Source of the DNA: a bacterium
GTDB taxonomy: Bacteria; Patescibacteriota; Minisyncoccia; Phycocordibacterales; VMGT01
Assembly (NCBI GenBank): GCA_030697645.1
Contig: JAUYPI010000018.1
Coordinates: 10,457 to 74,456, forward strand
Direction of reading: 5' to 3'
DNA: 64,000 nucleotides
Made by a program: the position numbers and the translations under genes. The notes under the pieces are model-generated. The model was not told where the DNA came from, did no database searches, and was given only the letters and a program-made list of their open reading frames with translations. Positions within the stretch are counted from its first letter, which is position 1. Every line of letters starts with the position of its first letter. Below, one piece after another: positions 1 through 64,000 of this stretch.

Positions 1-70
1 CCCACCGCGAACGGCGTGAGAAAGATGGCGAGGAGCAGCTTCCCTATTTCTTTGAGCGCGCTGAGCAACG

Positions 71-379
71 TCATATTTGTACCGTATCACATGCACGTAA
101 AAATGCGCGCGCGAGTACGCCGTGGACAGCGTTACGCGGAACGGTATACGTCGCCTCGCTCCACGACAGCGTACTTGCGAGCACGAGCGTGTCGACATTC
201 TGCTCGGCGACGCGTTTGACGACATACAGTATGCACGATTCACCTATTGCCGCGCCCGAAACGACGACAAAATCACCCACACGCGCTCGCCGGAGCGACG
301 TGGCCCAGTAAGTTTTCCCGGGGACGAGGCAGGGCCAGCAGGAGAGACCGGAAACGCGGACTCGAAAAATTGGCAGCAT
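71..379 (-). CDS. hypothetical protein (about 100 aa). The ORF-track N-terminus, 380-493, is translated palindromic repeat, so the start is taken at the first Met after the repeat
   Basis: Open minus-strand frame with GC-rich third codon positions like neighbouring genes. No recognisable motif; the VPGKT stretch is not a convincing P-loop. Confidence 0.3.
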   Translation of the reverse strand: MLPIFRVRVSGLSCWPCLVPGKTYWATSLRRARVGDFVVVSGAAIGESCILYVVKRVAEQNVDTLVLASTLSWSEATYTVPRNAVHGVLARAFLRACDTVQI

Positions 380-400
380 GCAGTATATATCCGTTACTCG

Positions 401-577
401 AATTTCCAAATTCCAAAAAACAAGCTCCAAACCAAATAAATTCCAAGCTCCAACCAACAAGCTCCAAACAAATTTCAAATTCCCATGCATCAAATCTCAA
501 ACACGCACGTCGTGTTTGGAAATTGGATTTTGAATATTGAGACTTGTTTGGAAATTGTTGGTTGGAAATTGGAGCTT
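401..577. repeat. Palindromic heptad-repeat element, B-type (TTTCCAA / TTGGAAA units around a CAAACACGCACGTCGTGTTTGG core)
   Basis: Left arm repeats AATTCCAAGCTCCAA-like units and the right arm is its reverse complement. The same architecture recurs at 9293, 31509 and 57371. Confidence 0.8.
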
Positions 578-646
578 ATGCGGGCTTCGACCATGGCGCT
601 GCATGTTGTTTACTGCTTGCCGCATACTGCTTGCTGCCAGGCCGTG

Positions 647-1129
647 TCAGTAAAGTGTATCAGTGATCGTTTTATACGCCTCATATTTCTCCGGCGCGCC
701 TTTAGTCTCGTAGAATATGCGCGCGATTTCGTCGACACCAGCGAGGAGCGCGACGGCATCTTCGGTGTGCGGATCTTGCTTGAGCTTCGAGGCGAGTTTT
801 ATGGTTTTCCAGAAAAGCTCATGGAGGTTCGGATATTTCTCAAGGTGCTCGGGTTTGAAGAAGTCTGACCAAAGGATTTCAAGTTCGCGCTTCACGAGCT
901 CGGCATGTTGCTCCTTGATCATAATGCGCCGCATGAGAGCGTTGTGATATGCGTTGATTGCGAGCATGTCGTTTTCATCTCCGGGCAGCGGCAGCGTATC
1001 GAGCTGCTCGACCATGCGCGCAACCGTTTTTGCGGCAATTTTCGCCGGTGTGGGATCGTAGATTCCGCACGGGATGTCACAGTGCGCCTCGGCGCGGATC
1101 GTGTGGATGAGTTTCATAGACGTTCTCAC
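647..1129 (-). CDS. sodN: nickel-containing superoxide dismutase (NiSOD) precursor
   Basis: After a short leader the sequence reads HCDIPCGIYDP, the Ni-hook motif, and ILWSDFFKPEHLEKYPNLH matches the NiSOD four-helix core. A propeptide precedes His1. Confidence 0.85.
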   Translation of the reverse strand: MRTSMKLIHTIRAEAHCDIPCGIYDPTPAKIAAKTVARMVEQLDTLPLPGDENDMLAINAYHNALMRRIMIKEQHAELVKRELEILWSDFFKPEHLEKYPNLHELFWKTIKLASKLKQDPHTEDAVALLAGVDEIARIFYETKGAPEKYEAYKTITDTLY

Positions 1130-1197
1130 TAAAGTTACGCGAATAATGGTAAACGTAGTATAGCAAAGCCGAGCATGGCACGGAAGCCCGCGAGGAA

Positions 1198-2118
1198 GTG
1201 GACGTCGCTCTGCTGCGCGCGCAGCCGCGGCGAGATGCTATACTGCCTCTAATGACGCCAGATTTTTTTGCCCACCACCAATATCGTGATTACGTGATTT
1301 ATACCGCGCTTGCAAGACGCGAGCGTAATCCGGAGTTCCGTCGGATTCTCGAGCTCCTGATTGGCCAGGAGTACACCGACTACGAGTTCTGGAAACAGTT
1401 TGCAACGCAAAAAGAGTTCCGCGTGCGGCGGCTTGATGTTGTGTTTTACCTGCTGCTGCGGCGGCTCTTCGGCCTCACGTTTACCGCGAAGTTTCTTGAG
1501 GGACGTGAGCGGCTTATGATCGAGCGCTACGAGCGCTACATCGCGGGAGTCAAAGATGCTGCGCTCCGAGTGCGGATGGAGGAGGTGCTCGCGCATGAGC
1601 GCGAGCACGAGCGGTACTTCATCAACCAGGTGAGGGAGGGAAAAGTGGAGTTCATGTCGAGTATCGTCTTGGGGCTTAATGACGGCCTGATCGAGCTCAC
1701 CGGTGCGCTCACCGGTTTCTCTTTTGCGCTTGGCACGACGCGCCTCGTTGCCGCGGCCGGGCTCATCACCGGCGTCGCGGCGTCGCTCTCTATGGCCGCA
1801 AGCGCATTCCTCCAGGCCGAGTTTGAGGCAGGGAAGCGGCCGCAGAGCGCCGCGCTCTACACCGGCGTCTCGTACCTCGCGGTCGTCGGCATCCTCGTCG
1901 CACCGTTTTTCTTTTTCGGCAGCGTTTTTTCGGCGCTCGCCCTGATGCTTACGAGCGCCGTCGCGATCATCGCCGCGGTGTCGTTTTACACCGCCGTGAT
2001 CTTCGGCCGCTCCTTCGCGCGCCAGCTCGGCACGATGCTTTTCTTCAGCCTCGGCGTTGCGGCAGTTGCATTCTCGATCGGGTTTCTTTTTCGTACACTC
2101 ACAGGCGTTACGGTATAA
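1198..2118 (+). CDS. VIT1/CCC1-family iron/manganese transporter with an N-terminal ferritin-like (rubrerythrin-type) domain. The start may be the internal Met near 1252
   Basis: N-terminal ferritin-like helices with ExxH-type motifs (EVLAHEREHE) are followed by a glycine-rich multi-TM domain typical of VIT1. The gene is divergent from sodN. Confidence 0.7.
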   Translation: MDVALLRAQPRRDAILPLMTPDFFAHHQYRDYVIYTALARRERNPEFRRILELLIGQEYTDYEFWKQFATQKEFRVRRLDVVFYLLLRRLFGLTFTAKFLEGRERLMIERYERYIAGVKDAALRVRMEEVLAHEREHERYFINQVREGKVEFMSSIVLGLNDGLIELTGALTGFSFALGTTRLVAAAGLITGVAASLSMAASAFLQAEFEAGKRPQSAALYTGVSYLAVVGILVAPFFFFGSVFSALALMLTSAVAIIAAVSFYTAVIFGRSFARQLGTMLFFSLGVAAVAFSIGFLFRTLTGVTV

Positions 2119-2184
2119 GGGTGGCAGTTTGCGAGCGTACCTTTCCCCTGCTCTAGTTTTCGTCGTGTTGGCTGCGGAATGTTG

Positions 2185-3135
2185 TTAGTTTTTGGCCGAG
2201 TCTTGAAACCAGCGAACTGTTCTTGCGAGGCCCTCTTTGAGCGGCGTGCGTGCTCTGAAGCCGAGGAGGCGTCGGGCTTTGTGTGTGTCCGCACGGGTGG
2301 CGCGGACATCGCCGATGCGCGGCGGTCGACGCTCGAGCTCGAGCGGCTTGCCAGTCGACCTCTCAATAAGCGAGTGCAGATCAGAGAGCGAGACGCTGGT
2401 GCCGCCTGCGACGTTGATTGCCATGCCGGAAAAAGGTTTTGCGGCGCGCATCGCGAGGATGTTTGCCTCGGCTACGTCGTCAACGTAGCAGAAGTCGCGT
2501 GACTGCCCCCCGTCGCCTTCAAGGTAGGGTGTTTTCGCGCCGTTTGTAAAGAGTGTTTCGAGCCATGCGGCAATGACGGTCGAGTACGGCGAGTCGCCGT
2601 GCTGCCCGGGGCCGTAGACGTTGAAATAGCGCAGGCAGACCGTGTCGAGTCCGTAGAGCTTGCTCCATTGTTGGCAGAGGAGCTCGCAGAGGTATTTTTG
2701 GAGCGCGTAGGGCGAGCGGGGGTTTGCGGGCGTGCTTTCCCTCGTCGGAAGTTGTGTCGTGTTGCCGTACACGGACGATGAGGAAGAGAATATGAAGCGT
2801 TTGACGTGGTGTTTTGCGGCTGCTTCAAGAAGCGCGATTGTGCCCAAGACATTGGTTTCCGCCGTTTCGTGCGGGTGCTCCACCGAATACGCGACGCGCG
2901 GGAGTGCCGCGAAGTGGAAGATATAGGAAGGGGAGTGGTTTCGAAACACACGCGCGAGAAGCTCGCGGTCGCAAATTGAACCGCGATAGAGCGTGGCGTC
3001 CTGAGGCACCACTTCAGCGCGGCCGTTTGAGAGATCGTCAATGCCGATAACTGGCACGCGTGGTCGTGCCCTCATGAAGCGCTTCGCGAAATTACTGCCG
3101 ATAAAGCCGGCGATGCCGGTGATGAGGATAGACAT
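2185..3135 (-). CDS. NAD-dependent epimerase/dehydratase (UDP-sugar 4-epimerase family)
   Basis: N-terminal GIAGFIGSNF Rossmann motif, a YxxxK catalytic motif (YALQK), and an SDR-extended fold along the whole length. Confidence 0.85.
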   Translation of the reverse strand: MSILITGIAGFIGSNFAKRFMRARPRVPVIGIDDLSNGRAEVVPQDATLYRGSICDRELLARVFRNHSPSYIFHFAALPRVAYSVEHPHETAETNVLGTIALLEAAAKHHVKRFIFSSSSSVYGNTTQLPTRESTPANPRSPYALQKYLCELLCQQWSKLYGLDTVCLRYFNVYGPGQHGDSPYSTVIAAWLETLFTNGAKTPYLEGDGGQSRDFCYVDDVAEANILAMRAAKPFSGMAINVAGGTSVSLSDLHSLIERSTGKPLELERRPPRIGDVRATRADTHKARRLLGFRARTPLKEGLARTVRWFQDSAKN

Positions 3136-3139
3136 GGTT

Positions 3140-3384
3140 TACACAATGTTTACACAATTTCCAATTTCTAACTTCTGATTTTTGAGTACGGACTTACCTC
3201 AATTCGAAATCAGAAATTAAAAATCCGAAGTTGCGTTAGCAAAATTCGAATTTGCGTCAGCGGTTTGCACAATTTTCAATTTTCAAGGGCCCAATTTTCA
3301 AACACGACCGTCGTCGTTATTGAGTCATTGACACATTAAAAATTGATTGAAAATTGCAAAATTGAAAATTGGAAATTAAGTGAT
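3140..3384. repeat. Composite palindromic heptad-repeat region: a degenerate arm at 3140-3262 plus a canonical A-type palindrome at 3271-3377
   Basis: AATTTTCAATTTTCAA...CAAACACGACCGTCGTCG...ATTGAGTCATTGACACATT...GAAAATTGCAAAATTGAAAATT. It sits between two minus-strand sugar-nucleotide genes. Confidence 0.8.
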
Positions 3385-4158
3385 TTAGGCATTGACGACA
3401 TCACTGCGTCCGGAGAAAAGCGAAGCGCGCACATTTGAGACTGTCCGGAGCTGCTCTGGCGTGTTGACGCCGAGGACTTCTTCGGGGAGCGCGGCGGGCA
3501 GGGCGAGAATAGAGCGGCCGCGCCCGGTGAGCACGCGCACGGCGTCAGTGAGATAATACTCGCCGTTTGCGCTGTTCGGCCGGAGGTTTTTGAGCGCAGA
3601 AAAGAGCGCTCGCGCACGATAGCAGTAGGCGCCCGCGTTGATCTCGCGGATCTCTCGCTCCTCCTCAGTCGCGCTTTTCTCTTCTTCAATCCGCACAACG
3701 CGGCCCGAGGCGTTCCGGACGATGCGGCCGTAGCCGGTTGGATTATCGAGGAGGGCGGTAAGAAGTGCTCCTGTCGCGCGTGCCTTTCGGTGCGCGACAA
3801 AAAGGCGCGCGAGGGTCTCGGAGCGGATAAGCGGCGTATCGCCGTAGCGGATGAGGACGTCACCGTCAAATCCTTTGAGGAGGCTCTCGGTAATGGAGAC
3901 CGCATGCCCAGTGCCGCGCTGTTCCTCCTGTCTTATAAACTCAATAGGAAGCTCCGAGTACGCACGCACGGCCCCGGCGACTGCCTCGGCCCGATAGCCG
4001 ACGACGAGAATGACGCGCTGGGGTGCGAGCGGCACAATGGCTTCGAGCACATGCGCGATCAATGGCTTGCCATCGAGTTCGTGGCAGACTTTCGGGATGT
4101 CGCCACCCATACGGGTACCTTTACCCGCCGCAAGGATTATTACTGCAAGGGAGCGCAT
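3385..4158 (-). CDS. sugar-phosphate nucleotidyltransferase (GlmU N-terminal uridyltransferase-domain-like), with no acetyltransferase LbH domain
   Basis: LAAGKGTRM nucleotide-binding motif near the N-terminus. The length fits a single NTP-transferase domain. The start is taken at the Met preceding the motif. Confidence 0.7.
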   Translation of the reverse strand: MRSLAVIILAAGKGTRMGGDIPKVCHELDGKPLIAHVLEAIVPLAPQRVILVVGYRAEAVAGAVRAYSELPIEFIRQEEQRGTGHAVSITESLLKGFDGDVLIRYGDTPLIRSETLARLFVAHRKARATGALLTALLDNPTGYGRIVRNASGRVVRIEEEKSATEEEREIREINAGAYCYRARALFSALKNLRPNSANGEYYLTDAVRVLTGRGRSILALPAALPEEVLGVNTPEQLRTVSNVRASLFSGRSDVVNA

Positions 4159-4250
4159 AGAAAATATGCACTTTCTGTAACTTCGCACGCCTGTGCGACG
4201 CTACATGCCTGGGCGCTACTCTCGCGAGCCCGCGTGAGATACAATGCTTA

Positions 4251-4430
4251 GGCCCCGTCCATAAATACCTTCCCCATCTCGCACTCACTGCACGCCCTTA
4301 TCGAGCATCGTGCTCAATCGCGAAATCCTCATCGTATCTCGATACGTCTCGGATTCGCTCATTCCGCGCCAAGCTGCATCAGGCCATGCACTGAGCACGA
4401 TATTAGGGGAACTTATTTATGGACGGGGCC
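4251..4430. mobile_element. MITE-like structured element, copy 1, with 17-bp terminal inverted repeats (GGCCCCGTCCATAAATA ... TATTTATGGACGGGGCC)
   Basis: Perfect terminal inverted repeats read directly from the sequence. The internal 145 bp is about 90% identical, in reverse orientation, to the copy at 60669-60845, and contains further internal inverted repeats. Confidence 0.75.
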
Positions 4431-4436
4431 TTACTG

Positions 4437-5300
4437 ATGTTCGTCGGCTTTAAGAAAAATATTCGCTCCTACGCACTCGTGGCGCTTTTTGCCGTGACCG
4501 TCTTTGTCTGGTACGCCGCGCTCCGCGAGGAGCGCGGCGGCGTGCTCTCCGTGGCATTCCTCGACGTAGGGCAGGGCGACGCGGCCCTGATTGAGAGCCC
4601 GACTGGCCGCCAGGTGCTCATTGACGGCGGGCCGGGGAGGAGCGTGCTCCGCGCCTTGGGGCGCACTATGCCTTTCTTCGACCGCTCGATTGACGTCGTA
4701 ATTGCAACGCACCCAGACCAGGACCACATCGGCGGGCTGCCGGAGGTGCTTGCGCGCTATCGCGTTTCGCATATCCTCGAGCCGGGCGTCGCTGCGGACA
4801 CGGCCGTGTACGGTGCGTTTGCAGAGAGCGTCCGAATCGAGGGTGCGGAACACATACTCGCACGGCGCGGGCAGAAAATCGAGCTTGGCGGCGGGGCGTA
4901 CCTCGACATTCTCTTCCCGGACCGCGACGCAGGCGGCCTCGAGACGAATACCGCCTCTGTCGTTCTAAAGCTCACCTATGGCGCGACCTCATTCCTCCTC
5001 ACCGGCGACTCGCCGAAGCAAATCGAGGAATACCTCGCGGCGCTCGACGGCGAAGCGCTCGACGTTGACGTCCTAAAGGCCGGGCACCATGGCTCGAAGA
5101 CGTCGACGTCAGACTACCTCCTCGGCCTTGCCTCGCCTGCCTATGCCGTGATCTCGGCCGGGCATGACAACCGCTACGGCCATCCGCACCGGGAGGTGCT
5201 CGACGCACTGGCACGTTTCGGAGTCAAGCCCCTCGGCACGTATGAGCGAGGCACCATCATTTTTGAGAGCGACGGCAGGGAGGTGCGGCTGAAGAAATAG
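4437..5300 (+). CDS. ComEC/Rec2-family metallo-beta-lactamase domain protein (competence-related), with a single N-terminal TM
   Basis: VAFLDVGQGDAALIE, HPDQDHIGG and KAGHHGSKTSTS motifs match the ComEC C-terminal MBL domain. The ORF-track start at 4419 lies inside the terminal repeat of the upstream element, so the next ATG is used. Confidence 0.8.
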   Translation: MFVGFKKNIRSYALVALFAVTVFVWYAALREERGGVLSVAFLDVGQGDAALIESPTGRQVLIDGGPGRSVLRALGRTMPFFDRSIDVVIATHPDQDHIGGLPEVLARYRVSHILEPGVAADTAVYGAFAESVRIEGAEHILARRGQKIELGGGAYLDILFPDRDAGGLETNTASVVLKLTYGATSFLLTGDSPKQIEEYLAALDGEALDVDVLKAGHHGSKTSTSDYLLGLASPAYAVISAGHDNRYGHPHREVLDALARFGVKPLGTYERGTIIFESDGREVRLKK

Positions 5301-5381
5301 GGGCGAGAGAACGATTGACATATATTAAAGTGCGTGCTACACCTGACATAGGGGTTTTTCGATAGCCACGCCACCTTACAT

Positions 5382-5813
5382 GTGGAGGAATCATCGATGA
5401 CGTTTTATGTTGTCAGACAGTATGGTGGTTCAGAACGTCGCCTCCAGGGAGTTTTGGTCGTTAGAAAATCAGAGTATTTTGTTATGGAGGCTTTGATCTC
5501 TGAGTGTCATGATACGCGCTTAAAACGCGTAAAAGAAGGACCTATCGCTGATCGAGCGCATGCTATCGAATTTGATTTAGGGCCTGAACGCGACTTTATT
5601 CCTCCTGCACTTCAGGAAGTATTACGACGTGCTGTCGACGACGGGTGTATGTTGAAATGGATGGTGGTCGACGAAAATCCTAGATTATTTTTCAGTCGTT
5701 GGGATGGGCGTTACAGTACCGAACGCGCCTTTACCGAATGGGAGGAGGTAGGAAAACAAGATGGAGGGCTAGAGGTCGTTCGAGATTATGCAGAAGAGGT
5801 TTCTCGATCGTAA
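5382..5813 (+). CDS. hypothetical protein, encoded in a lower-GC (~48%) segment
   Basis: Clean ORF followed by a strong terminator. Composition differs from the flanking DNA. No recognisable motif. Confidence 0.5.
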   Translation: MEESSMTFYVVRQYGGSERRLQGVLVVRKSEYFVMEALISECHDTRLKRVKEGPIADRAHAIEFDLGPERDFIPPALQEVLRRAVDDGCMLKWMVVDENPRLFFSRWDGRYSTERAFTEWEEVGKQDGGLEVVRDYAEEVSRS

Positions 5814-5834
5814 ACCGTAGAAAGCCTGCCGTAT

Positions 5835-5877
5835 CCCTGTGCTCGTGTTTGTCTCACGAGCACAGGGCTTATTTTTT
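5835..5877 (+). terminator. rho-independent terminator
   Basis: CCCTGTGCTCGTG-TTTGTC-TCACGAGCACAGGG hairpin followed by a CTTATTTTTT tract. Confidence 0.8.
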
Positions 5878-5948
5878 CATGCTTCAATTTGCTAATCAGC
5901 GAGGATTTTGGTTTGATAAAGCACAATGCATACCTCTCTGGTGTGCGC

Positions 5949-6023
5949 GCGAGCGTAGTTCAGTGGTAGAACGCTGACCTGATAAGTCAGAGGTCGAAGG
6001 TTCGATTCCTTCCGCTCGCACCA
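5949..6023 (+). tRNA. tRNA-Ile (anticodon GAT), CCA encoded
   Basis: Cloverleaf: acceptor GCGAGCG/CGCTCGC, D-arm GTAGTTCAGTGGTAGAAC, anticodon stem-loop CTGAC-CTGATAA-GTCAG, T-arm GAAGGTTCGATTCCTTC, 3' ACCA. Confidence 0.85.
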
Positions 6024-6046
6024 GATAGGAAAAGTCAAAGCATTTC

Positions 6047-6929
6047 GGAAAGGCGGCGGAGCCGCACCGCTCAAAACCGCAAAAGAACCTGGAGAAAAAC
6101 ATCGGCTCGCCTGCCCGCCTCTGGAGGGAACCATATTTTAATTTTGGGGGAAGAAAATTTTTTAATCCTATGAATAAGAAGGTTACTTTTTTTATAGGTT
6201 TATTAGGATATATATTCGCGGGAATAATAGCGCGATTAGTTTTTAGTAAATCTTCTTTTTATCCAGGGTTAGGATTACAGACTGCCGACTACTCAATTGC
6301 CAATTTAGCTTTTCTATCAATTATTCCCGCGATAATTTTTGTATTGTTTTTTTTCATTTTTCATTATCTATTTAAAGATAGAGAAAATATTATTTTAAAG
6401 TCAAGCGGTTTTATTTTAGTATTTTCTTCTATCTCAATTTATATATGGCGTACACTTTTAGTTTTTGGAATAGGTAGTAATGATCTTCCTATCGATCCAA
6501 TAATAGGATTATTGGGATTTGTTGGAACGCTTACGACATTTATTTATCTCTCCTATCATTCTCTCCGTCTTTATAAAAGTAGCAGCCGTTTATGGGTAGC
6601 CGAACTGATTGCATCAATAGTTGTTTTAGTATCAGGGACTATTTTTAGTGCTTCTGAGTTGTCATATGTAGGTCTAGTCTTACTACCTGCGAGCCTCGTA
6701 TTTTTCCTATTTTCTTTTTTCACCCTACTTATTAAATCATGGAGAGAAACACATAAGTCATCATTTTTCTTCTCTATTCTTGGTCTACTCGTCATAATTT
6801 TCTCAACAGGGCTAGTTTTTGTCATTAAAGTACTTTCCGAATGTTGCCACTGATTATTAACAACTTTTAAGATGGGTCGCCGCCAAAGAAAAATTGGAAA
6901 TTGTTATCGGTGCGGCTCCGCCGCCTTTC
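6047..6929. mobile_element. AT-rich inserted segment bounded by perfect 23-bp inverted repeats (GGAAAGGCGGCGGAGCCGCACCG / CGGTGCGGCTCCGCCGCCTTTCC), 24 bp downstream of tRNA-Ile
   Basis: The inverted repeats were read directly at 6047-6069 and 6907-6929. The enclosed DNA is ~30% GC against ~60% flanking. Confidence 0.6.
6170..6853 (+). CDS. hypothetical multi-pass membrane protein (AT-rich, probably foreign)
   Basis: Six or more hydrophobic segments and Ile/Phe/Leu/Lys-rich composition. It lies inside the inverted-repeat-bounded segment. Confidence 0.55.
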   Translation: MNKKVTFFIGLLGYIFAGIIARLVFSKSSFYPGLGLQTADYSIANLAFLSIIPAIIFVLFFFIFHYLFKDRENIILKSSGFILVFSSISIYIWRTLLVFGIGSNDLPIDPIIGLLGFVGTLTTFIYLSYHSLRLYKSSSRLWVAELIASIVVLVSGTIFSASELSYVGLVLLPASLVFFLFSFFTLLIKSWRETHKSSFFFSILGLLVIIFSTGLVFVIKVLSECCH

Positions 6930-7016
6930 CGAATTTTCGCGGGGGGATTTCTTCGCCGCCGCAGGCGGCGAAATGCGTTCGGACTAATTTAAGTAAGAAT
7001 GCTGCATGACGTTGTT

Positions 7017-7598
7017 ATGCTTGCTACGATTTTAAAATCGAAAAAACGCTGTTCGTGGGTTGGAAATGATCTGCCGATGCAGCAATATCACGATGAGGAA
7101 TGGGGCGTGCCTACCTACGATGACCTGAGGGCATTTGAATTTCTTGTACTTGAAAGTGCCCAGGCAGGATTAAGTTGGCGCACAGTTCTCCACAAAAGAG
7201 AAAACTATCGAAAAGCATTTGCAAACTTTGATCCACAAAGAGTTTCTCGTTTTTCGAGTCGTGATGTTGCGCGATTGTTAAAAAACTCTGGCATTATTAG
7301 AAACAATGCAAAAATTAATGCAGCCATTAATAATGCACATCGGTTTGTTGAAGTACAGGAAGAGTTCGACTCCTTTACGGCATATTCATGGGGGTTTGTT
7401 CATAACGAACCAATAAGACACTCTATTCGAGGAATAGCTGATTATCCAACGATAAGCGCTGAATCAGTTGCGTTTGCTGCCGATCTGAAAAATCGCGGAT
7501 TCAAATTTCTCGGCCCGACGATCATGTATGCTCACATGCAAGCCGTCGGCATGGTGAATGATCACATGATAGGATGTTTTCGTCGCACACGCGTATAA
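7017..7598 (+). CDS. tag: DNA-3-methyladenine glycosylase I
   Basis: CSWVGNDLPMQQYHDEEWGVP, LVLESAQAGLSW and C-terminal AHM..CF motifs characteristic of Tag. Confidence 0.85.
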   Translation: MLATILKSKKRCSWVGNDLPMQQYHDEEWGVPTYDDLRAFEFLVLESAQAGLSWRTVLHKRENYRKAFANFDPQRVSRFSSRDVARLLKNSGIIRNNAKINAAINNAHRFVEVQEEFDSFTAYSWGFVHNEPIRHSIRGIADYPTISAESVAFAADLKNRGFKFLGPTIMYAHMQAVGMVNDHMIGCFRRTRV

Positions 7599-7795
7599 TT
7601 CGACTACCATCTTCTTTCGGCGACGGTAGCCGAGTACGATGTCGTTTTATGAAAGGCGAGTATGTACAAGAGAAAGCGCGACCGCGGTCGGCACGGAGGC
7701 CGCCGCGGCTCGAGTGGAAAGTCGCGCGACGCGGCTCACGGCCGGTGCGGAAAGCACGTGCAATAGAGACGAAGTAGCGGCGGCAGTCGTGCACA

Positions 7796-8149
7796 CTACA
7801 TGCCGAGCGCGCGACGAATGCGCGTGTCGACTTCGGCCATATCGGCACTGCTTAGTCTGCCTGGCGCATAGCGTACCAAGCGCGGATCGAGCGTTGCCAG
7901 TTTCGCGCGGACCCACGACGGTGCAAGGAGGTTTGCCTGTCGCCAGTCTTTGAGCGCGTAATCGAACCGCGTGGCATGCCGCATTGAGGTAATCATGGCA
8001 ACCGTGAGATCGTCAGTTGCGTGTGTGAACGCAGACACGCTCACCACCACAGCGGGCCGTGTTTTGGCGGTCGAGAGGTCGCTAAAGGGGAAGGGGATGA
8101 GGACGACATCACCTCTGCGGTACATCGTAGATTTTTTGCCAGTTGTCAT
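7796..8149 (-). CDS. PemK/MazF-family endoribonuclease toxin (type II toxin-antitoxin)
   Basis: RGDVVLIPFPFSDLSTAKTRPAVVVS is the MazF/PemK signature. It overlaps the upstream antitoxin ORF. Confidence 0.8.
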   Translation of the reverse strand: MTTGKKSTMYRRGDVVLIPFPFSDLSTAKTRPAVVVSVSAFTHATDDLTVAMITSMRHATRFDYALKDWRQANLLAPSWVRAKLATLDPRLVRYAPGRLSSADMAEVDTRIRRALGM

Positions 8150-8357
8150 AGAGGGCGTCCTGTGGATTGTCCCAGTCGGCAGCGAAACTCGTCGCGGCGA
8201 GCGAACTCCACGCGGTGTCGTTCGCTACCGGGACTGTGTGTAGGCGATCGTCTGACGTGCGATTGCGGCGGAGCAAGCGCACCACTCGATGAACGAGCCG
8301 TACTTGATCAGAGCGGAGATCGCGGACGTCTATTGTATTGTGCGTGGTCGTTTGCAT
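8109..8357 (-). CDS. MazE-like antitoxin
   Basis: Small ORF directly upstream of and overlapping the MazF-like gene. The C-terminal acidic/aromatic tail (DWDNPQDALYDNW) is typical of MazE/PemI toxin-binding regions. Confidence 0.6.
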   Translation of the reverse strand: MQTTTHNTIDVRDLRSDQVRLVHRVVRLLRRNRTSDDRLHTVPVANDTAWSSLAATSFAADWDNPQDALYDNWQKIYDVPQR

Positions 8358-8425
8358 AACATGCGCATATCATAGCAAACGATTGGGAAAGGGCAACACG
8401 CAGGCGCGTACGCCGACTCGGCAGT

Positions 8426-9289
8426 TCAGGGCAGTTCAAGCATCGCGACGAATTTTTCGATTGGCACGCTTGCGCCGGAGGCATTGCGGTGCCCGCCGCC
8501 GCCGAGGAGAGTGGCGAGATCGAGCGCTGACGGGTTCTGCCCATCGGCGCTCCTCACGCTAAAATTGACGACCGCCCCTTTGAAGCGAAAAATGGCGACC
8601 GCGGAGTCGTGTTTTTTCGAGAGCGCATGCCCGAGCTCGGATTCAAAGTAGGGCGAATTGTAGCCCGGTACACGGTGCTCTCCTACACGGAGCCATGTCG
8701 GATCGCGGCCCTCGGCAAAGTGCGAGATCAGGGTGTCGGCGTAGCGGGTCATGTGCTCTCCGGCCGCAATAAACGGCTCGAGATTGCCACCGAGGAGCTC
8801 AAGTACGCGCTTGGGCTGGTTCATGAGCGTCGAGAGGTGCATCAGAAGATGGCGCGTGCGTTGTCCGAAGCTAAAGCGCCAGAGGTCATTATCTTCGACG
8901 AGCGTGATGAGTTCCGTCACGGGCTTCTCGGGAAAAAAGTGGTGCCACGCGAGGGAGGCACCGGAGCGTTCGTTATCAAAGACGAAAGTGAAGTTTTCGT
9001 GTTCGCGCGCGAGCTGCTCGAGGGTCTCTTTAATGCCGATGTGGTGATCAATCGTGACGACGCTTTTTGCATGTGCGAGAAGCTCCTGCACGCCGACCGC
9101 AATGTCAACGGTGTAGACTTCTGTGTCTGCGCTGACACGCCCGAGGAGGTTCTCGAGCTCGGAGTGTGAAATGTCGTGGCCCACCGGATGGAGCTCGATG
9201 TGCGGAAATTTTTTGAGCAGCACCGCGGCGGCCGCAGTGCCGTCCGTGCAGTCTTTGTGATAGAGGCCGATAGTGTGAGGGTGGTGCAT
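8426..9289 (-). CDS. DHH-family phosphoesterase (NrnA-like oligoribonuclease / pAp phosphatase)
   Basis: DHH motif (VTIDHHIG) and DHHA1 motif (GGGGHRNASGA). The start is taken at MHHPH, immediately after the upstream repeat. Confidence 0.8.
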   Translation of the reverse strand: MHHPHTIGLYHKDCTDGTAAAAVLLKKFPHIELHPVGHDISHSELENLLGRVSADTEVYTVDIAVGVQELLAHAKSVVTIDHHIGIKETLEQLAREHENFTFVFDNERSGASLAWHHFFPEKPVTELITLVEDNDLWRFSFGQRTRHLLMHLSTLMNQPKRVLELLGGNLEPFIAAGEHMTRYADTLISHFAEGRDPTWLRVGEHRVPGYNSPYFESELGHALSKKHDSAVAIFRFKGAVVNFSVRSADGQNPSALDLATLLGGGGHRNASGASVPIEKFVAMLELP

Positions 9290-9292
9290 ATA

Positions 9293-9445
9293 AGCAAAAT
9301 TCGAAATCCGAAACAAATCGAATTTCCAAGCAACCAATTTCCAAATTTTCAAATCTCAAACACGAACAACGTTCGGGTTTAGAAATTGGAGCTTTGAGAT
9401 TTGGAAATTGTCTTCCAAATTGATTCCTTGGAGCTTGGAAATTCG
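9293..9445. repeat. Palindromic heptad-repeat element, B-type
   Basis: AATTTCCAAGCAACCAATTTCCAAATTTTCAAATCTCAAACACGAACAACGTTCGGGTTTAGAAATTGGAGCTTTGAGATTTGGAAATT... It lies immediately 5' of the DHH gene start on the minus strand. Confidence 0.8.
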
Positions 9446-9576
9446 GGCATTGCCTGTATTTTGTGCTTCGATATTCGGATTTAGTGGGCTGAGGCATCGG
9501 ACGCCCCACAATTTTGTTGTTCAGCGCAAAAAGTGCCAACTAAAACGAATTTTGCTAGAGTATAGCATAGTCTTTC

Positions 9577-9660
9577 GGGCACGTGGCGGAATTGGTATAC
9601 GCGCTACGTTCAGGGCGTAGTCCCCGCAAGGGGTTGGGAGTTCGACTCTCCCCGTGCCCA
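9577..9660 (+). tRNA. tRNA-Leu (anticodon CAG), long variable arm, no encoded CCA
   Basis: Acceptor GGGCACG/CGTGCCC, anticodon stem-loop CTACG-TTCAGGG-CGTAG, variable arm TCCCCGCAAGGGGT, T-arm GGGAGTTCGACTCTCCC. Confidence 0.85.
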
Positions 9661-9692
9661 CAAACGCGAATTTTTCCATTTGTTTACGTTGT

Positions 9693-10277
9693 ATGGATAC
9701 TTTGAAACAAAACTGCATAATTATCCACGGCTGCCCATCAGATGCGGAGAAGGCGATGAATCCCACAACCAGAACATACGACAAGCACTGGATTCCTTGG
9801 GCCAAAAAGGAACTAACGACACTGGGCATAAAAACAGAAACGCCGCTCATGCCGAGTCCTTGGGAGCCGGACTATGAAAAATTTAAATCGGAGTTTGAAA
9901 AATATACAGTGGGAGAAAATACCACCGTGGTCGGCCATAGTTGCGGAGCGGCCTTTTTGGTTCGGTGGCTCGGAGAAACGAAGAGAAAAATCTGCAAACT
10001 TGTGCTTGTTGCTCCGTGGAAAATCTCTGACAAAGATGACGCGTTCCGGAAAGCATTTTACGCATGCCCCATCGACGAGACGATAAAATCGAGAGTCAGC
10101 AAGGTTGTGATGTTTACTGCCGACGACGAGGAAAGTGATGGAAAAGAAAGTTTACGAATTTTTCACCGCGCATTAGGCGGTGAAATTATCGAATTGCAAG
10201 GGCACGGCCACTACACAATGAATGACATGGGAACAGAGGAGTTCCCCGAATTACTTGAAGCAATGGTTGGGAAGTAA
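9693..10277 (+). CDS. serine hydrolase of the alpha/beta fold (YdeN/RBBP9-like esterase family)
   Basis: IIIHGCPSD near the N-terminus and the VGHSCGA nucleophile elbow (GxSxG). Lower-GC gene immediately after tRNA-Leu. Confidence 0.65.
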   Translation: MDTLKQNCIIIHGCPSDAEKAMNPTTRTYDKHWIPWAKKELTTLGIKTETPLMPSPWEPDYEKFKSEFEKYTVGENTTVVGHSCGAAFLVRWLGETKRKICKLVLVAPWKISDKDDAFRKAFYACPIDETIKSRVSKVVMFTADDEESDGKESLRIFHRALGGEIIELQGHGHYTMNDMGTEEFPELLEAMVGK

Positions 10278-10290
10278 TCAAGGCACCGTT

Positions 10291-10740
10291 ATGAACGAAA
10301 TCCCCCATATCGAACACGTCTGGTCGCAGCTGTGTCAATTGTCCTCGGTGGACCAGGACACGAATAGCGTGTCGCTTTTTCATCTGATTGAAGAGCTGGC
10401 GATTGAGCGCGCGAAAAGTGCGCCGCCTCCGCCTGAGGGGGGCGTCGTGATCCCCGTCGCCTGCGAGCTTGTGACGCTCTGGCATAAGCGCTCCGAGGGG
10501 CAGCACGTGATTGCCGACGTCGAGGTGGCGCTCTTTGATCCTCAAGGGGCGCGGCTTCAGAGTGTGATCTACAAACTCGACATCGCGCCGCAGCATAGTC
10601 GTACGCGTTTTCGTCTCAAGATGAATGGGCTCAAGATTACCACTGCGGGCACATATTCGTTTGCGGTGAATATCCGCGGCCCGAATGAGACGCAGTTTGT
10701 TGAGGCCGCCCGCGTGCCGCTCGGGGTGCGGATCAGCTGA
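10291..10740 (+). CDS. hypothetical protein
   Basis: ORF with a start adjusted to the first Met after the upstream stop. No recognisable motif. Confidence 0.45.
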   Translation: MNEIPHIEHVWSQLCQLSSVDQDTNSVSLFHLIEELAIERAKSAPPPPEGGVVIPVACELVTLWHKRSEGQHVIADVEVALFDPQGARLQSVIYKLDIAPQHSRTRFRLKMNGLKITTAGTYSFAVNIRGPNETQFVEAARVPLGVRIS

Positions 10741-10772
10741 AAGGCCACTATAGTTCGCTTCTCCACTGAACC

Positions 10773-12359
10773 ATGGGTGACTACAGCGCTTATTTTCGCG
10801 GCAAGCAGATTACGCTAATAGGCCTGGGGCTTCTTGGGCGCGGTGTTAATGTGGCGAAGTTTCTTGCGGAGTGTGGGGCGGATATGCTCGTGACCGATTT
10901 GAAAACGAAGGATCAGCTTCAGCCGTCGCTTAAAAAACTCGCGCGGTTTAAGAATATTCGCTTCGTGCTCGGCGAGCACCGACTCGAGAACTTCCGGGGT
11001 GTCGACATGGTGATCAAGGCCGCGGGCGTGCCGCTTGATTCGCCGTTTATCGCCGAGGCTCGCTCACATGGCGTGCCGGTCAAAATGGACGCGTCACTCT
11101 TTGCCGAGCTCGCGCCGCCCGGCGTGCTTCTTGTCGGCATTACCGGAACGCGCGGGAAGTCAACGACGACGCAGTTGCTCTACGAGGTGCTAAACGACTG
11201 GCGTAAGGTATTAGGTGTTAGGTATCAGGTTGGCGGACGTTCCGGCCACGAACTCCCCAGTTACCAGTTACCAGTTACCAGTCCCTCGCGGTCACATCGC
11301 GTCTTCCTCGGCGGTAACATCCGTGGCATGGCAACCCTGCCACTCCTCAAAAAAGTCCGCCCTGGCGACATCGTCGTTCTCGAGCTCGACTCGTGGCAGC
11401 TTCAGGGCTTCGGCGAGGCGAAGATCAGTCCGCACGTTGCGGTTTTTACGACATTTTTCGATGACCACCTTAATTACTATGATAGGGACCGCGGACGTTA
11501 TTTGAAGGATAAGGCAAACATTTTTACATACCAAAGTGGCGTAAAAAATTTTCAATTTTCAATTTTCAATTTTCAAACTCGGCCAGTATTGATTGTGGGC
11601 GCACAGGCGGCACCTTTGATACGCAAACATTTTGCGGAGCACGCACAGCGGATGAAGGTGGTGCGGCCGAGCAATGTACCGAAAAATTGGAAGCTCGCGA
11701 TTCCTGGCGAGCATAATCGCGCGAATGCTGCCTCGGCGCTCGTGGCGGCGGATGCACTTGGTGTGCCGCGTTCGGTCAGCAAGCGCGCTATTACTTCTTT
11801 TCATGGTCTCCCCGGTCGCCTCGAGCTCGTGCGAGAGCTCCGCGGCGTCAAAATTTATAACGACACGTGTGCGACGACTCCGGAGGCAACGATCGCCGCG
11901 CTCCGCGCGCTCGGCAGACTAAGCAGCAAGCAGCAAGCAGCAAGCAGCAAGGTCCATCGGATAATTCTTATTATGGGTGGAGCGGACAAAGGGCTCGACA
12001 TGTCGGGGCTGCTCAAGGAGATTCCAAGGTATTGCAGAGCAGTTATTTGGCTTCCGGGTACTGGCACAAATAGAATTATGAAGCATGAATCAAGAAGCAT
12101 GGAAACGGAAGCAATAATTCATTATTCCAAATTCTTGATTCAAGAGATGTACACAACCACACTGAGCGCGGCAATAAAGCAGGCGGTCCTTGTCGCAAGG
12201 AAGGGGGATAGTATTCTCTTCAGCCCCGCCTTCGCCTCATTCGGCATGTTCAAGAATGAGTACGACCGGGGAGAAAAATTTAATCGCGCGGTAGCGGCCC
12301 GTAAAGACACGACCCGCGCGAAGGCGCGGGTCAGTAGAATGCAACATAACGAATCTTAA
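10773..12359 (+). CDS. murD: UDP-N-acetylmuramoyl-L-alanine--D-glutamate ligase, enlarged by three in-frame heptanucleotide-repeat insertions
   Basis: Mur ligase ATP motif GITGTRGKSTTT, central and C-terminal Mur ligase domains (GGADKG, SPAFASFGMF). At 528 aa it is longer than a typical ~450 aa MurD. The coding sequence contains (TTACCAG)3 at 11261-11283, (AATTTTC)4 at 11547-11576 and (CAAGCAG)4-5 at 11921-11951. Confidence 0.85.
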   Translation: MGDYSAYFRGKQITLIGLGLLGRGVNVAKFLAECGADMLVTDLKTKDQLQPSLKKLARFKNIRFVLGEHRLENFRGVDMVIKAAGVPLDSPFIAEARSHGVPVKMDASLFAELAPPGVLLVGITGTRGKSTTTQLLYEVLNDWRKVLGVRYQVGGRSGHELPSYQLPVTSPSRSHRVFLGGNIRGMATLPLLKKVRPGDIVVLELDSWQLQGFGEAKISPHVAVFTTFFDDHLNYYDRDRGRYLKDKANIFTYQSGVKNFQFSIFNFQTRPVLIVGAQAAPLIRKHFAEHAQRMKVVRPSNVPKNWKLAIPGEHNRANAASALVAADALGVPRSVSKRAITSFHGLPGRLELVRELRGVKIYNDTCATTPEATIAALRALGRLSSKQQAASSKVHRIILIMGGADKGLDMSGLLKEIPRYCRAVIWLPGTGTNRIMKHESRSMETEAIIHYSKFLIQEMYTTTLSAAIKQAVLVARKGDSILFSPAFASFGMFKNEYDRGEKFNRAVAARKDTTRAKARVSRMQHNES

Positions 12360-13513
12360 ACACGTAACTTGGTGAGCAAACTGCGTGCTTGCTGCTCCGC
12401 CCATTCAATCGCGCTGAAAAGCGACACCACATCGTTCGCTTCGTACGGCGTATGTAGTCGCATCACGCCTTGGATACCGAGCGGAATCTGGTGAAATCCA
12501 ATGGAGCGGTCGAGAAATGCCCGCACAAAAACATCATTCGCCGCGCACATCACCGCTGGCATGGTGCCGCCGATTTTCGCCGCCTCGTAGGCCAGACTGA
12601 CGCACGGGAAACGATCGGTATCGCATGGCTCAAAGGTGAGTTCTCCTGGTGCGTCAAACAATGAAAATTTTGTTGCGTTGTGTACGGGGCGCCGCTGTGG
12701 GTACAGAAGCGCGTACTGAATGGGAATACGCATGTCCGGCACGCTCAGCTGGGCAAGGGTTGTTCCGTCTTTGAATGCCACCATGGAGTGGATGATTGAC
12801 TCAGGGTGAACCACTATATCTATCCGCTCCGGAGGAATCTCAAAGAGATGCATCACCTCAATCACCTCAAAACCCTTGTTCATCAGCGTTGCTGAGTCAA
12901 CGGTGATCTTCGGACCCATTTTCCAGGTGGGGTGCTTGAGGGCCTGTAGAGGTGTCACGCGCTCGAGTTTTCTTTTGGGGGTTTTGCGGAACGGCCCCCC
13001 TGAAGCCGTGAGGATAAGTCGTGCGACTGATTCTCGCGGCACTCCCTCGAGGCACTGAAAGATGGCGCTCGGTTCCGAGTCCACCGGAAGGATCCACGCC
13101 CCGTATTTTTTTGCGGTTTCCATCGTGAGGACTCCAGCCGCGACCATGGTTTCTTTGTTCGCGAGCGCCATGTCCTTTCCTTTTCCGAGCGCGGCAAGAG
13201 TGGGCTTGATTCCAGCAACCCCGACAATGCCGTTGACCACGAGATCGGCCTCTCCGAGAGTCGCGAGTTGTGCAAGCCCCGCTTCCCCCACAAACACCGG
13301 GATTGATACCTCCGGTATTAAAATTTTTGCCTGCGATGGATCGCTGACCGCGACGACTTGGGGCCGAAATTCCTTGATCTGTTTATACAACAGGGCGATT
13401 TTTTGGTGCGTGGAAAGAGCAACTATTTCGAGCAGATCAGGGTTATTTCGCACCACATCAAGTGTTTGCGTTCCGATAGAACCGGTTGATCCTAAAACGG
13501 TAAGTTTTTTCAT
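12356..13513 (-). CDS. dxr: 1-deoxy-D-xylulose 5-phosphate reductoisomerase
   Basis: N-terminal GSTGSIGTQTLDV NADPH motif and conserved Dxr core (ANKE, LPVDSEPSAI, HPTW) along the full length. Confidence 0.9.
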   Translation of the reverse strand: MKKLTVLGSTGSIGTQTLDVVRNNPDLLEIVALSTHQKIALLYKQIKEFRPQVVAVSDPSQAKILIPEVSIPVFVGEAGLAQLATLGEADLVVNGIVGVAGIKPTLAALGKGKDMALANKETMVAAGVLTMETAKKYGAWILPVDSEPSAIFQCLEGVPRESVARLILTASGGPFRKTPKRKLERVTPLQALKHPTWKMGPKITVDSATLMNKGFEVIEVMHLFEIPPERIDIVVHPESIIHSMVAFKDGTTLAQLSVPDMRIPIQYALLYPQRRPVHNATKFSLFDAPGELTFEPCDTDRFPCVSLAYEAAKIGGTMPAVMCAANDVFVRAFLDRSIGFHQIPLGIQGVMRLHTPYEANDVVSLFSAIEWAEQQARSLLTKLRV

Positions 13514-13638
13514 CGCTTTTCCCTTGCGTTGGCTCGCGGGTTTTTAATTGTGTCTGTGGTGTATAACCACGCTGCGCCAAAAAAGGAGACACGGGTTAGT
13601 TGAATAGAGCCTGACGACATAGGAGTCGTTGTAAAAAA

Positions 13639-13667
13639 TACGGCCGCCTGTAGAGCAGGCGGCCGTA
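13639..13667 (-). terminator. rho-independent terminator for the upstream minus-strand gene
   Basis: TACGGCCGCCTG-TAGAG-CAGGCGGCCGTA hairpin. On the minus strand it is followed by TTTTTT. Confidence 0.8.
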
Positions 13668-13690
13668 GACCGTTCAAGCGTTCTCCACCC

Positions 13691-14587
13691 TTACCGCCGG
13701 CGGATGACAAGCACTCCATTGCGGCCGTCGTGCTGGCCCAGGCTCACGGCGCGGCGGTGTGACCACCACACGTAATCGTTATCCGCGTCGAGGGCGCTAT
13801 AGGTGTCGGTGCCGTCTGTAGCTATGTTCGATGGCTCGATGTCACGGTGCTGAAATTGTGCCCGGATGATTTCCGGTATTGAGAGGCAGCCCGATGCGGG
13901 GTAACCACCACTCGCTAGGTGGCCGCAGGTAGCGTAGAAGTGTGCAAGTATGGCCTTGTTGGCCACAGCGTAGCGCGGATGGCGTGGGTCGTGAGTGAAG
14001 TGTACCGGGCCGATACCTCCGGCGACGAACACTTTTATCTCAGCCGAAATGCCTCTACGTATGCCATTTATTATCGCGTCAACAACGCTTGCCGATCGCA
14101 CTGTGGGCTCGATGTCGCCGACGATAGCAGCGCGGTTAAAGAGGGAATCTCGTCCGGCGTGCGCCGCGATGACCCAGTGCGTTGCGGTGTTGTACGCGAC
14201 TATAACGTGGCAGTCCGCGACAGAAAACCATGCGCCCGAGTGTGGCGGGAGCACGCACCCCTCTGCCAATGGGCCACGGAGCAGTGCGAATTTGCTGTTG
14301 GCGAGCGAAATGCGCTCGGTGAAATCCTCGCTCTCGCAGATAGCTGCGTTAAATCGTGAATGGTCAGGCGCATACACCGTATCGATGCCTGCCTGAAGTG
14401 CGACGTGGCGTAGCTGCGAGAATTGCTCGAGTGCTTCCGCGTGTTCGAGTTCCTCTTGCCGGCGCACCGCATCAATACGCCAATCAACGTCAGCACCATT
14501 ACGGCCGAAAAGGCGTACCTCAACCTTGCCGTCGAACGGCGTGAAGATTGCGCTGGGGTTCATAGGGTTCGATCGATTTCCGAGCAT
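13691..14587 (-). CDS. YfiH/PgeF-family (DUF152, Cu-oxidase_4-like) purine nucleoside phosphorylase / peptidoglycan editing factor (tentative)
   Basis: Conserved Cys and His spacing (SVADCHVIV ... HAGRDSL ... H) resembles the YfiH family. The assignment is uncertain. Confidence 0.5.
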   Translation of the reverse strand: MLGNRSNPMNPSAIFTPFDGKVEVRLFGRNGADVDWRIDAVRRQEELEHAEALEQFSQLRHVALQAGIDTVYAPDHSRFNAAICESEDFTERISLANSKFALLRGPLAEGCVLPPHSGAWFSVADCHVIVAYNTATHWVIAAHAGRDSLFNRAAIVGDIEPTVRSASVVDAIINGIRRGISAEIKVFVAGGIGPVHFTHDPRHPRYAVANKAILAHFYATCGHLASGGYPASGCLSIPEIIRAQFQHRDIEPSNIATDGTDTYSALDADNDYVWWSHRRAVSLGQHDGRNGVLVIRRR

Positions 14588-14629
14588 ATTTTTTCTCCTC
14601 GTCTCTAGGCGTGTGTGACATGTACTTTG

Positions 14630-15247
14630 TTACCATTTCCAAAAGAAGCGCGGTACGCTTTCGTAATACCGTGCGTACTCGGGCCCTTTCATCTCACGAA
14701 GGAGCGTCTCCTCGCGCGCGATGTTTGACCGGACGTAGCAGTAGGTGAGTACGCCGAGCAGAAGTGCGGCGACGTTTTGTAGCAGCAACACGAGCGCGAA
14801 TGCCTCGGCGAGTGAACCGCAATACATCGGGTTGCGACTCCATCGGTAAAGTCCGCGCACCGTCACTTTTCCTTCGCGAACAATCGGCCCCTTGACTGCA
14901 TTGCTCCAGTTCGCGCCAAGCTCCCACTTCGCACGAAGCTGAAGCACGATTGCCGCGATAAGAAGCGCAAGTCCCGCGAGGCAGAGCGCGTCATCTTCTG
15001 CAAAAATGCCCACAGGAATGGCCCTCAATGGACGAAGCACGCTCACAAACAACCACGGTGCAAGAGAACGAACAATGAGTGCGCCCCACAACAAGAGGAG
15101 TGCTCGTTCTTGAACCCAAAGCCATGGTACTTGTCGGTGCTTTTCGACACGCCCCTGTACTATTTTTTTGGAGAGCCACCACCTGCCAGTCCTGAGGACG
15201 ACAAAGAGCGAAACGATGATAACGAACAACGTTGTGTTTTCGATCAC
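14630..15247 (-). CDS. isoprenylcysteine carboxyl methyltransferase (ICMT)-family / phospholipid methyltransferase-like membrane protein
   Basis: Multi-TM protein with a C-terminal GLYRWSRNPMY motif and downstream E...R typical of the ICMT family. Confidence 0.7.
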   Translation of the reverse strand: MIENTTLFVIIVSLFVVLRTGRWWLSKKIVQGRVEKHRQVPWLWVQERALLLLWGALIVRSLAPWLFVSVLRPLRAIPVGIFAEDDALCLAGLALLIAAIVLQLRAKWELGANWSNAVKGPIVREGKVTVRGLYRWSRNPMYCGSLAEAFALVLLLQNVAALLLGVLTYCYVRSNIAREETLLREMKGPEYARYYESVPRFFWKW

Positions 15248-15484
15248 GGTTTTCTCCTCCGTGTGAGTGACTGCGAAGATTCAACTGTCCGCGCTTCAAA
15301 CTACTACAGTTGCCGCCGGAGCACAACGACACGCTACATTGCAGACGGACGGTGTCGGGCGCGAACGGGCTTGCTTTCGGCAAGGTCCTGTGGTAGCTTG
15401 CGCCGAGGATTGCATCGCGGCATAGTGCCGCAGCGCAACGTACGTTTCAGCGCAACAGTATTGTTGCAGGGAAAGGAAGTTGAG

Positions 15485-16288
15485 ATGGAGAACCAGGCCA
15501 CATATGGCGGCATACTGAGGTATCTTGACGCAATACCGATTCCGTCGAGTGCTATCGCGGTGCCGGTGCGGACCACGCAGACGGCAGAGACCCTGGCGGC
15601 ATCTCGTATTCTTTTTGATTTTGTCCATGATGAAGCCAGGCAGAGCCAGTTGGCAAGGTTTTTCGACGCTGTCAGCGTCGCACGGAAAGAGTCGGGGTTT
15701 GTTCAATCGTGTCGGCGGCTTTTAGTGCCCGAACGCGCCCCTTACGGTTTGCGCGGTTTTTCTTTTCTGACCGAAGAGCATGGCCTATTTCTCCCACTTA
15801 TTTGCGCCGCTATGAAGTGGGGGATTGATGTGCCTCCTTCTGACCCCGTGCTTACCAAACTTCGCCGTGTCTCTATCGACTCAAGCGCGCTGGGGGTAGT
15901 GGTGCAGGCGGGCGGAGGAGATTATTCTATTAAAACACGTCTCGACGGTAGCACACTCGGCGGCGAGCTCCACATTGTAGGAAAAAACGTCAAAAAGGAA
16001 CTCGTGGTTCTTGAGCGTCGGTGTTTACAGCTCGGATTCGGAACGATCCAGGAACCCATGGAGACAACGGGTCAAATCGGCGTGGCGCTCTTTGCCACAG
16101 AAGTTTTGTGGTATCCGATCTTCGGGCATGACCATGTCGTTAAGTATCTGCGGCACGCGCTCCAGGGCGCGATCGGCAGGGTGACGGACCCGCTACAGTT
16201 GGTGCAGTTGATGGCGAAGTGTGAGGCGAACGCGCCGCGTTTGCGCGAGGTTCTCTTTGCCGAGCCCGAGAAGGACCCAAGAAGCTAA
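15485..16288 (+). CDS. hypothetical protein. The ORF-track N-terminal extension runs antisense into the ICMT gene and is trimmed to the internal Met
   Basis: Start chosen at ATG 15485 (MENQATYGG), downstream of the convergent gene. A terminator hairpin follows. Confidence 0.5.
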   Translation: MENQATYGGILRYLDAIPIPSSAIAVPVRTTQTAETLAASRILFDFVHDEARQSQLARFFDAVSVARKESGFVQSCRRLLVPERAPYGLRGFSFLTEEHGLFLPLICAAMKWGIDVPPSDPVLTKLRRVSIDSSALGVVVQAGGGDYSIKTRLDGSTLGGELHIVGKNVKKELVVLERRCLQLGFGTIQEPMETTGQIGVALFATEVLWYPIFGHDHVVKYLRHALQGAIGRVTDPLQLVQLMAKCEANAPRLREVLFAEPEKDPRS

Positions 16289-16300
16289 AGGCCCAGAAAC

Positions 16301-16332
16301 ATAGCCCAGCCGCTTTTAAGCGACTGGGCTAT
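16301..16332 (+). terminator. terminator hairpin
   Basis: ATAGCCCAG-CCGCTTTTAAGCGA-CTGGGCTAT, a 9-bp perfect stem followed by a T-rich stretch. Confidence 0.6.
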
Positions 16333-16446
16333 CCGATTTTTCGGCAGACTTCTTTACAACGATACGAAGCCCGCTCCCTCGCGCGTGAGGGAGCGGTGTA
16401 CGTTTGAGCGCGTGCTGCGTATGGCTTGCTCGGCGTTGTTTACTGA

Positions 16447-17127
16447 TCAGCGAAGTTGTGCGTTGGGATCGAGACGGAAGCGGTCGAGGAAGTCCTGTCG
16501 CGCATTTTCGGGCGATCTCGATAAGAACACGCCCACCAGAGCAAAAAATGTGACCAAGCACGAGAAGGTTAGGAAGGTTAGGGCGTTCCTGGCGTGTGCT
16601 GCGGCATTTCGTGCAGGGTATGCCACTTCGAGTTCGAGTCCCGCGAGGTAGCTGAGGGCAGCAACAGCGCCAACAAATCCGAGCCGCCAGAGCCAGCCGC
16701 GAAATTTCACACGCCTGCTTGCGGAAACAATGCTCGCGATTTCCCCGATCGGTCGGATGCTCTCGCCCCAGAGGGCGATGCGGTGGCGGACGCTATTTTT
16801 GTCTGTCCCAATAAAAAGGGGATCGCGAAGATCGCGCCGCTCCGGCGTGCGAAGCTCGTAGCTCGCAAAGAGTTCCAGTTCATCCGCGAAGCGGAGTTCC
16901 TCATGGACTTCCTTTGGCGCTTCGTGTTGCGCCAGGGTGCGCGCGACGGTGTGGTGCAAAAGGGCGCGATTGGCATGCGAGTATGCATATCGCGTCGGGA
17001 GCCACGCCTGCCACGTGCTCTCTTCTTCGGCCGAGATCACAGGGTAGAAGAGTGATGGTTCGAGTTCGGTGAGCGCCGTGTTGTCCGGTGTTGCAAGCGT
17101 GTGCGTACGGAAAATATCTGTTTGCAT
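16447..17127 (-). CDS. hypothetical membrane-anchored protein
   Basis: Two C-terminal hydrophobic segments. No recognisable motif. The start is tentatively the second Met. Confidence 0.45.
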   Translation of the reverse strand: MQTDIFRTHTLATPDNTALTELEPSLFYPVISAEEESTWQAWLPTRYAYSHANRALLHHTVARTLAQHEAPKEVHEELRFADELELFASYELRTPERRDLRDPLFIGTDKNSVRHRIALWGESIRPIGEIASIVSASRRVKFRGWLWRLGFVGAVAALSYLAGLELEVAYPARNAAAHARNALTFLTFSCLVTFFALVGVFLSRSPENARQDFLDRFRLDPNAQLR

Positions 17128-17262
17128 GAGACGTCCTCCTCTGTGCAATATTTATTCTCGCGCAGGCATGACCTGTGCACTTGGTATCTATTCTTACATA
17201 TAGCAGGAATGCTGCAGTGAGGCAAGTCTCTTTGTCGAAGACGCGGCTGCGCCTACATATAC

Positions 17263-17288
17263 CAAACGCCCCCGAAGGGGCGTTTGGT
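17263..17288. terminator. bidirectional terminator hairpin downstream of the HU gene
   Basis: CCAAACGCCCC-GAAG-GGGGCGTTTGG. Confidence 0.6.
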
Positions 17289-17334
17289 ATAAATGGGATA
17301 CGTGCGCTCCGGAGCACACATTTCTTTTACGCGG

Positions 17335-17607
17335 TTATTTCACCGCGTCTTTGAGCGCCTTTGCGGCGCGGAACTTCGGCACGCGCTGTGCTGCCACCTG
17401 GATCGTCTCTCCGGTCCGCGGGTTGCGGGCTTGCCGTGCGGCACGCATCTTTGCCGAGAATATACCGAGGCCAGCGATCGAGACTTCGCGTCCTTGCTTG
17501 AGCGTTGCCACAATGGCCTCCATGAGGACCTCCATGGCCCGCTCGGCCTGAGCCCTCGTGAGCTCGACCTTGTGGCTGATTTCGTTCACTAAATCTGCTT
17601 TGTTCAT
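17335..17607 (-). CDS. hup: HU-family nucleoid-associated DNA-binding protein
   Basis: 90 aa with MNKADLVNEIS, GLGIFS and RNPRTGE motifs of the HU/IHF fold. Confidence 0.9.
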   Translation of the reverse strand: MNKADLVNEISHKVELTRAQAERAMEVLMEAIVATLKQGREVSIAGLGIFSAKMRAARQARNPRTGETIQVAAQRVPKFRAAKALKDAVK

Positions 17608-17726
17608 AGGAAAAGGTTAATTATCGCGAGTAAAATCGACCCAAACCCTTACACCTAGCCATTATAGGGCACTATCGGCGGTGCGCAAATGATAAAAATC
17701 GTGACTGTGGATAGCGAAAGTGGACG

Positions 17727-17817
17727 TGTATCTTGTATTTTGTATTTCGTAGTTTGTATAAAAGCTGAATCTCGCTATACAAAATACGAGATACAAGATA
17801 CGAAATACAAGCTACAA
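17727..17817. promoter_or_regulatory. Long imperfect AT-rich palindrome between rny and the HU gene
   Basis: GTATCTTGTATTTTGTATTTCGTAGTTTGTATA ... TATACAAAATACGAGATACAAGATACGAAATACAAGCTACAAG, imperfectly complementary arms around 17767. Confidence 0.4.
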
Positions 17818-17818
17818 G

Positions 17819-19348
17819 TTACCGCGCGAACTCTATCGCCCTGGTCTCGCGAATCACGGTTACTTTGATCTCTCCCGGAAATTTGAGCTCCTGCTCGACG
17901 CGTATTGCGATCTCGCGCGCGGTGGCGCGCGCCTCGGCGTCGGAGACGTCCTCGGGCTTCACAAAAATGCGTATCTCGCGGCCTGCCGAGAGGGCGAAGG
18001 ATTTTTCGATTCCCGGGAACGAGTTGGCGATCGCTTCGAGGTCTCCGAGGCGCTTGAGGTAGTTCTCTACGCTGTCGCGGCGCGCGCCGGGGCGGCCTCC
18101 GGAGATCGCGTCCGCGACTTGGACGATGATGGACTCGAGCGTCTCGTACGGGTATTCCTCATGGTGCGATTGCATGGCGAGAACGATCGCGGGGTCCACG
18201 TTGAACTTCTGAAGGATGCGTCGCCCGATCTCAACATGCGTACCTTGCACGTCGTGATCCACGGCCTTGCCGATATCGTGGAGGAGTGCCCCTGCGCGCG
18301 CGACAGCGGGGTTTGCGCCGACCTCCTCGGCGATCATGCCTGCGATATGGGCCATTTCGATTGAGTGCTGGAGCACGTTCTGTCCGTAGCTCGTGCGGAA
18401 ATGGAGGCGCCCCAGGATGCCGAGGAGCTTCGGGTCGAGGTTGAGCGCGCTGCACTCATAGGCGGCCTGCTCGCCTTTCTCTTTGATGATTTTACTGATG
18501 TCCGCCTGGGCTTTCTCAACAAGATCCTCGATCCGCGCGGGCTGGATTCTGCCGTCGAGGATGAGATTCTCGAGTGCGAGGCGCGCGACGTGGCGGCGCA
18601 CCGGATCAAAACAGGAGAGCGTGATCACCCCCGGCGTGTCGTCAACAATCACCTCGACGCCGGTTGCGCGCTCAAAGGCTTTGATATTGCGGCCCTCTTT
18701 GCCGATAATTTTTCCCTTGACGTCGTCCGAGGGGAGGGCCACGGTTGTCGCGAGCGTCTCCGAGGTGACGGCGTTCCCGAGCCTATGGATCGCGGTCGTG
18801 AGGATCTCGCGCGCGCGGCGCTCCAGGCGCTCGAGACCCGCGCTCTCGAGCTTCTGGACGCGCACCATCATGTCCTGGTCGAAATTTTTCTCGACCGTCG
18901 CGAGCAGTTCCGCGCGAGCCGCCTCCTCACTGAGACCCGCGACGCGCTCGAGCTCGCTCTGCTTGCGGCGCTCGAGTTCCTCGGCTCGCGCGCGTACCGC
19001 TTTTACCTCCTCGACTTTCTGCTTCACCCGCTCGACCTCGGCGTCAATCTCGCCTTGCCTGCGGTCGAGGAGTTCTTCTTTTTTAATAAAGCGCTCTTCG
19101 GTGCGTCTGAATTCGCCCTCACGGGTCTTCAGCGTGCGCTCGAATTCGGCCATCCCGACTTTTGCCTTTTCTTCTCCCTCGGCGACGATTTTTTGTGACT
19201 TTTCCTTGGCGTCAAGCATCATCTGCTTAATCGCAAGTTCCATCGAGCCCTTTTTTCCGAGCGAGACGATCCAGCGCAGGAAATATCCGAACGCTGTGCC
19301 TAGTAGGCCGGAGGCGGCGGCGAGAGCCAGTGCTATTTTAAGTGACAT
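17819..19348 (-). CDS. rny: ribonuclease Y
   Basis: N-terminal TM, long coiled-coil, KH domain (GKIIGKEGRNIK), and HD domain (HSIEMAHIAG...LLHDIGK). Confidence 0.9.
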   Translation of the reverse strand: MSLKIALALAAASGLLGTAFGYFLRWIVSLGKKGSMELAIKQMMLDAKEKSQKIVAEGEEKAKVGMAEFERTLKTREGEFRRTEERFIKKEELLDRRQGEIDAEVERVKQKVEEVKAVRARAEELERRKQSELERVAGLSEEAARAELLATVEKNFDQDMMVRVQKLESAGLERLERRAREILTTAIHRLGNAVTSETLATTVALPSDDVKGKIIGKEGRNIKAFERATGVEVIVDDTPGVITLSCFDPVRRHVARLALENLILDGRIQPARIEDLVEKAQADISKIIKEKGEQAAYECSALNLDPKLLGILGRLHFRTSYGQNVLQHSIEMAHIAGMIAEEVGANPAVARAGALLHDIGKAVDHDVQGTHVEIGRRILQKFNVDPAIVLAMQSHHEEYPYETLESIIVQVADAISGGRPGARRDSVENYLKRLGDLEAIANSFPGIEKSFALSAGREIRIFVKPEDVSDAEARATAREIAIRVEQELKFPGEIKVTVIRETRAIEFAR

Positions 19349-19629
19349 AGAGACGAAGGGCTTGCTCTATGCCGGTCGTGCATGAGTGTTCTTTGAGGCG
19401 CGCGAGGTTCGGGAATCCTGAGTCAGACGTACGAAGAGATACCCCCGTGTGCGCCAGGGCTCGAGCGGAAGGAATCTCGACATGTGCGGCTCAGGTGGGG
19501 TATGCTCATGAGAGAGACAAGCACGATACGGCCGGAGCAAACAACAATTGACTAAATTCCGGTAATAGCTACACTATACGCCGGAGTGTTCTTTTTGTCG
19601 AGCTGCTTTGAGGGAGGAGGCGATAGGCC

Positions 19630-20130
19630 ATGGCGTTTCTCAGTGGGTTATGTAGCCGTTGTCCGGGTGTCCTCATTGGGAGCTATTGGTGCGCGCACCT
19701 AGCGTGGTCCTTGTGTTTGTGGGGCTCATTTTCGACATTCGACAGTACGTGGTGGCGCGACCTTGGGGCGCATGCGGTTTCTGGGGCCATGCTTCTACTG
19801 TCGTGGTACGTTGCCTTCGGCGAGCCGAGCCCGCTGCCCGGCTGGGCACGGCGTATGTGCGAGTGGTTTCTCGTCCATCATACGTATACACGGGCTGTCT
19901 TTTTTGCGATTGTCGAGGGTGTGGTGTGGGAGCTTTTCGAGTGGACTCTCGATCGTGTGCGGTTATCTCTACCATTCCATCTTGCGGCGGCGCAAGACGG
20001 TTGGACGGACACACTGCTCGATATCGCCGTGGCGATCCCGACCGCGATGCTCGCGATGGCTGCGATCAGATGGCATGAGCGGCGGCGTCGATCGGCGCGC
20101 GAGCCTGTGGCGGTATGCGCCGCACCCTAA
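19630..20130 (+). CDS. hypothetical membrane protein (possibly VanZ-like). Which of three overlapping plus-strand frames is real is uncertain
   Basis: Hydrophobic helices with conserved-looking W/E/D positions. A high-GC region with several overlapping ORFs. Confidence 0.3.
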   Translation: MAFLSGLCSRCPGVLIGSYWCAHLAWSLCLWGSFSTFDSTWWRDLGAHAVSGAMLLLSWYVAFGEPSPLPGWARRMCEWFLVHHTYTRAVFFAIVEGVVWELFEWTLDRVRLSLPFHLAAAQDGWTDTLLDIAVAIPTAMLAMAAIRWHERRRRSAREPVAVCAAP

Positions 20131-20243
20131 CCCCCCTACGTTTGGCGTAGGGGGTTTCGTCGTGGCTGCCCGCCAGGCTTGTGCACAGACCGCAAAGATT
20201 ATCGCGCGGGTTGTTTGGTATACTGTGTGTAAATATAGGATTG

Positions 20244-20372
20244 AATTTTCAATTTCTAATTTTCAATCAATTTTCAATTATTCAATTTTCAAACACGAAC
20301 GGCGCGCCACCGTCATTGGATCATTGTAACATTGAAAATTTATTGGAAATTGAAAATTGTAAATTGAAAATT
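20244..20372. repeat. Palindromic heptad-repeat element, A-type, ending 4 nt before the pilB ATG
   Basis: AATTTTCAATTTCTAATTTTCAATCAATTTTCAATTATTCAATTTTCAAACACGAACGGCGCGCCACCGTCATTGGATCATTGTAACATTGAAAATTTATTGGAAATTGAAAATTGTAAATTGAAAATT. Confidence 0.85.
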
Positions 20373-20376
20373 TTGT

Positions 20377-22143
20377 ATGCACATAGAGGACCCCCAGCTC
20401 ATTGAATTCATCGAAGACGCCGGGCTTGTCTCGCGTGCCGATCTCGACCGAGCGAAGACAGAGGCGACGAAAAAGAAAACACCCCTCGGCGACTTTCTGG
20501 TGACCGATGGCAAGATTACCGCGGATGACTTACGTCGCATCGAGGCCTATATTCTCGGCATACCCTTTGTAAGCTTGCATGACCAACCGCTTGACCAAGC
20601 GACGCTCGCCCTCGTGCCCGAGCCCATCGCACGCACGCACAATATCGTCGCGTTCCGCAAAGACGGCGAGACGCTCGAGGTTGCGATGCTCGACGTCGAA
20701 GACCTCGGAGCTATTGATTTCGTGAAGAAGAAGACCGGTCTCAAAATCCTGCCGCGCCTCACCGACAGCGTTTCGATCAAGGACGCGCTCAAGCTCTATC
20801 AGCGCGGGCTCCATGAGGAATTTGGGGAGCTTATTAAAACCGACACCGCCGCGCTGCCGGACATTAAAGCCGCCGCGGAGGATATAGGCGGGGGCGGCGA
20901 GCCGAAAAGCGAGGCAGACCTCAAGAAGCTCGCGGAGGATCTGCCGGTTATAAGAATTGTCGACACGCTCCTTAAGCACGCCGTGCTCCAAAATGCCTCG
21001 GACATCCACATCGAGCCGATGGAAAATCAGGTTCTCGTGCGCTATCGGATTGACGGCCTGCTTCGCGACGCGATGGTGCTCCCGCGGCACGCGGCGGAGA
21101 GCATTACGGCGCGTATCAAGGTGCTCGCGCAGCTGAAGCTCGACGAGAAGCGCCTGCCGCAGGACGGGCGCTTTAAGGTGGAGTCCGAGAGCGAGCGGGT
21201 GGCGATCCGCGTCTCGATCCTACCCACCTACTTTGGCGAGAAGACGGTGATGCGTCTCCTCAGAGAGAGCGTTCAGGGATACACACTCGAGGGGCTTGGC
21301 TTTCACGGTGCGGCGCTTGAGCAGGTGCACCATGCGCTCACCAAGACGACCGGGATGGTTCTCACCACAGGCCCCACTGGATCAGGTAAAACCACGACGC
21401 TCTATACCATGCTCGACATCCTAAATACTCCGGGCGTCAACATTTCGACCATTGAAGACCCGATCGAGTACCAGATGGCGCGCGTCAACCAAACGCAGGT
21501 TCGCCCCGAGATCGGGCTTACCTTTGCCTCGGGGTTGCGCACCCTCGTGCGGCAGGACCCAGACATCGTGATGGTCGGCGAGATACGCGACACTGAGACC
21601 GCAGGGCTTGCGATCAATGCCGCGCTTACCGGCCACCTCGTGCTCTCGACCTTGCACACAAACTCCGCTGCGGGCGCGATGCCGCGCTTGATTGATATGA
21701 AGGCCGAGCCGTTCCTTCTCGTTTCGACTCTCAACGTGGTGATCGCACAGCGGCTCGTGCGCCGCATCGGCAAAGAGCGGGAGAAACTATCCCTCACGAA
21801 GAACGACCTCGCGTCGCTCGAGAAGCACGTTAATCTCGATCGCATTCAGAAGCAGCTTGAGGAGGAGAGTGTGATACCGGAAGGCACGAAGTTCGACAAA
21901 ATCGCGTTCTACCGGCCGAAGCACCCCGATGCGCTGGAAGGTTATCAGGGACGTGCGGGCATTTACGAGGTGCTGGTCGTCACGCCGGCGATTAAAGAGC
22001 TCGTGATGCGCGGCGTCCCTTCCGATGAGATCGCGGCTCGTGCGCGGGCGGATGGGATGCTCACCATGTTTGAGGACGGGATCTTCAAAGCGGCGCAGGG
22101 GATAACGACGATAGAAGAGGTGCTCAGGGTAATATCAGAGTAG
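20377..22143 (+). CDS. pilB: type IV pilus assembly ATPase PilB (GspE family)
   Basis: N-terminal GspII domain, Walker A TGPTGSGKTTTLY, Asp box and His box of secretion ATPases. Confidence 0.9.
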   Translation: MHIEDPQLIEFIEDAGLVSRADLDRAKTEATKKKTPLGDFLVTDGKITADDLRRIEAYILGIPFVSLHDQPLDQATLALVPEPIARTHNIVAFRKDGETLEVAMLDVEDLGAIDFVKKKTGLKILPRLTDSVSIKDALKLYQRGLHEEFGELIKTDTAALPDIKAAAEDIGGGGEPKSEADLKKLAEDLPVIRIVDTLLKHAVLQNASDIHIEPMENQVLVRYRIDGLLRDAMVLPRHAAESITARIKVLAQLKLDEKRLPQDGRFKVESESERVAIRVSILPTYFGEKTVMRLLRESVQGYTLEGLGFHGAALEQVHHALTKTTGMVLTTGPTGSGKTTTLYTMLDILNTPGVNISTIEDPIEYQMARVNQTQVRPEIGLTFASGLRTLVRQDPDIVMVGEIRDTETAGLAINAALTGHLVLSTLHTNSAAGAMPRLIDMKAEPFLLVSTLNVVIAQRLVRRIGKEREKLSLTKNDLASLEKHVNLDRIQKQLEEESVIPEGTKFDKIAFYRPKHPDALEGYQGRAGIYEVLVVTPAIKELVMRGVPSDEIAARARADGMLTMFEDGIFKAAQGITTIEEVLRVISE

Positions 22144-22145
22144 GC

Positions 22146-22265
22146 AAATTTTCAATTTTCAATTTTGCAATTTTCAATCAATTTTGCAATGACTCAATTT
22201 TCAAACACGAACGACGTCGTCGTCATTGAGACGTTGAAAATTTATTGAAAATTGAAAATTGAGAA
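22146..22265. repeat. Palindromic heptad-repeat element, A-type, between pilB and pilC
   Basis: AAATTTTCAATTTTCAATTTTGCAATTTTCAATCAATTTTGCAATGACTCAATTTTCAAACACGAACGACGTCGTCGTCATTGAGACGTTGAAAATTTATTGAAAATTGAAAATTGAGAATTGGAAATTG. Confidence 0.85.
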
Positions 22266-22283
22266 TTGGAAATTGCGATAGCT

Positions 22284-23513
22284 ATGCCTTCCTTCACCTA
22301 CAAGGCCAAAAAAACCGACGGTGCCGAATACGACGGCACCTTCGACGGCGTTGATCGCTTCGCGCTCTTTCACCATATCCGCGAGGAGGGCGGCACGGTG
22401 GTCTCGTTTGAGGAGAAAGGAGGAGAGAAACGCCGTGCGTTCCATGTGAACCTCGAGTCGATTAACGCGTTTTTGAGCCGGGTCAGAGAGCACGATAAAA
22501 TTTCTCTCGCGAGGAACCTCGGCGCGATGCTATCCGCCGGGCTCTCCGTCTCCCGCGCGCTCGAGATTCTCGATCGCCAGATGCGGCACCCAGCGCTCCG
22601 GAGAGTCTTCGGGCACCTCCAGGGCTCAATCAGCGCCGGCAAAACGCTCCATGAGGGGCTCTCCGCGTTTCCGCGCGTGTTCCCGCCGCTTTTTATCGCG
22701 ATGGTGCGGGCAGGGGAGGAGAGCGGCGGGCTCGCACAGGCGCTCGCGCTCATTTCGACCCAGATGGAACAAACGTATCTTCTCAAAAAACGTATTCGCG
22801 GCGCAATGATGTACCCGACGATCGTCCTCTGCGCCATGGTAGCGGTTGGCGCGGCAATGATGGTCTATGTGGTGCCGACCCTCTCGGACACCTTTCGCGA
22901 ACTCAAGGTAGAACTTCCCACGAGTACGCGCATCATCATCGGCATTAGCGATTTTATGAAAGCGCACTATCTGCTTGCGTTTGGTGGAGCCGTAGCGGCA
23001 ATCGTGGGCTTTTTCGCGCTCCTCCGCACGCGTCTTGGTCGCCGCGCCAAGGAGATCGTCCTACTCTATACCCCGATCATTCGCCCCTTGGTCCAGGAGA
23101 CGAATGCCGCGCGCGTCGCCCGCACGCTCTCCTCGCTCCTCTCTGCCGGCGTGGCGATTACCCACGCCTTTGAGATTACTGCCGACGTGGTGCAGCACAG
23201 CTCATTTCGCGCCGTGCTCGTCGAGGCCGAGGGGCGAATTCAGAAAGGGACGTCGATTGCGGATGTGTTCCGCGCCGCCGAACATCTTTATCCGCCGTTC
23301 GTCTCCGAGATGATCGCGGTTGGCGAGGAGACAGGCGATCTCTCCGCAATGCTTGTGCGCGTCGCTGATTTCTACGAGGAGGAAGTATCGCGCAAGACCA
23401 AGGACATGTCAACGGTCATCGAACCGTTTCTTATGGTGACGATCGGCGCCGGCGTCGGCTTCTTTGCCGTGTCCATGATCCAGCCCATTTATTCGTTATC
23501 GTCGGCAATTTAG
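22284..23513 (+). CDS. pilC: type IV pilus inner-membrane platform protein PilC (GspF family)
   Basis: Two GspF repeats with conserved motifs (LSRNLGAMLSAGLS / LSSLLSAGVAI) and three TM segments. Confidence 0.9.
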   Translation: MPSFTYKAKKTDGAEYDGTFDGVDRFALFHHIREEGGTVVSFEEKGGEKRRAFHVNLESINAFLSRVREHDKISLARNLGAMLSAGLSVSRALEILDRQMRHPALRRVFGHLQGSISAGKTLHEGLSAFPRVFPPLFIAMVRAGEESGGLAQALALISTQMEQTYLLKKRIRGAMMYPTIVLCAMVAVGAAMMVYVVPTLSDTFRELKVELPTSTRIIIGISDFMKAHYLLAFGGAVAAIVGFFALLRTRLGRRAKEIVLLYTPIIRPLVQETNAARVARTLSSLLSAGVAITHAFEITADVVQHSSFRAVLVEAEGRIQKGTSIADVFRAAEHLYPPFVSEMIAVGEETGDLSAMLVRVADFYEEEVSRKTKDMSTVIEPFLMVTIGAGVGFFAVSMIQPIYSLSSAI

Positions 23514-23539
23514 GTTTGTATAGCGCAAAGTGCTGCTAG

Positions 23540-23657
23540 AATTTTCAATTTACAATTTTCAATTTTCATTAAATTTTCAATTCCTCAATTTTCAAACACG
23601 AACGACGCCGCCGGCATTGAATCATTGACACATTGAAAATTGCAAAATTGAAAATTT
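23540..23657. repeat. Palindromic heptad-repeat element, A-type
   Basis: GAATTTTCAATTTACAATTTTCAATTTTCATTAAATTTTCAATTCCTCAATTTTCAAACACGAACGACGCCGCCGGCATTGAATCATTGACACATTGAAAATTGCAAAATTGAAAATTT. Confidence 0.85.
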
Positions 23658-23714
23658 AAGATACGGCGAGCACTTTGGTTTTGGCATGTGATATTAGTGC
23701 GACTACCAGTATTT

Positions 23715-24161
23715 ATGCGCGGTTTCACTTTAATTGAAATTCTTATCTCTGTTGCAGTCATTGCGATTCTCGCAAGCATTGCGACAATCTCGTTTACGGG
23801 CCTCCGCGAGCGGCAGGCGCTTTCAATCGGCGTCGAGGAGGTGCGCACACTCCTCTCTCGTGCCCGGGCGCGCACGCTTGCCGCGGAAGATGACAGCGTT
23901 TTCGGGCTCCACATAACCACTTCATCAGTCACGCTTTTTCGGGGTGTGACGTACAATCCTGCTGCAGGAGACAATGAACTGCATGTGCTCGATTCGCTCG
24001 TGACGATTTCCGCCCACGCACTTGCTGGCGGCGGCGCGGACGTGGTATTCGACAAACGAACTGGGATGACGAGTGATTACGGTACGATAACGGTGGCTCT
24101 CGCGAGTGACGTGAGCGAGAATAAGGTCATCACGATTGCGCAGACGGGGCTTGTGGAATAG
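23715..24161 (+). CDS. prepilin-type N-terminal cleavage/methylation domain protein (type IV pilin or pseudopilin)
   Basis: RGFTLIEILISVAVIAILASIA class III signal peptide with Gly(-1), Phe(+1), Glu(+5). Confidence 0.85.
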   Translation: MRGFTLIEILISVAVIAILASIATISFTGLRERQALSIGVEEVRTLLSRARARTLAAEDDSVFGLHITTSSVTLFRGVTYNPAAGDNELHVLDSLVTISAHALAGGGADVVFDKRTGMTSDYGTITVALASDVSENKVITIAQTGLVE

Positions 24162-24190
24162 CGAAATGGCCAAGGCAGCTGGTCGGGCCG

Positions 24191-24308
24191 AATTTTCAAT
24201 TTACAATTTTCAATCAATTTTCAATTACCCAATTCTCAAACACGACGCCGTCCGTAATTGAGTCATTGAAACATTGAAAATTTATTGAAAATTGAGAATT
24301 GGAAATTT
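24191..24308. repeat. Palindromic heptad-repeat element, A-type
   Basis: AATTTTCAATTTACAATTTTCAATCAATTTTCAATTACCCAATTCTCAAACACGACGCCGTCCGTAATTGAGTCATTGAAACATTGAAAATTTATTGAAAATTGAGAATTGGAAATTT. Confidence 0.85.
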
Positions 24309-24318
24309 AATTGCGGTT

Positions 24319-25365
24319 ATGTTGCTTACTACCAAGCCACCACGGGGCTTCAGCCTCGTTGAGGTCGTCGTCGGTTCCGCCATCATTCTCATCGTGCTCG
24401 GCGGGCTTATTGCCGCGTTCACTCGCTACGCAGCGACGCTTTTCCGCACTACCGATCGGGTACAAGCAACGTATCTTGCCGAGGAGGGGATTGAAGTGGC
24501 GCGTATCCTCCGCGACGCGAGCTGGACCAGCTTTGCCGCGCTCACGCTCGATACGCCGTACCGGCTCGCGCTCTCAAGCGGCGTGTGGGAGGCGACGACA
24601 AGCGAGGCGCTCATTGATGGCGCGTTTGATCGCACGATGACGCTTCAGAGCGTGTATCGGCGGACGAGCGATAGTGATATCGTTGCGTCAACCTCGCTCG
24701 CGAGCAAGGCGATCGACCCCGACGCGCGGTACGTTTTAGTGCGCCTCAGCTGGAGCCCGCTGCCGTTCTCCGAGGCCTCTGCGGAGGCATTTGAGGCAGG
24801 CTCCACAGACGGGGATCTTGGGGGCTTTCCGTCAAATAACGGCGGCAATGGCGACATCGCGCAGGGTTTCACCGTGCCTGCCGGGAGCGACATCGTGGTG
24901 CCGCGCGTGGAGCTTTATCTGCGTCGTGTAACCGCCGCACCATCTGATTTGTACCTTGAAATCCGAAGCGGCTCGACGGTAGGGCCCGTCGTTGCGACGT
25001 CCGCGACGCTTGATGGCGCGTCCCTGCCTGCGACACTGTTGTGGACTTCATTTACTTTTCCGACACGGCCGACGCTCACCGGGGGCGTTCTCTACCACCT
25101 GCGCCTTCGGAGTGATCCCGATTCGACCGTCGCATTTTCCGGTTCGATCGGAACGATTCATTGGGGCTATCTACAGGCTGACCCGAGCCCCTACGGAGGC
25201 GGCATCGCGCGACGATACGTTGGACGTCTTGGGAATCCACTGGACGAAGGTCAGGCGCTCGATCAGTACGACTTTTCGTTTCGTGTCTACAAGGAAGTGC
25301 CGGGCGGTTTTGCTGAGGCAATCGAGTACACGACACACCTTGTGAATTTGTTTGAGACACCGTAG
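24319..25365 (+). CDS. prepilin-like minor pilin (large pseudopilin)
   Basis: PRGFSLVEVVVGSAIILIVLGGLIA prepilin leader with Glu+5. 350 aa, Gly/Ser/Thr-rich C-terminal domain. Confidence 0.75.
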   Translation: MLLTTKPPRGFSLVEVVVGSAIILIVLGGLIAAFTRYAATLFRTTDRVQATYLAEEGIEVARILRDASWTSFAALTLDTPYRLALSSGVWEATTSEALIDGAFDRTMTLQSVYRRTSDSDIVASTSLASKAIDPDARYVLVRLSWSPLPFSEASAEAFEAGSTDGDLGGFPSNNGGNGDIAQGFTVPAGSDIVVPRVELYLRRVTAAPSDLYLEIRSGSTVGPVVATSATLDGASLPATLLWTSFTFPTRPTLTGGVLYHLRLRSDPDSTVAFSGSIGTIHWGYLQADPSPYGGGIARRYVGRLGNPLDEGQALDQYDFSFRVYKEVPGGFAEAIEYTTHLVNLFETP

Positions 25366-25367
25366 GC

Positions 25368-25660
25368 GAAATTTTCAATTTTCAATTTTGCAATTTTCAA
25401 TAAATTTTCAATGAATCAATTTTCAAACACGTAACCACTCACCTTCGTACACAACCGCGTAACAAAGCCGTCATTGCGAGGAGCAAGATCCCTTCGCTTC
25501 GCTCGGGACAGGCTCCGCAATTCAGAGTCAGTACGTAAAACCCCTGGATTGCTTCGCTCCTTTTAGTCGCTCGCAAAGACGGGCGTGAGTGATTACTCAA
25601 ACACGAACGGTGCCGTGGTCATTGAGACATTGAACCATTGAAAATTGCAAATTGAAAATT
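25368..25660. repeat. Palindromic heptad-repeat element, A-type, split by a nested 165-bp insertion
   Basis: The left arm ends ...CAATTTTCAAACACG at 25431 and the repeat resumes TCAAACACGAACGGTGCCGTGGTCATTGAGACATTGAACCATTGAAAATTGCAAATTGAAAATT at 25596, directly abutting the ATG at 25661. Confidence 0.85.
25431..25595. mobile_element. MITE-like insertion with 12-bp terminal inverted repeats (GTAACCACTCAC / GTGAGTGATTAC, one mismatch) and an 8-bp target-site duplication (TCAAACAC)
   Basis: Inverted-repeat ends and duplicated TCAAACAC on both flanks read directly from the sequence. The insertion interrupts an otherwise typical palindromic repeat at its core. Confidence 0.7.
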
Positions 25661-26191
25661 ATGCGAGATTTCCAACATCCAAAACTCGGTCAGACATTGA
25701 TTGAACTACTCGTCTATGCTGCGCTCGTGGTCATCATTGGCGGTATCGTGACGACGATGCTTGTCGCGATGCAGCGCGCGATTGCGCAGACGCTTGTTGC
25801 GCGCCGCGTTCAGGCGACGGCCGCAGTGGTACTTGAGCGCATCGTGCGCGACGCGCGAGTGGCCCATGACATTGACGAGCTCGCGAGTACGCTTGGCGTG
25901 CATCCCGGGCGTGTGACCCTGCTCGTTCGTGATGAGGGCGGCGGGCCGGATGTCGCGTACGCCTTCGAGGCGGTAGCGTCAGCGCTCGAAGTGCGGCGCA
26001 ACGGCGTGCTTGAAGGATCCCTGACGCCCGACACCGTTTCGGTTGCGAATCTTGTTTTTCGGGAAGTCGTAACGCCGGTGTCGGAGGCGCTCCGCATCGA
26101 GCTCACGCTGCATGCGGAGCAGGGGCGGGCGTCGAGTACGGAGAAATTTTATGTAACTACCGTTTTGCGGGATTCGTATCAGTTGGAGTAA
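25661..26191 (+). CDS. prepilin-like minor pilin
   Basis: KLGQTLIELLVYAALVVIIGGI N-terminal hydrophobic helix with Glu+5 after a short leader. Confidence 0.7.
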   Translation: MRDFQHPKLGQTLIELLVYAALVVIIGGIVTTMLVAMQRAIAQTLVARRVQATAAVVLERIVRDARVAHDIDELASTLGVHPGRVTLLVRDEGGGPDVAYAFEAVASALEVRRNGVLEGSLTPDTVSVANLVFREVVTPVSEALRIELTLHAEQGRASSTEKFYVTTVLRDSYQLE

Positions 26192-26213
26192 TCGTATGTC
26201 TTCGTGTGTGAAA

Positions 26214-26327
26214 AAATTTTTAATTATCAATTTTGCAATTTTCAATCAATTTTCAATTACCCAATTTTCAAACACGACGCCGTCGTCATTGAGTCATTGA
26301 AACATTGAAAATTGTAAATTGAAAATT
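26214..26327. repeat. Palindromic heptad-repeat element, A-type, abutting the ATG at 26328
   Basis: AATTATCAATTTTGCAATTTTCAATCAATTTTCAATTACCCAATTTTCAAACACGACGCCGTCGTCATTGAGTCATTGAAACATTGAAAATTGTAAATTGAAAATT. Confidence 0.85.
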
Positions 26328-27617
26328 ATGACATACCTGCAATCTCAAAACCGCGGCGCCGCTCTCACTCTCGCCGTTCTGATGCTCACCGCCGCCATGA
26401 TTCTCGTCGTCGGCGGCGTGATGTTCCCTGCGCTTCACGCGATCCGCTCCGCGCACGAGTTCACGCGCTCCGAGGACAGTTTTTTTCATGCTGAAGGATT
26501 GCTTGAGGACGTGCTCTATCGGATGCGCGAAGACGTCGACGTGGATACGCTCGAGGTTTTCTCGGAGAGCGGCCGCGTCGCCACCGCAACGGTAACAGCA
26601 GTGGGGACGCTCCAGGAGATCGTCTCACGTGGTGAGCGACTGCGCTCAGTGCGTAAGGTGCGCGCGCTTCTTGATATCGGCAGCGGTGGCGCGGTGTTTA
26701 ACTTCGGCATTCAAGCAGGCGATGGCGGTGTTGATCTCGATAACAACGCGAGCGTTATAGGCAATGTCTATTCAAATGGTCCAATAGTAGGCGAAGGCCT
26801 CAACGACATTACGGGCTCAGCCGTTTCAGCGAGTACAACGGGGCTTATAGACGACATTCATACCGGAGCGGATGCGTTCGCACACATGATCAAAGATTCC
26901 CTCGTTGACGGCGATGCCTACTATCAGATCATAACCGGCACGACTGTCACCGGCACGCCTTTCGATGAGAGTCCGGATCAAGCGACGAGCACGCTCCCCA
27001 TAAGTGACGCGATGGTAGCAGACTGGGAGGCGGACGCTGTCTTGGGCGGCACACTCGTGTGCAATAGCGGATCAGAGCATAAAATTACAAGCGATACGAC
27101 ACTTGGCCCGGTAAAAATTCCCTGCGATCTTGAGATTTCCGGCAATACGACGATCACACTTCGCGGCGTGGTGTGGGTCGAGGGAGATATGAATGTTCAG
27201 AATAATTCTATTATCCGCGTCGATCCTTCTTTGGGCGCGAAGAGCGTGCCAATTATCGCTGACAAGCCGTCGAGTCCTCTCACCAAAGGAAAGGTGATAC
27301 TGCAAAACCACGCCACGTTCCAAGGATCTGGAGTGGGTAACTCATATGTATTAGTCCTCTCGCAGCATGCTTCGAGCGGTTGTGGGGGCACACCGGCGAT
27401 TGATGCCAAAAATTTTGCGACCGGCGACCTCCTCGTCTACGCTGGCCATGGTGAGGTATTGATTGAGGACAACATTAATCTCAAAGAAGTGACCGCAAAC
27501 TGCGTGCACGCAAAGAACAGTGCTCAGGTTGTCTACGAAGGCGGACTTGCAACGCTCCTTTTTGTTACCGGCCCCAGCGGCGGCTATATCATCTCAAGCT
27601 GGCGGGAGGAGGAGTAG
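26328..27617 (+). CDS. large pilus-associated protein with an N-terminal pilin-like TM helix (PilX/PilY-like minor pilin or tip-adhesin candidate)
   Basis: N-terminal GAALTLAVLMLTAAMILVV helix, then a 400-aa Gly/Thr/Asn-rich domain. It is the last gene of the pilin gene series. Confidence 0.55.
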   Translation: MTYLQSQNRGAALTLAVLMLTAAMILVVGGVMFPALHAIRSAHEFTRSEDSFFHAEGLLEDVLYRMREDVDVDTLEVFSESGRVATATVTAVGTLQEIVSRGERLRSVRKVRALLDIGSGGAVFNFGIQAGDGGVDLDNNASVIGNVYSNGPIVGEGLNDITGSAVSASTTGLIDDIHTGADAFAHMIKDSLVDGDAYYQIITGTTVTGTPFDESPDQATSTLPISDAMVADWEADAVLGGTLVCNSGSEHKITSDTTLGPVKIPCDLEISGNTTITLRGVVWVEGDMNVQNNSIIRVDPSLGAKSVPIIADKPSSPLTKGKVILQNHATFQGSGVGNSYVLVLSQHASSGCGGTPAIDAKNFATGDLLVYAGHGEVLIEDNINLKEVTANCVHAKNSAQVVYEGGLATLLFVTGPSGGYIISSWREEE

Positions 27618-27620
27618 GTG

Positions 27621-27660
27621 GGCGAATTTCCAATTTCCAATAACCAATTTCCAAACAATT
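27621..27660. repeat. Heptad-repeat fragment (B-type units) upstream of tpiA
   Basis: GAATTTCCAATTTCCAATAACCAATTTCCAAACAATTTTGC. The ORF track translates it as a spurious N-terminal extension of TpiA. Confidence 0.6.
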
Positions 27661-27695
27661 TTGCTTCAGCGTGCCGCGTGCGCTACACTGGGGCC

Positions 27696-28469
27696 ATGGC
27701 GGCAGGCAGACAATACTTTCTCGTTGCAAACTGGAAGCTTCACCCGGCGCGGATGGCCGAGGCGAAGATGCTCGCGGGTATTGCAAAGAAGCGGGCGAAT
27801 CGCTGCACTCGCGTGCTGAGCGTAATTTGTCCGCCCGCGATTTTTCTCGCGGAGCTTGCCGCACGCTACAGCTCGCAGAGGCTCTCCTTCGGCGCGCAGG
27901 ATTGCTTTTTTGAAGAGCGCGGCGCATTCACCGGAGAAATCGCGGCGCAGATGATTAAAGACGTGCGGGGGCAGTATGTGATTCTCGGCCACTCGGAGCG
28001 CCGCGCACTCGGTGAGACTGACGAGACGGTTAGTAAGAAAGTACGCGCCGCGCTCGGCGCGGGGCTCACCGCAGTGCTCTGCATCGGCGAGCGCGAGCGG
28101 GACGATGAGGGTCGCTACCTCGCGTTTCTCGAAAGCCAGCTTGGGGCGGCGCTCGCAGGGCTCTCGCGGCAGAAGCTCGGCAAGCTCATGGTCGCCTACG
28201 AGCCGATCTGGGCTATTGGGAAGGGCGCGGAGAGCGCAATGGGTCCGCACGACATGCACGAAACTTCGCTTTTTATCCGGAAAGTTCTTCGCGAGCGCTA
28301 TGGCGAGAGAGCGGCGTTTGCCGTGCCCATACTCTACGGCGGATCAGTCGCACCGGAGAACGCGGCAGCGATTGTGCGGGACGGCGAAGTCCAAGGCCTC
28401 CTCGTGGGCCATAAGTCGCTTGACCCGAAGGCATTCGGGGAGATTATGGGAGAGCTTGACAGCATTTGA
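27696..28469 (+). CDS. tpiA: triosephosphate isomerase
   Basis: VANWKLH, ILGHSERR and AYEPIWAIGKG catalytic motifs. Confidence 0.9.
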   Translation: MAAGRQYFLVANWKLHPARMAEAKMLAGIAKKRANRCTRVLSVICPPAIFLAELAARYSSQRLSFGAQDCFFEERGAFTGEIAAQMIKDVRGQYVILGHSERRALGETDETVSKKVRAALGAGLTAVLCIGERERDDEGRYLAFLESQLGAALAGLSRQKLGKLMVAYEPIWAIGKGAESAMGPHDMHETSLFIRKVLRERYGERAAFAVPILYGGSVAPENAAAIVRDGEVQGLLVGHKSLDPKAFGEIMGELDSI

Positions 28470-28493
28470 TCCTCAATCATCAGGCGTTGTCAG

Positions 28494-28625
28494 AATTTTC
28501 AATGCTCAATTTTCAATTTTCAATCAATTTTCAATTACTCAATTTTCAAACACGACGCAGCCCGTCTTTGAATCATTGGGACATTGAAAATTTATTGGAA
28601 ATTGGAAATTGGAAATTGGAAATTT
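28494..28625. repeat. Palindromic heptad-repeat element, hybrid: A-type left arm and B-type right arm (GGAAATTGGAAATTGGAAATT)
   Basis: GAATTTTCAATGCTCAATTTTCAATTTTCAATCAATTTTCAATTACTCAATTTTCAAACACGACGCAGCCCGTCTTTGAATCATTGGGACATTGAAAATTTATTGGAAATTGGAAATTGGAAATTGGAAATTT. Confidence 0.85.
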
Positions 28626-29784
28626 AGACCGTGCACATATTCCGAGCATTCGAGACGCTGCCAATCTTCGAGGCAAGCGGATAGTGCTGCGCCTGGACTT
28701 GAATGTCCCTCTGACTCCGCAAGGCGAGGTGGCGGACGATTTTCGTATTCGCAAGGTGTTGCCGACGCTCGCGCTGCTCGGTGAGCGGGGAGCACTGGTG
28801 CGCGCCGTGAGCCACATTGACGGTGCGGGGGGGTCGCTGCGCGCGGTTGCGGACTATATGGTTCGGCATCTTGGCGTCGCGCTCACATTTGTGCCGGAAA
28901 TGGCGCACCCGCAAGCTGCACTCGTACTCGAGCGCCAGAGTCCGCGCGAGATTGTGCTTTTTGAAAACATCCGCCGCGAGCCCGGGGAAGAGCGTAATGA
29001 CCCGGCGTTTGCCGAGCGTCTCGCTGGCCTCGGGGATGTATATGTCAACGACGCGTTCTCCGTGTCGCATCGCCCCCACGCCTCGATTGTCGGCGTGCCA
29101 AAACTCCTTCCATCCTATACGGGGCTCCAGTTTACTGATGAAATCGAACACCTCTCGCAGGCCTTTGACCCGCCGCGCCCGTTTATCTTTATCATCGGCG
29201 GCATTAAATTTTCGACGAAGTTGCCTCTCGTGCGTAAGTTCCTCGATATCGCCGATGCCGTGTTTGTCGGCGGCGCGCTTGCAAACGACATTTTCCGGGC
29301 GCGCGGGCTCTCGGTGGGGAAATCGGTTGTTTCAGAGGAAGCGCTTGATCTATCTGGCATCGTTAATCACCCAAAACTCCTCACGCCCTCGGACGTCCGG
29401 GTGCGTCCGGCGGATGATCCGCGCGAAGAGGCAGCGCACCTCGCGCGGCCGGAGAATGTCAGCGCCGACGAGATTATTATGGACGCGGGGCCAGCGACAC
29501 TTGAGGCGCTTCGCGAGAGCATCGGCTCGGCAGCGTTCATTGTCTGGAATGGCCCCCTTGGCGATTACGAACATGATTTCGAGGAGGGGACCGAGGCGCT
29601 TGCGGCTTTGATCGCTGCGGCACTCGGGCGCTCGGTCGTTGGCGGCGGCGATACCATTGCCGCGATCAGTCGCCTCAAACTTGAAGCAAAGTTCACCTTT
29701 GTCTCCACCGGCGGTGGCGCGATGCTCGACTTTCTCGCCGATAGCATGCTGCCGGGTCTTGAGGCGTTGATGGCGCGTGTGTGA
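28609..29784 (+). CDS. pgk: phosphoglycerate kinase. The true start is probably GTG at 28631; the first codons of the ORF are translated repeat
   Basis: KRIVLRLDLNVP N-terminal motif, hinge and C-terminal GGGDT / TGGGA nucleotide-binding motifs. Confidence 0.9.
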   Translation: MEIGNLDRAHIPSIRDAANLRGKRIVLRLDLNVPLTPQGEVADDFRIRKVLPTLALLGERGALVRAVSHIDGAGGSLRAVADYMVRHLGVALTFVPEMAHPQAALVLERQSPREIVLFENIRREPGEERNDPAFAERLAGLGDVYVNDAFSVSHRPHASIVGVPKLLPSYTGLQFTDEIEHLSQAFDPPRPFIFIIGGIKFSTKLPLVRKFLDIADAVFVGGALANDIFRARGLSVGKSVVSEEALDLSGIVNHPKLLTPSDVRVRPADDPREEAAHLARPENVSADEIIMDAGPATLEALRESIGSAAFIVWNGPLGDYEHDFEEGTEALAALIAAALGRSVVGGGDTIAAISRLKLEAKFTFVSTGGGAMLDFLADSMLPGLEALMARV

Positions 29785-30009
29785 AGTCGGTTAGTTTTCA
29801 CTCTCCGGGGTTTTTGGGGTTGGGGACGACCACTTCTCCGACTGAATACCCAATATCAGCTTTCATCTTGCGCGGACTTTTTCGCGCCTCAATGCCTCTC
29901 TGTATCGCGCCCACTAAGGCCTCTTCAAATTCGCGTGTCTTGGAAATTTTTCTAGTTTTTCTGCTTGAAACCGCCAGAACATGTCTTTGACGGCTTTCTC
30001 GCTAAAATA

Positions 30010-30786
30010 TCACACGCTATATTCCCAATTTCTAATTTTTTCTGCATACTGCTCCTGCAATATAAGATATTCCTCTTTCAGTAAGAGCAACAATTGGGTG
30101 TCGGGGTAGCACAAACGAAATTCTTGATCACGTTGGTATGAGTATGGCGCGAGAAAATTTTTAATTTCTACAAAAAGATCCAACTCGGGTAAATAGAAAT
30201 CTGGCGTATAATTTTGTCTTAAAAGCCGAAACGTCTTTGGTTGATGTACCCATCTAATACTAAAGAAATCAAGCAGGCGGGCAAAGTTGGCCTCCCACCG
30301 ACTATAGAAATATATATCTCCGAGATCAGCACGCACGCCAGCCTTGGCGCGTGCGGCTCGTGGAGACGTTGGTTTTCCACCAATTACTTGCATCGCGCAC
30401 CTATTGCTGCAAAACTTTCGAGGCTGCCATCGCGCAAATACAATTTCTTTGCCGCACAGTGCGTTTTCACACCTCCCTCGTACAGGAGGTACCCGGATGA
30501 CACCTTTATGCTTATTGGGGCGACCGCGTAGTGCGTTTGCAATTTTATGCCTCGTGGCCTCAGTGTGGTGACGCAGAACGTTATTATACATCGCCGCGCA
30601 AGATTGAGAACAAAACTTTTTAGGGTCGGAGGGATTAACGACGAACACCCGACCACAGGCAACTTGTAGACAAGTTCGTTCCTCCTTTTTGCACAAACTA
30701 CCTAACTTACCTTCCTTCCAACCGTTGATAGAAATCACGCTTTGTTTTTCTCTGTATTCCAAAGAATCGTAAAAAGCGTATCTCAT
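30010..30786 (-). CDS. PD-(D/E)XK-nuclease-like protein with two N-terminal Cys-rich (zinc-ribbon-like) repeats. AT-rich, and abuts the tRNA-Thr 3' end
   Basis: C-terminal YTPDFYLPELDLFVEIK fits the D...E-x-K restriction-endonuclease-like motif. Tandem CxxC...FCSxxC repeats (KKFCSQSC, RKFCSNRC). ~40% GC. Confidence 0.55.
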   Translation of the reverse strand: MRYAFYDSLEYREKQSVISINGWKEGKLGSLCKKEERTCLQVACGRVFVVNPSDPKKFCSQSCAAMYNNVLRHHTEATRHKIANALRGRPNKHKGVIRVPPVRGRCENALCGKEIVFARWQPRKFCSNRCAMQVIGGKPTSPRAARAKAGVRADLGDIYFYSRWEANFARLLDFFSIRWVHQPKTFRLLRQNYTPDFYLPELDLFVEIKNFLAPYSYQRDQEFRLCYPDTQLLLLLKEEYLILQEQYAEKIRNWEYSV

Positions 30787-30789
30787 AGA

Positions 30790-30863
30790 GCCGGTGGAGG
30801 GACTCGAACCCACAAAGCCTTCGCTTTACAAAAGCGCTGCTCTACCAATTGAGCTACACCGGC
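30790..30863 (-). tRNA. tRNA-Thr (anticodon TGT), probable
   Basis: Minus strand: acceptor GCCGGTG/CACCGGC, D-arm GCTCAATTGGTAGAGC, anticodon stem-loop GCGCT-TTTGTAA-AGCGA, T-loop GGTTCGAGTCC. The variable region is one or two nt longer than canonical, so the fold is slightly irregular. Confidence 0.65.
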
Positions 30864-30963
30864 GCCTCTCAACCACCACACTAACACAAAAGCCCTGCCT
30901 CTTGCAGGGCTGTCGGCACTCTTTGCTCTCCACTCGCCGCTTTCTCGTTCTACCCTCCACCCT

Positions 30964-31347
30964 CTACTTTCCATCCGCTACTCTCTCTTTGTACCCTGCC
31001 ATCTTACGCAAGAAGGGCGAGGCGGTGGATGTCGCGGCGAGCGCACGTTTGCTCGCAAACATCATGTTCGTCGCACGCTGAGAGATCAGCGCGCTCGGCG
31101 CGCGCACGCGCGAGAATTGCTCAATCACGGCATTGGCAGAGCGCGCGATACACACACACACACGCACTCGTGAATCAGCCCCAAGCGCCGAGCGACATGC
31201 ATCGAATGCTCCGCTCACCACCGCATCCGCGGCTTCTCTCCTTGTGCCGCCAAAGCGTCGTCCCACGTGCATTTGACGGGCGGCGAGGATAAAAAGCGCG
31301 GCAAGGGCACCGAGCGAGCTTAGAAACACGACGATCAAGGCCGTCAT
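30964..31347 (-). CDS. hypothetical small membrane protein (low confidence) containing a (CA)8 microsatellite
   Basis: N-terminal hydrophobic helix. ACACACACACACACAC at 31148-31163 lies in-frame. Confidence 0.3.
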   Translation of the reverse strand: MTALIVVFLSSLGALAALFILAARQMHVGRRFGGTRREAADAVVSGAFDACRSALGADSRVRVCVCIARSANAVIEQFSRVRAPSALISQRATNMMFASKRALAATSTASPFLRKMAGYKERVADGK

Positions 31348-31508
31348 AGAAGTTCTGCGCTAGAAGTCATGGTATGATTACAGTGTAGCATACTGACGCA
31401 AAATATGCTCCAGCTCTTTCCACAATTTCGTATTCATTCGCTTCCAGCGCCGCGGTTTGGAAGTTGGAGGTCATAATTTTAGCGCATAATGCAAAATAAC
31501 ACAGTAAA

Positions 31509-31667
31509 AATTCCAAGCTCCAACCAACAAATTCCACGTAAATTCCAAGCTCCAAAAAACAAGCTCCAAACAAATTCCAATGATTCAAATTCCAATTTCC
31601 AAACACGCACGTTTGAGATTTGGAGTTTGAGATTTGTTTGGAAATTGTTTTTTGGAATTTGGAAATT
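31509..31667. repeat. Palindromic heptad-repeat element, B-type, upstream of smpB
   Basis: AATTCCAAGCTCCAACCAACAAATTCCACGTAAATTCCAAGCTCCAAAAAACAAGCTCCAAACAAATTCCAATGATTCAAATTCCAATTTCCAAACACGCACGTTTGAGATTTGGAGTTTGAGATTTGTTTGGAAATTGTTTTTTGGAATTTGGAAATT. Confidence 0.85.
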
Positions 31668-31693
31668 CATTTTGCTTTTTGTACTACCATACC

Positions 31694-32146
31694 ATGCCCC
31701 AGCTGCTCACCAACAAAAAGCGCTTGACCGACCTCGACGTCCTTGAGACGCTCGCGGCGGGCATCGAGCTCCTCGGCCACGAGGTAAAAGCCCTGCGCAC
31801 CGGCATGGGGTCGCTCTCGGCAGCACACGCGATCGTGCGCGGCGGCGAGGCGTTCCTCGTCAACATGTCGATCCCGCCCTACCAGAGCGCGAACACTCCC
31901 GCAGGCTACGATCCAGAGCGGCCGCGAAAACTGCTCCTCAGACAACAAGAAATCGCCCACCTTGCCGGCTACGAACGACAGAAGGGCTTGACAATCATAC
32001 CAATTTCTGTGTATACTTCCCGCAGGAAGATAAAAATCTCGCTCGCGATCGGCCGCGGCAGGAAAAAACACGATAAACGTGAGGTTCTCAAAAAGCGTGA
32101 CGCCGAGCGCGACATGCGACGCACTGTAAAGAGCAGTTCGCGCTAA
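31694..32146 (+). CDS. smpB: SsrA-binding protein SmpB
   Basis: KKRLTDLDVLETLAAGIELLGHEVKALR ... EAFLVNMSIPPY ... RPRKLLLRQQEI ... KKHDKRE matches the SmpB fold and the C-terminal basic tail. Confidence 0.9.
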   Translation: MPQLLTNKKRLTDLDVLETLAAGIELLGHEVKALRTGMGSLSAAHAIVRGGEAFLVNMSIPPYQSANTPAGYDPERPRKLLLRQQEIAHLAGYERQKGLTIIPISVYTSRRKIKISLAIGRGRKKHDKREVLKKRDAERDMRRTVKSSSR

Positions 32147-32163
32147 ACCCTCAGCAGTCGTTC

Positions 32164-32199
32164 CCAGCACCACTTTTACGCTTGTAAAAGTGGTGCTGG
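32164..32199 (+). terminator. Perfect 16-bp hairpin between smpB and the tmRNA 5' end
   Basis: CCAGCACCACTTTTAC-GCTTG-GTAAAAGTGGTGCTGG. Its 3' arm runs directly into the GGGGATG acceptor of ssrA. Confidence 0.5.
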
Positions 32200-32609
32200 G
32201 GATGATTGGTCTTGACAAAAGAATACGCCCGTGAGGTGCGCAGGAGTGCTCCGACATCACTTAAAAAGGCCGGAACCAATACGTGCCAAGAACACTCTTG
32301 CACGAGCAAAGTCTATTCTTTCTCCCTATTTTGGGGTAAGCGACTTTGCTCTCGCATACGCCTAAAGCCGCGTCAGCGGTTTTCACGTCTGCGACGCTTG
32401 TTCTCTTTGACGCCCGATAAGACCGAACGAGTGTAATAAAAATTCGGACTGGAGCGCCGCGTGTCCCGCGCAGCGCTCAAGATTCTAGGGACGGCACGCT
32501 CGGTGAGATTTTGCTTGTTTCTCACTCGCCAGTGTATAAAAACAAGCTACCCTGCGTAGATGCCTCAGAGCAATTCTTTTGCACCCGGGTTCGACTCCCG
32601 GCATCTCCA
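32198..32609 (+). ncRNA. ssrA: tmRNA (transfer-messenger RNA)
   Basis: 5' GGGGATGATTGGTCTTGAC (tRNA-like domain acceptor and D-analogue), 3' GGGTTCGACTCCCGGCATCTCCA (T-arm and acceptor), with a G3.U70 wobble as in tRNA-Ala. It follows smpB. A candidate tag reading frame is GCAAAG...GCCTAA at 32306-32365. CCA is not encoded. Confidence 0.85.
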
Positions 32610-32712
32610 CTCGACTCGCCCCTCCTCGCGGAGGGGCGCGCTCGTAACGCTCGTAAAAAAACGAGGCGTTAAAAACAGCATACGTAAGTTACCCTGTCTT
32701 TTTGATGAACTT
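32605..32712 (+). repeat. Direct repeat copy 1 (about 107 bp): the last few nt of ssrA plus the downstream terminator region
   Basis: CTCCACTCGACTCGCCCCTCCTCGCGGAGGGGCGCGCTCGTAACGCTCGTAAAAAAACGAGGCGTTAAAAACAGCATACGTAAGTTACCCTGTCTTTTTGATGAACTT is duplicated with one SNP at 34183-34289. Confidence 0.85.
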
Positions 32713-32930
32713 TTTTTCTTCTGCTGGGATTAGTCCTCCACATTCCGCGCATCGTTTTAACCACTGCACACTAAAGCGCGAAATAGTTTAAAACAAACTA
32801 TTTCTGTGGATTACTATACCACTTGATTTATTGTATAAAATATTGTAGTGCTAATGCAGACTAAAGACCGACAATTCCGATCCTCATAACATAAGGAGGG
32901 AGCATATCTCCTCAAGATCGGTGGGAGTCT

Positions 32931-33707
32931 GTGCCTAAGCTGGAGTGTGCATTGTTCGATGGCGGCGCCTGGAGCTTCATACTCCCGATTGCAGTGGTGT
33001 TGGGATGTATTCTAGTATTGTTCCTCCATACTATGCGCCGCTCACGGCGCGGAGAAGCCATATCGTTAAGTGAGTGGCTACCAACTCCTCCAACGGGTCC
33101 AGATTCACAGTCGCCCACGACATGGCTAATCTATGGGCTGAGTGTCGTGAGTAGAGTCCTCCCGCTAGCAACGTTCTCGAAAGTATTTTCACTGCGCTGG
33201 CATATCGTTGTGCACGACGCGTATTTTGCGTTCTGGGTCGCGCTTGCATTGGCAACGCTACTATGGCCTCAGTATGTGGATTTACCGTTGCCGCTCTTCA
33301 TACTTCGGATAGGCGAGCACCTCACCGTATTTCTATATGAACTGATATACATTAGCGGTTTGCCGGCAAATCTGCGCCGACAAGTCCGATTCTCAATCGT
33401 GTATCGTATGCTCTTTGAAGAGATCCAGATCTTTTTCACGGTGGTGATATACGCCGCCGCGATCTATCGCGCATATGCGCCGTATATCGGGCTCGAAACA
33501 AGTTCCTCCCCGGCATGGGACGCGCTCTACGTGAGCATCGTAACCATAAGTACGCTCGGGTTTGGTGACCACGTGCCTCGTGACTGTCTTCGGTTGGTTG
33601 TCATGGCTGAAGTCCTCGTGGGTATGTTCATCGTGATTATCGGCATCGCTCGCTTGGTCGGTAAGATTACCGGATATATGGGCAACCATGACCAGACGAC
33701 AGCATAA
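32931..33707 (+). CDS. potassium-channel-like membrane protein, encoded in an islet bracketed by ssrA 3'-end repeats
   Basis: Multi-TM protein with a pore signature VTISTLGFGDHVP (TxGFGD selectivity-filter-like) near the C-terminal TM pair. The flanking leader is AT-rich. Confidence 0.6.
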   Translation: MPKLECALFDGGAWSFILPIAVVLGCILVLFLHTMRRSRRGEAISLSEWLPTPPTGPDSQSPTTWLIYGLSVVSRVLPLATFSKVFSLRWHIVVHDAYFAFWVALALATLLWPQYVDLPLPLFILRIGEHLTVFLYELIYISGLPANLRRQVRFSIVYRMLFEEIQIFFTVVIYAAAIYRAYAPYIGLETSSSPAWDALYVSIVTISTLGFGDHVPRDCLRLVVMAEVLVGMFIVIIGIARLVGKITGYMGNHDQTTA

Positions 33708-34182
33708 TGCCGGGCGTAACAGAAAGAGCAACCCCCTGATTTTTTGAAATCAGGGGGTTGAATATTGTGAGAGCAGGACTGCCGTTTTATTTCCTGTCGA
33801 GCAGGCGGCGTATTAATCCCTTTACGTAGGCGATACAGGCGCGACGTCTTTTCATTCTTGCTAATTTCCTCCTCTGCTCTTCGGCCATTCCTTCGTCAAT
33901 TTCTGCCTGCGATACAAAGATTCCCCCGCGTATACAAATCACCCGTGCTTCTCGCATACTTCGTTCTCCGGCAGTAGAATTATTCACGACTCCCATGTCT
34001 TTTCCTTATGTAGAAAGCAAACGAATGTGTAGTGACGTACCCCTCTAATCTTATAAAATTTTACTATGTATATCTTAATAAGTCAAAAATTGCGCTCGTA
34101 GGTTCCACAAGCAAGCGAAATATCTGGCATATGAATATATCCCATTTCCCCCTCAAAAATAGTTCTAACGTCCTGCACGGTG

Positions 34183-34289
34183 CTCCACTCGACTCGCCCC
34201 TCCTCACGGAGGGGCGCGCTCGTAACGCTCGTAAAAAAACGAGGCGTTAAAAACAGCATACGTAAGTTACCCTGTCTTTTTGATGAACT
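34183..34289 (+). repeat. Direct repeat copy 2 of the ssrA 3'-end / terminator segment
   Basis: About 99% identical to 32605-32712 (CCTCGCGG becomes CCTCACGG). Confidence 0.85.
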
Positions 34290-34613
34290 TCGTTTTGTTT
34301 CTATGGTGCTAAACCCATCACGCACTTCGCACGGAAATCAAGCCCGTAAACAACCCTGTGCTCTTCGCACAGGGTTGTTTATATACGTTTGATTTGTAGA
34401 AGCGCGGCTTACTCGATTGCCCCCGTCTCCACACGCCACCCCGCACACCGTCACTGCCGTGGCGGTGTTTGTATGATGAGCAGATACGGAGGGAATCGAG
34501 TGCGCGCTCGAGAACAACTATAGCGCTCCCTACCATGCAGTTCGTATAATGGTGCGTAATTCATAGTTAGTGTGTTACATTTTATTTTCTTGATATCTTG
34601 ATAGATGTGGGGG

Positions 34614-35984
34614 TTATATACCGATGCCGCGATAGACGATTCCTGCCGTAAGAAATTTCTCCTTATCTAAACAATTGCGCCCATCCACGACTGCCCTGAC
34701 GCCGTGCGTCGTAAAAAAATCGGGAGATAGGTCCACGAACTGCTGGTGCGCTGTCGCAACAACGACCGCCGTTGCTCCTGAAACCGCCTCGTCGATAGTC
34801 TCGGCAGTGGATTGTTTTGGAACAAACGGATCAAAGACACGCACGGAAAGTCCGGCTCGCTCCAAACGCTCAATAATCTTATACGACGGACTCTCACGAT
34901 CGTCCTCGATATTCGGCTTATATGCGACACCCAGCACCGCGGCGGAGGCGCTGGCGAATGGTATTGAGAGATCCTTTAGCGCGCGGAGTAAGAGGTCTGC
35001 GGTATAGGCAGGCATGCGATTGTTGATCTTCCGCGCCAGGGAAAGAAAGTCATGGTGGAAACCATTCTCCTCGGCATAGCGGATCAGGTAATACGGATCA
35101 ACCGGAATGCAATGCCCGCCCACGCCGCAGCCGGGGTAATGCGCCAGAAACGAAAACGGCTTTGTCGAGGCGCCACGTATCACGTTCTCCACGTTAATCC
35201 CAAGACGCGCGAAGGAGAGCGCAAGCTCGTTTGCAAATGCGATATTCACGTCGCGAAACGAATTCTCGACGACTTTGACCGCCTCCGCTTCTCGAACGGA
35301 GTTCATCTCGAGAATCGCGGCATCAATGACCGACCGATAAAACGCGGACGCCCTCTCGAGACTCTCCGGTCCAATGCCGCCCACCACCCGCGGAATGTTC
35401 CCGACATGCCACAGGGAATCCCCCGGGTTAATCCGCTCCGGCGCATGGGCAACAAAAAAGTCACGTTCGACGGCAAGCCCGGAGTTCTTCTCGAGGAGCG
35501 GAACAACAATACTCTCTGTAACATTGGGGTTTACGGTCGACTCAAGTATGACGAGCTGCCCTGCCCGGAGGTACCGACCGACATCCCGACAGGCCGCTTT
35601 GAGCGGGCTTAAGTTCGGCGCATGATTCTTATAGACTGGCGTTGGCACGCATACCGCGATGATATCAGCGTCGGCCACGGCGAGAAAATCCGTCGAGAAT
35701 GTAAGCGACGGATTCGCGCCATTCTTCCTCTCGAGGCGGTGTGCAAGTGCGCTCACTTTTTCCTCGTCTATGTCTATGCCGGTTACAGAATACCCTCTGC
35801 GGTACGCCTGCTCCGCAAGCGGCAGGCCGACATAGCCAACGCCCACGACCGCAAGGGTCTTCCAAGCCGTACTCTGCTCCTCTCGGTTCTTCTCCGGCTC
35901 ATCAGCACCCCATTCACGCCGCTCGGTTTTTTGCGCTTCTTTATGTGTACTCATAACATAATCGCGAATAATCGCGAAAAACAA
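34614..35984 (-). CDS. nucleotide-sugar dehydrogenase (UDP-glucose / UDP-N-acetyl-mannosamine dehydrogenase family)
   Basis: N-terminal LAVVGVGYVGLPLA NAD-binding motif, catalytic Cys region (GGHCIPVDP), and C-terminal UDP-binding domain. Confidence 0.85.
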   Translation of the reverse strand: MFFAIIRDYVMSTHKEAQKTERREWGADEPEKNREEQSTAWKTLAVVGVGYVGLPLAEQAYRRGYSVTGIDIDEEKVSALAHRLERKNGANPSLTFSTDFLAVADADIIAVCVPTPVYKNHAPNLSPLKAACRDVGRYLRAGQLVILESTVNPNVTESIVVPLLEKNSGLAVERDFFVAHAPERINPGDSLWHVGNIPRVVGGIGPESLERASAFYRSVIDAAILEMNSVREAEAVKVVENSFRDVNIAFANELALSFARLGINVENVIRGASTKPFSFLAHYPGCGVGGHCIPVDPYYLIRYAEENGFHHDFLSLARKINNRMPAYTADLLLRALKDLSIPFASASAAVLGVAYKPNIEDDRESPSYKIIERLERAGLSVRVFDPFVPKQSTAETIDEAVSGATAVVVATAHQQFVDLSPDFFTTHGVRAVVDGRNCLDKEKFLTAGIVYRGIGI

Positions 35985-36236
35985 ACAAACTAATAATTAA
36001 AAGACCAACGATTCAACGATTCTGAATACACTGTATCGCAGAGTCGGTGAACGAAGCATGAACGTACGCATCAGACATCCTGCGCTTTGAGATACGCGAT
36101 ATGCCTAAAGATATGTCAACTGATTTAAAAATCCCGACGCCGTGGGCCGGTTTCCATTCATGAAAAATTTTATGAACAGACACGCACAAAAATGCTTTGA
36201 AATAAAAATGAATTCCAATACACTTCTCTGCATCCT

Positions 36237-37853
36237 ATGCATACAAACCCGAATAAAAAAAATAACGGTCGCGCGCTTTCAAATATGCTCCTGGCGACGA
36301 TTCTCTTTTCGCTCGGGCTCTTTGGTATAATGACCCTCGGCACTCGCGGGAGAGTACGCGCCGCGCCGAGTGAGCCGTTTCGGTACACATTTTCAACAGA
36401 CGGAAACCTGCGAGAATCCGCAACAAAAGAAGGGAGTTCGAGCCCGTACTGGTGGCTCGCATCGGGCGGCTATCTCGGCATACAAGGAGGTGTCGGGAAG
36501 AGCGTGCATGGCGCGCTCGACGTCGCTGATCCCGTCCGCGTACTTACTGCAAAGAAAAATGCATACGCGACCGACAACGGCTTTCATCCCCAAAATGTAT
36601 TCCGGCTGCTTACAAAAAATACGTCATGGGACAATGTCCATGTTGACGCCCTCGTTACTCTCGATAGCACCAATCTGTTCAACCCCGACAACGCTCACCC
36701 GTGGAACGGCGCGCACCTTATTGCCCGCTACACTGACGAAAATAATTACTACGCCGCGGGAATTCGTTTTGACGGCACTGCGGCCATAAAGAAAAAATCG
36801 GGCGGTATCTATACCACACTCGCCCAAGCGCCGGTATTTAGTGGTTTGTATGACCCGCTCAAATCCCACAATCTCCTGCCACACCACGAACCCATTCGCC
36901 TCCGCATGAGCGTCTTAAATGAACCGGGTGGAAATGTTCGCATCGCCCTCGAAAAAAACCCGACGAGCTCGGGGGTATGGACGTCGCTTGTCGAGACACT
37001 CGATACCGGAGCGCTCGGTGGCGCAATCCTCCCCGCAAGCGGCAGCGTCGGTCTATTCTCAGACTTCCTCGACATCACACTTGACGATATCGTCATTGAA
37101 AGCATCCCTGCGGAACCCGCCGTCCCGTATTATGGCCTCTCTCCGGAACGGCTCGTTCAAGAAGAGGGCTCTATGGCGGAGACCAGCGATGCGGCATGGT
37201 GGGTAAGCTCCGGCGGCTACTTCTCCATTCTCGGAGAAACCGGAGCTACGGTGCGCGGAGAGCTTGCAGATAACGACTACTGGCGGAAAGTATATGCTCT
37301 GGACAATCCGATAGACACCGACGATGGGTACCGGCCGCAGAATGTCTTCCGGCTTGTTACCAAAAAGCAAGCAAAAAACGTGAGCCAGCAGGCGTACTTT
37401 ACGATCGAACGATATAATACGAGCGAGAGCCCGAACCGCCAAGCTCATAATGGTATCCTTTTCTTCAGCCGCTACGTTGACGCAAATAATCTCTACTATA
37501 CCGGCATTCGGGTTGACGGGTATGTTGTTATTAAGAAAAAAATAAAAGGAACGTACTACACGCTCGCGACGAAAAAAATCTTTGACGGAACATATAATCG
37601 TACGACGAGCCCCATCCTCCTCCCCACTCTTGTCTGGATCGGCGTGCGCTCTGTAGTGGCGACGATGCCAGACGGCACCATTCTGATCTCGGTCGATGTG
37701 GATAAAAACAACAGCGGCTCTTGGGAGCGTGTTCTCAGCGCTCTTGACGATGGAACCAGCTTCGGGCCAACAATCGACCAGACAGGATACGCGGGTATGC
37801 GCACCGACTTTATGGATGTCGTGTTCAAAAAATACGCATTCGACTCACTCTAG
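36237..37853 (+). CDS. secreted protein with two tandem ~250-aa homologous repeats, function unknown
   Basis: N-terminal signal/TM (LLATILFSLGLFGIMTLG). Two halves share YWW/AWW-SGGY, PQNVFRL(L/V)TK, NNYY(A/T)GIR(F/V)DG and IKKK...YTLA motifs. A terminator hairpin lies at 37872-37910. Confidence 0.65.
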   Translation: MHTNPNKKNNGRALSNMLLATILFSLGLFGIMTLGTRGRVRAAPSEPFRYTFSTDGNLRESATKEGSSSPYWWLASGGYLGIQGGVGKSVHGALDVADPVRVLTAKKNAYATDNGFHPQNVFRLLTKNTSWDNVHVDALVTLDSTNLFNPDNAHPWNGAHLIARYTDENNYYAAGIRFDGTAAIKKKSGGIYTTLAQAPVFSGLYDPLKSHNLLPHHEPIRLRMSVLNEPGGNVRIALEKNPTSSGVWTSLVETLDTGALGGAILPASGSVGLFSDFLDITLDDIVIESIPAEPAVPYYGLSPERLVQEEGSMAETSDAAWWVSSGGYFSILGETGATVRGELADNDYWRKVYALDNPIDTDDGYRPQNVFRLVTKKQAKNVSQQAYFTIERYNTSESPNRQAHNGILFFSRYVDANNLYYTGIRVDGYVVIKKKIKGTYYTLATKKIFDGTYNRTTSPILLPTLVWIGVRSVVATMPDGTILISVDVDKNNSGSWERVLSALDDGTSFGPTIDQTGYAGMRTDFMDVVFKKYAFDSL

Positions 37854-38089
37854 CCATGCCAGTGAGACCGAAAGACAAACACCCCCGCCTATAGCGGGGG
37901 TGTTTGTCTTTCATGCTATACGCAAAAGAACTAAACAGAACTTTCAAGAATTCTCTCAACACTTTCACCACCGATGCAACCCATACAATGCAGACGACTC
38001 CTTCGCATTCACGCCTTCATATCAATCCTCTTCCGTCGTTCTGTTTTTTAGAATACCACAACAATCGTGAACAATTCGTGAACATGTAT

Positions 38090-39250
38090 CTATTTACGTA
38101 AAAAGTCGATCGATATCTCGTCTTGATAGTGCGCAGCAGGGGCTGTATCGTGTGCGCGCGGATCATAATTGCCACACGGGAGCAGCACATACACGATCGT
38201 GCCTTTTCCCTGACTGCTTTTTATGCTGATGCGGCCATTATGGAGACGAATCAACTCGCTCACTATCGCAAGCCCGAGTCCGCTCCCGCCTTGTTTTCTG
38301 CCGCGCGATGGATCGCCTCGATAAAAAGGTTCGAAAATATGAAACAGGTCCTTTTTTGCGATGCCCCTGCCGGTGTCCGCGACGACCAGTTCAATATGAC
38401 CCTTATAATCGGGCCGAATCGTGAGGGTAATAACGCCGCCCTCTGGCGTATGCGTGACGGCGTTTTTCAGAAGATTCATCACCACCTGTTCCATCGCCAC
38501 CGCGTTCGCCCATATACTGCAAAAATCGCTTCGTTTGATAACGATGTCGATGTTTTGGCTGCGAATCATCTGGGTCAATTTGTTAATCGTACGATCCACT
38601 ATCACCCCCAGGTCGATGTCCACGAACTCGATACGTCCGGGCCGAAGGAGCCGGTTGAACGTGAGCAGGTTGTTAATGATTTCAGAGATGCGGTCGAGCT
38701 CTTCTATATTGCTTTGCAGCTGTTTTGTCGTTTCTGCATCGAATTTTTCTCCCTCAAGCAGGAGGACTTCGGTATTTGCCTTCACTATGGCAAGCGGCGT
38801 GCGTAATTCGTGGGCGATATCGGAAATAAATCGTTTTTGTGCCTCAATCGTTTTACGAGTCGGTATCAGTATGAGACGCGTCAGGAAGTATCCGAACACG
38901 GCGGTAAGCGAGAGCATCACCGCATAAAAAATGAGGTAGTTATGGCCGTATATCTTACGAAGGGATTCGTCGATGGATATTTTCGGCGGTGTGCCGGTTT
39001 TTATAAGCGACGAGAGGCCGGTGGTTATGGTTTCCGTTATCCGCGCGTTGAACCTATATAACATCGCCGTGAAGACGATCACCATGGTGATGGTAAACAC
39101 TACCATCAACACGACCACCATGATGGTCGTGTTGGCGAATGTGCCTCGCGGGATTTTATTCCTTAAAACGGTAGCCAGTTCCCCTGACCGTTTCAATAAT
39201 TTCCGCAGTGTCTCCTTTGTTCGCAAGCTTCTTGCGGAGTTTTTTAACAT
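38090..39250 (-). CDS. sensor histidine kinase (two-component system). The ORF start overlaps the upstream response-regulator gene by ~95 nt, and the true start may be the internal Met near 39121
   Basis: Two N-terminal TMs, H-box ISDIAHELRTPL, N, G1 (DTGRGI) and G2 (GGSGLGLAIV) boxes. Confidence 0.85.
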   Translation of the reverse strand: MLKNSARSLRTKETLRKLLKRSGELATVLRNKIPRGTFANTTIMVVVLMVVFTITMVIVFTAMLYRFNARITETITTGLSSLIKTGTPPKISIDESLRKIYGHNYLIFYAVMLSLTAVFGYFLTRLILIPTRKTIEAQKRFISDIAHELRTPLAIVKANTEVLLLEGEKFDAETTKQLQSNIEELDRISEIINNLLTFNRLLRPGRIEFVDIDLGVIVDRTINKLTQMIRSQNIDIVIKRSDFCSIWANAVAMEQVVMNLLKNAVTHTPEGGVITLTIRPDYKGHIELVVADTGRGIAKKDLFHIFEPFYRGDPSRGRKQGGSGLGLAIVSELIRLHNGRISIKSSQGKGTIVYVLLPCGNYDPRAHDTAPAAHYQDEISIDFLRK

Positions 39251-39833
39251 ACACGTCGACTACATTGCTAAAGCCATCGAAATAAAAATCCCAGACGTTC
39301 GTTATGATCTCTTCCCGATTCAGCGCTCGGCCGGGATTGCGCATCAGGTATTCAAGCAGCGCAAACTCCCGAAGCGTCAGAGCGAGCAGCACGTCCTCTT
39401 TTTTTGCAACCCGTGCCGCGGGGTCGAGCTCGATACCGTGTGCGCTTAATTTAGTCGGCAGCGTTTTCTGCGGCCGCCGCATAAGCGCCTGAATACGCGC
39501 ACAGAGCTCGGCGAATGAAAACGGTTTCAGGACATAGTCATCTGCACCTGCGTTCAGAGCTTCAACCTTCTTGTCAATCTCGTGGCGGGCGGTGAGCACC
39601 AAAAACGGCATCAACACTCCCGCCTCTCTCGCCTCGCGACATATGGCTATACCGTCAAGCGAGGGGAGCATCAAGTCAACTATCGCCAGGTCATACTCAT
39701 TGCGGTAGAGCAAGATACGACGGAGGGCTTTATGTCCGTCATCTAATATATCTACCGCATAGCCCATCTTCGTAAGTCCTTTTTCGAGGCTCTGGGCGAG
39801 CTTCTCTTCGTCTTCAATGAGTAGTATTCGCAT
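39156..39833 (-). CDS. OmpR/PhoB-family response regulator
   Basis: Receiver domain (MRILLIEDE, DLAIVDLMLP) and a winged-helix C-terminus (LTLREFALLEYLM...GTGYRF). Confidence 0.9.
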   Translation of the reverse strand: MRILLIEDEEKLAQSLEKGLTKMGYAVDILDDGHKALRRILLYRNEYDLAIVDLMLPSLDGIAICREAREAGVLMPFLVLTARHEIDKKVEALNAGADDYVLKPFSFAELCARIQALMRRPQKTLPTKLSAHGIELDPAARVAKKEDVLLALTLREFALLEYLMRNPGRALNREEIITNVWDFYFDGFSNVVDVYVKKLRKKLANKGDTAEIIETVRGTGYRFKE

Positions 39834-39984
39834 ACGAGAATATATACTGGTTAAAGCGAGTAGGTAGGTATTCTGCGCTGCTCACGCGTCGTCTCAGAAA
39901 TCGTCTCTACAGTTCAGTATACTACTCGTACATGAATTTTTCATGAACGGGCGTCCACCGATGCGAGAGACGGGTTTTCGAGCG

Positions 39985-41616
39985 CTATTCGTCGATCGGC
40001 GTCGCACGAGGGGTTGTCGCTCTAATTGGGGTTACCGAGACGGAATCAACCACAAGCTCGCTTTTGTCTACCTCAGGGTCCCAGATCTTTATACCGATGC
40101 CACCTTGAGACAGCTCGGGCTCGAGAAATTCGCTTGCCACGAGCACCTCGTCGTTCATGCTACAGGAGACGACTCTGCCTTCCACACGAATACCGACGCT
40201 AAAGGTGCCCTCCGGGATCAAAAACGAAGGACGCCGCTCGCCCTTTATGACACGCCGCTCCCCCTCAAGCGTCTCTTCGACGTGCGCAAACCCATTGCCG
40301 AAATTGCAAGCGGCATTGTTGTCTTTGTCCTTAAAACGCGCCCAGAGGAGCACTCCGGTGCGGGGCTCTGATGCGACGAGTGCCCTGAATTCATAATCAC
40401 CCCAATGACCGGTTCCATCAAGCAAAGCGGCGCTGCCGGTTTCCCCGGGGGAATTCACCATTTTCAATACTCCGTTTTCGAGGGCGTGCTCACCCCACAT
40501 CGAGAACCAGTCAAGAGTATTCGTTTCGAATATATCGCGATACGGCAAGTCTTTTCCGTACCCGCTCTCGAGTACCGCGAGCAGGTCTTTTCCGTCCCAG
40601 AGAGAAGATACCTCGATGCGCTTTACCATAAACGACTCATGGTGCGGATCAGGATAATTCTGCGAGAGCCCTTCGCCCCTAAAAGTCTGGTAGAACACGG
40701 TATCATAGACAGCGTGCGCTCTGTCGCGTAAAACGACTGACGGTTCAAGGCCTGAATCCAACTGCCCGAAATCTCCAAAGGGGAATGCAAACGTGTGCAC
40801 CGGCAGGCCATAAACTGCCTCAAGTCTCTCCCGCGAGACTCTGAGATCCTCGCCGATGCGCGCGCGGTACTCCTCGAGAGTCTCCGTGCGGTCCTCCTCG
40901 GCGAGCCAGAGCGGGTGCGCGAGGTACGAGCCGGTATTCCCCTCTCTGTCTATAGCGACTGAGGCGTCGTGTCCGTCCTGGCCATGAGAGCCGATCTCCC
41001 ACCTGCCGCTCGCGAGCATCGAGGCAATTTCGCCTTCTGAGAGATAATAACTGCTGCCTTCTCTGGTTGAATACTTGGGAAGTATGAAGTTGACCGCTCT
41101 AAACCCGAGAATCTGGAGCACAGGATCGACGGGGTAAAAGCTCTCTTTTGGACCGTCGTCGAAGGTGAGGAGAAATGAGCGCGCCGGAAGTCGCTTGGTG
41201 CCGTCAAGGAAGGCCGCTGCGTCTCTAAGCGTCACCGTGTGCCACCCGGCACGCTTCAGTATAAACATCTGCTCCGCAAACAGCGCTCGCGTCACCTTGT
41301 GCCCGTTTGGCTCACGTGTCAGGGCGTGGTATATCAGGACCGGAAGAGCCTCGGTGGGCGGGGATTCATGTCTGTAGCGCACCGCGCTGATACCGGCAAT
41401 GGCAGCCGCGAGCGACGTACCCCCGCCGAGCGCCCACCGGCTCGAGTAGTTCGCCAGGAAAACATACCGCTCACCGATGCGCTTGAGCGCGTAGGTAAAC
41501 GGCATACTGCCAAACCGGGCTTCTTTAACCGCGAGGGTACCCGCGACACACCCCATCAGCATGATTATGATGGCGGCGAGCACACATATTTTTCTTAAAG
41601 AGATGTCGGCGTGCAT
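39985..41616 (-). CDS. polysaccharide deacetylase (NodB homology domain; PgaB/IcaB-like) with a large C-terminal extension
   Basis: N-terminal TM, NodB motif LTFDDG and downstream His motifs. It is adjacent to a processive GT2 gene. Confidence 0.7.
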   Translation of the reverse strand: MHADISLRKICVLAAIIIMLMGCVAGTLAVKEARFGSMPFTYALKRIGERYVFLANYSSRWALGGGTSLAAAIAGISAVRYRHESPPTEALPVLIYHALTREPNGHKVTRALFAEQMFILKRAGWHTVTLRDAAAFLDGTKRLPARSFLLTFDDGPKESFYPVDPVLQILGFRAVNFILPKYSTREGSSYYLSEGEIASMLASGRWEIGSHGQDGHDASVAIDREGNTGSYLAHPLWLAEEDRTETLEEYRARIGEDLRVSRERLEAVYGLPVHTFAFPFGDFGQLDSGLEPSVVLRDRAHAVYDTVFYQTFRGEGLSQNYPDPHHESFMVKRIEVSSLWDGKDLLAVLESGYGKDLPYRDIFETNTLDWFSMWGEHALENGVLKMVNSPGETGSAALLDGTGHWGDYEFRALVASEPRTGVLLWARFKDKDNNAACNFGNGFAHVEETLEGERRVIKGERRPSFLIPEGTFSVGIRVEGRVVSCSMNDEVLVASEFLEPELSQGGIGIKIWDPEVDKSELVVDSVSVTPIRATTPRATPIDE

Positions 41617-41672
41617 GAAGATAAAGAACGTGAATTACGAAACTGCCCTTTCGTCATTAGAAAAAAGGGGAT

Positions 41673-43073
41673 TTACCGCGTTCCCCACCGGGAGTCATTC
41701 AGGGTGAAGATGGCCCACGGCAGCTGCCATATCAGCACGACCGTATTGATCCAAAAATATAAAACCGCCATAATCCATGCCCGCGGCCCTGCTTTCAGCC
41801 GATAATACGCGCCGTGGAGAAGCAACATGCAAAAAAGACCGAACAGGTAGGCGATCGGCAGTGCCCTCGTCGAGAGCGGCAGCCAGAGAACCGCTCGAAA
41901 GAAGACAATCGGCGAGACAAAAGCAAGAAAGACGTAACAGTAGAACGAGAGCGCGGCAATCGGATTTTTTCTCCACACGAACGAGCTGGCGATGAACGTT
42001 TCCCGCACCCATGATTTTTTCCAGCGCTGCTGCTGCCGCAGGTACTTCTTAAACGTATCGGGAACAACGGTGTGCGCCTTTGCCTCCGGAGAATAAACGG
42101 CTTTCCAACGCCGAATCACGAAGTTGGTCAGACTGCGGTCATCGCCAAACGTGCACTCGGTGCCTAAAAATTTTTGGTGCAGCCATTCCTCAATCACCGG
42201 CATGATATAGGCCCTCCGGTATGCGCTGCAGCAGCCGGGGCAACAGGTAACCATCCCGAAGACTGATTCCGCGGCCTTGTATACCGCGAAAGAAATATAA
42301 TAACGGACGGACTGCATTTGCGTCAGGAGATTCGTCTCCCGATTATAGACATCCGTGTGCCCCGACACGGCTCCCACAGCGCGATTCGAAAAATATTTCA
42401 CGAGGTGTTTGACGCAGTCCGGTTCAATGAAGCTGTCGGAGTCGATAAAGATGACGATCTCATTCAACGCGCGTTTGACGCCTTCGGCCATCCCGTGCCG
42501 TTTGCCACGATTTTTTTTCCAATCAATAACCTCAACGCGCTTGATGAACGGCTCGATCAGGCGCTCGACTTCGAGCATTTTTTCGAGCGTCCCGTCCGTC
42601 GAGCCGTCATTGATCGCGATCACTTCGATCTTCTCGTGCGGATAATTCACCTCCGCAAACCGCCATATCGTCTGCGCAATATTGTCTTCTTCGTTCTTTG
42701 CAGGTACGACAAAAGTAACGGACGGTTCATAATTCTTGTCGTACGGCAGAGAACGCTGAAAGTATGCAAGCAAAAACCGAGAGAGAATATAGACGGTGAT
42801 AAGGATGCTATAGGTCCCAAAAAGTATATTGTCGGTAATCGAAGACGCGGTCAGGGCCTTGAGCAGCAAGATGACATATATGGTAAAAAAGAAAAGAAAC
42901 CAAGCGCCGAGGTCGCCAAAAACCCCCCGGACAGAGCCAGGATAGCGAAATACATGCCGCTGCTGTGGGAGGGCGTTTCGAGGCATGTGCCTCACCCTAG
43001 CAACAGGAGCATTAAAAAAAGATGAATGAATCTTCCCCCAGGAAATGTAAGATTTCATGGGGCACGCCGACAA
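41673..43073 (-). CDS. processive family-2 glycosyltransferase (PgaC / IcaA / cellulose-synthase-like polysaccharide synthase)
   Basis: GT-A domain with DGSTD and DSD motifs, a QQQRW (QxxRW) motif, and multiple TM helices on both sides. Confidence 0.8.
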   Translation of the reverse strand: MSACPMKSYISWGKIHSSFFNAPVARVRHMPRNALPQQRHVFRYPGSVRGVFGDLGAWFLFFFTIYVILLLKALTASSITDNILFGTYSILITVYILSRFLLAYFQRSLPYDKNYEPSVTFVVPAKNEEDNIAQTIWRFAEVNYPHEKIEVIAINDGSTDGTLEKMLEVERLIEPFIKRVEVIDWKKNRGKRHGMAEGVKRALNEIVIFIDSDSFIEPDCVKHLVKYFSNRAVGAVSGHTDVYNRETNLLTQMQSVRYYISFAVYKAAESVFGMVTCCPGCCSAYRRAYIMPVIEEWLHQKFLGTECTFGDDRSLTNFVIRRWKAVYSPEAKAHTVVPDTFKKYLRQQQRWKKSWVRETFIASSFVWRKNPIAALSFYCYVFLAFVSPIVFFRAVLWLPLSTRALPIAYLFGLFCMLLLHGAYYRLKAGPRAWIMAVLYFWINTVVLIWQLPWAIFTLNDSRWGTR

Positions 43074-43078
43074 CTAGT

Positions 43079-43588
43079 ATGAATCAGGATATCGAGGAAC
43101 AATTTTTGAAAGCACACGACGCATACGCCGATGCGCTCTTTCGCCATTGCTATTTCCGCGTCTACGACCGGGAGCTCGCGAAGGATTTGACCCAGGAGAC
43201 ATTCTGCAGAACGTGGACGTATCTTGCCGAAGGCAAAGAGATCGGCAACATCCGCGCCTTTCTCTACCGCGTCCTCCACCACGTCATTGTCGATGAAATA
43301 AGACGGAAAAAGTCGATCTCGCTCGATCGGCTTATAGAAAAGGGATTCTCGCCGCAGGACGAATCCTTTTTAGAGGGCGAGGATCAGCGCCGTGTCGTCA
43401 CCGAGCTTCTGCAGAAATTAAGCCGCCTTGATGAACCGTATCGAGATGCGGTCCGCATGCGATTTGTTGACGAGCTGTCTCCCAAAGAAATAGCCTCGAT
43501 TCTCGGCGTATCGGAAAACGTCGTATCGGTACGTATACACCGGGGGACGAAAAAACTGCGGCACTTACTACACGCAGAACAAGCATGA
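43079..43588 (+). CDS. ECF-type RNA polymerase sigma-70 factor
   Basis: Region 2 (FRHCYFRVYDRELAKDLTQETF) and region 4 HTH (LSPKEIASILGVSENVVSVRIHRGTKKLR). Its stop overlaps the start of the following gene (ATGA). Confidence 0.85.
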   Translation: MNQDIEEQFLKAHDAYADALFRHCYFRVYDRELAKDLTQETFCRTWTYLAEGKEIGNIRAFLYRVLHHVIVDEIRRKKSISLDRLIEKGFSPQDESFLEGEDQRRVVTELLQKLSRLDEPYRDAVRMRFVDELSPKEIASILGVSENVVSVRIHRGTKKLRHLLHAEQA

Positions 43589-44838
43589 TCCTTTCCTATC
43601 TCACTCGTATGGACAACGATCTACAAAACATTTTTAATACAGCACAGCACGTACGCCTCTCATCTGTGGAAAAAGCAGAGATGCGGGCGGGCTTGGTGTT
43701 GTTCACGGAAAAACACCCGGTAAGAAACATCGCGGTCGCCCGACAACTCATGAGAGAAAGGTCGAAACCCGATATTCTCGCGTTTGCGGAAATGTCGGCA
43801 TTACAATCATTGCTAAGCAGATTACAACCTATGTTTATAGCTTTACTTATTGCACTCCTCGTAGGAGGAGGCACGTCGTTTGCGGCGGGGAGCGCCCTTC
43901 CCGGCGATGTCTTGTACCCGGTCAAGATCGGCGTCAATGAAGAGGTCGGCAGTTTCCTCGCGTTTTCCGACGAAGCGCAAGCCCGCTTCGATGCGAGAAG
44001 GGCGGAGAATAGGCTCGAGGAGGCGGAAAAGCTCGCCGCCAAAGGACGATTAGATGCCGAGGCAAGTGCTCAAATAGAATCTCGCTTCGAGAGTCACACC
44101 AAAGCATTCGAAGAGGGTGTCGCGGCGGTAGCGGCAAAGAAAAATAGTCCATCATCGTTTGAAATGCATTCAAACTTTGAAGCGTCGCTCGGTGCTCACG
44201 AACAAGTTCTGGCTCGGCTCGCCCTCGAGCGCTCAGAGGCTCGTCTCGTGCTGGAACCTCTCTTGATTAGCGTACGTACGCGGCTCGAAGCAACAGAGAG
44301 AGCGAGGGTCAGCGCCGAGACGGATGTCAGAGCACAAGCGAACGGCGAGTTCAAAACCGCGGCAGAAGGTAAGATGCGCGCTGCAGAAAACAAAATCCGC
44401 GAAGTTCGCAGCTTTCTCGAGAGAAAGAAAGCGTCCATCAGCGCAGGCGCATACGCAGCGGCCGAAGCACGGCTCGGTGTTGCAGCAGACGTCATTGCCC
44501 GAGGAAAAGCAGAAATGGAGGCCGAAACATACGGCAGTGCATTTGCGAGCTTGCAGGAGGCAATCCGTATTGCCCAGGAGGTACAGGTGCTCACGGCAGT
44601 GGAAGATCGCATCGACATTGAAATCGAGGTGCCGGGGATCGATCTAAAAATAAAAACCGGCGACGCCTTAGAGGATGAGGCACGAGTGGAAGGAGCGGGA
44701 GAAGCCGAAGAGGGTGCCACACAAGGAACATCGTCAAGGGCTTTCATTGAGCTGGAATCGGAAACAAAACTGGAATCGGAAACTGATTCTAAAAAAATTG
44801 AAGGAGAAGGTAAGATAAAAATCGATGTTGGGTTGTAA
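43585..44838 (+). CDS. putative anti-sigma factor (DUF5667-like): single TM and an extracytoplasmic coiled-coil domain
   Basis: Translationally coupled to the ECF sigma gene. One TM segment (FIALLIALLVGGG) followed by the PGDVLYPVK motif typical of DUF5667 partners of ECF sigmas. Ala/Glu/Arg-rich. Confidence 0.55.
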   Translation: MILSYLTRMDNDLQNIFNTAQHVRLSSVEKAEMRAGLVLFTEKHPVRNIAVARQLMRERSKPDILAFAEMSALQSLLSRLQPMFIALLIALLVGGGTSFAAGSALPGDVLYPVKIGVNEEVGSFLAFSDEAQARFDARRAENRLEEAEKLAAKGRLDAEASAQIESRFESHTKAFEEGVAAVAAKKNSPSSFEMHSNFEASLGAHEQVLARLALERSEARLVLEPLLISVRTRLEATERARVSAETDVRAQANGEFKTAAEGKMRAAENKIREVRSFLERKKASISAGAYAAAEARLGVAADVIARGKAEMEAETYGSAFASLQEAIRIAQEVQVLTAVEDRIDIEIEVPGIDLKIKTGDALEDEARVEGAGEAEEGATQGTSSRAFIELESETKLESETDSKKIEGEGKIKIDVGL

Positions 44839-45081
44839 CCATCTCCGCTGTTGCGCTACCTTGCTGCACCACGAAGCTATGCGTTGGATTTCCAAAGAGC
44901 TCGAAGCGAAACATTCCCCCATCTCCACCACCAAGCGCACACCGCACATCACGAACCGCGCAGCAAGCTGCGCGGTTCGTGATGTGCGGACGGTTCCGAG
45001 AAACTTTTCGTCCGCACTCTTTGTTTTCTTAAATGTCGCGACACAAAAACAGTTCTCCTATACTGCATGGAGGTTTGAGAG

Positions 45082-45858
45082 GTGATTCTAGTCTGCTCTG
45101 ATTCAGACGGCGTTCTCAAAGATGGCAAGAAGCCGGTGCCACTAGAAATCATTCGAGCAATCGACACTGCCCGCGCGCGGCTCGATATCATGTTCGTCAG
45201 AATCACCGGCGCCCCCGTTGCCCACCTCTCTGACGGCCTCAAAGCTGATCGCGCTTTTGGCGAAGCCGGTGGCGTGGAACTATTGCCCGATGGTGCTGTC
45301 GCCGTAGCACGCTATGCCGAGAGGGCAGTCAGAGCTCTACGCACGCTAAAACAGGGTCTCGACGTCAGAGCCGAAGATGGAATCGTCGGCAGTCCATACG
45401 GCACGTTTGGCCTTGAGGGCGTACGGCATACATCCCTGACACTTTTTTTTGGAGAGCATGCGCTCTACCCCGGCCAGTCCACAACAGCAGAGCCTGAGCA
45501 CGTCGCAGCATGGATTCAAAATCACATTAGAAGGCTGGACTTGCCGCTCTATATGAGAGCTGGCAGAAGTGGCACGTACACGTATCTTGATATCGGCCAC
45601 CCGCAGGTCATGAAAAAAGAACGTGTGGTCAGGGTGATTTTGAGAAGCACATCCCATGAACGAGCCTATTATCTGGGCGACTCGGGGAATGATGCGGGTG
45701 CCATGCGTTTGAGAGGGATAATTCCGGTAACGTTTGCAAACGGTACCGCTGACATCCAAAGAATCGTCAAGAAAAGAAAGGGGTTAAAAATAGAAAAGCC
45801 TGGTCCGTACGGCGGTGTCGAAGAATTCTTTGCCCGCCTCAGTACAGGAGGTCTATAG
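45082..45858 (+). CDS. HAD-superfamily hydrolase (Cof-like sugar phosphatase)
   Basis: Motif I variant SDSDGVL and motif IV GDSGNDAGAM. Confidence 0.6.
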   Translation: MILVCSDSDGVLKDGKKPVPLEIIRAIDTARARLDIMFVRITGAPVAHLSDGLKADRAFGEAGGVELLPDGAVAVARYAERAVRALRTLKQGLDVRAEDGIVGSPYGTFGLEGVRHTSLTLFFGEHALYPGQSTTAEPEHVAAWIQNHIRRLDLPLYMRAGRSGTYTYLDIGHPQVMKKERVVRVILRSTSHERAYYLGDSGNDAGAMRLRGIIPVTFANGTADIQRIVKKRKGLKIEKPGPYGGVEEFFARLSTGGL

Positions 45859-45905
45859 CTCATAGTGTGGGGAGGTACTCGTACCTCCCCATTACCTTTG
45901 GTTGG

Positions 45906-46838
45906 TTATTGCCTCCCCCGCGCAAACACTGCTGCTGCGGCGCCTAAAAGCCCGGCATCGTCGCCAAGCGGCGTTCGTTGAATCTTTGGCAACGCAAGGT
46001 AGCGATCTGCATATTTCTTTATCCCCGCAAGAATAGTGGGGTTCTGGAGTGCCACCGACCCTCCGAGCGTGATTATTTCGGGATCGTACGCAACGATACA
46101 ATTAGAGATTGCGCGTCCGTTAATCCTATGCAGCTCTTCGAGAAAACGGCGTGAAAGACTCTCGCCCGCGCGAGCTCTCTCGAACAAATCCTTGGAGTCG
46201 GTCGGCTCAAAGTCAGTTCTACATCCATTGGCTTTCGTCCACGCTTCGAAAAATCTCGGGATGTTCCGTCCGGACGCATAGCCCTCCCAATGCCCGGCTC
46301 CCGTGCCGCAGGTACAGGGAAGATTAAGAGCGGTGTCAATGACCATGTGGCCCACTTCAGCCGCGTTGCCGCTTCTCCCGAGCACAAGTCTCCCATCAAC
46401 GAGCGCCCCAGCGCCAATGCCGGTTGAGATTGTTATATACAGAATGTTCTTGCGCCGTCGGCCTGCACCAAACCGCTGCTCCCCCAAAACCGCAGCATTA
46501 CAGTCGTTCAATAATACAACGGGCAGGTTGAATCTTTTTGAGAGCGGGGCCACCAGTGGCACAAAAGCAAATGGAATGTTGGGCGAGGAGAGCGGGCCTC
46601 CGCGCCTGTAATCGAGGGGGCCCATTGAAGATACACCGACGCCGAGAATGGGGATGCGTCTGTGCTTCGACGCGACTGACTCGAGCATCGCCGCAATTTT
46701 TTGAGGAATAACACCAGGTGTTTTTCCGTGCCGCGGCGTGTTAACTTTTAGTCTCTCAATAATCCGCCCGTCGGAGCATATAAGCCCGACCCGAACGTTC
46801 GTTGCCCCGAGATCAACCGCAAACGCATACGTTTTCAT
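45906..46838 (-). CDS. ROK-family sugar kinase (glucokinase / N-acetylglucosamine kinase-like)
   Basis: N-terminal DLGATNVRVGL ATP-binding motif, ROK Cys/His zinc motif (CTCGTGAGHWE), and GIGAG. Confidence 0.85.
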   Translation of the reverse strand: MKTYAFAVDLGATNVRVGLICSDGRIIERLKVNTPRHGKTPGVIPQKIAAMLESVASKHRRIPILGVGVSSMGPLDYRRGGPLSSPNIPFAFVPLVAPLSKRFNLPVVLLNDCNAAVLGEQRFGAGRRRKNILYITISTGIGAGALVDGRLVLGRSGNAAEVGHMVIDTALNLPCTCGTGAGHWEGYASGRNIPRFFEAWTKANGCRTDFEPTDSKDLFERARAGESLSRRFLEELHRINGRAISNCIVAYDPEIITLGGSVALQNPTILAGIKKYADRYLALPKIQRTPLGDDAGLLGAAAAVFARGRQ

Positions 46839-47041
46839 GGCACTGATTGCAACGACATTCAGTCCTTAGAAGATACAAACTGTCCTGGGCCGCACGGGCG
46901 TCTCTCTCTGGCCGAGCGGAGATGATTTATCGGGGGGACATAGTGAGGGGCATTTTGTGCCTTCCACAAAATGGTTATCCCCAGCTCATCGCTGCTATCT
47001 TACAGGTTACCATGTGATAAATTTAAGTCACCAGTGATGCT

Positions 47042-47377
47042 ATGCCCAAAGGTAAACCAATTTCAGGTGGAGGTGGTGGTATGCCTGCCGACGATGCATA
47101 CATGACGAAACGTGGCTGGGACAAGGGTCTCAGGCGTGATATTGCAGCGCTTCCGCGTCGAGATCGTGCACGCATTGAAGCCATGAAAGACGCAGGACAA
47201 TTGCTCGATTCGGACTATGCACGAGGCGGCGTATTCGGTCCAATAAAACGTGATGTTATCACCGGAAAAGAAGCAAAAACATTTATAGAGGGTATAGAGA
47301 AAAATCGCGCAACGTTGGGGTTGTCAGGGCGGTCAGTCGACGCTCTTAAAAATGCTTTTAAAAAACGAATGAGGTAG
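47042..47377 (+). CDS. hypothetical small basic protein
   Basis: ORF with a Gly-rich N-terminus, followed by a strong bidirectional terminator. Confidence 0.45.
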   Translation: MPKGKPISGGGGGMPADDAYMTKRGWDKGLRRDIAALPRRDRARIEAMKDAGQLLDSDYARGGVFGPIKRDVITGKEAKTFIEGIEKNRATLGLSGRSVDALKNAFKKRMR

Positions 47378-47438
47378 TGGAGAAGTAAGCGTTTTCTGCT
47401 CGCGTGGGGCTCGATAAAGCGCAAAGTTAATTACAGCA

Positions 47439-47482
47439 CCAAACAAAACCGTCCTGTCTGAAGCAGGACGGTTTTGTTTGGT
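47439..47482. terminator. bidirectional rho-independent terminator
   Basis: CCAAACAAAACCGTCCTG-TCTGAAG-CAGGACGGTTTTGTTTGG, a perfect 18-bp stem. Its 3' end abuts the tRNA-Leu 3' CCA. Confidence 0.8.
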
Positions 47483-47565
47483 GCCCAGGAGAGGATTTGA
47501 ACCTCCACGGGATTGCTCCCATACGCCCCTCAAGCGTACGCGTAAACCAGTTCCGCCACCTGGGC
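47479..47565 (-). tRNA. tRNA-Leu (anticodon GAG), long variable arm, CCA encoded
   Basis: Minus strand: acceptor GCCCAGG/CCTGGGC, anticodon stem-loop TACGC-TTGAGGG-GCGTA, variable arm TGGGAGCAATCCCGT, T-arm GGAGGTTCAAATCCTCT, 3' ACCA. Confidence 0.85.
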
Positions 47566-48270
47566 ATTTTTATTGTGGGTCTCATTTATGGAAAATATTT
47601 TTTGCGCTTTGACGAATTTTCTTTCTAGACAAGGAAGGCCTGTCGCATAGTACATGCGTTCAAAAAGAGCGAGGGATTCTCTTTTGGCGTATCGCAGTTG
47701 TAACACGCGCGAACCCTGACCTATTCGACCCCGTACGCCCACTAACCTCCGCGAGGTTTGTTGCAACCACTCTAAAAATGGGCGGCTTGCCGACACAAAC
47801 GAAAGATAAAACACGTAGCTGCTATGCCAACGTGGATCCCAATATGCATAGATGCTGCCGTCCCCATCAAAACATCCACGCAAAAAATCAAAAAAGAACT
47901 GGTCTGGAACCGCGAGCGCGCCGATGGTCTTGGATTTATTGGGGGTTAACCCAATGCCCTGCAACCAATGATAAAAACTAACATCTCCGAATTGAACCTT
48001 GTAATACTCCTTTTGATCCCCGCGACCACTATAACCCGTTCCTATTTTAATCCTTTGCAGCCCAAGAATATTTTTGAACGTTTCAAGCTGGTCCTTGTCT
48101 TTTGATACAAGAATTATATGTCGACCGCTTTTTGACAGGCTGCCGTCTGTTGCGATCAGGCCAACAGCGTAGGCCATTTTTTCTGACCACTCAATCGAAG
48201 ACGGATCGCGAGGTTTTGGCCCTCTCTTTCCCATCACTCTAGTATACCCTGTATACCAATTAGTAGACAA
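47530..48270 (-). CDS. LAGLIDADG-family homing endonuclease (double-motif, free-standing). Its 3' end overlaps the first ~35 nt of tRNA-Leu
   Basis: Two LAGLIDADG motifs, LIATDGSL and FDGDGSI, about 100 aa apart. Lower-GC gene between rplS and tRNA-Leu. Confidence 0.8.
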   Translation of the reverse strand: MSTNWYTGYTRVMGKRGPKPRDPSSIEWSEKMAYAVGLIATDGSLSKSGRHIILVSKDKDQLETFKNILGLQRIKIGTGYSGRGDQKEYYKVQFGDVSFYHWLQGIGLTPNKSKTIGALAVPDQFFFDFLRGCFDGDGSIYAYWDPRWHSSYVFYLSFVSASRPFLEWLQQTSRRLVGVRGRIGQGSRVLQLRYAKRESLALFERMYYATGLPCLERKFVKAQKIFSINETHNKNAQVAELVYAYA

Positions 48271-48305
48271 CCCAACAGCAAAGAAAGGGAAGCAGTGCGG
48301 ACCCG

Positions 48306-48737
48306 TTACCCGGCAACAACATTACTACCCTCCTGTTGGTCGCTCACCTCGACCGGCTTCGGTGTATCGTCCTCCGTCGTCCGGTATTCGAGCCTGCTGC
48401 GGCGGAGCTGGCGGCGCGCTTCTCTCGCCGCTCTCTCGCGGATGTAGCCAAGCTTCGCGCGGCGCACCTTCGCGCGCTTCACAATCTCGATTTTGGCGAT
48501 GACCGGCGAGTGGAGGGGAAAAATGCGCTCGACGCCGACGCCGCTTGCGACGCGCCGCACTGTAAATGTCGCGCCGATCTCACTCCCATGCCGCACGCCG
48601 AGCACGAGCCCCTCGAAGAGCTGCACCCGCGTCTTGCCCTTTTCTTGTATTTTCTGCGAGACGCGCACCGTGTCCCCGGGCCGAATGCCGAGCTTAGCGC
48701 GCGCTGCCCTATTCACCGGCGTAAAAACAATTGCCAT
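48306..48737 (-). CDS. rplS: 50S ribosomal protein L19 with a ~40-aa C-terminal extension
   Basis: [31 protein letters not shown] core of bL19. The start is taken at MAIVFTPV. Confidence 0.85.
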
Positions 48738-48778
48738 TAGACAAGACGATACCATGACGTCTCGCGGGGCGCAATGCA

Positions 48779-49549
48779 CTATGACGCCCGCATGCCGTCG
48801 AGTAGTACGAGCGCCCGCTCGAAATCCTCCGGCAGTGGCGCCTCGAGTGTGAGACGCACGAGAGAGGGCATAACGAGCGAGAGTTGCCGTGCATGGAGCG
48901 CAAGGCGCGTGAAGCCGAGCGCGCAGGCTCGGGCGGATGCGTACCGACGGTCACACACAACGGGGTGCCCAATTGCCTTGAAATGAACACGGATCTGATG
49001 CGTCCGGCCAGTCTTCGGCCGCACCTCGAGAAAAGAAAAGCCCCCCGCAGTCTCAAGCACGCGATACTCGGTCAGTGCGTCGCGAAGTTTCCCGCGCGCC
49101 CCTCGCTCCGCAGAAAACTTTCTAAAATCGTTCCGACTCCGGCCGATTGAAGCCGTAATCGTGCCAGAATGCTCGTGCGGCACACCATAAAGAAACGCAT
49201 TATATGTCTTACTCACCTCGCGCGCTTGAAATGCGTGTTTCAAATACGCAAACATCTCCTGTGTTTTTGCGATAAGCACTACACCAGAGGTCTCCCGATC
49301 AAGTCGGTGCACGATCCCCGGGCGCGCGAGCACGCTTCCGTCGGCGAGCCGCATCGGCTCGCCGACCCCCTCGATCGCCGGATAATGCTCCGTGGCCCAG
49401 TCGGCAACCGTGCCGCCTGCTTCCTTATCGCTCGCATGTATCAAAACACCTGCTGGTTTATTGATACCTATGAGCACGTCATCTTCGTATATAACAGTAA
49501 TTGTTCCCGCCATGTAGTTATCTGCCATGACGCCTCGTGCGCTCGGCAT
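48779..49549 (-). CDS. RluA-family pseudouridine synthase (RluD/RluC-like)
   Basis: Catalytic [12 protein letters not shown] motif and the RluA-family core ([18 protein letters not shown]). Confidence 0.85.
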
Positions 49550-50240
49550 ACTGTTTAATCAGAGAAAAAAATTCCTTTTTTGAAAAAGCGGGCCAGTAAG
49601 TATCGGTGAAAAAAAGTTCGCTATACACCGACTGCCACGGCAAAAAGCCCGAGAGCCGATATTCCCCACTCGTACGAATAATCATATCTGGATCGGGAAA
49701 ATCCTTCGTCCATAATTTCTTCGTAAACAGCGTTTCATCGAGATGTATAGTTTCTGTTGGGGAAAGAGAGCGAATCGCCGAAATAATTTCCGCTCGTCCA
49801 CCATACGAGAGTGCCACACCAAGCGTCAGACCGGAAAATATCTTTGTTTTTTCTTCAACACGTTTCATCCCCGCCACCACATCAGGCGAAAAACGTTCTC
49901 GCTCACCGATAAAAATAACACGTGTTTTTTGTGTTGTTGCTGCCGTGAGCAAATCATTCATCATCGTGCGGAAAAGATCCATCAAATAACTGACTTCGTC
50001 TTGGGCACGATTCCAATTTTCCGTCGAAAACGCATAGACAATAACATGTGAAATGCCGATTTCCCGGGCCCATTCGATAAGCTTTTTGAGTTTCGCATAT
50101 CCTCGTCTATGCCCTTCGAATGTTGGCAGGCCCCGCGCACGAGCAAAGCGGCGGTTGCCGTCCATAATGATTCCGACGCAGCAGGGCACTGTTGTTGCTT
50201 TCTCGGGAATAGCACCGTCTTGTTTTTTTCTCCAAAGCAT
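49518..50240 (-). CDS. uppS: undecaprenyl-diphosphate synthase (cis-isoprenyl transferase)
   Basis: GIIMDGNRRFA substrate-binding motif and the C-terminal RxxG / ExxxR region of the UPPS fold. Confidence 0.85.
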   Translation of the reverse strand: MLWRKKQDGAIPEKATTVPCCVGIIMDGNRRFARARGLPTFEGHRRGYAKLKKLIEWAREIGISHVIVYAFSTENWNRAQDEVSYLMDLFRTMMNDLLTAATTQKTRVIFIGERERFSPDVVAGMKRVEEKTKIFSGLTLGVALSYGGRAEIISAIRSLSPTETIHLDETLFTKKLWTKDFPDPDMIIRTSGEYRLSGFLPWQSVYSELFFTDTYWPAFSKKEFFSLIKQYAERTRRHGR

Positions 50241-50245
50241 CGTAC

Positions 50246-50524
50246 TTAGTACACTATTCGGAAATCAGAATAGTTTCCCTGCGGCTCGTTCCATGCGACA
50301 GCGACATGCTCGACAGACGAAAGTAGAGGACCTTTTTTGAGGATCTCGATGAATGCTCGCAAGTCCTCTTCTCTTCCCTCCGCCTCCACTCGTACGGAAC
50401 CATCCGGCATATTTTGCACCGTCCCGACAAGGTGAAGCCGCCGAGCATTGCGTTTCGCAAAGTCGCGGTACATCACCATCTGCACACGGCCGGTAATGCG
50501 ACACAAAATTTCTTTCTGTTTCAT
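50246..50524 (-). CDS. acyP: acylphosphatase
   Basis: 92 aa. ITGRVQMVMYRDF and GTVQNMPDGSVRVEAEG motifs of the acylphosphatase fold. Confidence 0.8.
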   Translation of the reverse strand: MKQKEILCRITGRVQMVMYRDFAKRNARRLHLVGTVQNMPDGSVRVEAEGREEDLRAFIEILKKGPLLSSVEHVAVAWNEPQGNYSDFRIVY

Positions 50525-50618
50525 ACGTTGGCATTGCGCTCGGCGCTACAAGCATGCTATAAAAACGTGAGTTGTAAGCTCTACTCGAATCGAAGGCACC
50601 TCAGAAAAGGGAATACCC

Positions 50619-51251
50619 ATGCTCAAAAAAGTAGACCATGTGACCTATGCCGTGCTACCGGAGCGTATGCGTTTCTGGCTATGGTACCATATTGAAGTAG
50701 AAGGGGGGCGGCTCGTAACTAAGCTCGACGATGTAACTCCCGACGCACCGAGCAGTATGACGCTCTGCTGTATCGACTACGATGACGAATTCGGAATCGC
50801 GCTCGTCTCGGGTATTGACCGGGTGAAACGCTCGCAGGTGAGCGTCTTCGTTGAGCGACACGGAGATCACGCCGTCCAGCACGTGGCGTATGGCGTCGAA
50901 AACCTCGACGACTTTGTCAATCGGCTCTGCTCGCTCGGTGGACGGATGCGCGGTGAAATGATCACGCGCCATGACGGTTTCGGCCTGGTGAAGCAAGGCT
51001 TTGGGAAAGGATACGCGGCGTCCGGAGACCCGGCGGCAGACTCGTTCCCGGAGTACCTCGAGCGTCCTCCTCGTGCGCGGCGCAAGAAAGCCCGCATGCG
51101 GCCGCATATTACTTTTTCAGTAACCGCAGGGCGCGGATTCTACGAACAACTTGAACGCGCTCGCGCTACGGCTGACGCCGAGCCGCTCATCGACGAGTCC
51201 TCAATGCCATCCGATTGGACGATACCGGAGCCGCAAACAAAAACGCCGTAA
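50619..51251 (+). CDS. VOC-superfamily (glyoxalase/dioxygenase-like) protein, tentative
   Basis: Paired beta-alpha-beta-beta-beta-like modules beginning HVTYAV / VQHVAYGV. Weak assignment. Confidence 0.4.
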   Translation: MLKKVDHVTYAVLPERMRFWLWYHIEVEGGRLVTKLDDVTPDAPSSMTLCCIDYDDEFGIALVSGIDRVKRSQVSVFVERHGDHAVQHVAYGVENLDDFVNRLCSLGGRMRGEMITRHDGFGLVKQGFGKGYAASGDPAADSFPEYLERPPRARRKKARMRPHITFSVTAGRGFYEQLERARATADAEPLIDESSMPSDWTIPEPQTKTP

Positions 51252-51352
51252 GCGATGCACGTAGCGTCTATGGCACCATCGCCCCGCCCGAGAGAGCGGG
51301 GCGTCTTCTGTGGGATTCTCGCGTTTACCACAGAAGACTGTGGTGGGCACGC

Positions 51353-51613
51353 TTATCCATACAATCGATCATGCGGGCCGATTTCGACAAAAACGACCGT
51401 GTCGCGATCGAGCTGTTTAAAAATGACTCGTAGGTCCCCGCCGACATTAAAGCCCCGGTACCCATCATATTTCCCGGCGAGCGGATGATTGTTGAGCAAC
51501 GGATGGAATTGATCCGCCAAAAAAAGATCGCGTCGCTCCTTGAATTTTCTTTTCTCGGCAAGACGGAGCAGCCGATACCTCTTCTCAAAACGCCTATGGA
51601 GAATAATAATCAT
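51353..51613 (-). CDS. RelE/ParE-superfamily toxin (YafQ-like)
   Basis: 86 aa. HPLAGKYDGYRGFNVGGDLRVIF...VFVEIGPHDRLY matches the RelE/YafQ pattern. It overlaps the upstream antitoxin gene (ATGA). Confidence 0.75.
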   Translation of the reverse strand: MIIILHRRFEKRYRLLRLAEKRKFKERRDLFLADQFHPLLNNHPLAGKYDGYRGFNVGGDLRVIFKQLDRDTVVFVEIGPHDRLYG

Positions 51614-51885
51614 AGCGCGTCGAGGTAGGCGTCCATTTTCGCGGCACTCGTAAACGCGGGCGAAAAATTTTTCTTCCTGCGAATATCACGATCAACGTCC
51701 ACCAACAGCCGCTCGAGCTCCGGCGACATGCGGGGGATAGTGGCGGCATACAGCGCTCGGCTCCGAATAAATTGGCGGAGCTGCGCATTCATCACCGCGG
51801 AGAGGGAGAGACCGAGCTCTCCCGCGATCTGCTGCGCGTTTTCTTTCACTTCCCGATCTGCCTTAATGTGAATGATTGTTTTCAT
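51610..51885 (-). CDS. RelB/DinJ-family antitoxin
   Basis: Small ribbon-helix-helix-like N-terminus (IHIKADREVKENAQQIAGELGLSLSAVMNAQLRQF). Translationally coupled to the toxin. Confidence 0.7.
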   Translation of the reverse strand: MKTIIHIKADREVKENAQQIAGELGLSLSAVMNAQLRQFIRSRALYAATIPRMSPELERLLVDVDRDIRRKKNFSPAFTSAAKMDAYLDAL

Positions 51886-51943
51886 AACCTGAAGTATATA
51901 CGACGGTTACAGATGAGTCAAGCAGGCCTCTCGTACCTATCTC

Positions 51944-53173
51944 TCACACCACAATTTCTTCCCCTTTGTAGTGCCGCAGCGTCGGGAGCGCGCGGGCGAC
52001 GAGGAGTGTCGCGACGAGCGTCCCTATGCCGCCCGCGACGACCGAGAACGGTGCCGACGTCGCCGCGGCGAGAAGCCCGGCCTCGGCATCCCCGAGCTTC
52101 GGTCCCCCTGCTGCAAACAGAAGATTGATGCCGACCATCCGGCCCCGGAGGCGCCCGGGCGTCAGTGTGTGTCGAATCGTATTGCGCAGGATAACGCTCA
52201 CCATGTCGCCTGCCCCCGCGAGCGCGAGCAGCGCGAGCGAGAGATAAAAGGAACGTGAGAGCCCGAACCCGATCGTTGCAATGCCGTAGACGCTGACCGC
52301 TACAAGTATAATCCGCCCCTGATGTTCTATGTGTTTCAGGCCGGACAGCGCAAGTCCCGCAAGAATGGCGCCTGCGGACGTCGCCGCGTAGAGGATCCCA
52401 AGCCCCCGGGCGTCCACCGCGAGAATGTCCAGCGCGAAAATAGGCAGGAGCGACGTTGCGGATCCGAAAAACGTGGCAAAAAAATCGAGGAGGGTTGTCG
52501 AGAAAATAATCTTTGAGTTTTTGACGAATCGCACCCCTTCCACAAACGAGTGCACGCTAAATGACGCCCGTGCCTCGGCGTGGTGTGGGCGAATGTTGAG
52601 CGGGATAATGGTGAGTATCATCGCGACGAGCGCAACGCTGTTAAAGAAATAAATACTCTGCACGCCGTAGAGCGCGATGAGAAAGCCGGCGATCGCGGGG
52701 CCGACGATAACCGCTGCCTGCCGCGCGAGCGTGTTTAAGCTGACCGCGTTAAGAAGGTGCGTCTTGGGGATCAAATCTGGGATGATGGATTGCCGCACCG
52801 GCCCAAAGAAAGCCATCGCAGCAAAATTGCATGCCACCAGCGCAAAGAGCAGCGCCGGAGAAACTGCGCTAGACGCTGTTGTGAGAGCGAGGGTGAGAGC
52901 AACGAGGGCCAGGAAGACCTGGGTGGCAACCAAGAGTTTCTTTCTGTTCACGGTGTCCGCCGCGATCCCACCGACGCTCGAAAGCAGAAGAATCGGCAGA
53001 AAACTCACGACACCGATGAGCCCGAGCATCACGGCGGAGCGGGTCATCTCATACATCTGCCAGCTGATCGCAATAGCCTGCATCTGGGAACCCATCTGCG
53101 AGACAAAAAAGCCGGCGAGAAAGAGCCGGTATTCCCTGATGGAGAGTGACGAAAAAGGGGAAAGTTTTTTCAT
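51944..53173 (-). CDS. MFS-family transporter
   Basis: Twelve predicted TM helices with MFS-like loop motifs. The start is set at MKKLSPF; the ORF-track upstream extension is GC-rich leader. Confidence 0.8.
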   Translation of the reverse strand: MKKLSPFSSLSIREYRLFLAGFFVSQMGSQMQAIAISWQMYEMTRSAVMLGLIGVVSFLPILLLSSVGGIAADTVNRKKLLVATQVFLALVALTLALTTASSAVSPALLFALVACNFAAMAFFGPVRQSIIPDLIPKTHLLNAVSLNTLARQAAVIVGPAIAGFLIALYGVQSIYFFNSVALVAMILTIIPLNIRPHHAEARASFSVHSFVEGVRFVKNSKIIFSTTLLDFFATFFGSATSLLPIFALDILAVDARGLGILYAATSAGAILAGLALSGLKHIEHQGRIILVAVSVYGIATIGFGLSRSFYLSLALLALAGAGDMVSVILRNTIRHTLTPGRLRGRMVGINLLFAAGGPKLGDAEAGLLAAATSAPFSVVAGGIGTLVATLLVARALPTLRHYKGEEIVV

Positions 53174-53192
53174 AAAAAATAAGGTAACGAAC

Positions 53193-53335
53193 GGAGGAGG
53201 TGGCATTGAACCTCGTCGCTCCGCTCCTCGCTCAGAACCCACGGTTCTAAACAGCTCCCCCCAGCCCTCTCTAGCGGGAAGGGCTGGGTCGCTGCTCTCC
53301 TGCACGGGGAACTCCCGTCTTCGGCGGGGCTCCCT
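53193..53335 (+). repeat. GC-rich tRNA-Ser-related repeat, copy 1 (partial)
   Basis: Shares GGAGGAGGTGG, ACCCACGGTT and CACGGGGAACTCCCGT blocks with 56171-56303. It flanks an AT-rich islet. Confidence 0.5.
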
Positions 53336-53336
53336 T

Positions 53337-53708
53337 CTACATAGTAGCCCTATATGCCTTTATCCTATCCTTATCTTCGTTTTCCGATTCACCCTTGAAA
53401 TAAATCTCAATAAACTCGACCTTCAGTGTTTGGACATGGAAAGCGTAGATGATCCTGATCCCACTTTTCACTCCACGTCCCTTCAATGCCTTACAAGCAA
53501 ATTTTTTGAGTTTGCAAATTAGAACCTCGTCAGTACAGAATTGCGGCATCGGGAAGATTGCCTGCTTATTGATCTTTTGGGTGTGGTAAAGCTCAGTGGC
53601 GAACGCCTTGGCAACCTCAATATCTTCGTTGAGGGAGTGAAATTTCTTGAGAAGTCTCTTGAGATCACGCTCAAATTCTTCCGTGGAGCTATAAGTCAGT
53701 TTCGTCAT
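53337..53708 (-). CDS. RelE/ParE-fold toxin (ParE_toxin-like)
   Basis: C-terminal LKGRGVKSGIRIIYAFHVQTLKVEFIEIYFKG resembles the ParE/RelE core (Y-R-I-I-Y ... hydrophobic ... K). It overlaps the upstream HTH-antitoxin gene by 20 nt. ~35% GC. Confidence 0.55.
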   Translation of the reverse strand: MTKLTYSSTEEFERDLKRLLKKFHSLNEDIEVAKAFATELYHTQKINKQAIFPMPQFCTDEVLICKLKKFACKALKGRGVKSGIRIIYAFHVQTLKVEFIEIYFKGESENEDKDRIKAYRATM

Positions 53709-54468
53709 AGATCCGTACGGAAGTTTCCGGAGTTCGATAAAAGACAGATTCGTATTTTATGATTTGCCCCTCTTCGGTCCCAAGCCAGGGCACATCTTTA
53801 TGAGAGTAGTCGCTCAATTCAGTCGCGGTTTTATCGGAAAGTCGAGAAAGCACTTCGTCTATATGTTTGATTTCTTGGGCATTTAGGACGGAAATATCAG
53901 CATCTCTTCGCGGAAGATACTTGGTTTGCTCGTGTTGAAAATACTTGCTCTTGACCGTCTCTAGTTCGCCTTTCTTCTCCATTGACTCAACGATCTTCTT
54001 AAACTCAACTGGAGTCGGTCCGAAATGATTCCGTGTGTATGTTGCTCCAATGAGCTGTTCTTCAAACTTTTCGTAAAAATCAAAGTCAATAAAGTAGAGT
54101 AGCTTATACAGCACCGTCATACCGACATTTGGTTTACTGCCGACTTTCTTAAGTATATAAAGCAAAACCTCCTTGAACTTTTTAACATGACGTTGGGGCA
54201 CATCAATACGCATCTCCTGTTTCGGGGAGCTGTGGGCTTTTTCACTTAAAGAAACTTTGACGTCCGGAGCTACCTTGCCTGCAATCAGATCTGAAAATGA
54301 AATATTAAAAATTTGGGCGATCTTGTTCGCCTGGGAGAGAGTGAGTTCTTTTGCCCCCTTCTCAATTTCTATATAACTCGCACGAGAAACACCGATTTTA
54401 TCAGCCACAAAAGCCTGCGAAAGCCCCTGCTTATTACGCAGTTCTAGTAGAAAATAGTGCTTAATCAT
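53689..54468 (-). CDS. XRE-family HTH fused to a Panacea (DUF4065, SocA-like) antitoxin domain
   Basis: N-terminal HTH (LRNKQGLSQAFVADKIGVSRASYIEIEKG). The C-terminal VLYKLLYFIDFDFYEKFEEQLIGATYTRNHFGPTPVEF matches the DUF4065/Panacea pattern. Confidence 0.65.
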   Translation of the reverse strand: MIKHYFLLELRNKQGLSQAFVADKIGVSRASYIEIEKGAKELTLSQANKIAQIFNISFSDLIAGKVAPDVKVSLSEKAHSSPKQEMRIDVPQRHVKKFKEVLLYILKKVGSKPNVGMTVLYKLLYFIDFDFYEKFEEQLIGATYTRNHFGPTPVEFKKIVESMEKKGELETVKSKYFQHEQTKYLPRRDADISVLNAQEIKHIDEVLSRLSDKTATELSDYSHKDVPWLGTEEGQIIKYESVFYRTPETSVRIYDETDL

Positions 54469-54650
54469 GGTTTGAGTATAGCAAACGGGAATAAGTTGTC
54501 AAGTATTCCGACAATCTAACTGTTGATAATCTTGACAACGAAAATGCGAGGAGTAAAATAGCAAAAGAGTGGCACTGTTGCGGCAGTAACCACTCGATCA
54601 TTCGGAAAGGCTTTTTAGCCCTTTGGGGCCTTCCGGCCTATCTCTGCACA

Positions 54651-54929
54651 ATGCGATCCAACAATTTCATTCTAACAGACCTAGACTCATTAACAAACAA
54701 GGGTTATAAACTTCTTCACAAAATGCCCTATTACACTCGTAATACTGGCAAACCGTGGAAGGCACAAGACGTTTCCCAACTCAGGCAACTGATTCATCAA
54801 AATGCCCCGACGCGGGTAGCCGGATTCAAACTTGGGAGAACTGATGATGCAGTCAGGGCCGAGGCAAGCAAAATAGGCCTCAGTCTCAAACCGGCAAATC
54901 AGTCCCCGTACACTCGCCGTAAGTCGTAG
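54651..54929 (+). CDS. hypothetical small protein (AT-rich islet)
   Basis: ORF with no recognisable motif. Confidence 0.35.
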   Translation: MRSNNFILTDLDSLTNKGYKLLHKMPYYTRNTGKPWKAQDVSQLRQLIHQNAPTRVAGFKLGRTDDAVRAEASKIGLSLKPANQSPYTRRKS

Positions 54930-55003
54930 GTAATAAAAGAGGAGCAGAGCCGCAACCTGCTCCTCTTTTATTTCCCAGATTTAGTTCGATTATCTTGTTT
55001 GCA

Positions 55004-55468
55004 TTACCGATTTCCTTTTGCCCGGTTGTGTGTTTTGCACAACATCTGGCAATTTTCGACGATAGTTTTACCGCCTTCATGCCAAGGAGTAATGTGATCT
55101 GCTTCCATTTCTGAAATATCGTACTTCTTCTTACAAAATGGGCAAATACCATTTTGCCGCTCGTATGCTTCGCGCTTCATCTTGTCGGTAAAAGCACGGA
55201 TTGAAAGATAGTTCTCTCGTCTTGTCAGAACATACGGATAAATACCGGATTTTTTGGTAACATCCTCGTCTTGCATTAACTCTTTAATTTCGGTTTCCAG
55301 TTTAGCGGCGTTTAGTTTCTTATCTTTGTATTGGTTGTGTAGTTCTCCCCAATTTACATGCGCCATTTCATGTCGATAATTTGGAAAAGTTTTTCGCACC
55401 CACGCAATCACATCTTGGAAGTATTGCCACAACTCATCAGCATTTCTGTCGTGCTGATGTTTGGCCAT
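55004..55468 (-). CDS. HNH-family nuclease domain protein (DUF1524 / McrA-like His-Me finger), probably a remnant of a larger defence gene
   Basis: CPFCKKKYDISEMEADHITPWHEGGKTIVENCQMLCKTHNRAKGN is an HNH motif with Cys-pairs and an H-N-N/H arrangement. Confidence 0.7.
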   Translation of the reverse strand: MAKHQHDRNADELWQYFQDVIAWVRKTFPNYRHEMAHVNWGELHNQYKDKKLNAAKLETEIKELMQDEDVTKKSGIYPYVLTRRENYLSIRAFTDKMKREAYERQNGICPFCKKKYDISEMEADHITPWHEGGKTIVENCQMLCKTHNRAKGNR

Positions 55469-55559
55469 ATAATCTTCTATTTTGCCGTCATTTATCCATG
55501 AAAGCGTGGTTTCTAAGTATTCTTGCCGGATTGGTGAGCCGCTAACTAATTGTCCGCCG

Positions 55560-55916
55560 TCATTCGCTAACAGATACGCCGCACAGTTTGATTTGCTGAA
55601 TTTTAAAGATTTCTTTGTAAGTAATCGCGTTTTGATTACCCATAATTAAGAACTTTTTCTTGTGCTTTACTAGTTGAGCAACATATTCACGGAATAAAGA
55701 AAATGGAGGGTTGGTTATGACTATATCGGATTGCTTGAGTGATTCGATGCATTCGTCGCTCCGAAAGTCACCACTACCACGCAGAGGGGTTGCGGTGTTC
55801 TTGTCGTGTTTGAGCAAATACTTAACGTCATCAAGATTTATCGCTCCATCCTTGTCGATATCCGGCACTTTTGTAATTTCAATTTTGAAAGGTTGTTTGC
55901 CTTTTGATCCAGCCAC
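55560..55916 (-). pseudogene. fragment of an N6-adenine DNA methyltransferase (motif IV only)
   Basis: VITNPPF catalytic motif in a 118-aa ORF with no motif I or target-recognition domain. Different frame from the downstream HNH ORF. GTG start. Confidence 0.5.
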
Positions 55917-56060
55917 TTCAAATAACGGTAATTGCCCTCCAACAATCGGTGAACCGCTGTAGCTTGTAGTGATGAGCTTTTTCAGCCCGAGAGCGTTGAA
56001 ATTAGATGCAAAGTATTTGAAAAAGTTGCTCTCATGTGGATCATCGCAATTACAATATTA

Positions 56061-56162
56061 TTTCAAGAGCTCGTCGCTTGTTACTCCCAACGCTTGGGCG
56101 ATTTTTTCAATGGTGGCAAGCGTGGGATTGCCTTTGCCTGCCTCAATATTGCTCATTTTTTC
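56061..56162 (-). pseudogene. C-terminal fragment of an XRE-family HTH regulator
   Basis: The minus-strand translation MSNIEAGKGNPTLATIEKIAQALGVTSDELLK is the second half of a Cro/C1-type HTH, with no N-terminal half. Confidence 0.5.
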
Positions 56163-56170
56163 AATTTTGG

Positions 56171-56303
56171 CGGAGGAGGTGGGATAGAACCGTTTGGAAA
56201 CCCACGGTTTTCCAACGTTCGCTCACTCCGTTCGCTCACTGCCTTCCTCCACGGGGAACTCCCGTTCCCCGACCCCCTCCCGTTCGAATCCCACCTCCTC
56301 TCG
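56171..56303 (+). repeat. degenerate tRNA-Ser-like sequence (pseudo-tRNA / att-like repeat copy 2)
   Basis: 5' GGAGGAGGTGGGATAG and 3' CCCGTTCGAATCCCACCTCCTC resemble the ends of the adjacent tRNA-Ser, but the T-stem cannot pair and about 60 extra nt lie in the middle. Confidence 0.5.
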
Positions 56304-56333
56304 CAAAATATATTCGCTGCGCTCGGTATTTTG

Positions 56334-56417
56334 CGGTGGAGGTGGTATTCGAACCCACGAGGCCTTGCGGCCGGCTGTTTTCAAAACAGCTGGAATAAAC
56401 CACTATCCGACTCCTCC
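56334..56417 (-). tRNA. tRNA-Ser (anticodon TGA), long variable arm
   Basis: Minus strand: acceptor GGAGGAG/CTCCACC (one A.A mismatch), anticodon stem-loop GCTGT-TTTGAAA-ACAGC, variable arm CGGCCGCAAGGCCTC, T-arm GTGGGTTCGAATACCAC, discriminator G. Confidence 0.8.
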
Positions 56418-56455
56418 AGTGTGTATGGAATGTGTGATAGTATAGCATGGAGCGC

Positions 56456-56905
56456 ATGAGATTTTTAGGCATTGACTATGGCACGAAACACGTTGGGATC
56501 GCGATTTCCGATGAGCGGGGAGCGGTTGCGTTTCCGAAGGCGGTGCTTGTGAACATTCCCGGCGTCGTTGATGAGATCGCAGCTCTGGCGCAGGCGGAGG
56601 GAGTTCAGGGCGTCGTGGTCGGAGAATCGCGTCGCGCGGATGGGGGAGAGAATGCGCTTCAGCGCGAGATAGTTCGATTTAAACACACGCTCGAGAGCGC
56701 GCTGCCGGGCGTGTCTGTTTCTCTACAGCACGAGGGGATGAGTACGCAGAGCGCGCGGGTGGCGCCTAAGGCGCGGCGTGGCGTTCTCTCGCGAGAGCGC
56801 CGCGCTCCGGCGGCCGCGGCGCGTCGGCGTGAGCCCGCTGATGCTCGTGCCGCGGCAGTGATTTTACAGCGGTTTCTTGATCGACAGTCTCACACTAAAA
56901 GCTAG
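56456..56905 (+). CDS. ruvX: RuvX/YqgF-family putative pre-16S rRNA nuclease (Holliday-junction-resolvase-like)
   Basis: FLGIDYGTKHVGIAISD N-terminal RNase H-like motif and conserved acidic residues. Arg-rich C-terminal tail. Confidence 0.8.
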   Translation: MRFLGIDYGTKHVGIAISDERGAVAFPKAVLVNIPGVVDEIAALAQAEGVQGVVVGESRRADGGENALQREIVRFKHTLESALPGVSVSLQHEGMSTQSARVAPKARRGVLSRERRAPAAAARRREPADARAAAVILQRFLDRQSHTKS

Positions 56906-56930
56906 AAGCTAACAGCTAAAAGCTAAGTCC

Positions 56931-57254
56931 GTGGTTTCCTTCGACGATTTTCAAAAACTTGATGTTCGCATCGGTACCATTGTTTCTGCCGAGCGCGTCG
57001 TGGGGAGCGACAAACTCCTCAAGCTCACCGTGGATATCGGGGAGTCCTCACCGTGCCAGATCATTGCCGGCATCGCGGCGTTCGTTCGGCCCGAGGCGCT
57101 TGTCGGAGCGCAGTGTCCGTTCGTGGCAAACCTTGAGCCGCGGATGATTCGCGGCCTCGAGAGCCAAGGGATGCTTCTCGCGATAGACGCGGAGGAGGGA
57201 TTCGCACTCCTCCACCCGAGCCGTGCTGTAGCGACAGGCAGCAGGGTACGGTAG
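56931..57254 (+). CDS. tRNA-binding domain protein (CsaA / Trbp111 / EMAP-like OB-fold)
   Basis: FQKLDVRIGTIVSAE...KLLKLTVDIGE...QIIAGI...LVG...VANLEPRMIRG.ESQGMLL matches the Myf/tRNA-binding domain. Confidence 0.75.
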   Translation: MVSFDDFQKLDVRIGTIVSAERVVGSDKLLKLTVDIGESSPCQIIAGIAAFVRPEALVGAQCPFVANLEPRMIRGLESQGMLLAIDAEEGFALLHPSRAVATGSRVR

Positions 57255-57370
57255 TCCAGTGGCAACTGTGTATCCGGTGGACAATGAATCCGCGATTCAG
57301 ATGTCCCCCCGTCATTTCTAAATCCGAAGTCTGGATATGGAGATCAAACATACCCAGAATACCAAGCTCG

Positions 57371-57510
57371 AATTTCCAAATTCCAAAAAACAAGTTCCAA
57401 ACAAATCACAATACTCAAAATCCAATTTCCAAACACGACGTGCGTGTTTGGGATTTGATGCATTGAAATTTGAAATTTGTTTGGAACTTGTTGGTTGGAG
57501 CTTGGAGTTT
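57371..57510. repeat. Palindromic heptad-repeat element, B-type, upstream of pilM
   Basis: AATTTCCAAATTCCAAAAAACAAGTTCCAAACAAATCACAATACTCAAAATCCAATTTCCAAACACGACGTGCGTGTTTGGGATTTGATGCATTGAAATTTGAAATTTGTTTGGAACTTGTTGGTTGGAGCTTGGAGTTT. Confidence 0.85.
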
Positions 57511-57668
57511 ATGACTCGGAGTCTCGGGTCGGCAATTTCGTTATTCACCGTGCTCATATTCTTGCTCCACTCGAATGCGGGAAGCGTACGAGGTTCTCAA
57601 CAGGCGCATGGTAGAGCTCGCTCACGCGGCGCGGTATACTAGAGGTGCGGCAGACCTTTGCCTCTACC

Positions 57669-58811
57669 ATGGCAGCTACAGTGCTCACTCACACGCCTGC
57701 GCTCCGCGGCGCCTCTCTCGGTGATCGGATTCTTGACTGGTTTCCGGCGCCGAAACTGCTTGCGCTGCCTGCAATAGGCATTGACATCTCAGAGAGCGCC
57801 GTTCGCTACATAGAGCTTTGCCGTACGGCAGCAGGCGTGAGGCTTGGTTCCTTTGGCGACATTGCTCTTGGAGCAGGCACATTCCAGAGTGGCGGCATCG
57901 CAGATCGTGCACGGGTCGTGGACGCGCTGCGGCGCGTGCGCAGCGTGATCCGTACTCCCTACGTGTGGGCTTCTCTACCGACTGAGAGGGCATACATTTT
58001 CGAGGTCGCACTGCCATCGCGCACTATTGGATATGCTGATCTGCGGCGAACGATTGAGTTCCACCTCGAGGAGCACGTGCCGCTTGCCTCACGTGACGCT
58101 ATCATCGATGTTGTCACCGCAGATCTGCTCGCCCCCTTGGCCGGGGCCGCCGTCGTTGCAGTGCCGGCTACACTGGCCGAGGAGTATCTCGGCGTTTTTC
58201 ATGAGAGCGGGCTGCGCCCGCTCTCGCTTGAAGTCGCTGCGGAGGCCGTAGCGCGCGCTCTTGTGGTCCCCGGGGATGCCGAGACCGTCCTCATCCTGCG
58301 TATGGGGAGCGACCGTACGTCCCTCATCTTCGCCCGCTCTGCGGTGGCGTTGTTCGCCTCGACGATTGAGTTTGGTGGAGCGGCGCTTACGGCCGCGCTC
58401 GCACATGAGCTCGGGATCGTCGTGGATGAGGCGGAGCGTCTTAAGCGCGAGAGCGGGCTCATCGCGAGTGCGGAGAATAAGCGCATCTCTACGACGCTCG
58501 GCGAGCATGTAGGCGTTCTTGTCAAGGAGGTCGCGCGTTACATCGGGTACTGGAGTACGCACGGAGCCGAGACGCCGAGCGGCGAGGCTCTAAAAGCTGG
58601 CCGGCAGGGCGTCTCCCGCGTGTATCTCTGCGGCGGCGGGGCAAATCTTCGCGGTCTCGCGTCACATCTCAGCTCCGCGCTCGCTCTCCCGGTCTCTCTT
58701 GCCGATGTGTGGACGAGCTGTTTTTCGCTCGACGAGTATATTCCGACGCTCCCGCGGCACGAATCACTGGCGTATTGCGCTGCAGTCGGCCTTGCCCTCC
58801 GAGGGCTGTGA
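57669..58811 (+). CDS. pilM: type IV pilus assembly protein PilM (actin-like ATPase fold). An alternative GTG start lies at 57645
   Basis: AIGIDISESAVRYIEL N-terminal sugar-kinase/actin-fold motif and C-terminal LCGGGANLRGL. It is followed by a pilN-like gene. Confidence 0.75.
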   Translation: MAATVLTHTPALRGASLGDRILDWFPAPKLLALPAIGIDISESAVRYIELCRTAAGVRLGSFGDIALGAGTFQSGGIADRARVVDALRRVRSVIRTPYVWASLPTERAYIFEVALPSRTIGYADLRRTIEFHLEEHVPLASRDAIIDVVTADLLAPLAGAAVVAVPATLAEEYLGVFHESGLRPLSLEVAAEAVARALVVPGDAETVLILRMGSDRTSLIFARSAVALFASTIEFGGAALTAALAHELGIVVDEAERLKRESGLIASAENKRISTTLGEHVGVLVKEVARYIGYWSTHGAETPSGEALKAGRQGVSRVYLCGGGANLRGLASHLSSALALPVSLADVWTSCFSLDEYIPTLPRHESLAYCAAVGLALRGL

Positions 58812-58835
58812 TAAGAGGAGCTAGAGGAAATAATA

Positions 58836-59393
58836 ATGTCAAATCTTCTTCCGATAGTAGAAAAACGATTATTGCTGCGCGAGTATCGGCTCCGCACGGG
58901 AATCGCGATCCTGTATTTTCTCGGAGCGCTTGCGGCGATCGGCGCCGTTGCGCTCATCCCCTCGCTCGTGCGCGTCCACTCGCTCGTTTCCTCGGTGGAG
59001 CGTGCGCGACAATTCGAGGAGAAAACCCTTGAGCAACTCGGCGCCTCCGCTGTCGCACATGGCTTCCGGGAAGCGAACGAGGAACTTGCCTCACTCGCGT
59101 CTATCCTCACAGAGCCCGAGCTCGCGGTTCTCGTGCATACCGTTGCGGTCGTTCGTCCTGCCAGCGTTTCTATTCAGAGCATTGCGTATGAACCGAAGGG
59201 CGATGGAGCTGGATCGCTTACCCTCGGCGGTACGGCGATGCTTCGGGATGATCTGCTGCAGTTCGTCGAGGCGCTCCGGCGCGAGGCGGCGTTCGTCGCC
59301 GTCAATCTTCCGATCGGCGCCCTCGCGCGTGAGCGCGACGCGAATTTCACTATTTCGGTTAAGCTTGCGGAGAAGGAGCGGACGGGGGAGTGA
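58836..59393 (+). CDS. pilN: type IV pilus assembly protein PilN
   Basis: MSNLLPIVEKRLL, the NLLP motif at the N-terminus, and a single TM. A GAGGAG ribosome-binding site lies 8 nt upstream. Confidence 0.75.
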   Translation: MSNLLPIVEKRLLLREYRLRTGIAILYFLGALAAIGAVALIPSLVRVHSLVSSVERARQFEEKTLEQLGASAVAHGFREANEELASLASILTEPELAVLVHTVAVVRPASVSIQSIAYEPKGDGAGSLTLGGTAMLRDDLLQFVEALRREAAFVAVNLPIGALARERDANFTISVKLAEKERTGE

Positions 59394-59487
59394 GATGTGC
59401 AGGACGCAAGGCCTGAAAGCCGATGTTCCCAAATAATCAATAAGCAAGATATAAAAAGTTCAAATGCCAAAATCGAAATGTCAACGA

Positions 59488-59612
59488 AATTTTCAATTTT
59501 GCAATTTTCAATCAATTTTGCAATGACACAATTTTCAAACACGACGTCGTCCGTCATTGAGCATTGAAACATTGAAAATTCATTGAAAATTGCAAAATTG
59601 AAAATTGTAAAT
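59488..59612. repeat. Palindromic heptad-repeat element, A-type, upstream of the pilO-like gene
   Basis: AAATTTTCAATTTTGCAATTTTCAATCAATTTTGCAATGACACAATTTTCAAACACGACGTCGTCCGTCATTGAGCATTGAAACATTGAAAATTCATTGAAAATTGCAAAATTGAAAATTGTAAATT. Confidence 0.85.
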
Positions 59613-59708
59613 TCTTGGACTTGATTTGACATTTGGCATTAATGCACGGTCACATTTTTGGTGTTTGGCGACTTGTATATTTGCTATTTTGATTTGTACT
59701 TTGTATCC

Positions 59709-60248
59709 ATGGGTTACAAGCAACAATTTTTTCTCGCGCTCTCGGTGGGCATCGTCGCGCTTGCACTTCTCGTTAGTGAGCTCGCGGCGATCCGCAGCGG
59801 CAGAGCGCGTCTCGCGTTCACGCTCGAGGCGATATCTGCCCTCGAGCACGAGCGTGAGGCGCTCGACGCGACACGTTCACTCGCGGAGAGAACGGCGAGA
59901 GATCGCGCGGCGCTCGACGAGAAGTTTATACCGCGCGACGGAGTCGTCGCGTTTTTGAAACGCATTGAGGATTTGGGGAAACGCTCGGGCACAACACTTG
60001 CGGTCGAGACCCTCTCGGCTGCCTCCCCCATATCATCGGAGGCATCACTTGAAGACATGGCGCTCCGTTTTACCGCTCTCGGAGCGTTTCAGAACATTGT
60101 GCACCTGCTGGCGCTCGTTGAGTCTCTGCCGGTGGCCGCAGAGGTCACCTCCGCGCGTCTCGAGGCTGCACCCGCCGGTGAGGAGGGCGCCTCCTTGTGG
60201 CGGACGACCGTTTTTCTTCACGCGCTCAAGAAGCGCGACGCACAATAA
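59709..60248 (+). CDS. pilO: PilO-like type IV pilus assembly protein
   Basis: Single N-terminal TM then a coiled-coil and periplasmic domain. Position after pilM and pilN. Assigned by architecture only. Confidence 0.5.
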   Translation: MGYKQQFFLALSVGIVALALLVSELAAIRSGRARLAFTLEAISALEHEREALDATRSLAERTARDRAALDEKFIPRDGVVAFLKRIEDLGKRSGTTLAVETLSAASPISSEASLEDMALRFTALGAFQNIVHLLALVESLPVAAEVTSARLEAAPAGEEGASLWRTTVFLHALKKRDAQ

Positions 60249-60267
60249 AAATAAATAATGACTTGCT

Positions 60268-60609
60268 ATGTTTCCATTTGGAATGTTCAATAATGGATTT
60301 GCGCACCTTCGGCGCCACTCGGGCGCCGAGCGGGCGTGGCGTTTCCCGGATGTGCGCCGCCTATGGCTTTGGATGCTCATCGCGGGTGCGGGCCTTGTGG
60401 TGGGACTCTCCGGATACGGCGTTCTCACGTTTCGATATCTCGACCGGCTTGATCTCACCGTAGCAGAGCCTGACATACCCCTCCGCCTCGCGCGCGTGCT
60501 CGATGAGGAACTCCTGCGCTCGGTGCGCGCCGAATTCGATGCCCTCGAGACCGTACATAAACGACTCCTTGAGAATCCGTCAGCCGATATTGTTGACCCC
60601 GCGCGGTAA
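60268..60609 (+). CDS. hypothetical small membrane protein (possible PilP-like partner)
   Basis: One TM (LWLWMLIAGAGLVVGLSGYGVL). Last gene of the pilMNO block. Confidence 0.35.
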   Translation: MFPFGMFNNGFAHLRRHSGAERAWRFPDVRRLWLWMLIAGAGLVVGLSGYGVLTFRYLDRLDLTVAEPDIPLRLARVLDEELLRSVRAEFDALETVHKRLLENPSADIVDPAR

Positions 60610-60668
60610 TATTGATAGCGTGTTTGTGAACTCCCTGCGTACGTGACCTATGGTGCTGCGTACGCTAA

Positions 60669-60845
60669 GGCCCCGTCCATAAATAAGTTCACTCATATCG
60701 TGCTCAATGCGTGCCCTGATGCAGCTTGGCGCGGAATGAGCGAATCCGAAACGTATCGAGATACGAAGAGGATTCGCGACTGAGCACGAGTTGCATAAGG
60801 GTGCGCAGTGAGTGCGAGATGGGGAAGTTATTTATGGACGGGGCC
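60669..60845. mobile_element. MITE-like structured element, copy 2 (same 17-bp terminal inverted repeats, reverse orientation relative to copy 1), 6 nt upstream of tRNA-Arg
   Basis: GGCCCCGTCCATAAATA ... TATTTATGGACGGGGCC. The interior is about 90% identical to the reverse complement of 4270-4413. Confidence 0.75.
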
Positions 60846-60851
60846 TAACCA

Positions 60852-60923
60852 CCCCTCGTAGCTCAATGGACAGAGCCGCGGACTTCTAAGCCGCTGATGG
60901 GGGTTCGATTCCCTCCGAGGGGA
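60852..60923 (+). tRNA. tRNA-Arg (anticodon TCT)
   Basis: Acceptor CCCCTCG/CGAGGGG, D-arm GCTCAATGGACAGAGC, anticodon loop CTTCTAA, T-arm GGGGGTTCGATTCCCTC. No CCA. Confidence 0.8.
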
Positions 60924-60969
60924 TAGAAAGGTTTTGCGAAGAAGGAGCGGCCAAAAAAACTCAGCTGCC

Positions 60970-61046
60970 GGACGATTAGCTCAGTTGGCTAGAGCGCTGC
61001 TTTTACACAGCAGAGGCCGGAGGTTCGAGCCCTCCATCGTCCACCA
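60970..61046 (+). tRNA. tRNA-Val (anticodon TAC), CCA encoded
   Basis: Acceptor GGACGAT/ATCGTCC, anticodon stem-loop CTGCT-TTTACAC-AGCAG, T-arm GGAGGTTCGAGCCCTCC, ACCA. Confidence 0.85.
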
Positions 61047-61198
61047 GAATTTTTAAGTGCGGTTAATTGCTTGCGTGAAAACACGCACACTGTGGTGAGT
61101 TCTGGCCCGCAGCGACGCAATCGCTGCAGGGCTTTTCTTTTTGTGTTTTTCTTGATAGAAATTGGATAGGACGTGCCGCTGTTTTGAAAGTCAAACAC

Positions 61199-61380
61199 GC
61201 ACCCTTAGCTCAGCTGGCTAGAGCGTTCGTTCATCCCGTTAGAAAGCGTGGGCACTTAGCTCAGTTGGTAGAGCGTTCCCTTCACACGGGAGAGGCCACA
61301 GGTTCGAGTCCTGTAGTGCCCATTGCTTTCTAACGGGACGAGCACGCGAGAGGCCGTAGGTTCGAGTCCTACAGGGTGCA
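61199..61380 (+). tRNA. Split tRNA-like gene (182 nt): canonical acceptor, D- and T-arms, but the anticodon region is occupied by a 13-bp helix bearing a complete tRNA. The anticodon cannot be assigned
   Basis: 5' GCACCCT-TA-GCTCAGCTGGCTAGAGC and 3' GTAGGTTCGAGTCCTAC-AGGGTGC-A form a perfect acceptor and T-arm. Between them lie TTCGTTCAT-CCCGTTAGAAAGC-GT-[tRNA-Val]-TT-GCTTTCTAACGGG-ACGAGCACGCGAG. Confidence 0.6.
61250..61322 (+). tRNA. tRNA-Val (anticodon CAC), nested inside the split tRNA-like gene
   Basis: Acceptor GGGCACT/AGTGCCC, D-arm GCTCAGTTGGTAGAGC, anticodon stem-loop TTCCC-TTCACAC-GGGAG, variable AGGCC, T-arm ACAGGTTCGAGTCCTGT, discriminator A. Confidence 0.85.
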
Positions 61381-61413
61381 TCGAAACGCTACACAAGCTG
61401 CGCGAAATACTTC

Positions 61414-61484
61414 GGGCTCATAGTAAAGTGGTATTACGCGGCATTCGCATTGCCGAGTCCCGGGTTCGATTCCCGGTGAGTCCA
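61414..61484 (+). tRNA. tRNA-Ala (anticodon CGC), G3.U70 present
   Basis: Acceptor GGGCTCA/TGAGTCC with a G3.U70 wobble, D-arm GTAAAGTGGTATTAC, anticodon stem-loop CGGCA-TTCGCAT-TGCCG, T-arm CCGGGTTCGATTCCCGG. Confidence 0.8.
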
Positions 61485-61529
61485 TGTCAATCCATTTTAA
61501 TCTACTCGCAGCTACGTTAATCTATAGAT

Positions 61530-61925
61530 ATGACAAGGCGAAACATTTTAGCGGTCATTATCGGATTGATTATTGGGTTTGTTCCTGCTTACACGAGGTT
61601 GCTTTTTTATGTCGGTAAACCGTTCTTAATGTTCTTTAACCCAATAATTAGTAGTTTAATTGCAGAGTGGTTATACTTCTTGATTTTGGGGATTGCGGTA
61701 TTCGTTGCAAGTTTTCCTAAATCGTATTACCTAATTCCTGTTGTTGGATTACCTATTGCAATAGTATCCGCATTGAATAATTATTTGACCCTATCGGTAT
61801 GGACAAGCACAGTATCGGTGTTTCTATCCTTTATGGTTTTCGGAAGTATTGGTTATTTTATAGCAAAACTGATATCTGTAAGTTTTGCCAAACCACCAAC
61901 TCTTGTAAAATCTGGTTCCAATTAA
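61530..61925 (+). CDS. hypothetical membrane protein (AT-rich, directly after the tRNA cluster)
   Basis: Four hydrophobic helices. ~35% GC against ~60% background. Confidence 0.5.
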   Translation: MTRRNILAVIIGLIIGFVPAYTRLLFYVGKPFLMFFNPIISSLIAEWLYFLILGIAVFVASFPKSYYLIPVVGLPIAIVSALNNYLTLSVWTSTVSVFLSFMVFGSIGYFIAKLISVSFAKPPTLVKSGSN

Positions 61926-62052
61926 TCCTCACGAAGTCCATACATACCCGAAAGCAATAGGTTTGCGAAAATGTTGGAGATCGATCGCCATAAGAATCTG
62001 CGCAAAGAATTCGTCCGGTGCCTTTGCCACAATAGAGCTGCAATTATGAGCT

Positions 62053-63216
62053 ATGTTAAGGGCTCGTCCAAAAATTTTTTATGTTGCGAACGCACGGATG
62101 CCCTCGGAAAAAGCGCACGGGATTCAGCTCGCGAAGATGTGCGAGGCGTTTATTGAGCAGGGCGTTGATCTTACGCTTGTGGTGCCGCGTGTGAGTGGTG
62201 GCGGCCACGGCAGCGTGCGTGCGTACTACGGCCTGCGCGTCGATGTGCCTACTGTTTTTTTGCCTGTTCTAAATTTTTTTCCATCGGCGTCGTGGGGTTT
62301 TACGCTCCGGGCGTTTTCGTTTGCGGTGAGTTCGTTTTTGTATGTGTTGCTCAAGCGGCTGCGGTACGGCCGCGCTGGCGCGTTTATCTACACAATAGAC
62401 CTTGATCAATTTTCCTATTTTCTCTTGCCGCTTGCAGGGTTTCCGGTTTTTTTTGAGGCACACGGGGGGAAGTGGTCGAGTGCGTTTTTGCGGTTTTTCC
62501 TCCGCCGCGTGCGTGGCGTTATCACAAACAGCGGCGGCACCAAGGCCGCTCTCTTGCGAGATTTTGATCTCGCCGAAGCGCGCGTCGTCGTCGAGCCGAA
62601 CGGTATTGATCTTGCTCAGTTTGCTGCGCTCCCCACGCGAGAGGAGGCGCGGCGCGCGCTTGGCTTGCCGCAAGAAGCCGAGATCGCGCTCTACGTCGGT
62701 CGTTTCTACGGGTGGAAGGGGCTCAGTATTCTTATCGAGGCGGCGCGATTGCTCCCAAATGTCGCCTTTTGGCTCGTCGGCGGCGGGATTGAGGAATTTT
62801 GCGGTGTCGCGGGCGTCTCGATGAGCGACGTGCCCGCAAACATTTCTTTTGTTGGCGGCGTGTCGCAGAGCGAGGTGCCGCGCTGGCTCGCCGCCGCAGA
62901 CGTCCTCCTCGTCCTCGGCACGCAGCACAACGAGTACTCCTGGCGCGAGACCTCGCCGATGAAGCTTTTTGAATACATGGCCTCGCGCCGTCCCATAGTC
63001 GCGAGCGCGACGCCGGCAAACAGAGAAATTGTCTCCGACGACGAGGCGATCTTTTATACGCCCGACGATGCAGATTCTCTCGCACGCGCAATTACACGCG
63101 CGCTTGGCGAACGAGAGATTTCTACCGCACTCACTGACAGAGCGTTCGCGAAAGTCGCTCGATGGACCTGGTCCGAGCGCGCGAGGCGAGTGCTTGACTT
63201 TTGCTTACGTTCGTGA
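62053..63216 (+). CDS. family-4 (GT-B) glycosyltransferase
   Basis: GT4 C-terminal domain with an E-x7-E-type motif region (EYSWRETSPMKLFEYMASRRPIVAS) and an N-terminal GT-B half. Confidence 0.8.
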   Translation: MLRARPKIFYVANARMPSEKAHGIQLAKMCEAFIEQGVDLTLVVPRVSGGGHGSVRAYYGLRVDVPTVFLPVLNFFPSASWGFTLRAFSFAVSSFLYVLLKRLRYGRAGAFIYTIDLDQFSYFLLPLAGFPVFFEAHGGKWSSAFLRFFLRRVRGVITNSGGTKAALLRDFDLAEARVVVEPNGIDLAQFAALPTREEARRALGLPQEAEIALYVGRFYGWKGLSILIEAARLLPNVAFWLVGGGIEEFCGVAGVSMSDVPANISFVGGVSQSEVPRWLAAADVLLVLGTQHNEYSWRETSPMKLFEYMASRRPIVASATPANREIVSDDEAIFYTPDDADSLARAITRALGEREISTALTDRAFAKVARWTWSERARRVLDFCLRS

Positions 63217-63382
63217 TAGTGAACTAGCAGATGAACGCACCAACGAGATCCAGGCGTTATCCCTTTGTTCATGTGTTCAATGAAGTCCAGAGGAGGAGAG
63301 GATTGCAGTACCCACAGCCCCGTATCGTTTTCGCAGGAGCGAGCGTGCAATCTACGCGGAGATTTTCTTCCCAAAGAAGGTC

Positions 63383-63802
63383 GTGTACATGCGCGAGGTT
63401 TATCGGGCCTTGGAGGAAAGTTTACAAGAAAGTATAGTGAGGAGCGACCTGATGACGAATGCACCAGATCTGCTGGTTGAATTGCAGGACTACACCAATC
63501 TTTTCGATCCCCAGCAGTACAGAAGAATGTATCCCCGCACGACACCGATCACGGTTGCAGAAGCCCATCAGCGCATTTTACGGTATCGAACTGTCATCGC
63601 TGGCTGGTCAATCTATGAAGTTGATGGCGTCTACATGAACCCGCGTCGTGACCAACCGGACGATGAGTTGACACAGGTGGTGCGGCTCGTTTTCCGTCCG
63701 GAGAATCATATAAGGAGGAACATAAAGCGGGTAGAAAAAGCACGCAAAATTCATGGCCGCAGACAGTACTACGCAGCGTATCAAAGGCGTCGTCGCGCGT
63801 AG
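63383..63802 (+). CDS. hypothetical protein
   Basis: ORF with a basic C-terminus. No recognisable motif. Confidence 0.4.
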   Translation: MYMREVYRALEESLQESIVRSDLMTNAPDLLVELQDYTNLFDPQQYRRMYPRTTPITVAEAHQRILRYRTVIAGWSIYEVDGVYMNPRRDQPDDELTQVVRLVFRPENHIRRNIKRVEKARKIHGRRQYYAAYQRRRRA

Positions 63803-64000
63803 AGGCACCACGGTACACAAAAAGTCATCATCGAGCCGGCTTCCTTCGTGGAGCCGGTTTTGTTTCTATGCCACACCATGTTCAGTTTGGTCCTGGTTGC
63901 CGACACCCACACGGACGTGTGGCTCGCGACCGAGGAAGAGTTGCTGCCGGAGAACTCCTGCGGCCACTGGTATCCGCGGCACGTTGCACTTCGTGCGCTC

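Follow-up and report, generated by a model that had tools for sequence, protein, structure and literature searches.

Heptanucleotide arrays in the murD gene of a CPR bacterium are probably fixed, in-frame insertions of dispersed repeats into permissive loops of the enzyme

The murD gene (UDP-N-acetylmuramoyl-L-alanine--D-glutamate ligase), located at positions 10773-12359 on the forward strand of the window (the whole stretch of 64 kb of DNA from an uncultured, ultrasmall CPR bacterium that was analyzed here), carries perfect tandem repeats of 7-nt units within its coding sequence, and this raises the question of whether the repeats switch the gene on and off or are tolerated by a functional enzyme. 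A sequence-only reading of the locus had listed three heptamer tracts with their peptides and favored a switch. Analysis with Tandem Repeats Finder (TRF) recovered the three tracts as arrays with 100% matches, all on the forward strand, and their translations agreed with the peptides listed: CCAGTTA (3.7 copies at 11257-11282, read earlier as TTACCAG), translated as SYQLPVTSP; AATTTTC (4.3 copies at 11547-11576), translated as NFQFSIFNFQ; and AAGCAGC (4.4 copies at 11921-11951, read earlier as CAAGCAG), translated as SKQQAASSK. These perfect tracts are located at 31, 49, and 72% of the ORF. A fourth, imperfect array of AGGTATT (3.6 copies at 11206-11230, forward strand, 83% matches) shares the core GGTA/TACC with the downstream CCAGTTA array, the two units being complementary at 4 of 7 positions; the sequences of the four murD tracts are otherwise unrelated to one another. 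The imperfect array, a hairpin insert at 12075-12146 and a C-terminal extension of the protein were absent from the earlier reading.

The window ORF is a real MurD. It is a single uninterrupted frame of 528 amino acids, in which the Pfam domains PF21799 (MurD-like_N), PF08245 (Mur_ligase_M), and PF02875 (Mur_ligase_C) all scored above their cut-offs, and it contains the GTRGKST P-loop motif together with the invariant Mur-ligase residues common to 116 homologues. The best PDB matches of the protein sequence were MurD structures, followed by MurC (phmmer). The AF2 model had a mean pLDDT of 89, and a Foldseek search with it returned MurD for the top 33 PDB matches (E-values from 5e-31 to 6e-22, TM score up to 0.79), with MurC next. 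These results confirm the first assignment of the ORF. The dN/dS ratio of murD compared to its relatives was 0.15-0.18, and the gene, which encodes a cytoplasmic housekeeping ligase that is presumably essential in this organism, is under purifying selection (dN/dS 0.15). The sequence-only reading had also put the protein at about 80 amino acids longer than usual, which holds at approximately 70-80 amino acids because most relatives have a MurD of 440-480 amino acids compared to 528 in the window. At its C-terminus, where homologues end in ...AVQGLR, the window protein has an extension of approximately 18 amino acids (12303-12359, forward strand), which runs through a GC-rich hairpin at 12311-12332 (z -2.7). 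The 3' end of murD overlaps by 4 nt a convergent dxr-like ORF on the reverse strand (12356-13513).

It could be argued that the repeats come from faulty assembly or sequencing, or that the gene is a pseudogene in decay, since repeats can break or mis-join short-read assemblies and one contig of a sister lineage ends approximately 17 nt past the AATTTTC array. There is hardly any chance that this is so, given that the ORF is uninterrupted with all of the invariant Mur-ligase residues in place, that independent assemblies are identical, that homologous arrays occur in several lineages, and that the dN/dS ratio is 0.15.

The heptamer arrays in murD exceed chance. Four perfect period-7 arrays of at least three copies were found in the 64 kb, three of them inside murD, which covers 2.5% of the window (binomial P ~6e-5), and shuffling gave an expectation of 0 for 21-mers of each kind of array. 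Perfect arrays of at least three copies with periods of 5, 6, or 8-15 nt were absent from the 64-kb window. No heptamer arrays were detected in the approximately 70 other genes of the window; those encoding RNase Y, Ugd, PGK, TIM, PilB/C, and other proteins are of normal length and lack internal arrays, and a GC-dip scan for further AT-rich intragenic inserts revealed no other arrays.

Structural and comparative analyses showed that the repeats belong to four loop inserts, all read on the forward strand. Insert 1 (residues ~142-175; 11196-11297) follows the helix after the P-loop and appears as a gap in alignments with 3lk7 and with short homologues; it consists of two heptamer arrays separated by a GC-rich spacer of 26 nt, and its pLDDT falls below 50 at residues 153-169. 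Its RNA fold is weakly structured (z -1.4), a value that is not significant, and the candidate hairpin between the two arrays of this site was therefore rejected. Insert 2 (residues ~255-270; 11535-11582) contains the AATTTTC array, has a pLDDT of 55-75, and is unstructured as RNA (z +1.7); 8 of the 116 homologues have an insert at this loop. Insert 3 (residues ~382-396; 11916-11960), a gap in the alignment with homologues, is placed between AALRALG and the IILIMGG strand, in the most often expanded loop of the family (31/116); its pLDDT is 77-83, and the AAGCAGC array is likewise unstructured (z +0.3). Insert 4 (residues ~435-458; 12075-12146) is an AT-rich (GC 0.33-0.35), degenerate palindrome recognized by its inverted repeat and hairpin fold, with arms of roughly 7-nt periodicity that include perfect 11-bp arms at 12086-12096 and 12132-12142. 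Its hairpin has a z of -3.4, an equally good fold was obtained in none of 200 shuffles, the pLDDT is approximately 53 at residues 441-450, and sequence of the same type (RIMKHES...IIHNSKF) is also present in the relatives L167 and L090.

The inserts are the only low-confidence segments of the model, and their sites coincide with four length-variable loops that are indel hot spots across the 116 MurDs of Paceibacteria. The structure model, which had been suggested earlier as a check, thus places the inserts in surface loops, as low-pLDDT segments outside the core. Among the long loop inserts collected from 131 distinct MurD ORFs, 16 of 32 fold as hairpins (z <= -2), and therefore these loops collect palindromic repeats generally; in the window murD, only insert 4 and the C-terminal tail are hairpins.

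The source of the inserts is clearest at site 2. In eight intergenic palindrome copies, the left arm can be aligned with insert 2, including the junction CAATTTTCAAAC.CG, and the insert is a shortened form of that arm, as also indicated by its alignment to the relatives L081 and L085; in L085, site 2 carries a nearly full palindrome arm. The earlier proposal, in which the AATTTTC tract represents part of the intergenic palindrome, is thus borne out, with the specification that site 2 carries one arm only. The AATTTTC unit was matched 23 times in the window, largely within intergenic palindromes, and the intergenic donors are hairpins of approximately 120 nt with two inverted arms, present in many copies between genes. 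The TRF table of the window is dominated by period 7, with the families AATTTTC/ATTGAAA, TGTATTT/ATACAAG, CTAAAAG, and AATTTCC/ATTGGAA. These families are mainly intergenic, between co-directional ORFs, and within the type IV pilus cluster each gap contains copies of heptamer repeats.

Neither CCAGTTA nor AAGCAGC recurs elsewhere in the 64-kb window, and at sites 1 and 3 the same origin is therefore inferred rather than shown. The arrays of relatives at the corresponding sites do match dispersed families. The TGTATTT/ATACAAG palindrome, which is located at 17727-17822 of the window and at 11544-11640 of L083, has an arm that is matched by CAAGATA, a rotation of ATACAAG that forms the unit at site 1 of L081, and by ATACAAA, the unit at site 4 of L166. 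The site-3 array of L085 (CTAAAAG, CTATAAG, CTAACAG, CTAGAAA) matches intergenic arrays at 56895-56926 of the window and 10863-10892 of L083, and in this coding array a TAA to TAT change removes the sole stop. The arrays and palindromes matched no Rfam family, and no transposase was found among the 21 of ~75 window ORFs scanned against Pfam. Perfect heptamer arrays of at least three copies in the window and its relatives had 3.4-4.9 copies, and the imperfect intergenic arms had 4.3-4.7.

Comparison with relatives revealed arrays of approximately 4.4 copies at the same MurD loops, built from different units; murD was also the location of every perfect array of 7- or 8-nt units but one in the relatives analyzed. 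In L081, site 1 carries CCAGATA followed by three copies of CAAGATA at the same offset as CCAGTTA of the window, with 5 of 7 positions equal, and its insert and that of the window are homologous in part, both containing gttggcg.acg.tccg. At site 2, the array of L081 is identical to the AATTTTC array of the window. At site 3, it carries 4.7 copies of AAACCAG, of which 5 of 7 positions equal AAGCAGC in the best register (AGCAGCA versus ACCAGAA), a match that is weak alone because it is the best of seven rotations (chance ~0.09). A second pair of relatives, L007 and L088, both have arrays at sites 1, 2, and 4, and their units ATTCAAA and ATTCCAA differ by a single base that is changed throughout the array. 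Unit differences in the pairs compared thus amount to one or two bases, are found in all copies of an array, and indicate concerted evolution. The dS between the window and L081 is 0.71, and therefore passive inheritance could not have kept all seven arrays perfect; lineages with arrays at the same four loops span a dS of 0.7-1.0. The only peptide common to lineages is NFQFSIFNFQ. Recent recombination was considered for the identical site-2 array of the window and L081 and was rejected: synonymous differences nearby (0.12-0.32) are lower than in the C-terminal domain (0.54-0.67), yet clearly above zero, and therefore site 2 is not a tract of recent transfer.

The distribution of the arrays bears on whether heptamer arrays arose, or were expanded de novo, independently in each lineage at a given loop, for instance through the addition of 21 nt beside an existing unit. 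In a rough NJ tree, the murD genes with arrays are distributed over three or more separate clades and are interspersed with genes that lack them; the perfect arrays look young, a gain of three units is frame-neutral and would yield about 4.x copies, and array families recur at unrelated loci in different genomes. Such repeated gain is nevertheless improbable, since in clade A the site-1 flanks are homologous and the arrays begin at an equal offset with a common CCAG, the window and L081 carry one and the same shortened arm at site 2, the arrays at three sites are shared by L007 and L088, and approximately 4.4 copies are typical of intergenic arms too. The basal relative P0005 and most Paceibacteria have no inserts. 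Heptamer arrays were also absent from 79 of 80 more distant genome loci, and therefore they are not a general feature of Paceibacteria. No report of heptanucleotide repeats in CPR, Patescibacteria, or Parcubacteria came up in a literature search.

The switch proposed by the sequence-only reading would be a contingency locus, in which slippage of the tracts toggles murD, and hence peptidoglycan synthesis, as a form of reversible bet-hedging. Its premises are in part sound: the 7-nt unit is not a multiple of three, so that slippage by one or two units does frameshift murD, although slippage by three units (21 nt) keeps the frame; perfect arrays are present far in excess of chance; the unit-wide substitutions between lineages show that misalignment events have occurred over evolutionary time; and multiple tracts per gene would raise the switching rate. 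The tracts are only 3.7-4.4 units long, however, and known SSR switches, whose rate increases with the number of repeats, use much longer tracts than these. Repeat number determines the switching rate, and phase-variable genes are often non-essential (PMC11868660), whereas the murD tracts lie in the middle of a gene for a cytoplasmic housekeeping enzyme with a dN/dS of 0.15. Copy number is close to 4.4 everywhere, even in intergenic arms to which the reading frame has no relevance.

Variants in tract length were not found in any of the allele sets compared. Two NCBI MAG records, MDZ4284580.1 and MDP3735629.1, carry the window protein unchanged; in a sister lineage (66% identical), represented among others by Ga0212128, Ga0209399, Ga0114945, and Ga0137796, murD is identical at the DNA level in four assemblies, and two further metagenome contigs agree with them in arrays and copy numbers; the array peptides are unchanged among five variants of the P0011 cluster; and out-of-frame alleles were found in none of nine distinct array-bearing lineages. 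A protein of 210 amino acids in the sister cluster, which starts just past the AATTTTC array, was considered as an OFF allele and rejected as a contig-end fragment. Tracts that are invariant and inserts located at loops shared with homologues had been named beforehand as the observations that would speak against a switch, and both were largely what was seen. With short mid-gene tracts, purifying selection, invariant alleles, and all arrays in frame, phase-variable cell wall synthesis is not supported by these data, and a working contingency locus at murD is very unlikely.

Taken together, the results are best explained if MurD is functional and four of its permissive loops carry fixed insertions that are in frame and translated, namely the three tracts and the palindromic insert at site 4, derived from dispersed heptamer and palindrome repeats, a reading to which we give a probability of roughly 0.7. 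The inserts would be built from the short dispersed repeats of the lineage, namely heptamer arrays of approximately 31 nt and palindrome arms that are themselves heptamer arrays. The insertions that survive would be those in tolerant loops that kept the frame and had no stop codons in all three frames, and this filter would restrict coding sequence to the AATTTTC orientation or, for the other arm, to its ATTGGAA variant. A resident array may then evolve in concert, a base change spreading to all units through misaligned repair or through slippage that conserves length, so that arrays would stay perfect while the unit drifts between lineages; this length-conserving homogenization is postulated. 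The insert peptides would be disordered loop filler with no catalytic role, the inserts themselves probably selfish or neutral, and the tracts a mutational liability purged by selection rather than a regulated switch. Several points count against this reading. Random colonization leaves the concentration in murD (3 of the 4 perfect arrays of the window) unaccounted for, and the arrays are more perfect in coding sequence than in the intergenic arms, which is the opposite of what free slippage predicts.

A different view is that the arrays are kept for fast change of the MurD surface loops, for example in escape from an inhibitor or a partner protein that binds MurD, or as binding sites at the RNA or DNA level. 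Each change of unit alters residues in all three frames, the enrichment in murD is striking and specific, perfect arrays persist at the same four loops over a dS of 0.7-1.0, and the units, and hence the peptides, differ between close lineages. We consider adaptive diversification of this kind unlikely, as NFQFSIFNFQ is the only peptide conserved between lineages, the model gives the loops low confidence and predicts no contact surface for them, the lack of sequence relation among the four tracts excludes a common nucleic-acid binding motif, and P0005 and most Paceibacteria do without the inserts. We know of no MurD inhibitor of such a kind. Another possibility, also a doubtful one, is that an active process in this clade of Paceibacteria writes or refreshes perfect arrays of approximately 31 nt, made of 7- or 8-nt units, at fixed positions and with a preference for murD, in which case the rewriting of the loops would be either selected, for instance in evading an antagonist that binds MurD, or the signature of a site-preferring enzyme that generates repeats. 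If such a process were real, the preference for about four units would be common to these arrays and those of Xanthomonas and Nostoc in the absence of G-quadruplex potential, pointing to a shared heptamer mechanism.

If insertion of dispersed repeats into permissive loops is the correct explanation, selfish short repeats would colonize the loops of essential enzymes in CPR bacteria too, as Rickettsia palindromic elements (RPEs) do in Rickettsia. It would also explain some of the unusually long CPR proteins, and annotators and structure modelers would be warned that such inserts are filler. Perfect arrays at orthologous sites across a dS of ~0.7-1.0, with units that change together, provide a clean natural case of concerted evolution under the constraint of a reading frame. 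The length of about four units, reached here with no G-richness, questions the G-quadruplex explanation in Xanthomonas and Nostoc, and its recurrence hints at a general mechanism for the known and unexplained excess of heptameric repeats in bacteria.

Several known systems resemble the murD inserts in part. Contingency genes of Haemophilus, Neisseria, and Campylobacter share with murD a perfect repeat inside an ORF with a unit not divisible by three (PMC11868660). They are typically dispensable genes for surface structures, host interaction, or restriction-modification, whereas murD encodes a cytoplasmic ligase of peptidoglycan precursors; its tracts are short and in the middle of an essential gene, and no polymorphism or OFF alleles were found in the alleles compared. 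HMW1A is reportedly a heptanucleotide example of SSR-driven phase variation. REPINs are REP doublets that form hairpins and are mobilized by RAYT transposases (PMC3116915), and the intergenic elements of the window resemble them as hairpins of ~120 nt with two inverted arms and many intergenic copies. Unlike REPINs, these elements have arms with an internal 7-nt period, and the copies in murD are single arms or plain arrays.

Rickettsia palindromic elements occur in frame within genes (Ogata et al. 2000, 2002, reviewed in PMC10969869). Like RPEs and MITE- or REP-type repeats, the murD inserts probably belong to short, non-autonomous families that are also intergenic, and they are in frame, translated, and tolerated in surface loops; as in RPEs, true hairpins are formed by murD site 4 and by half of the long inserts in the loops of other MurDs of Paceibacteria. 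RPEs are palindromes of ~100-150 bp scattered over many genes, whereas the three murD tracts are tandem 7-nt arrays of 26-31 nt and 4-5 inserts are concentrated in one gene; the host is a CPR bacterium, and the inserts are not related in sequence to RPE families.

The STRR families of Calothrix, Anabaena, and Nostoc, reportedly described by Mazel et al. in 1990, are a further point of comparison. Heptameric SSRs of Xanthomonas (GGGAATC) and Nostoc prefer about four units, are mostly intergenic, and sometimes form inverted pairs (PMC4692102). As with these repeats, the window has several dispersed 7-nt families, mostly between co-directional ORFs, with some inverted stem-loop pairs, about four units per array and an intragenic minority. 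The units CCAGTTA, AATTTTC, and AAGCAGC differ from the STRR1-3 units and have no G-tracts, and therefore the G-quadruplex account of the four-unit preference is inapplicable here. Unlike STRR and GGGAATC repeats, the murD arrays are in frame at several loops of one essential enzyme, and unlike the Xanthomonas repeats, which are not tied to the same genes in two species (PMC4692102), they persist at orthologous sites with turnover of their units.

Analysis of murD (10773-12359, forward strand) revealed a single uninterrupted open reading frame of 528 amino acids with MurD-like N-terminal, Mur-ligase middle and Mur-ligase C-terminal domains. Its best solved relatives, by sequence and by fold, were MurD enzymes, and when the AF2 model (mean pLDDT 89, pTM 0.89) was compared with solved MurDs, TM reached 0.79 and E fell to 5e-31. 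NCBI has the exact protein, named as a Mur ligase, from an unclassified bacterial MAG; the relatives of the protein are Paceibacteria/Parcubacteria, i.e., CPR bacteria. Tandem Repeats Finder recovered all three heptanucleotide tracts that a sequence-only reading had placed inside the gene, each on the coding strand with 100% matches: CCAGTTA x3.7 (11257-11282), AATTTTC x4.3 (11547-11576) and AAGCAGC x4.4 (11921-11951); their translation agreed with the low-complexity peptides named in that reading. Three features of the same strand were missing from that reading: an imperfect array AGGTATT x3.6 (11206-11230), a fourth, AT-rich insert (about 12075-12146) whose perfect inverted arms of 11 bp form a hairpin (z -3.4), and a C-terminal extension of about 18 aa (12303-12359), translated through a GC-rich hairpin (12311-12332), where homologues stop earlier. 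This has the appearance of a lost original stop, with translation now running through what was once a bidirectional terminator; the tail overlaps by 4 nt the stop of a convergent 385-aa ORF (12356-13513, reverse strand), which we take, from its sequence, to be a putative dxr.

The three murD tracts are not chance. Perfect period-7 arrays of at least three copies numbered four in the 64 kb, where none was found with period 5, 6 or 8-15 and at least three copies; murD makes up 2.5% of the window yet holds three of the four (binomial P ~6e-5), and the 21-mers of the arrays were never produced by shuffles. The approximately 70 other genes of the window had no such perfect arrays.

Alignment with 16, then 115 homologues located the inserts at four loops: about 30 aa behind the helix following the P-loop (site 1), about 13 aa behind DKANIFxYQ (site 2), about 10 aa behind AALRALG (site 3) and, behind GTGT (site 4), a loop about 12 aa above the family median of 18-19 residues. 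Poor or reduced confidence in the AF2 model was confined to these inserts and the C-terminal tail, with pLDDT below 50 at residues 153-169, means of 55 and 53 in blocks 261-270 and 441-450, and a mean of 77-83 at site 3. Among 116 MurDs, the loop was more than 6 residues above median length in 25 (site 1), 8 (site 2), 31 (site 3) and 12 (site 4). Many loop inserts of other lineages resemble translated palindromes (e.g., EVRP...GLTS), and 16 of the 32 long inserts in 131 distinct MurD ORFs with DNA had a hairpin fold (z <= -2). The four loops are therefore permissive in structure, and short repeats accumulate in them across Paceibacteria. In a protein cluster at least 90% identical, P0011 and P0125 differed from P0123 and P0126 by a 7-aa (21-nt) in-frame indel within an N-terminal GC-rich palindromic insert (SAEGGSPPGGGRGASGG vs SAEGGSASGG); thus such inserts do show in-frame length polymorphism, which the heptamer arrays do not.

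Perfect arrays of about 3.4-4.9 copies were also found at the matching loops of relatives, with units mostly different from those of the window. The closest were the sister lineage P0002 (loci L081-L087, 66% amino acid identity), P0003 (L085) and P0004 (L166), and the more distant informative loci were L007, L088, L089, L090 and L167. The murD units were AGATACA, CAATTTT, AAACCAG and ATTGGAA in L081, TCAAAGG and CTAAAAG in L085, AACCGGG and ATACAAA in L166, and AATTTCA, CAACGAAG (8 nt), AAGCAAAA (8 nt) and TTCAAAA in L007. At array-bearing loci, murD contained nearly all perfect arrays, though it is a small share of the 2-13 kb sampled, and this bias held in every relative. Perfect arrays were lacking at 79 out of 80 genome loci from more distant relatives; array-bearing murD genes fell into at least three clades of a rough NJ tree, and P0005 (L168), which is basal in the clade of the window, had none. 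In its N-terminal domain, the protein of L081 (8001-9584; P0002/P0122) carries about 43 additional aa (YPTTELSRLPRFSPQHPVFSRRSASLRSSSTPDVFPKSGKREDLPP) at a fifth insertion site absent from the window; the true start of this gene probably lies 15 codons upstream of the annotated one. In L088, about 100 nt of palindromic sequence (ggaaaactc...gagttttcc; 4649-4800, site 2) lies directly behind or within the CAACGAAG array, and at site 3 (about 5240-5290), where L007 has its 8-mer array, L088 has instead a perfect palindrome of 18 bp (cgacattctaacattctt/aagaatgttagaatgtcg, fold z -9); this arrangement recalls the small repeats nested in heptamer arrays of Nostoc.

Outside murD, an intergenic palindrome of about 120 nt, organized as (AATTTTC-like)n, AAACACGACG, a GC-rich loop and (CATTGAAA-like)n (fold z -2.8), occurred at 3270-3377, 20244-20372, 22147-22275, 23540-23656, 24191-24307, 25370-25660 (arms about 180 nt apart), 26215-26327, 28494-28624 and 59488-59613. 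Within a co-directional cluster of type IV pilus genes (PilB, PilC, pilins; 19.7-28.6 kb) no gap lacks a copy, and copies also precede TIM and PGK; no Rfam family matched the palindrome or the arrays. AATTTCC x4.3 (27625-27654) lies directly 3' of the upstream gene's stop, within an apparent N-terminal extension of TIM, and a perfect ATTGGAA x4.4 (28594-28624) at the apparent PGK start; both mechanical ORF starts are probably overcalled, and these arrays are likely 5' leaders. A second palindromic family, with arms like AAATTCCAAGCTCCAAAAAACAAACTCCAAAC / TTTGGAGTTTG...GGAATTT, was intergenic at 404-571, 31508-31636 and 57371-57504. The arms of a further hairpin, (TGTATTT)n ... (ATACAAG/ATACAAA)n, are themselves heptamer arrays; the window copy (17727-17822) sits in the gap of a convergent gene pair downstream of RNase Y, and in the sister lineage this family is intergenic at an unrelated locus (L083, 11544-11640). 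An array of about 33 nt with the units CTAAAAG, CTAGAAG, CTAACAG and CTAAAAG (56895-56926) separates ruvX, whose stop codon falls within it, from a downstream ORF resembling a tRNA-binding domain. Two further genomes have a nearly unchanged set of these variant units at loci unrelated to it (L083 10863-10892; L085 murD site 3), which looks like the copying of an element, not like local slippage. The tmRNA (32198-32612; Rfam 90.9 bits) and a four-tRNA-gene cluster (60852-61484) were ordinary.

The claim that the AATTTTC element seeds into coding sequence gained support: apart from an internal deletion, the site-2 insert aligned with the left arm of the roughly 120-nt palindrome as far as the junction CAATTTTCAAAC.CG, and site 2 of L085 holds a nearly complete arm. 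A 7-nt array is translated in all three frames, and AATTTTC is the only arm orientation without stop codons in all three; the opposite arm, ATTGAAA, includes TGA, and its coding forms were ATTGGAA (L081 site 4) or had fewer than three units (L085 site 4). One unit is common to L081 site 1, L166 site 4 and the TGTATTT/ATACAAG palindrome, while the variant units of L085 site 3 are those of the CTAAAAG arrays in the window and L083, the sole stop being removed by a TAA to TAT change. The 64-kb window has no second copy of the CCAGTTA or AAGCAGC array, and the arrays of relatives are the basis for inferring that these two also derive from dispersed repeats.

With a 7-nt unit, a one-unit slip would indeed shift the murD frame, and the tracts had accordingly been read as an on/off switch. 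Such a contingency locus is very improbable here, as the defining features of working ones are absent. The tracts are short and mid-gene, and MurD, a cytoplasmic enzyme with a housekeeping role, evolves under purifying selection; in phase variation, repeat number determines the rate and the genes are often non-essential (PMC11868660). The window protein was identical in two MAG records, the sister-lineage gene was base-for-base identical in four assemblies, and two more sister-lineage metagenome contigs had the same arrays and copy numbers. In the P0011 cluster, array peptides were kept in five variants, the N-terminal 21-nt indel being the sole length difference. Arrays were in frame in all nine array-bearing lineages, and intergenic arms, for which frame is irrelevant, likewise typically have about 4.4 units. 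The sole truncated MurD protein, considered as an OFF allele, was a contig-end fragment.

The perfection of the arrays points to concerted evolution. The murD core is under purifying selection (dN/dS 0.15-0.18), and the window and L081 genes are well diverged (dS 0.71). The typical array is about 31 nt, and the chance of 30 neutral bases remaining unchanged in one lineage is ~2e-5; even at core dN, some of the seven arrays would have lost their perfection. The arrays are nevertheless perfect in both lineages. At site 1 the two genes have common flanking sequence, and the arrays start 27-28 nt beyond it, both with CCAG: CCAGTTA x3.7 in the window versus CCAGATA then CAAGATA x3 in L081, equal at five of seven positions with an intermediate first unit. 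The site-3 units (AGCAGCA vs ACCAGAA) are equal at 5/7 in the best register, which is weak alone (chance ~0.09). L007 and L088 (75% nucleotide identity) have the same arrays at sites 1 and 2, and at site 4 their codon-aligned arrays differ in register by one base per unit (ATTCAAA vs ATTCCAA). Such unit-wide differences at orthologous arrays indicate that at least part of the unit turnover is in-place homogenisation of inherited arrays. Short-patch repair off a misaligned neighbouring unit would be a candidate for homogenisation without length change, and paired compensating slips an alternative. Synonymous differences between the window and L081, at identical-residue codons, were 0.54-0.67 in the C-terminal domain (residues ~417-528) and 0.12-0.47, about half that rate, in the N-terminal and central domains, which could reflect a mosaic or recombinant murD history.

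Taken together, the initial observation is confirmed and extended, with palindrome seeding supported and the contingency switch not. We give a probability of about 70% to the reading that these are fixed, translated loop inserts which derive from heptamer and palindrome repeats of this lineage and owe their perfection to concerted evolution. Coding arrays are more perfect than intergenic arms, whereas free slippage would predict the reverse. Loop permissiveness explains where inserts survive in MurD, but not the excess of murD over other genes.

A literature search gave no account of heptamer repeats in genomes of CPR bacteria. In their mode of existence the inserts resemble Rickettsia palindromic elements, selfish short repeats that have become fixed, in frame, where loops of housekeeping proteins tolerate them (PMC10969869); however, the three murD tracts are non-palindromic and much shorter, and are therefore not members of that class. 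The intergenic donor elements, like REPINs, are hairpin doublets (PMC3116915). In sequence organisation, the tracts belong with the heptameric SSRs of cyanobacteria (STRR) and Xanthomonas, which likewise have a 7-nt unit and several dispersed families, mostly intergenic between co-directional ORFs with occasional inverted pairs. The four-unit preference of those SSRs was attributed to G-quadruplex formation (PMC4692102), whereas the units of the three murD tracts have no G-tracts, and the shared preference thus needs another explanation.

Follow-up and report, generated by a model that had tools for sequence, protein, structure and literature searches.

In Proteobacteria, REP and BIME sequences and the REPIN-RAYT system comprise intergenic palindromes present in large numbers, often within operons; they are transcribed as hairpins and form genome-specific families, and related species can carry different REP types at the same intergenic sites. 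The ERIC (IRU) elements of enterobacteria and the Correia elements of Neisseria are imperfect palindromes, some 100-150 nt long, that lie in intergenic DNA which is transcribed, with internal insertions giving longer variants; reports credit them with effects on mRNA processing and stability and with supplying promoters. The Rickettsia palindromic elements (RPEs) are palindromic repeats of a reduced genome that can stand in frame within genes. REPINs and RAYTs have a literature of their own (PMC3116915, PMC3733652). The 23S rRNA intervening sequence (IVS) of Coxiella is a segment cut out by RNase III, in which an S23p ORF is enclosed by a stem that the terminal inverted repeats make by pairing (PMC4990558).

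Here we describe AT-rich palindromes of 112-138 nt (family A) in a string of type IV pilus genes from a Patescibacteria MAG, analysed over a stretch of 64 kb (the window) whose PilC is a 100% match to a protein of an NCBI MAG. We consider it likely that family A belongs to a broader class of interspersed palindromic repeats at gene junctions of Patescibacteria, and not a pilus-specific cis-regulator. The string runs from pilB to pgk (Table 1); an RNase Y gene adjoins the pil cluster here as it does in relatives. It had been described as holding four prepilin-type genes, a label that suits two by domain (N_methyl at 23715 and 24319) and a third by its prepilin-like N-terminus (25661), but the fourth (26328-27617) lacks Glu at +5. 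Pfam and NCBIfam searches of ORFs 25661-26191 and 26328-27617 gave no match for either.

Table 1. Genes, promoter box and repeat elements of the 64 kb window.
Feature	Position	Strand	Evidence
Extended -10 box TGGTATACT, upstream of pilB element	20216-20224	+	pattern scan
Family-A copy 1	20237-20374	+	nhmmer E = 9e-32; RNA fold -36.2 kcal/mol, z = -3.7
pilB (T2SSE/MshEN ATPase)	20377-22143	+	Pfam E = 2.5e-117
Family-A copy 2	22146-22277	+	nhmmer E = 1.6e-34; fold -50.6 kcal/mol, z = -6.9
pilC (T2SSF)	22284-23513	+	Pfam E = 7e-57
Family-A copy 3	23539-23666	+	nhmmer E = 1e-28; inverted repeat I8
Prepilin-type gene 1 (MRG|FTLIE)	23715-24161	+	Pfam N_methyl E = 6.9e-07
Family-A copy 4	24184-24310	+	nhmmer E = 8e-35; fold -41.8 kcal/mol, z = -6.1
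Prepilin-type gene 2	24319-25365	+	Pfam N_methyl E = 1.1e-05
Family-A copy 5, split	25368-25660	+	two nhmmer half matches, E = 1e-13 and 2e-13
Pilin-like gene 3 (G|QTLIE, prepilin-like N-terminus)	25661-26191	+	translation
Family-A copy 6	26216-26327	+	nhmmer E = 4.5e-31; fold -28.6 kcal/mol, z = -4.5
Pilin-like or pilus-associated gene 4 (hydrophobic N-terminus)	26328-27617	+	translation
Degenerate family-A left-arm remnant (AATTTCCAATTTCCAAT...), 39 nt, before tpiA	27624-27662	+	nhmmer E about 1e-3
tpiA (TIM)	27696-28469	+	Pfam TIM E = 8.6e-70
Family-A copy 7	28492-28626	+	nhmmer E = 4e-36; fold -54 kcal/mol, z = -9.6
pgk (PGK; start codon uncertain)	28609-29784	+	Pfam PGK E = 2.2e-98
Family-A copy 8, pilN/next ORF junction	59486-59614	+	nhmmer E = 4e-35
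Family-A copy 9	3263-3379	+	nhmmer E = 1.3e-28
Family-A half element (4 AATTTTC heptads + CAAAC)	11547-11583	+	nhmmer E = 4.5e-4
Family B palindromes	436-579, 9325-9432, 31540-31667, 57375-57506
Family C palindrome	17727-17822
Family D palindrome	3152-3236
MITE, 18-26-nt terminal inverted repeats	4250-4431, 60668-60846	both orientations

A search with an nhmmer profile made from the elements themselves located nine full and two partial family-A elements in the 64 kb window (E range of the full copies 1e-13 to 4e-36). The family has arms of AATTTTC heptads that flank a CAATTTTCAAACACG core together with a short GC hairpin, and because the plus orientation always scores higher, all copies share subfamily-specific asymmetries. 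Pairwise identity among them is 65-86% (median 78%), so the copies are not near-identical, as the preliminary description had called them. Its observation of a palindrome before each of seven genes is borne out in large part: family A occupies seven of the eight junctions from upstream of pilB through pgk, compared with two of the 65 other junctions of the window (Fisher p = 1.7e-7), but tpiA has only a 39-nt remnant; a TACACT box of its own lies 6 nt 5' of the tpiA ATG. The impression of hardly any other intergenic DNA likewise holds for most junctions, where the element stands 2-25 nt beyond the stop codon and 0-8 nt short of the start codon; longer spacers precede the pilin gene at 23715 (48 nt) and the pilB copy (106 nt). 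The element replaces the whole stop-to-start spacer, with no recognisable spacer remnant.

Individual copies are fitted closely to their genes. Copy 1 ends 2 nt before the pilB ATG, copy 2 begins 2 nt past the pilB stop and ends 6 nt ahead of the pilC ATG, copy 6 terminates in TAAATTGAAAATT immediately 5' of the gene 4 ATG (26328), and copy 7 overlaps a candidate TTG start of pgk at 28609. The stem of copy 3 is lengthened by flanking sequence (23526-23677). Copy 5, which abuts the gene 3 ATG (25661) without a gap, is split at its centre: its arms (25368-25432 and 25596-25660) enclose an unrelated 164-nt insert (25433-25596) that forms a hairpin itself (fold -51.6 kcal/mol) and of which no second copy was found among the sequences compared. 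All eight unsplit copies fold as long hairpins (-29 to -54 kcal/mol, z = -3.0 to -9.6), with 0 of 200 shuffles folding as well; a search of known RNA families with the elements gave no match.

Outside the string, the element had also been placed at pilMNO and at a ComEC-like gene. A single family-A copy does follow pilN (59486-59614; pilM and pilN were assigned by Pfam), but the palindrome upstream of pilM belongs to family B (57375-57506). The ComEC-like claim fails: the nearest copy (3263-3379) is flanked by an epimerase gene and an NTP-transferase gene, each on the minus strand (Pfam), and has no pilus or competence neighbour, and the region upstream of the MBL/ComEC-C-terminal gene at 4419 holds a different element, a MITE (4250-4431, 182 nt). 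The half element at 11547-11583 lies in frame within a Mur-ligase ORF (Pfam), where it encodes KNFQFSIFNFQ. The window holds several palindrome families, all with 7-nt-repeat arms, and arm autocorrelation peaks at lag 7 and lag 14 in every family tested.

The pilB copy sits between the TGGTATACT box and the start codon. This box is kept in the relative L010, and in the Kaiserbacteria relative L016 a mere 6 nt, and no element, separate it from the pilB ATG. Because the conserved box stands upstream of the element, the pilB hairpin is probably a transcribed 5' leader of roughly 50 bp. To that extent the proposed leader role is partly supported, the elements occupying leader positions. The accompanying premise, a single promoter per operon, carries little weight in this clade, in which many genes, including some inside the compact pil cluster, have their own -10 box 6-7 nt before the start, and few have a Shine-Dalgarno sequence.

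In relatives whose PilC is 83-90% identical, palindromes occur at the same junctions with unrelated sequences, their heptads being GTCAAAA, CCTAATT and CAAATGT as against AATTTTC in the window. L010 matches the window at 78-87% nucleotide identity in alignments that end at gene borders, and its junctions carry GTCAAAA-type and other palindromes; those of L019 and L020 carry further families. Family-B copies are 91-93% identical between the window and L010, where genes are about 85% identical, and a similarity above gene level would need constraint or recent transfer. Among the five assemblies L009 to L013, genes and elements alike match at 99.9% identity; the elements are stable within a population, and this identity means that they are not hypervariable. 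The pil clusters of L014 (PilC 80%) and L016 (53%) are compact, with gaps of 1-94 nt and no palindromes, and that of L015 (58%) is compact except for two palindromes flanking pilB, whose hairpins (z = -5.7 and -7.7) are unrelated in sequence to family A; a 56% relative has weaker hairpins around pilB.

Family A itself recurs in one Saccharibacteria MAG and six metagenome contigs (one Paceibacteria-like) of 34-58% GC, where its neighbours, housekeeping genes without connection to pili, include RRF/RseP, RecR, DnaB, MurA, Nramp and GatA. At the RRF-RseP junction L022 has a spacer of 20 nt, L005 a family-A element of 152 nt, and L021 an insert of 137 nt that differs from it. Palindromic elements also sit between convergent and divergent genes.

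The preliminary description had proposed a shared operator or leader for a type IV pilus and DNA-uptake regulon, with a regulator reading TTTTCAA heptads. Eight of the nine full copies do lie within pilB-to-pgk or pilMNO, and the heptads repeat as regularly as an array of binding sites would. We nevertheless find this extremely unlikely: relatives have wholly different heptads at the same junctions or lack palindromes there, family A stands beside unrelated genes elsewhere in Patescibacteria and, in the window, beside tpiA/pgk and sugar-nucleotide genes, and the ComEC-like gene has no copy next to it. The differing families of the relatives, together with compact clusters that lack palindromes (the 80% and 53% relatives) or have them only around pilB (58%), rule out a conserved operator of a pilus regulon. 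That each element is an insulator, a two-way terminator with an outward promoter per arm that makes every gene its own transcription unit, is unlikely. Its core (CAAACACG, a GC stem, then GTTTG, or a T-rich stretch in other genomes) resembles ordinary terminators of this genome (e.g. 37870-37912, 17258-17291), the arms contain TTGAAA and TAAATT/GAAAAT hexamers, a TAAATT box 7 nt before the 26328 ATG has the leaderless geometry common in the clade, and a palindrome would function in both orientations; yet a terminator-like site was called at none of the element centres, the window copies have no T run after the core stem, promoter matches are weak (9 of 12), and a TAnnnT box stands at leaderless distance in only 1 or 2 of 7 junctions. 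Very unlikely, in our view, is that the elements are not mobile and arise and turn over in place by heptad slippage and hairpin-templated repair, with gene conversion homogenising neighbours (concerted evolution). The heptad periodicity common to all families, the local clustering of same-family copies (in the window and L010) and spacers that differ entirely between relatives would suit such turnover; discrete families shared by different genomes at non-orthologous sites (84-93% identity), a AATTTTCAAACACG block that is invariant in family A over genomes of 34-58% GC, and elements identical in five assemblies of one population argue against it.

A further possibility, somewhat unlikely in our estimation, is selected RNA punctuation, in which a long hairpin of any sequence is kept for RNase III or RNase Y processing or end protection, setting the relative amounts of PilB, PilC and pilins, with the repeat families as interchangeable suppliers. 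Four relatives whose PilC matches at 83-100% keep the position but exchange the sequence, elements fill the pil string to saturation, hairpins recur at pilB in the 58% relative and more weakly in the 56% one, and an RNase Y gene stands beside the cluster in the window and relatives; in L001, moreover, two family-A arms enclose a 23S_rRNA_IVP gene, the layout of RNase III-excised 23S intervening sequences (PMC4990558). Against this, L014 and L016 do without hairpins, elements also occupy convergent and divergent junctions, and we found no sense-strand bias in hairpin stability, so that nothing points specifically to RNA-level selection.

We favour interspersed repeats, given a repeat family with palindromy and heptad arms, filled and empty sites among relatives, family swaps at one junction between close relatives, and unrelated neighbours in other Patescibacteria. 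The enrichment in the pil string, far beyond chance, and the pilB hairpins of the 58% and 56% relatives would also fit hairpin selection, and replacement of a full spacer without remnant is unusual for random transposition. On the favoured reading, REP/ERIC/MITE-like elements would have filled nearly every junction of an ancestrally compact pilB, pilC, pilin, tpiA and pgk string. Genes and copies would be co-transcribed, and the element RNA would fold into imperfect hairpins of about 45-55 bp that may serve as post-transcriptional punctuation, as sites of double-strand-specific or RNase Y-type processing, 5' or 3' stabilisers or partial terminators; they would resemble REP, ERIC and Correia elements and not binding sites for a sequence-specific pilus regulator. 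Judged from sequence, an effect of the predicted hairpins on mRNA processing or stability is plausible, and the earlier idea of a hairpin-punctuated transcript a reasonable one. The observation behind it is partly confirmed and its interpretation partly supported.

Compared with known systems, family A differs from REPs, which are 20-40 nt long with a GTAG or CGTC head, in its 112-138 nt units with heptad arms. No RAYT gene is linked to it; RAYT-like Y1 transposases of relatives are flanked by short hairpins of their own, unrelated to the elements. From ERIC and Correia elements it is set apart by phylum, by sequence, by arms of tandem heptads, and by the replacement of one family by another at a single junction; a search at family A found no unambiguous target-site duplication and no defined inverted repeat with TA duplication of the Correia type. 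With classical MITEs the elements share small size, lack of coding capacity, repetition and a site occupancy that varies from relative to relative, but family A is palindromic throughout: no unique core is bounded by separate terminal repeats, and no target-site duplication could be demonstrated. No mobilising enzyme was found for them, and we know of no parent insertion sequence. RPEs lie mostly within genes and are unrelated in sequence, whereas family-A copies are almost all intergenic, the in-frame half copy in the Mur-ligase ORF being a point of likeness. Finally, the window copies have no ORF and lie outside rRNA, unlike an IVS, but the L001 arms surround a 23S_rRNA_IVP gene much as the Coxiella repeats surround theirs.

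A palindromic element of 112-138 nt, here family A, fills seven of the eight junctions of the type IV pilus gene string of the window (pilB, pilC, pilin-type genes, tpiA and pgk; see the table), compared with two of the 65 remaining junctions of the window (Fisher p = 1.7e-7). When every long palindrome is counted, the figure for the string stays at 7/8 and that for the rest of the window rises to 8/65 (p = 2.8e-5), and an 11.8-kb stretch of glycan genes in the same genome, as opposed to the saturated pil string, has zero. Copies were located by searches for direct and inverted repeats, by heptad counts and with an nhmmer profile made from the copies. A preliminary description had placed the palindrome before every gene of the string, which holds except for tpiA, where only a remnant is found. 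As a rule, 2-25 nt separate an element from the preceding stop codon and 0-8 nt from the next start codon, the entire spacer at pil junctions being taken over by palindromic elements.

Coordinates of the features discussed (window positions unless a locus fetched from another genome, L-number, is named)
Feature	Position	Strand or orientation	Basis or location
pilB	20377-22143	+	Pfam
pilC	22284-23513	+	Pfam
Pilin 1, N-methylation motif	23715-24161	+	Pfam
Pilin 2, N-methylation motif	24319-25365	+	Pfam
ORF, pilin-like hydrophobic N-terminus, no family hit	25661-26191	+	Translation, Pfam
ORF, pilin-like hydrophobic N-terminus, no family hit	26328-27617	+	Translation, Pfam
tpiA	27696-28469	+	Pfam
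pgk	28609-29784	+	Pfam
RNase Y gene	17819-19348	Opposite strand	Upstream of pil string
Family-A copy	59486-59614		Between pilN and next ORF
Family-A copy	3263-3379	+	Between epimerase and nucleotidyl-transferase genes, both on the minus strand
Family-A partial copy	27624-27662		Before tpiA
Family-A partial copy	11547-11583		Inside ORF 10773-12359 (Mur-ligase gene)
Long palindromes, CCAAGCTCCAAACAA type	436-579, 9325-9432, 31540-31667, 57375-57506
Long palindrome, TGTATCT type	17727-17822
Long palindrome, further family	3152-3236
Classical 182-nt MITE, terminal inverted repeats AGGCCCCGTCCATAAATA	4250-4431, 60668-60846	Opposite orientations
Example gene starts, leaderless-type geometry	27696, 57645
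Y1 (IS200/RAYT-like) transposase genes	L011 1145-1834; L013 563-1252; L022 638-1333

The left arm of family A is a run of AATTTTC heptads with CAATTTTCAAACACG at its end, the centre is a short and variable GC-rich hairpin, and the right arm mirrors the left in ATTGAAAATT units, with 5-7 heptads in each arm. Pairwise identity of the copies is 65-86% (median 78%), and all eight unsplit copies fold as RNA hairpins (-29 to -54 kcal/mol; z -3.0 to -9.6). The core is akin to a weak version of the short CAAAC-GC stem-GTTTG terminator hairpins that are common in the window. Copy 5 is split exactly at its centre by an unrelated 164-nt GC-rich insert at 25433-25596, itself hairpin-forming (-51.6 kcal/mol), with no second copy in the sequences compared. 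An RNAalifold alignment of 15 family-A copies returned 10 invariant pairs and no covariation, an uninformative result because the register of the low-complexity arms shifts in the alignment. Folding energies and G-U pair counts of sense and antisense RNA differ without consistent bias, so that this comparison does not separate palindromy at the RNA level from palindromy at the DNA level.

The gene order around these elements is itself conserved: tpiA and pgk lie downstream of the pilus genes in every relative examined, and the RNase Y gene neighbours the pilB-pilC-pilin-tpiA-pgk string in the window, L009-L013, L015 and L016. A protein identical to the window's PilC is present in an NCBI MAG, named homologues come from Kaiserbacteria, Pacebacteria, Minisyncoccia and other Patescibacteria, and a neighbouring gene has a match in assembly GCA_034376905.1. 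A look-up of the SodN protein of the window returned no match.

Across the pil loci of relatives (percentages are PilC identity to the window), palindrome families alternate at one and the same junction over short divergence. Five assemblies of a single population (L009-L013, 90%), mutually 99.9% identical including their elements, share 78-87% nucleotide identity with the window in aligned blocks that end at gene borders; in their junctions, which are of window-like size, other palindrome families are found, mainly with GTCAAAA heptads, and the junction before pgk holds the family of window 57375-57506 at 92-93% identity. At the pilB/pilC junction L019 (83%) and L020 (85%) have other families again (CCTAATT and CAAATGT), and at the pilC/pilin junction they have families that in L010 sit at different junctions. 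Palindromes are absent from the gaps of L014 (80%; 7-80 nt) and of the Kaiserbacteria locus L016 (53%; 1-94 nt). L015 (58%) is compact save for sequence-unrelated palindromes of ~85 nt in front of pilB and at the pilB/pilC junction (z -5.7 and -7.7), and weaker hairpins occupy the same two sites in L023 (56%; z -1.2 and -2.2); hairpins around pilB recur in distant relatives. By parsimony, the compact cluster of L014, L016 and most L015 junctions is the ancestral state. Between its last pilin-like gene and tpiA, L010 has a pair of additional genes on the minus strand (228 and 207 aa), with other palindromes on either side (10840-13012), where the matching site of the window (27618-27695) has only the family-A remnant, indicating an insertion or a deletion at an element site.

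Beyond these loci, a stringent scan of genome and metagenome collections for an exact 29-nt family-A pattern, the counts of which say little on abundance, found one Saccharibacteria MAG and six metagenome contigs (34-58% GC), one of the latter Paceibacteria-like by its RseP homologues; the pattern was absent from the viral contigs scanned. The elements lie there between genes for RRF and RseP, RecR and a CHASE protein, an alkylation-repair protein and DnaB, MurA and an unknown protein, a methyltransferase and a deacetylase, or a cupredoxin and DsbD, as well as adjoining Nramp and GatA genes; the flanking genes may be in tandem, convergent or divergent. The block AATTTTCAAACACG hardly varies among all these family-A loci. 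The RRF-RseP junction measures 20 nt in L022; in L005 it holds a family-A element of 152 nt and in L021 a different insert of 137 nt. Filled and empty orthologous sites, as expected of MITEs, are seen both here and at the pil junctions, which are empty in L014, L016 and most of L015. In the Saccharibacteria MAG (L001 2090-2599), family-A arms surround a gene for a 129-aa 23S_rRNA_IVP (four-helix-bundle) protein beside gatB.

Other long palindromes of the window (see the table) share the periodic build, as arm autocorrelation peaks at lags 7 and 14 in every family tested, those of the relatives included. Copies of the CCAAGCTCCAAACAA type are 92-93% identical between the window and L010, where flanking genes are ~85% identical. 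One of the two MITE copies lies just upstream of the ComEC-like metallo-beta-lactamase-domain gene at 4419, and the other precedes a tRNA cluster. Two low-GC islands (37-43%), at 5382-7600 and 53300-56000, the latter with an HTH-SocA/Panacea antitoxin-like gene, an HNH endonuclease and a fragment of an EcoRI-type methylase, were probably acquired horizontally. A LAGLIDADG-domain ORF (47479-48270) adjoins and slightly overlaps tRNA-Leu (gag).

Among 66 gene starts from L010, L014, L015, L016, L017 and the window, a Shine-Dalgarno-like motif is found at nine, and 15 have a TAnnnT hexamer ending 6-7 nt before the start codon, which suggests that leaderless mRNAs with per-gene promoters are widespread in this Patescibacteria clade. 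The same geometry occurs at genes inside compact pil clusters, so that the expectation of a single promoter for the whole string, from which the preliminary description started, is unsafe. The window (20216-20224) and L010 share a conserved extended -10 box, TGGTATACT, upstream of pilB, and in L016 a related box, TGCTATACT, stands 6 nt ahead of the ATG; since the pilB element lies between the TGGTATACT box and the start codon, this family-A copy is probably a transcribed leader. tpiA is preceded by a TACACT box of its own, 6 nt away from its ATG. Among the remaining junctions, a plausible -10 box at leaderless distance within the right arm is present in just one or two cases, and a scan of the elements against the sigma-70 consensus gave weak, symmetric matches only.

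The concentration of family A in the pil string had been taken to imply either per-gene promoters with a common operator or a processed polycistron, in a coordinately controlled pilus and DNA-uptake system extending to a ComEC-like gene and to pilMNO. The copy assigned to the ComEC-like gene lies between two other genes (3263-3379), the repeat upstream of that gene differs from family A, and the match of the gene to ComEC is limited to the C-terminal domain and scores below the family cut-off. At pilMNO, family A is present downstream of pilN, but the palindrome upstream of pilM belongs to another family. A sequence-specific operator for a pilus and competence regulon is incompatible with the presence of other sequences at the matching junctions of close relatives (L010, L019, L020), with the absence of the sequence from other relatives and with the unrelated genes that family A flanks. 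Intrinsic (Rho-independent) termination fares no better, as the scan detected no terminator-like site at any element centre and the core stem of the window copies is followed by CATTGAG rather than a T-run. An integron attC array is rejected because inspection of the alignment revealed no RYYYAAC...GTTRRRY cores and the genes in between form the conserved, syntenic pil-tpiA-pgk string rather than cassettes, and DNA-uptake sequences because copies are far too few and occur in intergenic DNA only.

With regard to mobility, in relatives a few kb separate the Y1 genes from the pil cluster; the genes are homologous (45% identical between two Patescibacteria lineages), but each is flanked on both sides by a short hairpin of its own (CTTTGGACATCGGATGTCCAAAG or TTCCGGAGGT...ACCTCCGGAA), unrelated to the heptad elements, and a Y1/RAYT-like transposase was rejected as their partner. 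These genes, whose L011 and L022 members reach 40.5 bits where the RAYT cut-off is 80, may with their hairpins constitute a REP-RAYT system. No Y1_Tnp (RAYT) gene was detected among the window ORFs scanned, and no linked transposase or transposase-encoding autonomous relative was seen in the window or the fetched loci. A search for target-site duplications yielded no flanking direct repeats beyond the AATT(T) termini of the element, which are self-complementary and do not exceed random controls in length.

Judged from sequence comparison, family A fits the description of an interspersed palindromic repeat of the REP/ERIC/Correia/MITE kind, copies of which colonised this lineage. The takeover of spacers, the alternation of families, the saturation of the pil string and the recurrent hairpins around pilB make it possible that a hairpin at pil junctions is itself useful, for example in transcript processing or stability. 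A more far-reaching reading, which taken as a whole we consider unlikely, is that the heptad-armed palindromes constitute an undescribed superfamily of Patescibacteria acting as exchangeable 'junction cassettes' kept for their hairpins. Such cassettes would fill all of the space between stop and start codons at fixed junctions, those of the type IV pilus string above all; their sequence families would be swapped on short time scales by a mechanism targeting hairpins or junctions, and the hairpin would be retained as transcript punctuation in a clade that otherwise uses per-gene promoters for leaderless mRNAs.

The epibiotic lifestyle of Patescibacteria and their scavenging of DNA both centre on type IV pili, and to our knowledge almost nothing is known of gene expression in these bacteria; the literature searched held no description of such elements in Patescibacteria and nothing relevant on leaderless expression there. 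If the elements are merely selfish repeats, assemblies would break at them and they could be mistaken for regulatory leaders. The Logan short-read contigs L002 and L020, with single pil genes, do end inside palindromes, which indicates that the repeats fragment assemblies of these genomes; L018, a similarly short contig, carries a neighbouring glycosyltransferase gene. If the hairpins are functional, they would offer a way to decouple the expression of adjacent genes in a clade with few Shine-Dalgarno motifs and many apparently leaderless genes, and a tractable case of conserved structure and position with replaced sequence.

Among known classes, REP and REPIN sequences associated with RAYTs are imperfect palindromes of 20-40 nt with a GTAG or CGTC head, single or in inverted doublets, unlike the 112-138 nt units of family A, which have no conserved tetranucleotide head. 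ERIC and Correia-type elements (~100-150 nt) match it in size and RNA hairpin fold, and sequence homology to them would not be expected across phyla. At the gathering score, Rfam assigned no family to the element, its matches in the window being tRNAs and a tmRNA only. The half copy inside the Mur-ligase gene, four perfect AATTTTC heptads plus CAAAC read in frame as KNFQFSIFNFQ, recalls the in-frame palindromic elements of Rickettsia. Intervening sequences of 23S rRNA consist of an inverted-repeat stem around an S23p/IVP ORF and are excised by RNase III (PMC4990558). The family-A copies of the window differ from these in having no ORF, and it is only in L001 that the arms enclose an IVP ORF, a layout like that of the intervening sequences, yet outside rRNA.

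Follow-up and report, generated by a model that had tools for sequence, protein, structure and literature searches.

The stretch of DNA analyzed here (64 kb, hereafter "the window"), from an uncultured bacterium of the ultrasmall type, includes a type IV pilus gene cluster. The neighborhood codes for T2SSE, T2SSF and several N_methyl prepilin-like proteins, followed by TIM and PGK. The region of interest lies between a gene for a 348-aa protein and a gene for a 176-aa prepilin-like protein (Table 1). Homologs of the 348-aa protein include one in a Parcubacteria MAG. The window also contains a tmRNA gene at 32198-32612, downstream of smpB (Rfam, 90.9 bits; tag peptide AKNTLARAKSILSPYFGVSDFALAYA), and nine tRNA genes, including a cluster at 60852-61484.

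Many genes in the window are preceded by A+T-rich palindromic leaders, in which AATTTTCAA-type arms are arranged around the core TTTTCAAACACG. When at most one mismatch is allowed, this core occurs 14 times in the window (0.43 expected), and eight of these sites have closely similar surrounding sequence. There is also a second leader flavor with units and core of its own (Table 1). Each leader is predicted to fold into a long hairpin. As an example, the intact leader at 26205-26330 has a predicted folding energy of -28.6 kcal/mol (z = -4.1).

The leader upstream of the 176-aa prepilin-like gene is interrupted. The first-pass annotation described this interruption as a miniature inverted-repeat transposable element (MITE) with 12-bp terminal inverted repeats (TIRs) and an 8-bp target-site duplication in the center of a palindromic leader. 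This is supported by the anatomy of the element, by copies found outside the window and by empty sites. The TIRs and the duplication are real, but the insert had been given as 165 bp and is 166 bp long, and the second copy of the duplication, placed at 25596-25603, was one base off. The corrected coordinates are listed in Table 1.

Table 1. Features of the interrupted leader, its neighboring genes and the related leaders in the window.
Feature	Position	Strand	Evidence or remark
TTTTCAAACACG-type leaders	3225-3385, 20216-20376, 22128-22288, 23519-23679, 24163-24323, 26195-26355, 28473-28633, 59462-59622		approximate positions
Second leader flavor	near 511, 31596 and 57426		AAATTCCAA/TTTGGAATTT units around core TTTCCAAACACG
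Upstream gene: 348-aa prepilin-type N-terminal cleavage/methylation-domain protein	24319..25365	+	ORF list; PF07963
Left arm of A+T-rich palindromic leader, AATTTTCAA-type units	25370..25422	+	inverted repeats I1-I5 pair with 25629-25660; kept in 8 window leaders
Target-site duplication, left copy, TCAAACAC	25423..25430	.	within invariant leader core TTTTCAAACACG
Insert, 166 bp	25431..25596		reading of 25000-26300 and repeat searches
Left terminal inverted repeat GTAACCACTCAC	25431..25442	+	repeat searches
53-aa frame inside the MITE, ...SLRATKRSEAIQ...LLAMT...	25439..25600	-	mechanical ORF list; probably spurious
25-nt spacer CTTCGTACACAACCGCGTAACAAAG, left side only	25443..25467	+	comparison with L026-L058
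Interior palindromic module	25468..25582	.	outer stem CCGTCATTGCGAG / CTCGCAAAGACGG (25468-25480 and 25570-25582); encloses two sub-hairpins
Right terminal inverted repeat GTGAGTGATTAC, reverse complement GTAATCACTCAC	25585..25596	+	repeat searches
Target-site duplication, right copy, TCAAACAC	25597..25604	.	inverted/direct repeat search (I24) and script
Leader apex remnant GAACGGTGCCGTGGTC and right arm of palindromic leader	25605..25660	+	ends at start codon
Downstream gene: 176-aa prepilin-like protein, N-terminus ...GQTLIELLV	25661..26191	+	ORF list; gene call in GCA_034376905.1

The TIRs of the insert are complementary at 11 of 12 positions, and the direct repeat that flanks it is perfect. 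A G is found both at the start of the element and where the leader continues, so that the flanking repeat can also be read as 9 bp (TCAAACACG), counting the first G of the element. Other family members (see below) show exactly 8 bp, so that this is the right length of the duplication. The outer stem of the interior module is paired at 12 of 13 positions, and the sub-hairpins which it encloses are GGAGC...GCTCC and GCAATTCAGAG...CCTGGATTGC. The spacer is predicted to form a small hairpin, only on the minus-strand RNA. The minus-strand frame of 53 aa has no gene call in the NCBI record of the contig. Neither a promoter nor a terminator was predicted inside the element. No Rfam 15 family covers it at the gathering threshold; when E-values up to 10 are considered, only weak snoRNA/scaRNA models match the A+T-rich leader, two of which reach about 12-25 nt into the left end of the element. 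The element thus has the usual attributes of a MITE: it is short (under about 500 bp), is devoid of a transposase gene and has TIRs and a duplication of fixed length. Several copies in different contexts are also known, in the form of 30 loci with unrelated flanks, while the window contains one copy.

It might be argued that the repeats arose by chance or belong to the ancestral leader, so that no insertion ever occurred, and the single copy in the window is compatible with this. The configuration counted was a pair of 12-bp inverted repeats (at most one mismatch, spacing of 60-400 bp) flanked by a perfect 8-bp direct repeat. The window contains one such case, and 200 first-order Markov simulations contained none. 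When the interrupted leader is aligned with the seven intact paralogous leaders, a single clean gap results in all seven cases, which spans the 166-bp insert and one of the two 8-mers. The alignment is continuous up to ...TTTTCAAACACG and again from ...CATTGA. If the insert is taken out together with one TCAAACAC, ...CAATTTTCAAACACGAACGGTGCCGTGGTCATTGAGAC... is restored, in agreement with the leader at 22198. At this locus, the empty-site junction would be TTTTCAAACAC joined directly to GAACGGTGCC. The seven uninterrupted paralogous leaders serve as empty sites. About 20 related copies exist elsewhere, with recurring 8-bp duplications, and the element is absent from the ortholog (see below). 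The chance reading, which has a negligible probability, was rejected. The TIR-like 12-mer at 33070, which lacks a partner, is attributed to chance.

The insert is also present in a second assembly. The window is 99.99% identical to JAXMIX010000103.1 of the MAG GCA_034376905.1. As the same sequence is found there, it is unlikely that the insert is an artefact of one assembly, with the proviso that the two assemblies may be based on the same reads.

When public genomes and metagenomes were scanned, some 20 additional distinct copies (30 loci) that share these ends came to light, in MAGs of Patescibacteria/CPR and elsewhere. For the genome scan, which covered one genome per GTDB species, the right-end pattern was CTCGCAAWGACG, 0-10 nt, GTGAGTGRTTAC. 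It matched six loci: four in Patescibacteria MAGs (among them one named Berkelbacteria and one named Saccharibacteria), one in an Alphaproteobacterium and one in a genome labelled "bacterium". These matches were selected on the right end only, and their left ends read GTAACCACTCAC, GTAACCACTCGC, GTAGCCGGTCAC, GCAACTACTCAC and GTAATCACTTAC. The left-end pattern matched 24 metagenome loci. A 12-mer identical to GTAACCACTCAC ends the MITE copies in L027, L028 and L035-L058. The TIR-to-TIR and left-end patterns had no match in viral contigs, and a blastn comparison of the window element with plasmids and phages returned either nothing or chance-level matches. In the remainder of the 64-kb window, BLAST did not reveal a second copy.

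The terminal repeat, proposed in the first-pass annotation as a handle for finding further copies, does recur elsewhere, and the 8-bp duplications that flank it are unrelated in sequence. A perfect duplication of 8 bp accompanies at least eight further independent insertions. Examples are CAATAAAG (L026), AGTTTTAA (L027, also L042 and L055), TTTTAATT (L046), CCAGCCGA (L050), CGTCGAAC (L052), CAAGCCGA (L053) and ACCAGGGG (L040, L057), while the 8-mer TGAAGCCG is present in three copies in L028. The copy in L036 has an 11-bp flanking repeat. Several older copies of the family have imperfect duplications (6-7 of 8 bases). It had also been claimed that a mobile family is active in this genome and that it targeted the repeat core. 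The former claim was not upheld, there being one copy and no transposase within 64 kb. As for the latter, the insertion does lie in the core, but specific targeting is not borne out, as a tolerated spot, and possibly a liking for A+T-rich DNA, may suffice. No target consensus emerged among the duplicated 8-mers, several of which are A+T-rich, both for the MITEs and for the IS elements described below.

Family members are typically 113-125 bp long, the extremes being 71 and 373 bp. The window copy owes its length to its spacer after the left TIR, which is atypical with 25 nt (0-8 nt in canonical members), and to an extra sub-hairpin. All 13 copies that were checked lie between ORFs. They have 47-62% G+C, compared to 36-61% G+C for the host DNA. 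No Rfam family was found in 13 related loci, be it at gathering or at relaxed thresholds.

Two arrangements in other loci should be mentioned. (i) In L028 (353-615), two MITEs are arranged in tandem. They share their ends, have different interiors (GTCATTCCAGAC... and GTCATTGCGAG...) and are both flanked and separated by TGAAGCCG. Going by its sequence, this arrangement would imply repeated insertion into the same 8 bp. As the ends are shared and the interiors are not, it is the ends that define the mobile unit. The duplicated 8-mers from L053 (CAAGCCGA) and L050 (CCAGCCGA) resemble that of L028. (ii) In L038 (4536-4700) and L051 (4826-4991), a MITE copy without right TIR abuts TTTGAAAATTGAGAACTGAAAATTCAATGAAAATTGAGAAC, which resembles the right arm of the leaders in the window. 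The MITE seems to be associated with this kind of leader again, in another metagenomic organism.

IS66 elements have terminal repeats of 20-30 bp which start with GTAAGCG, and 8-bp direct repeats (PMC11946415). ISDge4, from the ISBst12 group, has a single transposase of 449 aa, the TIRs GTGACTACTCAGCA / GTAACTGCTCAGCA and an 8-bp direct repeat (PMC12898284). For comparison with the MITE, 13 single-ORF IS66-like elements were measured (one from pHTA426, six from other plasmids, five from viral contigs and one from a metagenome). Transposases were assigned by Pfam DDE_Tnp_IS66 on record for metagenome proteins and by homology or record annotation for the others. The transposase from the Geobacillus plasmid pHTA426 matches DDE_Tnp_IS66 (E = 1.9e-64) and zf-IS66; this element has the ends GTATCTATTCAGCCC / GTAACTATTCAGCCC and the duplication GACGAGTT. 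The six further plasmid-encoded elements are from Bacillus, Chlorohelix, Acaryochloris, Deinococcus, Trichormus and Aeromonas.

All 13 elements begin with GTAAC or GTAAG (or GTTAC). The measured ends are GTAACTACTCAG(CT/GC), GTAACTATTCAGCC, GTAACAATTCAGCC, GTAAGGATTCAGGT and GTAAGTATTCACCG, with GTAACTACTCAG being the commonest; in the metagenome contig L082, the left end of an IS66-like element reads GTTACTGCTCAGGC. A perfect 8-bp duplication is found in 12 of the 13 elements. For the thirteenth, the one from a metagenome, no duplication was detected in three different flanks.

The single-ORF IS66 family (ISBst12 group; ISDge4, ISGka4-like, ISKpn15, ISAva2) thus resembles the MITE in its GTAAC/GTAAG start, in the subsequent ..(A/T)(C/T)TCA(G/C) and in the 8-bp duplication. 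Both ends of the MITE begin with GTAA (GTAACCACTCAC, GTAATCACTCAC). Its end shares 10 of 12 bases with the commonest IS66-like end, differing at the two remaining positions. Some MITE copies carry IS-type ends (CTGAGTAGTTAT in L044, GCGAGTAGTTAC in L046, GCAACTACTCAC in L028b). In contrast to the MITE, the single-ORF elements are 1.45-1.9 kb long and code for a DDE_Tnp_IS66 transposase. Their sub-terminal DNA has no similarity to the interior of the MITE, so that the link to IS66 rests on about 12 terminal bases and the length of the duplication. Because a PF03050 (DDE_Tnp_IS66) gene is lacking, the 166-bp element can only be a derivative or a client of the IS66 family, not an IS66 element itself.

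With a probability of roughly 0.85, the 166-bp segment is a non-autonomous MITE which was inserted by an IS66-family transposase supplied in trans, judged from its ends and its duplication. The following course of events is proposed. The ends of the MITE would be of the type recognized by single-ORF IS66-family DDE transposases (ISBst12/ISGka4/ISDge4-like group). A transposase supplied in trans would have cut TCAAACAC in the center of the leader, upstream of the minor-pilin-like gene, with an 8-bp stagger. Repair of this stagger would have generated the two copies of the 8-mer. The interior, a palindromic module that pairs strongly with itself, would have been carried along as cargo. The anatomy of the element, its family, the 8-bp rule for the duplication and the agreement with IS66-like ends are shown by the sequences, while we infer which transposase acted, where it came from and when the insertion took place; parentage is assigned at the family level only.

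The MITE may instead have been mobilized by another DDE family that makes 8-bp duplications, e.g., ISL3, IS1595, IS6 or IS256, which we consider improbable. Taken alone, duplications of 8 bp are not confined to IS66, and a parent element with identical ends was not found in the searches. However, all 13 IS66-like elements have the start described above and run ...TCAG/TCAC, as the MITE does, and the IS-type end GTAACTACTCAG/GC is present in some of the MITE copies. To our knowledge, the other families that make 8-bp duplications start with GG. A tblastn search of the 64-kb window and of a set of related loci did not reveal an IS66-type transposase, and none of the autonomous IS elements examined has ends that read exactly GTAACCACTCAC. 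A profile search with seven IS66-like transposases resulted in 7981 matches. Among the matches listed (120 of 7981), no IS66-like protein could be assigned to CPR. Three matches were followed up; their elements have GTAACTACTCAG-type or GTTACTGCTCAG-type ends rather than the exact end of the MITE.

The interior of the element has a wider distribution than its ends. The first-pass annotation had correctly noted internal inverted repeats, but these are not private to the element, being part of a widespread module. The interior stems GTCATTGCGAG / CTCGCAATGAC and GAAGCAATC / GATTGCTTC occur outside the MITE family and in several phyla. The outer-stem pattern matched 24 viral contigs (L002-L025). 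These TIR-less GTCATTGCGAG...CTCGCAATGAC palindromes, from proteobacterial-type and other contigs, have both the outer stem and the inner one, GAAGCAATCC.../...GGATTGCTTC, in common with the window MITE, often to the base. Unlike the MITE, they have neither GTAAC ends nor an 8-bp duplication. When the Berkelbacteria copy was used in a plasmid search, 30 of 30 nt were identical in plasmids from Nostocales. The Nostocales half-module (L032:1400-1570; L033:1340-1470) is located inside another MITE-like element with the ends GTAAGTAGGTGGGCG. Hence, the module GTCATTGCGAG..GAAGCAATC / GATTGCTTCG..CTCGCAATGAC is found in three settings: as cargo of CPR MITEs, as TIR-less palindromes in viral contigs and in a Nostocales MITE-like element. 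Full-text literature searches with the module and TIR sequences returned only unrelated primers.

Palindromes without TIRs and duplications, together with strong internal hairpins, are what one might expect from an IS200/IS605 or REP/RAYT-type element that is moved by a single-strand HUH transposase. Such systems insert next to a short specific motif, make no target duplication and have no TIRs, though, while both TIRs and a duplication are present here and recur in at least nine independent insertions. An IS200/IS605-derived or REP-type identity was rejected on these grounds and is highly improbable.

A more far-reaching alternative is that the element is primarily a structured noncoding RNA or DNA element with a cellular or regulatory role (transcript stabilization or a protein-binding hairpin) and was only spread by transposon ends. 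The minus-strand RNA of the window copy is predicted to fold at -69.3 kcal/mol (z = -4.5) and the plus-strand RNA at -51.6 kcal/mol (z = -2.2). Transposition does not account for this strand asymmetry. The existence of the module without TIRs or duplications in viral contigs, and its conservation across phyla in sequence and not only in pairing, would also fit such a role. On the other hand, the asymmetry between minus and plus strand is inconsistent across the family, there is no Rfam match, and palindromy is typical of MITEs. One of the two elements in L028 (L028a) has the same MITE ends and a different interior, so that the ends rather than the cargo define mobility. This alternative would seem quite improbable.

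The question of the module itself is separate from that of the MITE as a whole. It is tempting to speculate that GTCATTGCGAG ... GAAGCAATC / GATTGCTTCG ... CTCGCAATGAC is a selected sequence-specific element (a binding hairpin or a structured RNA) which is spread by different mobile backbones. We regard this as rather unlikely, as far as can be judged from the sequences compared. If true, a selected module would explain the base-for-base conservation across phyla.

The closest other locus is L059. Its upstream protein is 86% identical, the gene order is shared, and a 176-aa gene is found at the equivalent position. No trace of the MITE was detected at this orthologous locus. The intergenic positions 1857-2004, 3235-3383, 3831-4000, 5045-5282 and 5814-5950 of L059 again hold A+T-rich palindromes. 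These leaders are built from units that differ from those of the window (AGTCAAAAGTCAAAA / TTTTGACTTTTGAC, and AAATCCGAATATCGAA), and L059 thus does not provide a base-exact empty site. When the first-pass annotation called the MITE "nested", it assumed that the leader itself is mobile. This is open to doubt, as the leaders found at the corresponding positions in the ortholog are built from different units. An architecture which is kept while the sequence is turned over would argue for a function of the leader rather than for simple mobility.

At 5112-5173, L059 has an unrelated 62-nt hairpin with a perfect 15-bp stem (GCCCCGTTAGAAATA ... TATTTCTAACGGGGC), just 5' of the core TCGAAACAC. The location of this hairpin corresponds to that of the inserted MITE in the window. 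Leader apices may be sites where insertions repeatedly land or are tolerated.

The interrupted leader may have retained its fold. In the predicted fold of its plus-strand RNA (-92.1 kcal/mol, z = -6.0), the arms still pair around the self-folded insert, which they can do because the interior module folds on itself. Neither the right leader arm nor the start codon of the 176-aa prepilin-like gene is affected by the insertion. Since the arms can still pair and these parts are intact, the insertion is probably tolerated rather than adaptive. In the simplest case, it would be a tolerated event in one of the few A+T-rich noncoding spots of a genome with 54% G+C. The leader apex upstream of a type IV pilus gene thus accommodates 166 extra bases.

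Correia, ERIC, MITEAba12 and MITECca01 of Cardinium are classical bacterial MITEs. They have a duplication of TA or 9 bp, in contrast to the 8 bp found here, and also differ in their ends and in the inferred parent family. MITEs in general are described as short, noncoding, TIR-flanked and intergenic; they form a long hairpin and are provided with transposase in trans (PMC9769881). Like its classical bacterial counterparts, the window element is short, noncoding, TIR-flanked, intergenic, hairpin-forming and dependent on a transposase supplied in trans. The papers searched contained no MITE linked to IS66, no MITEs in CPR and no mention of this sequence. A MITE family with IS66-type ends appears to be undescribed in these papers. 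The insertion as such is a genuine but ordinary mobile-DNA insertion and does not change any general concept. If any part should prove to be more than that, it would be the unexplained cross-phylum module.

Patescibacteria/CPR have small genomes, in which mobile DNA is usually considered to be scarce. The MITE family now documented in such genomes has an inferred parent of the IS66 type. Several lineages of CPR harbor this family, as does at least one alphaproteobacterial MAG, and its copies have about 50% G+C whatever the composition of the host. This constancy across hosts fits spread between lineages or, alternatively, a sequence constraint. The GTAACCACTCAC ends together with the 8-bp duplication can be used as a signature in genome annotation, which helps to explain spurious small ORFs that originate from such elements. 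In annotated metagenomes, pseudo-peptides that derive from the module are likely to give rise to spurious "hypothetical proteins".
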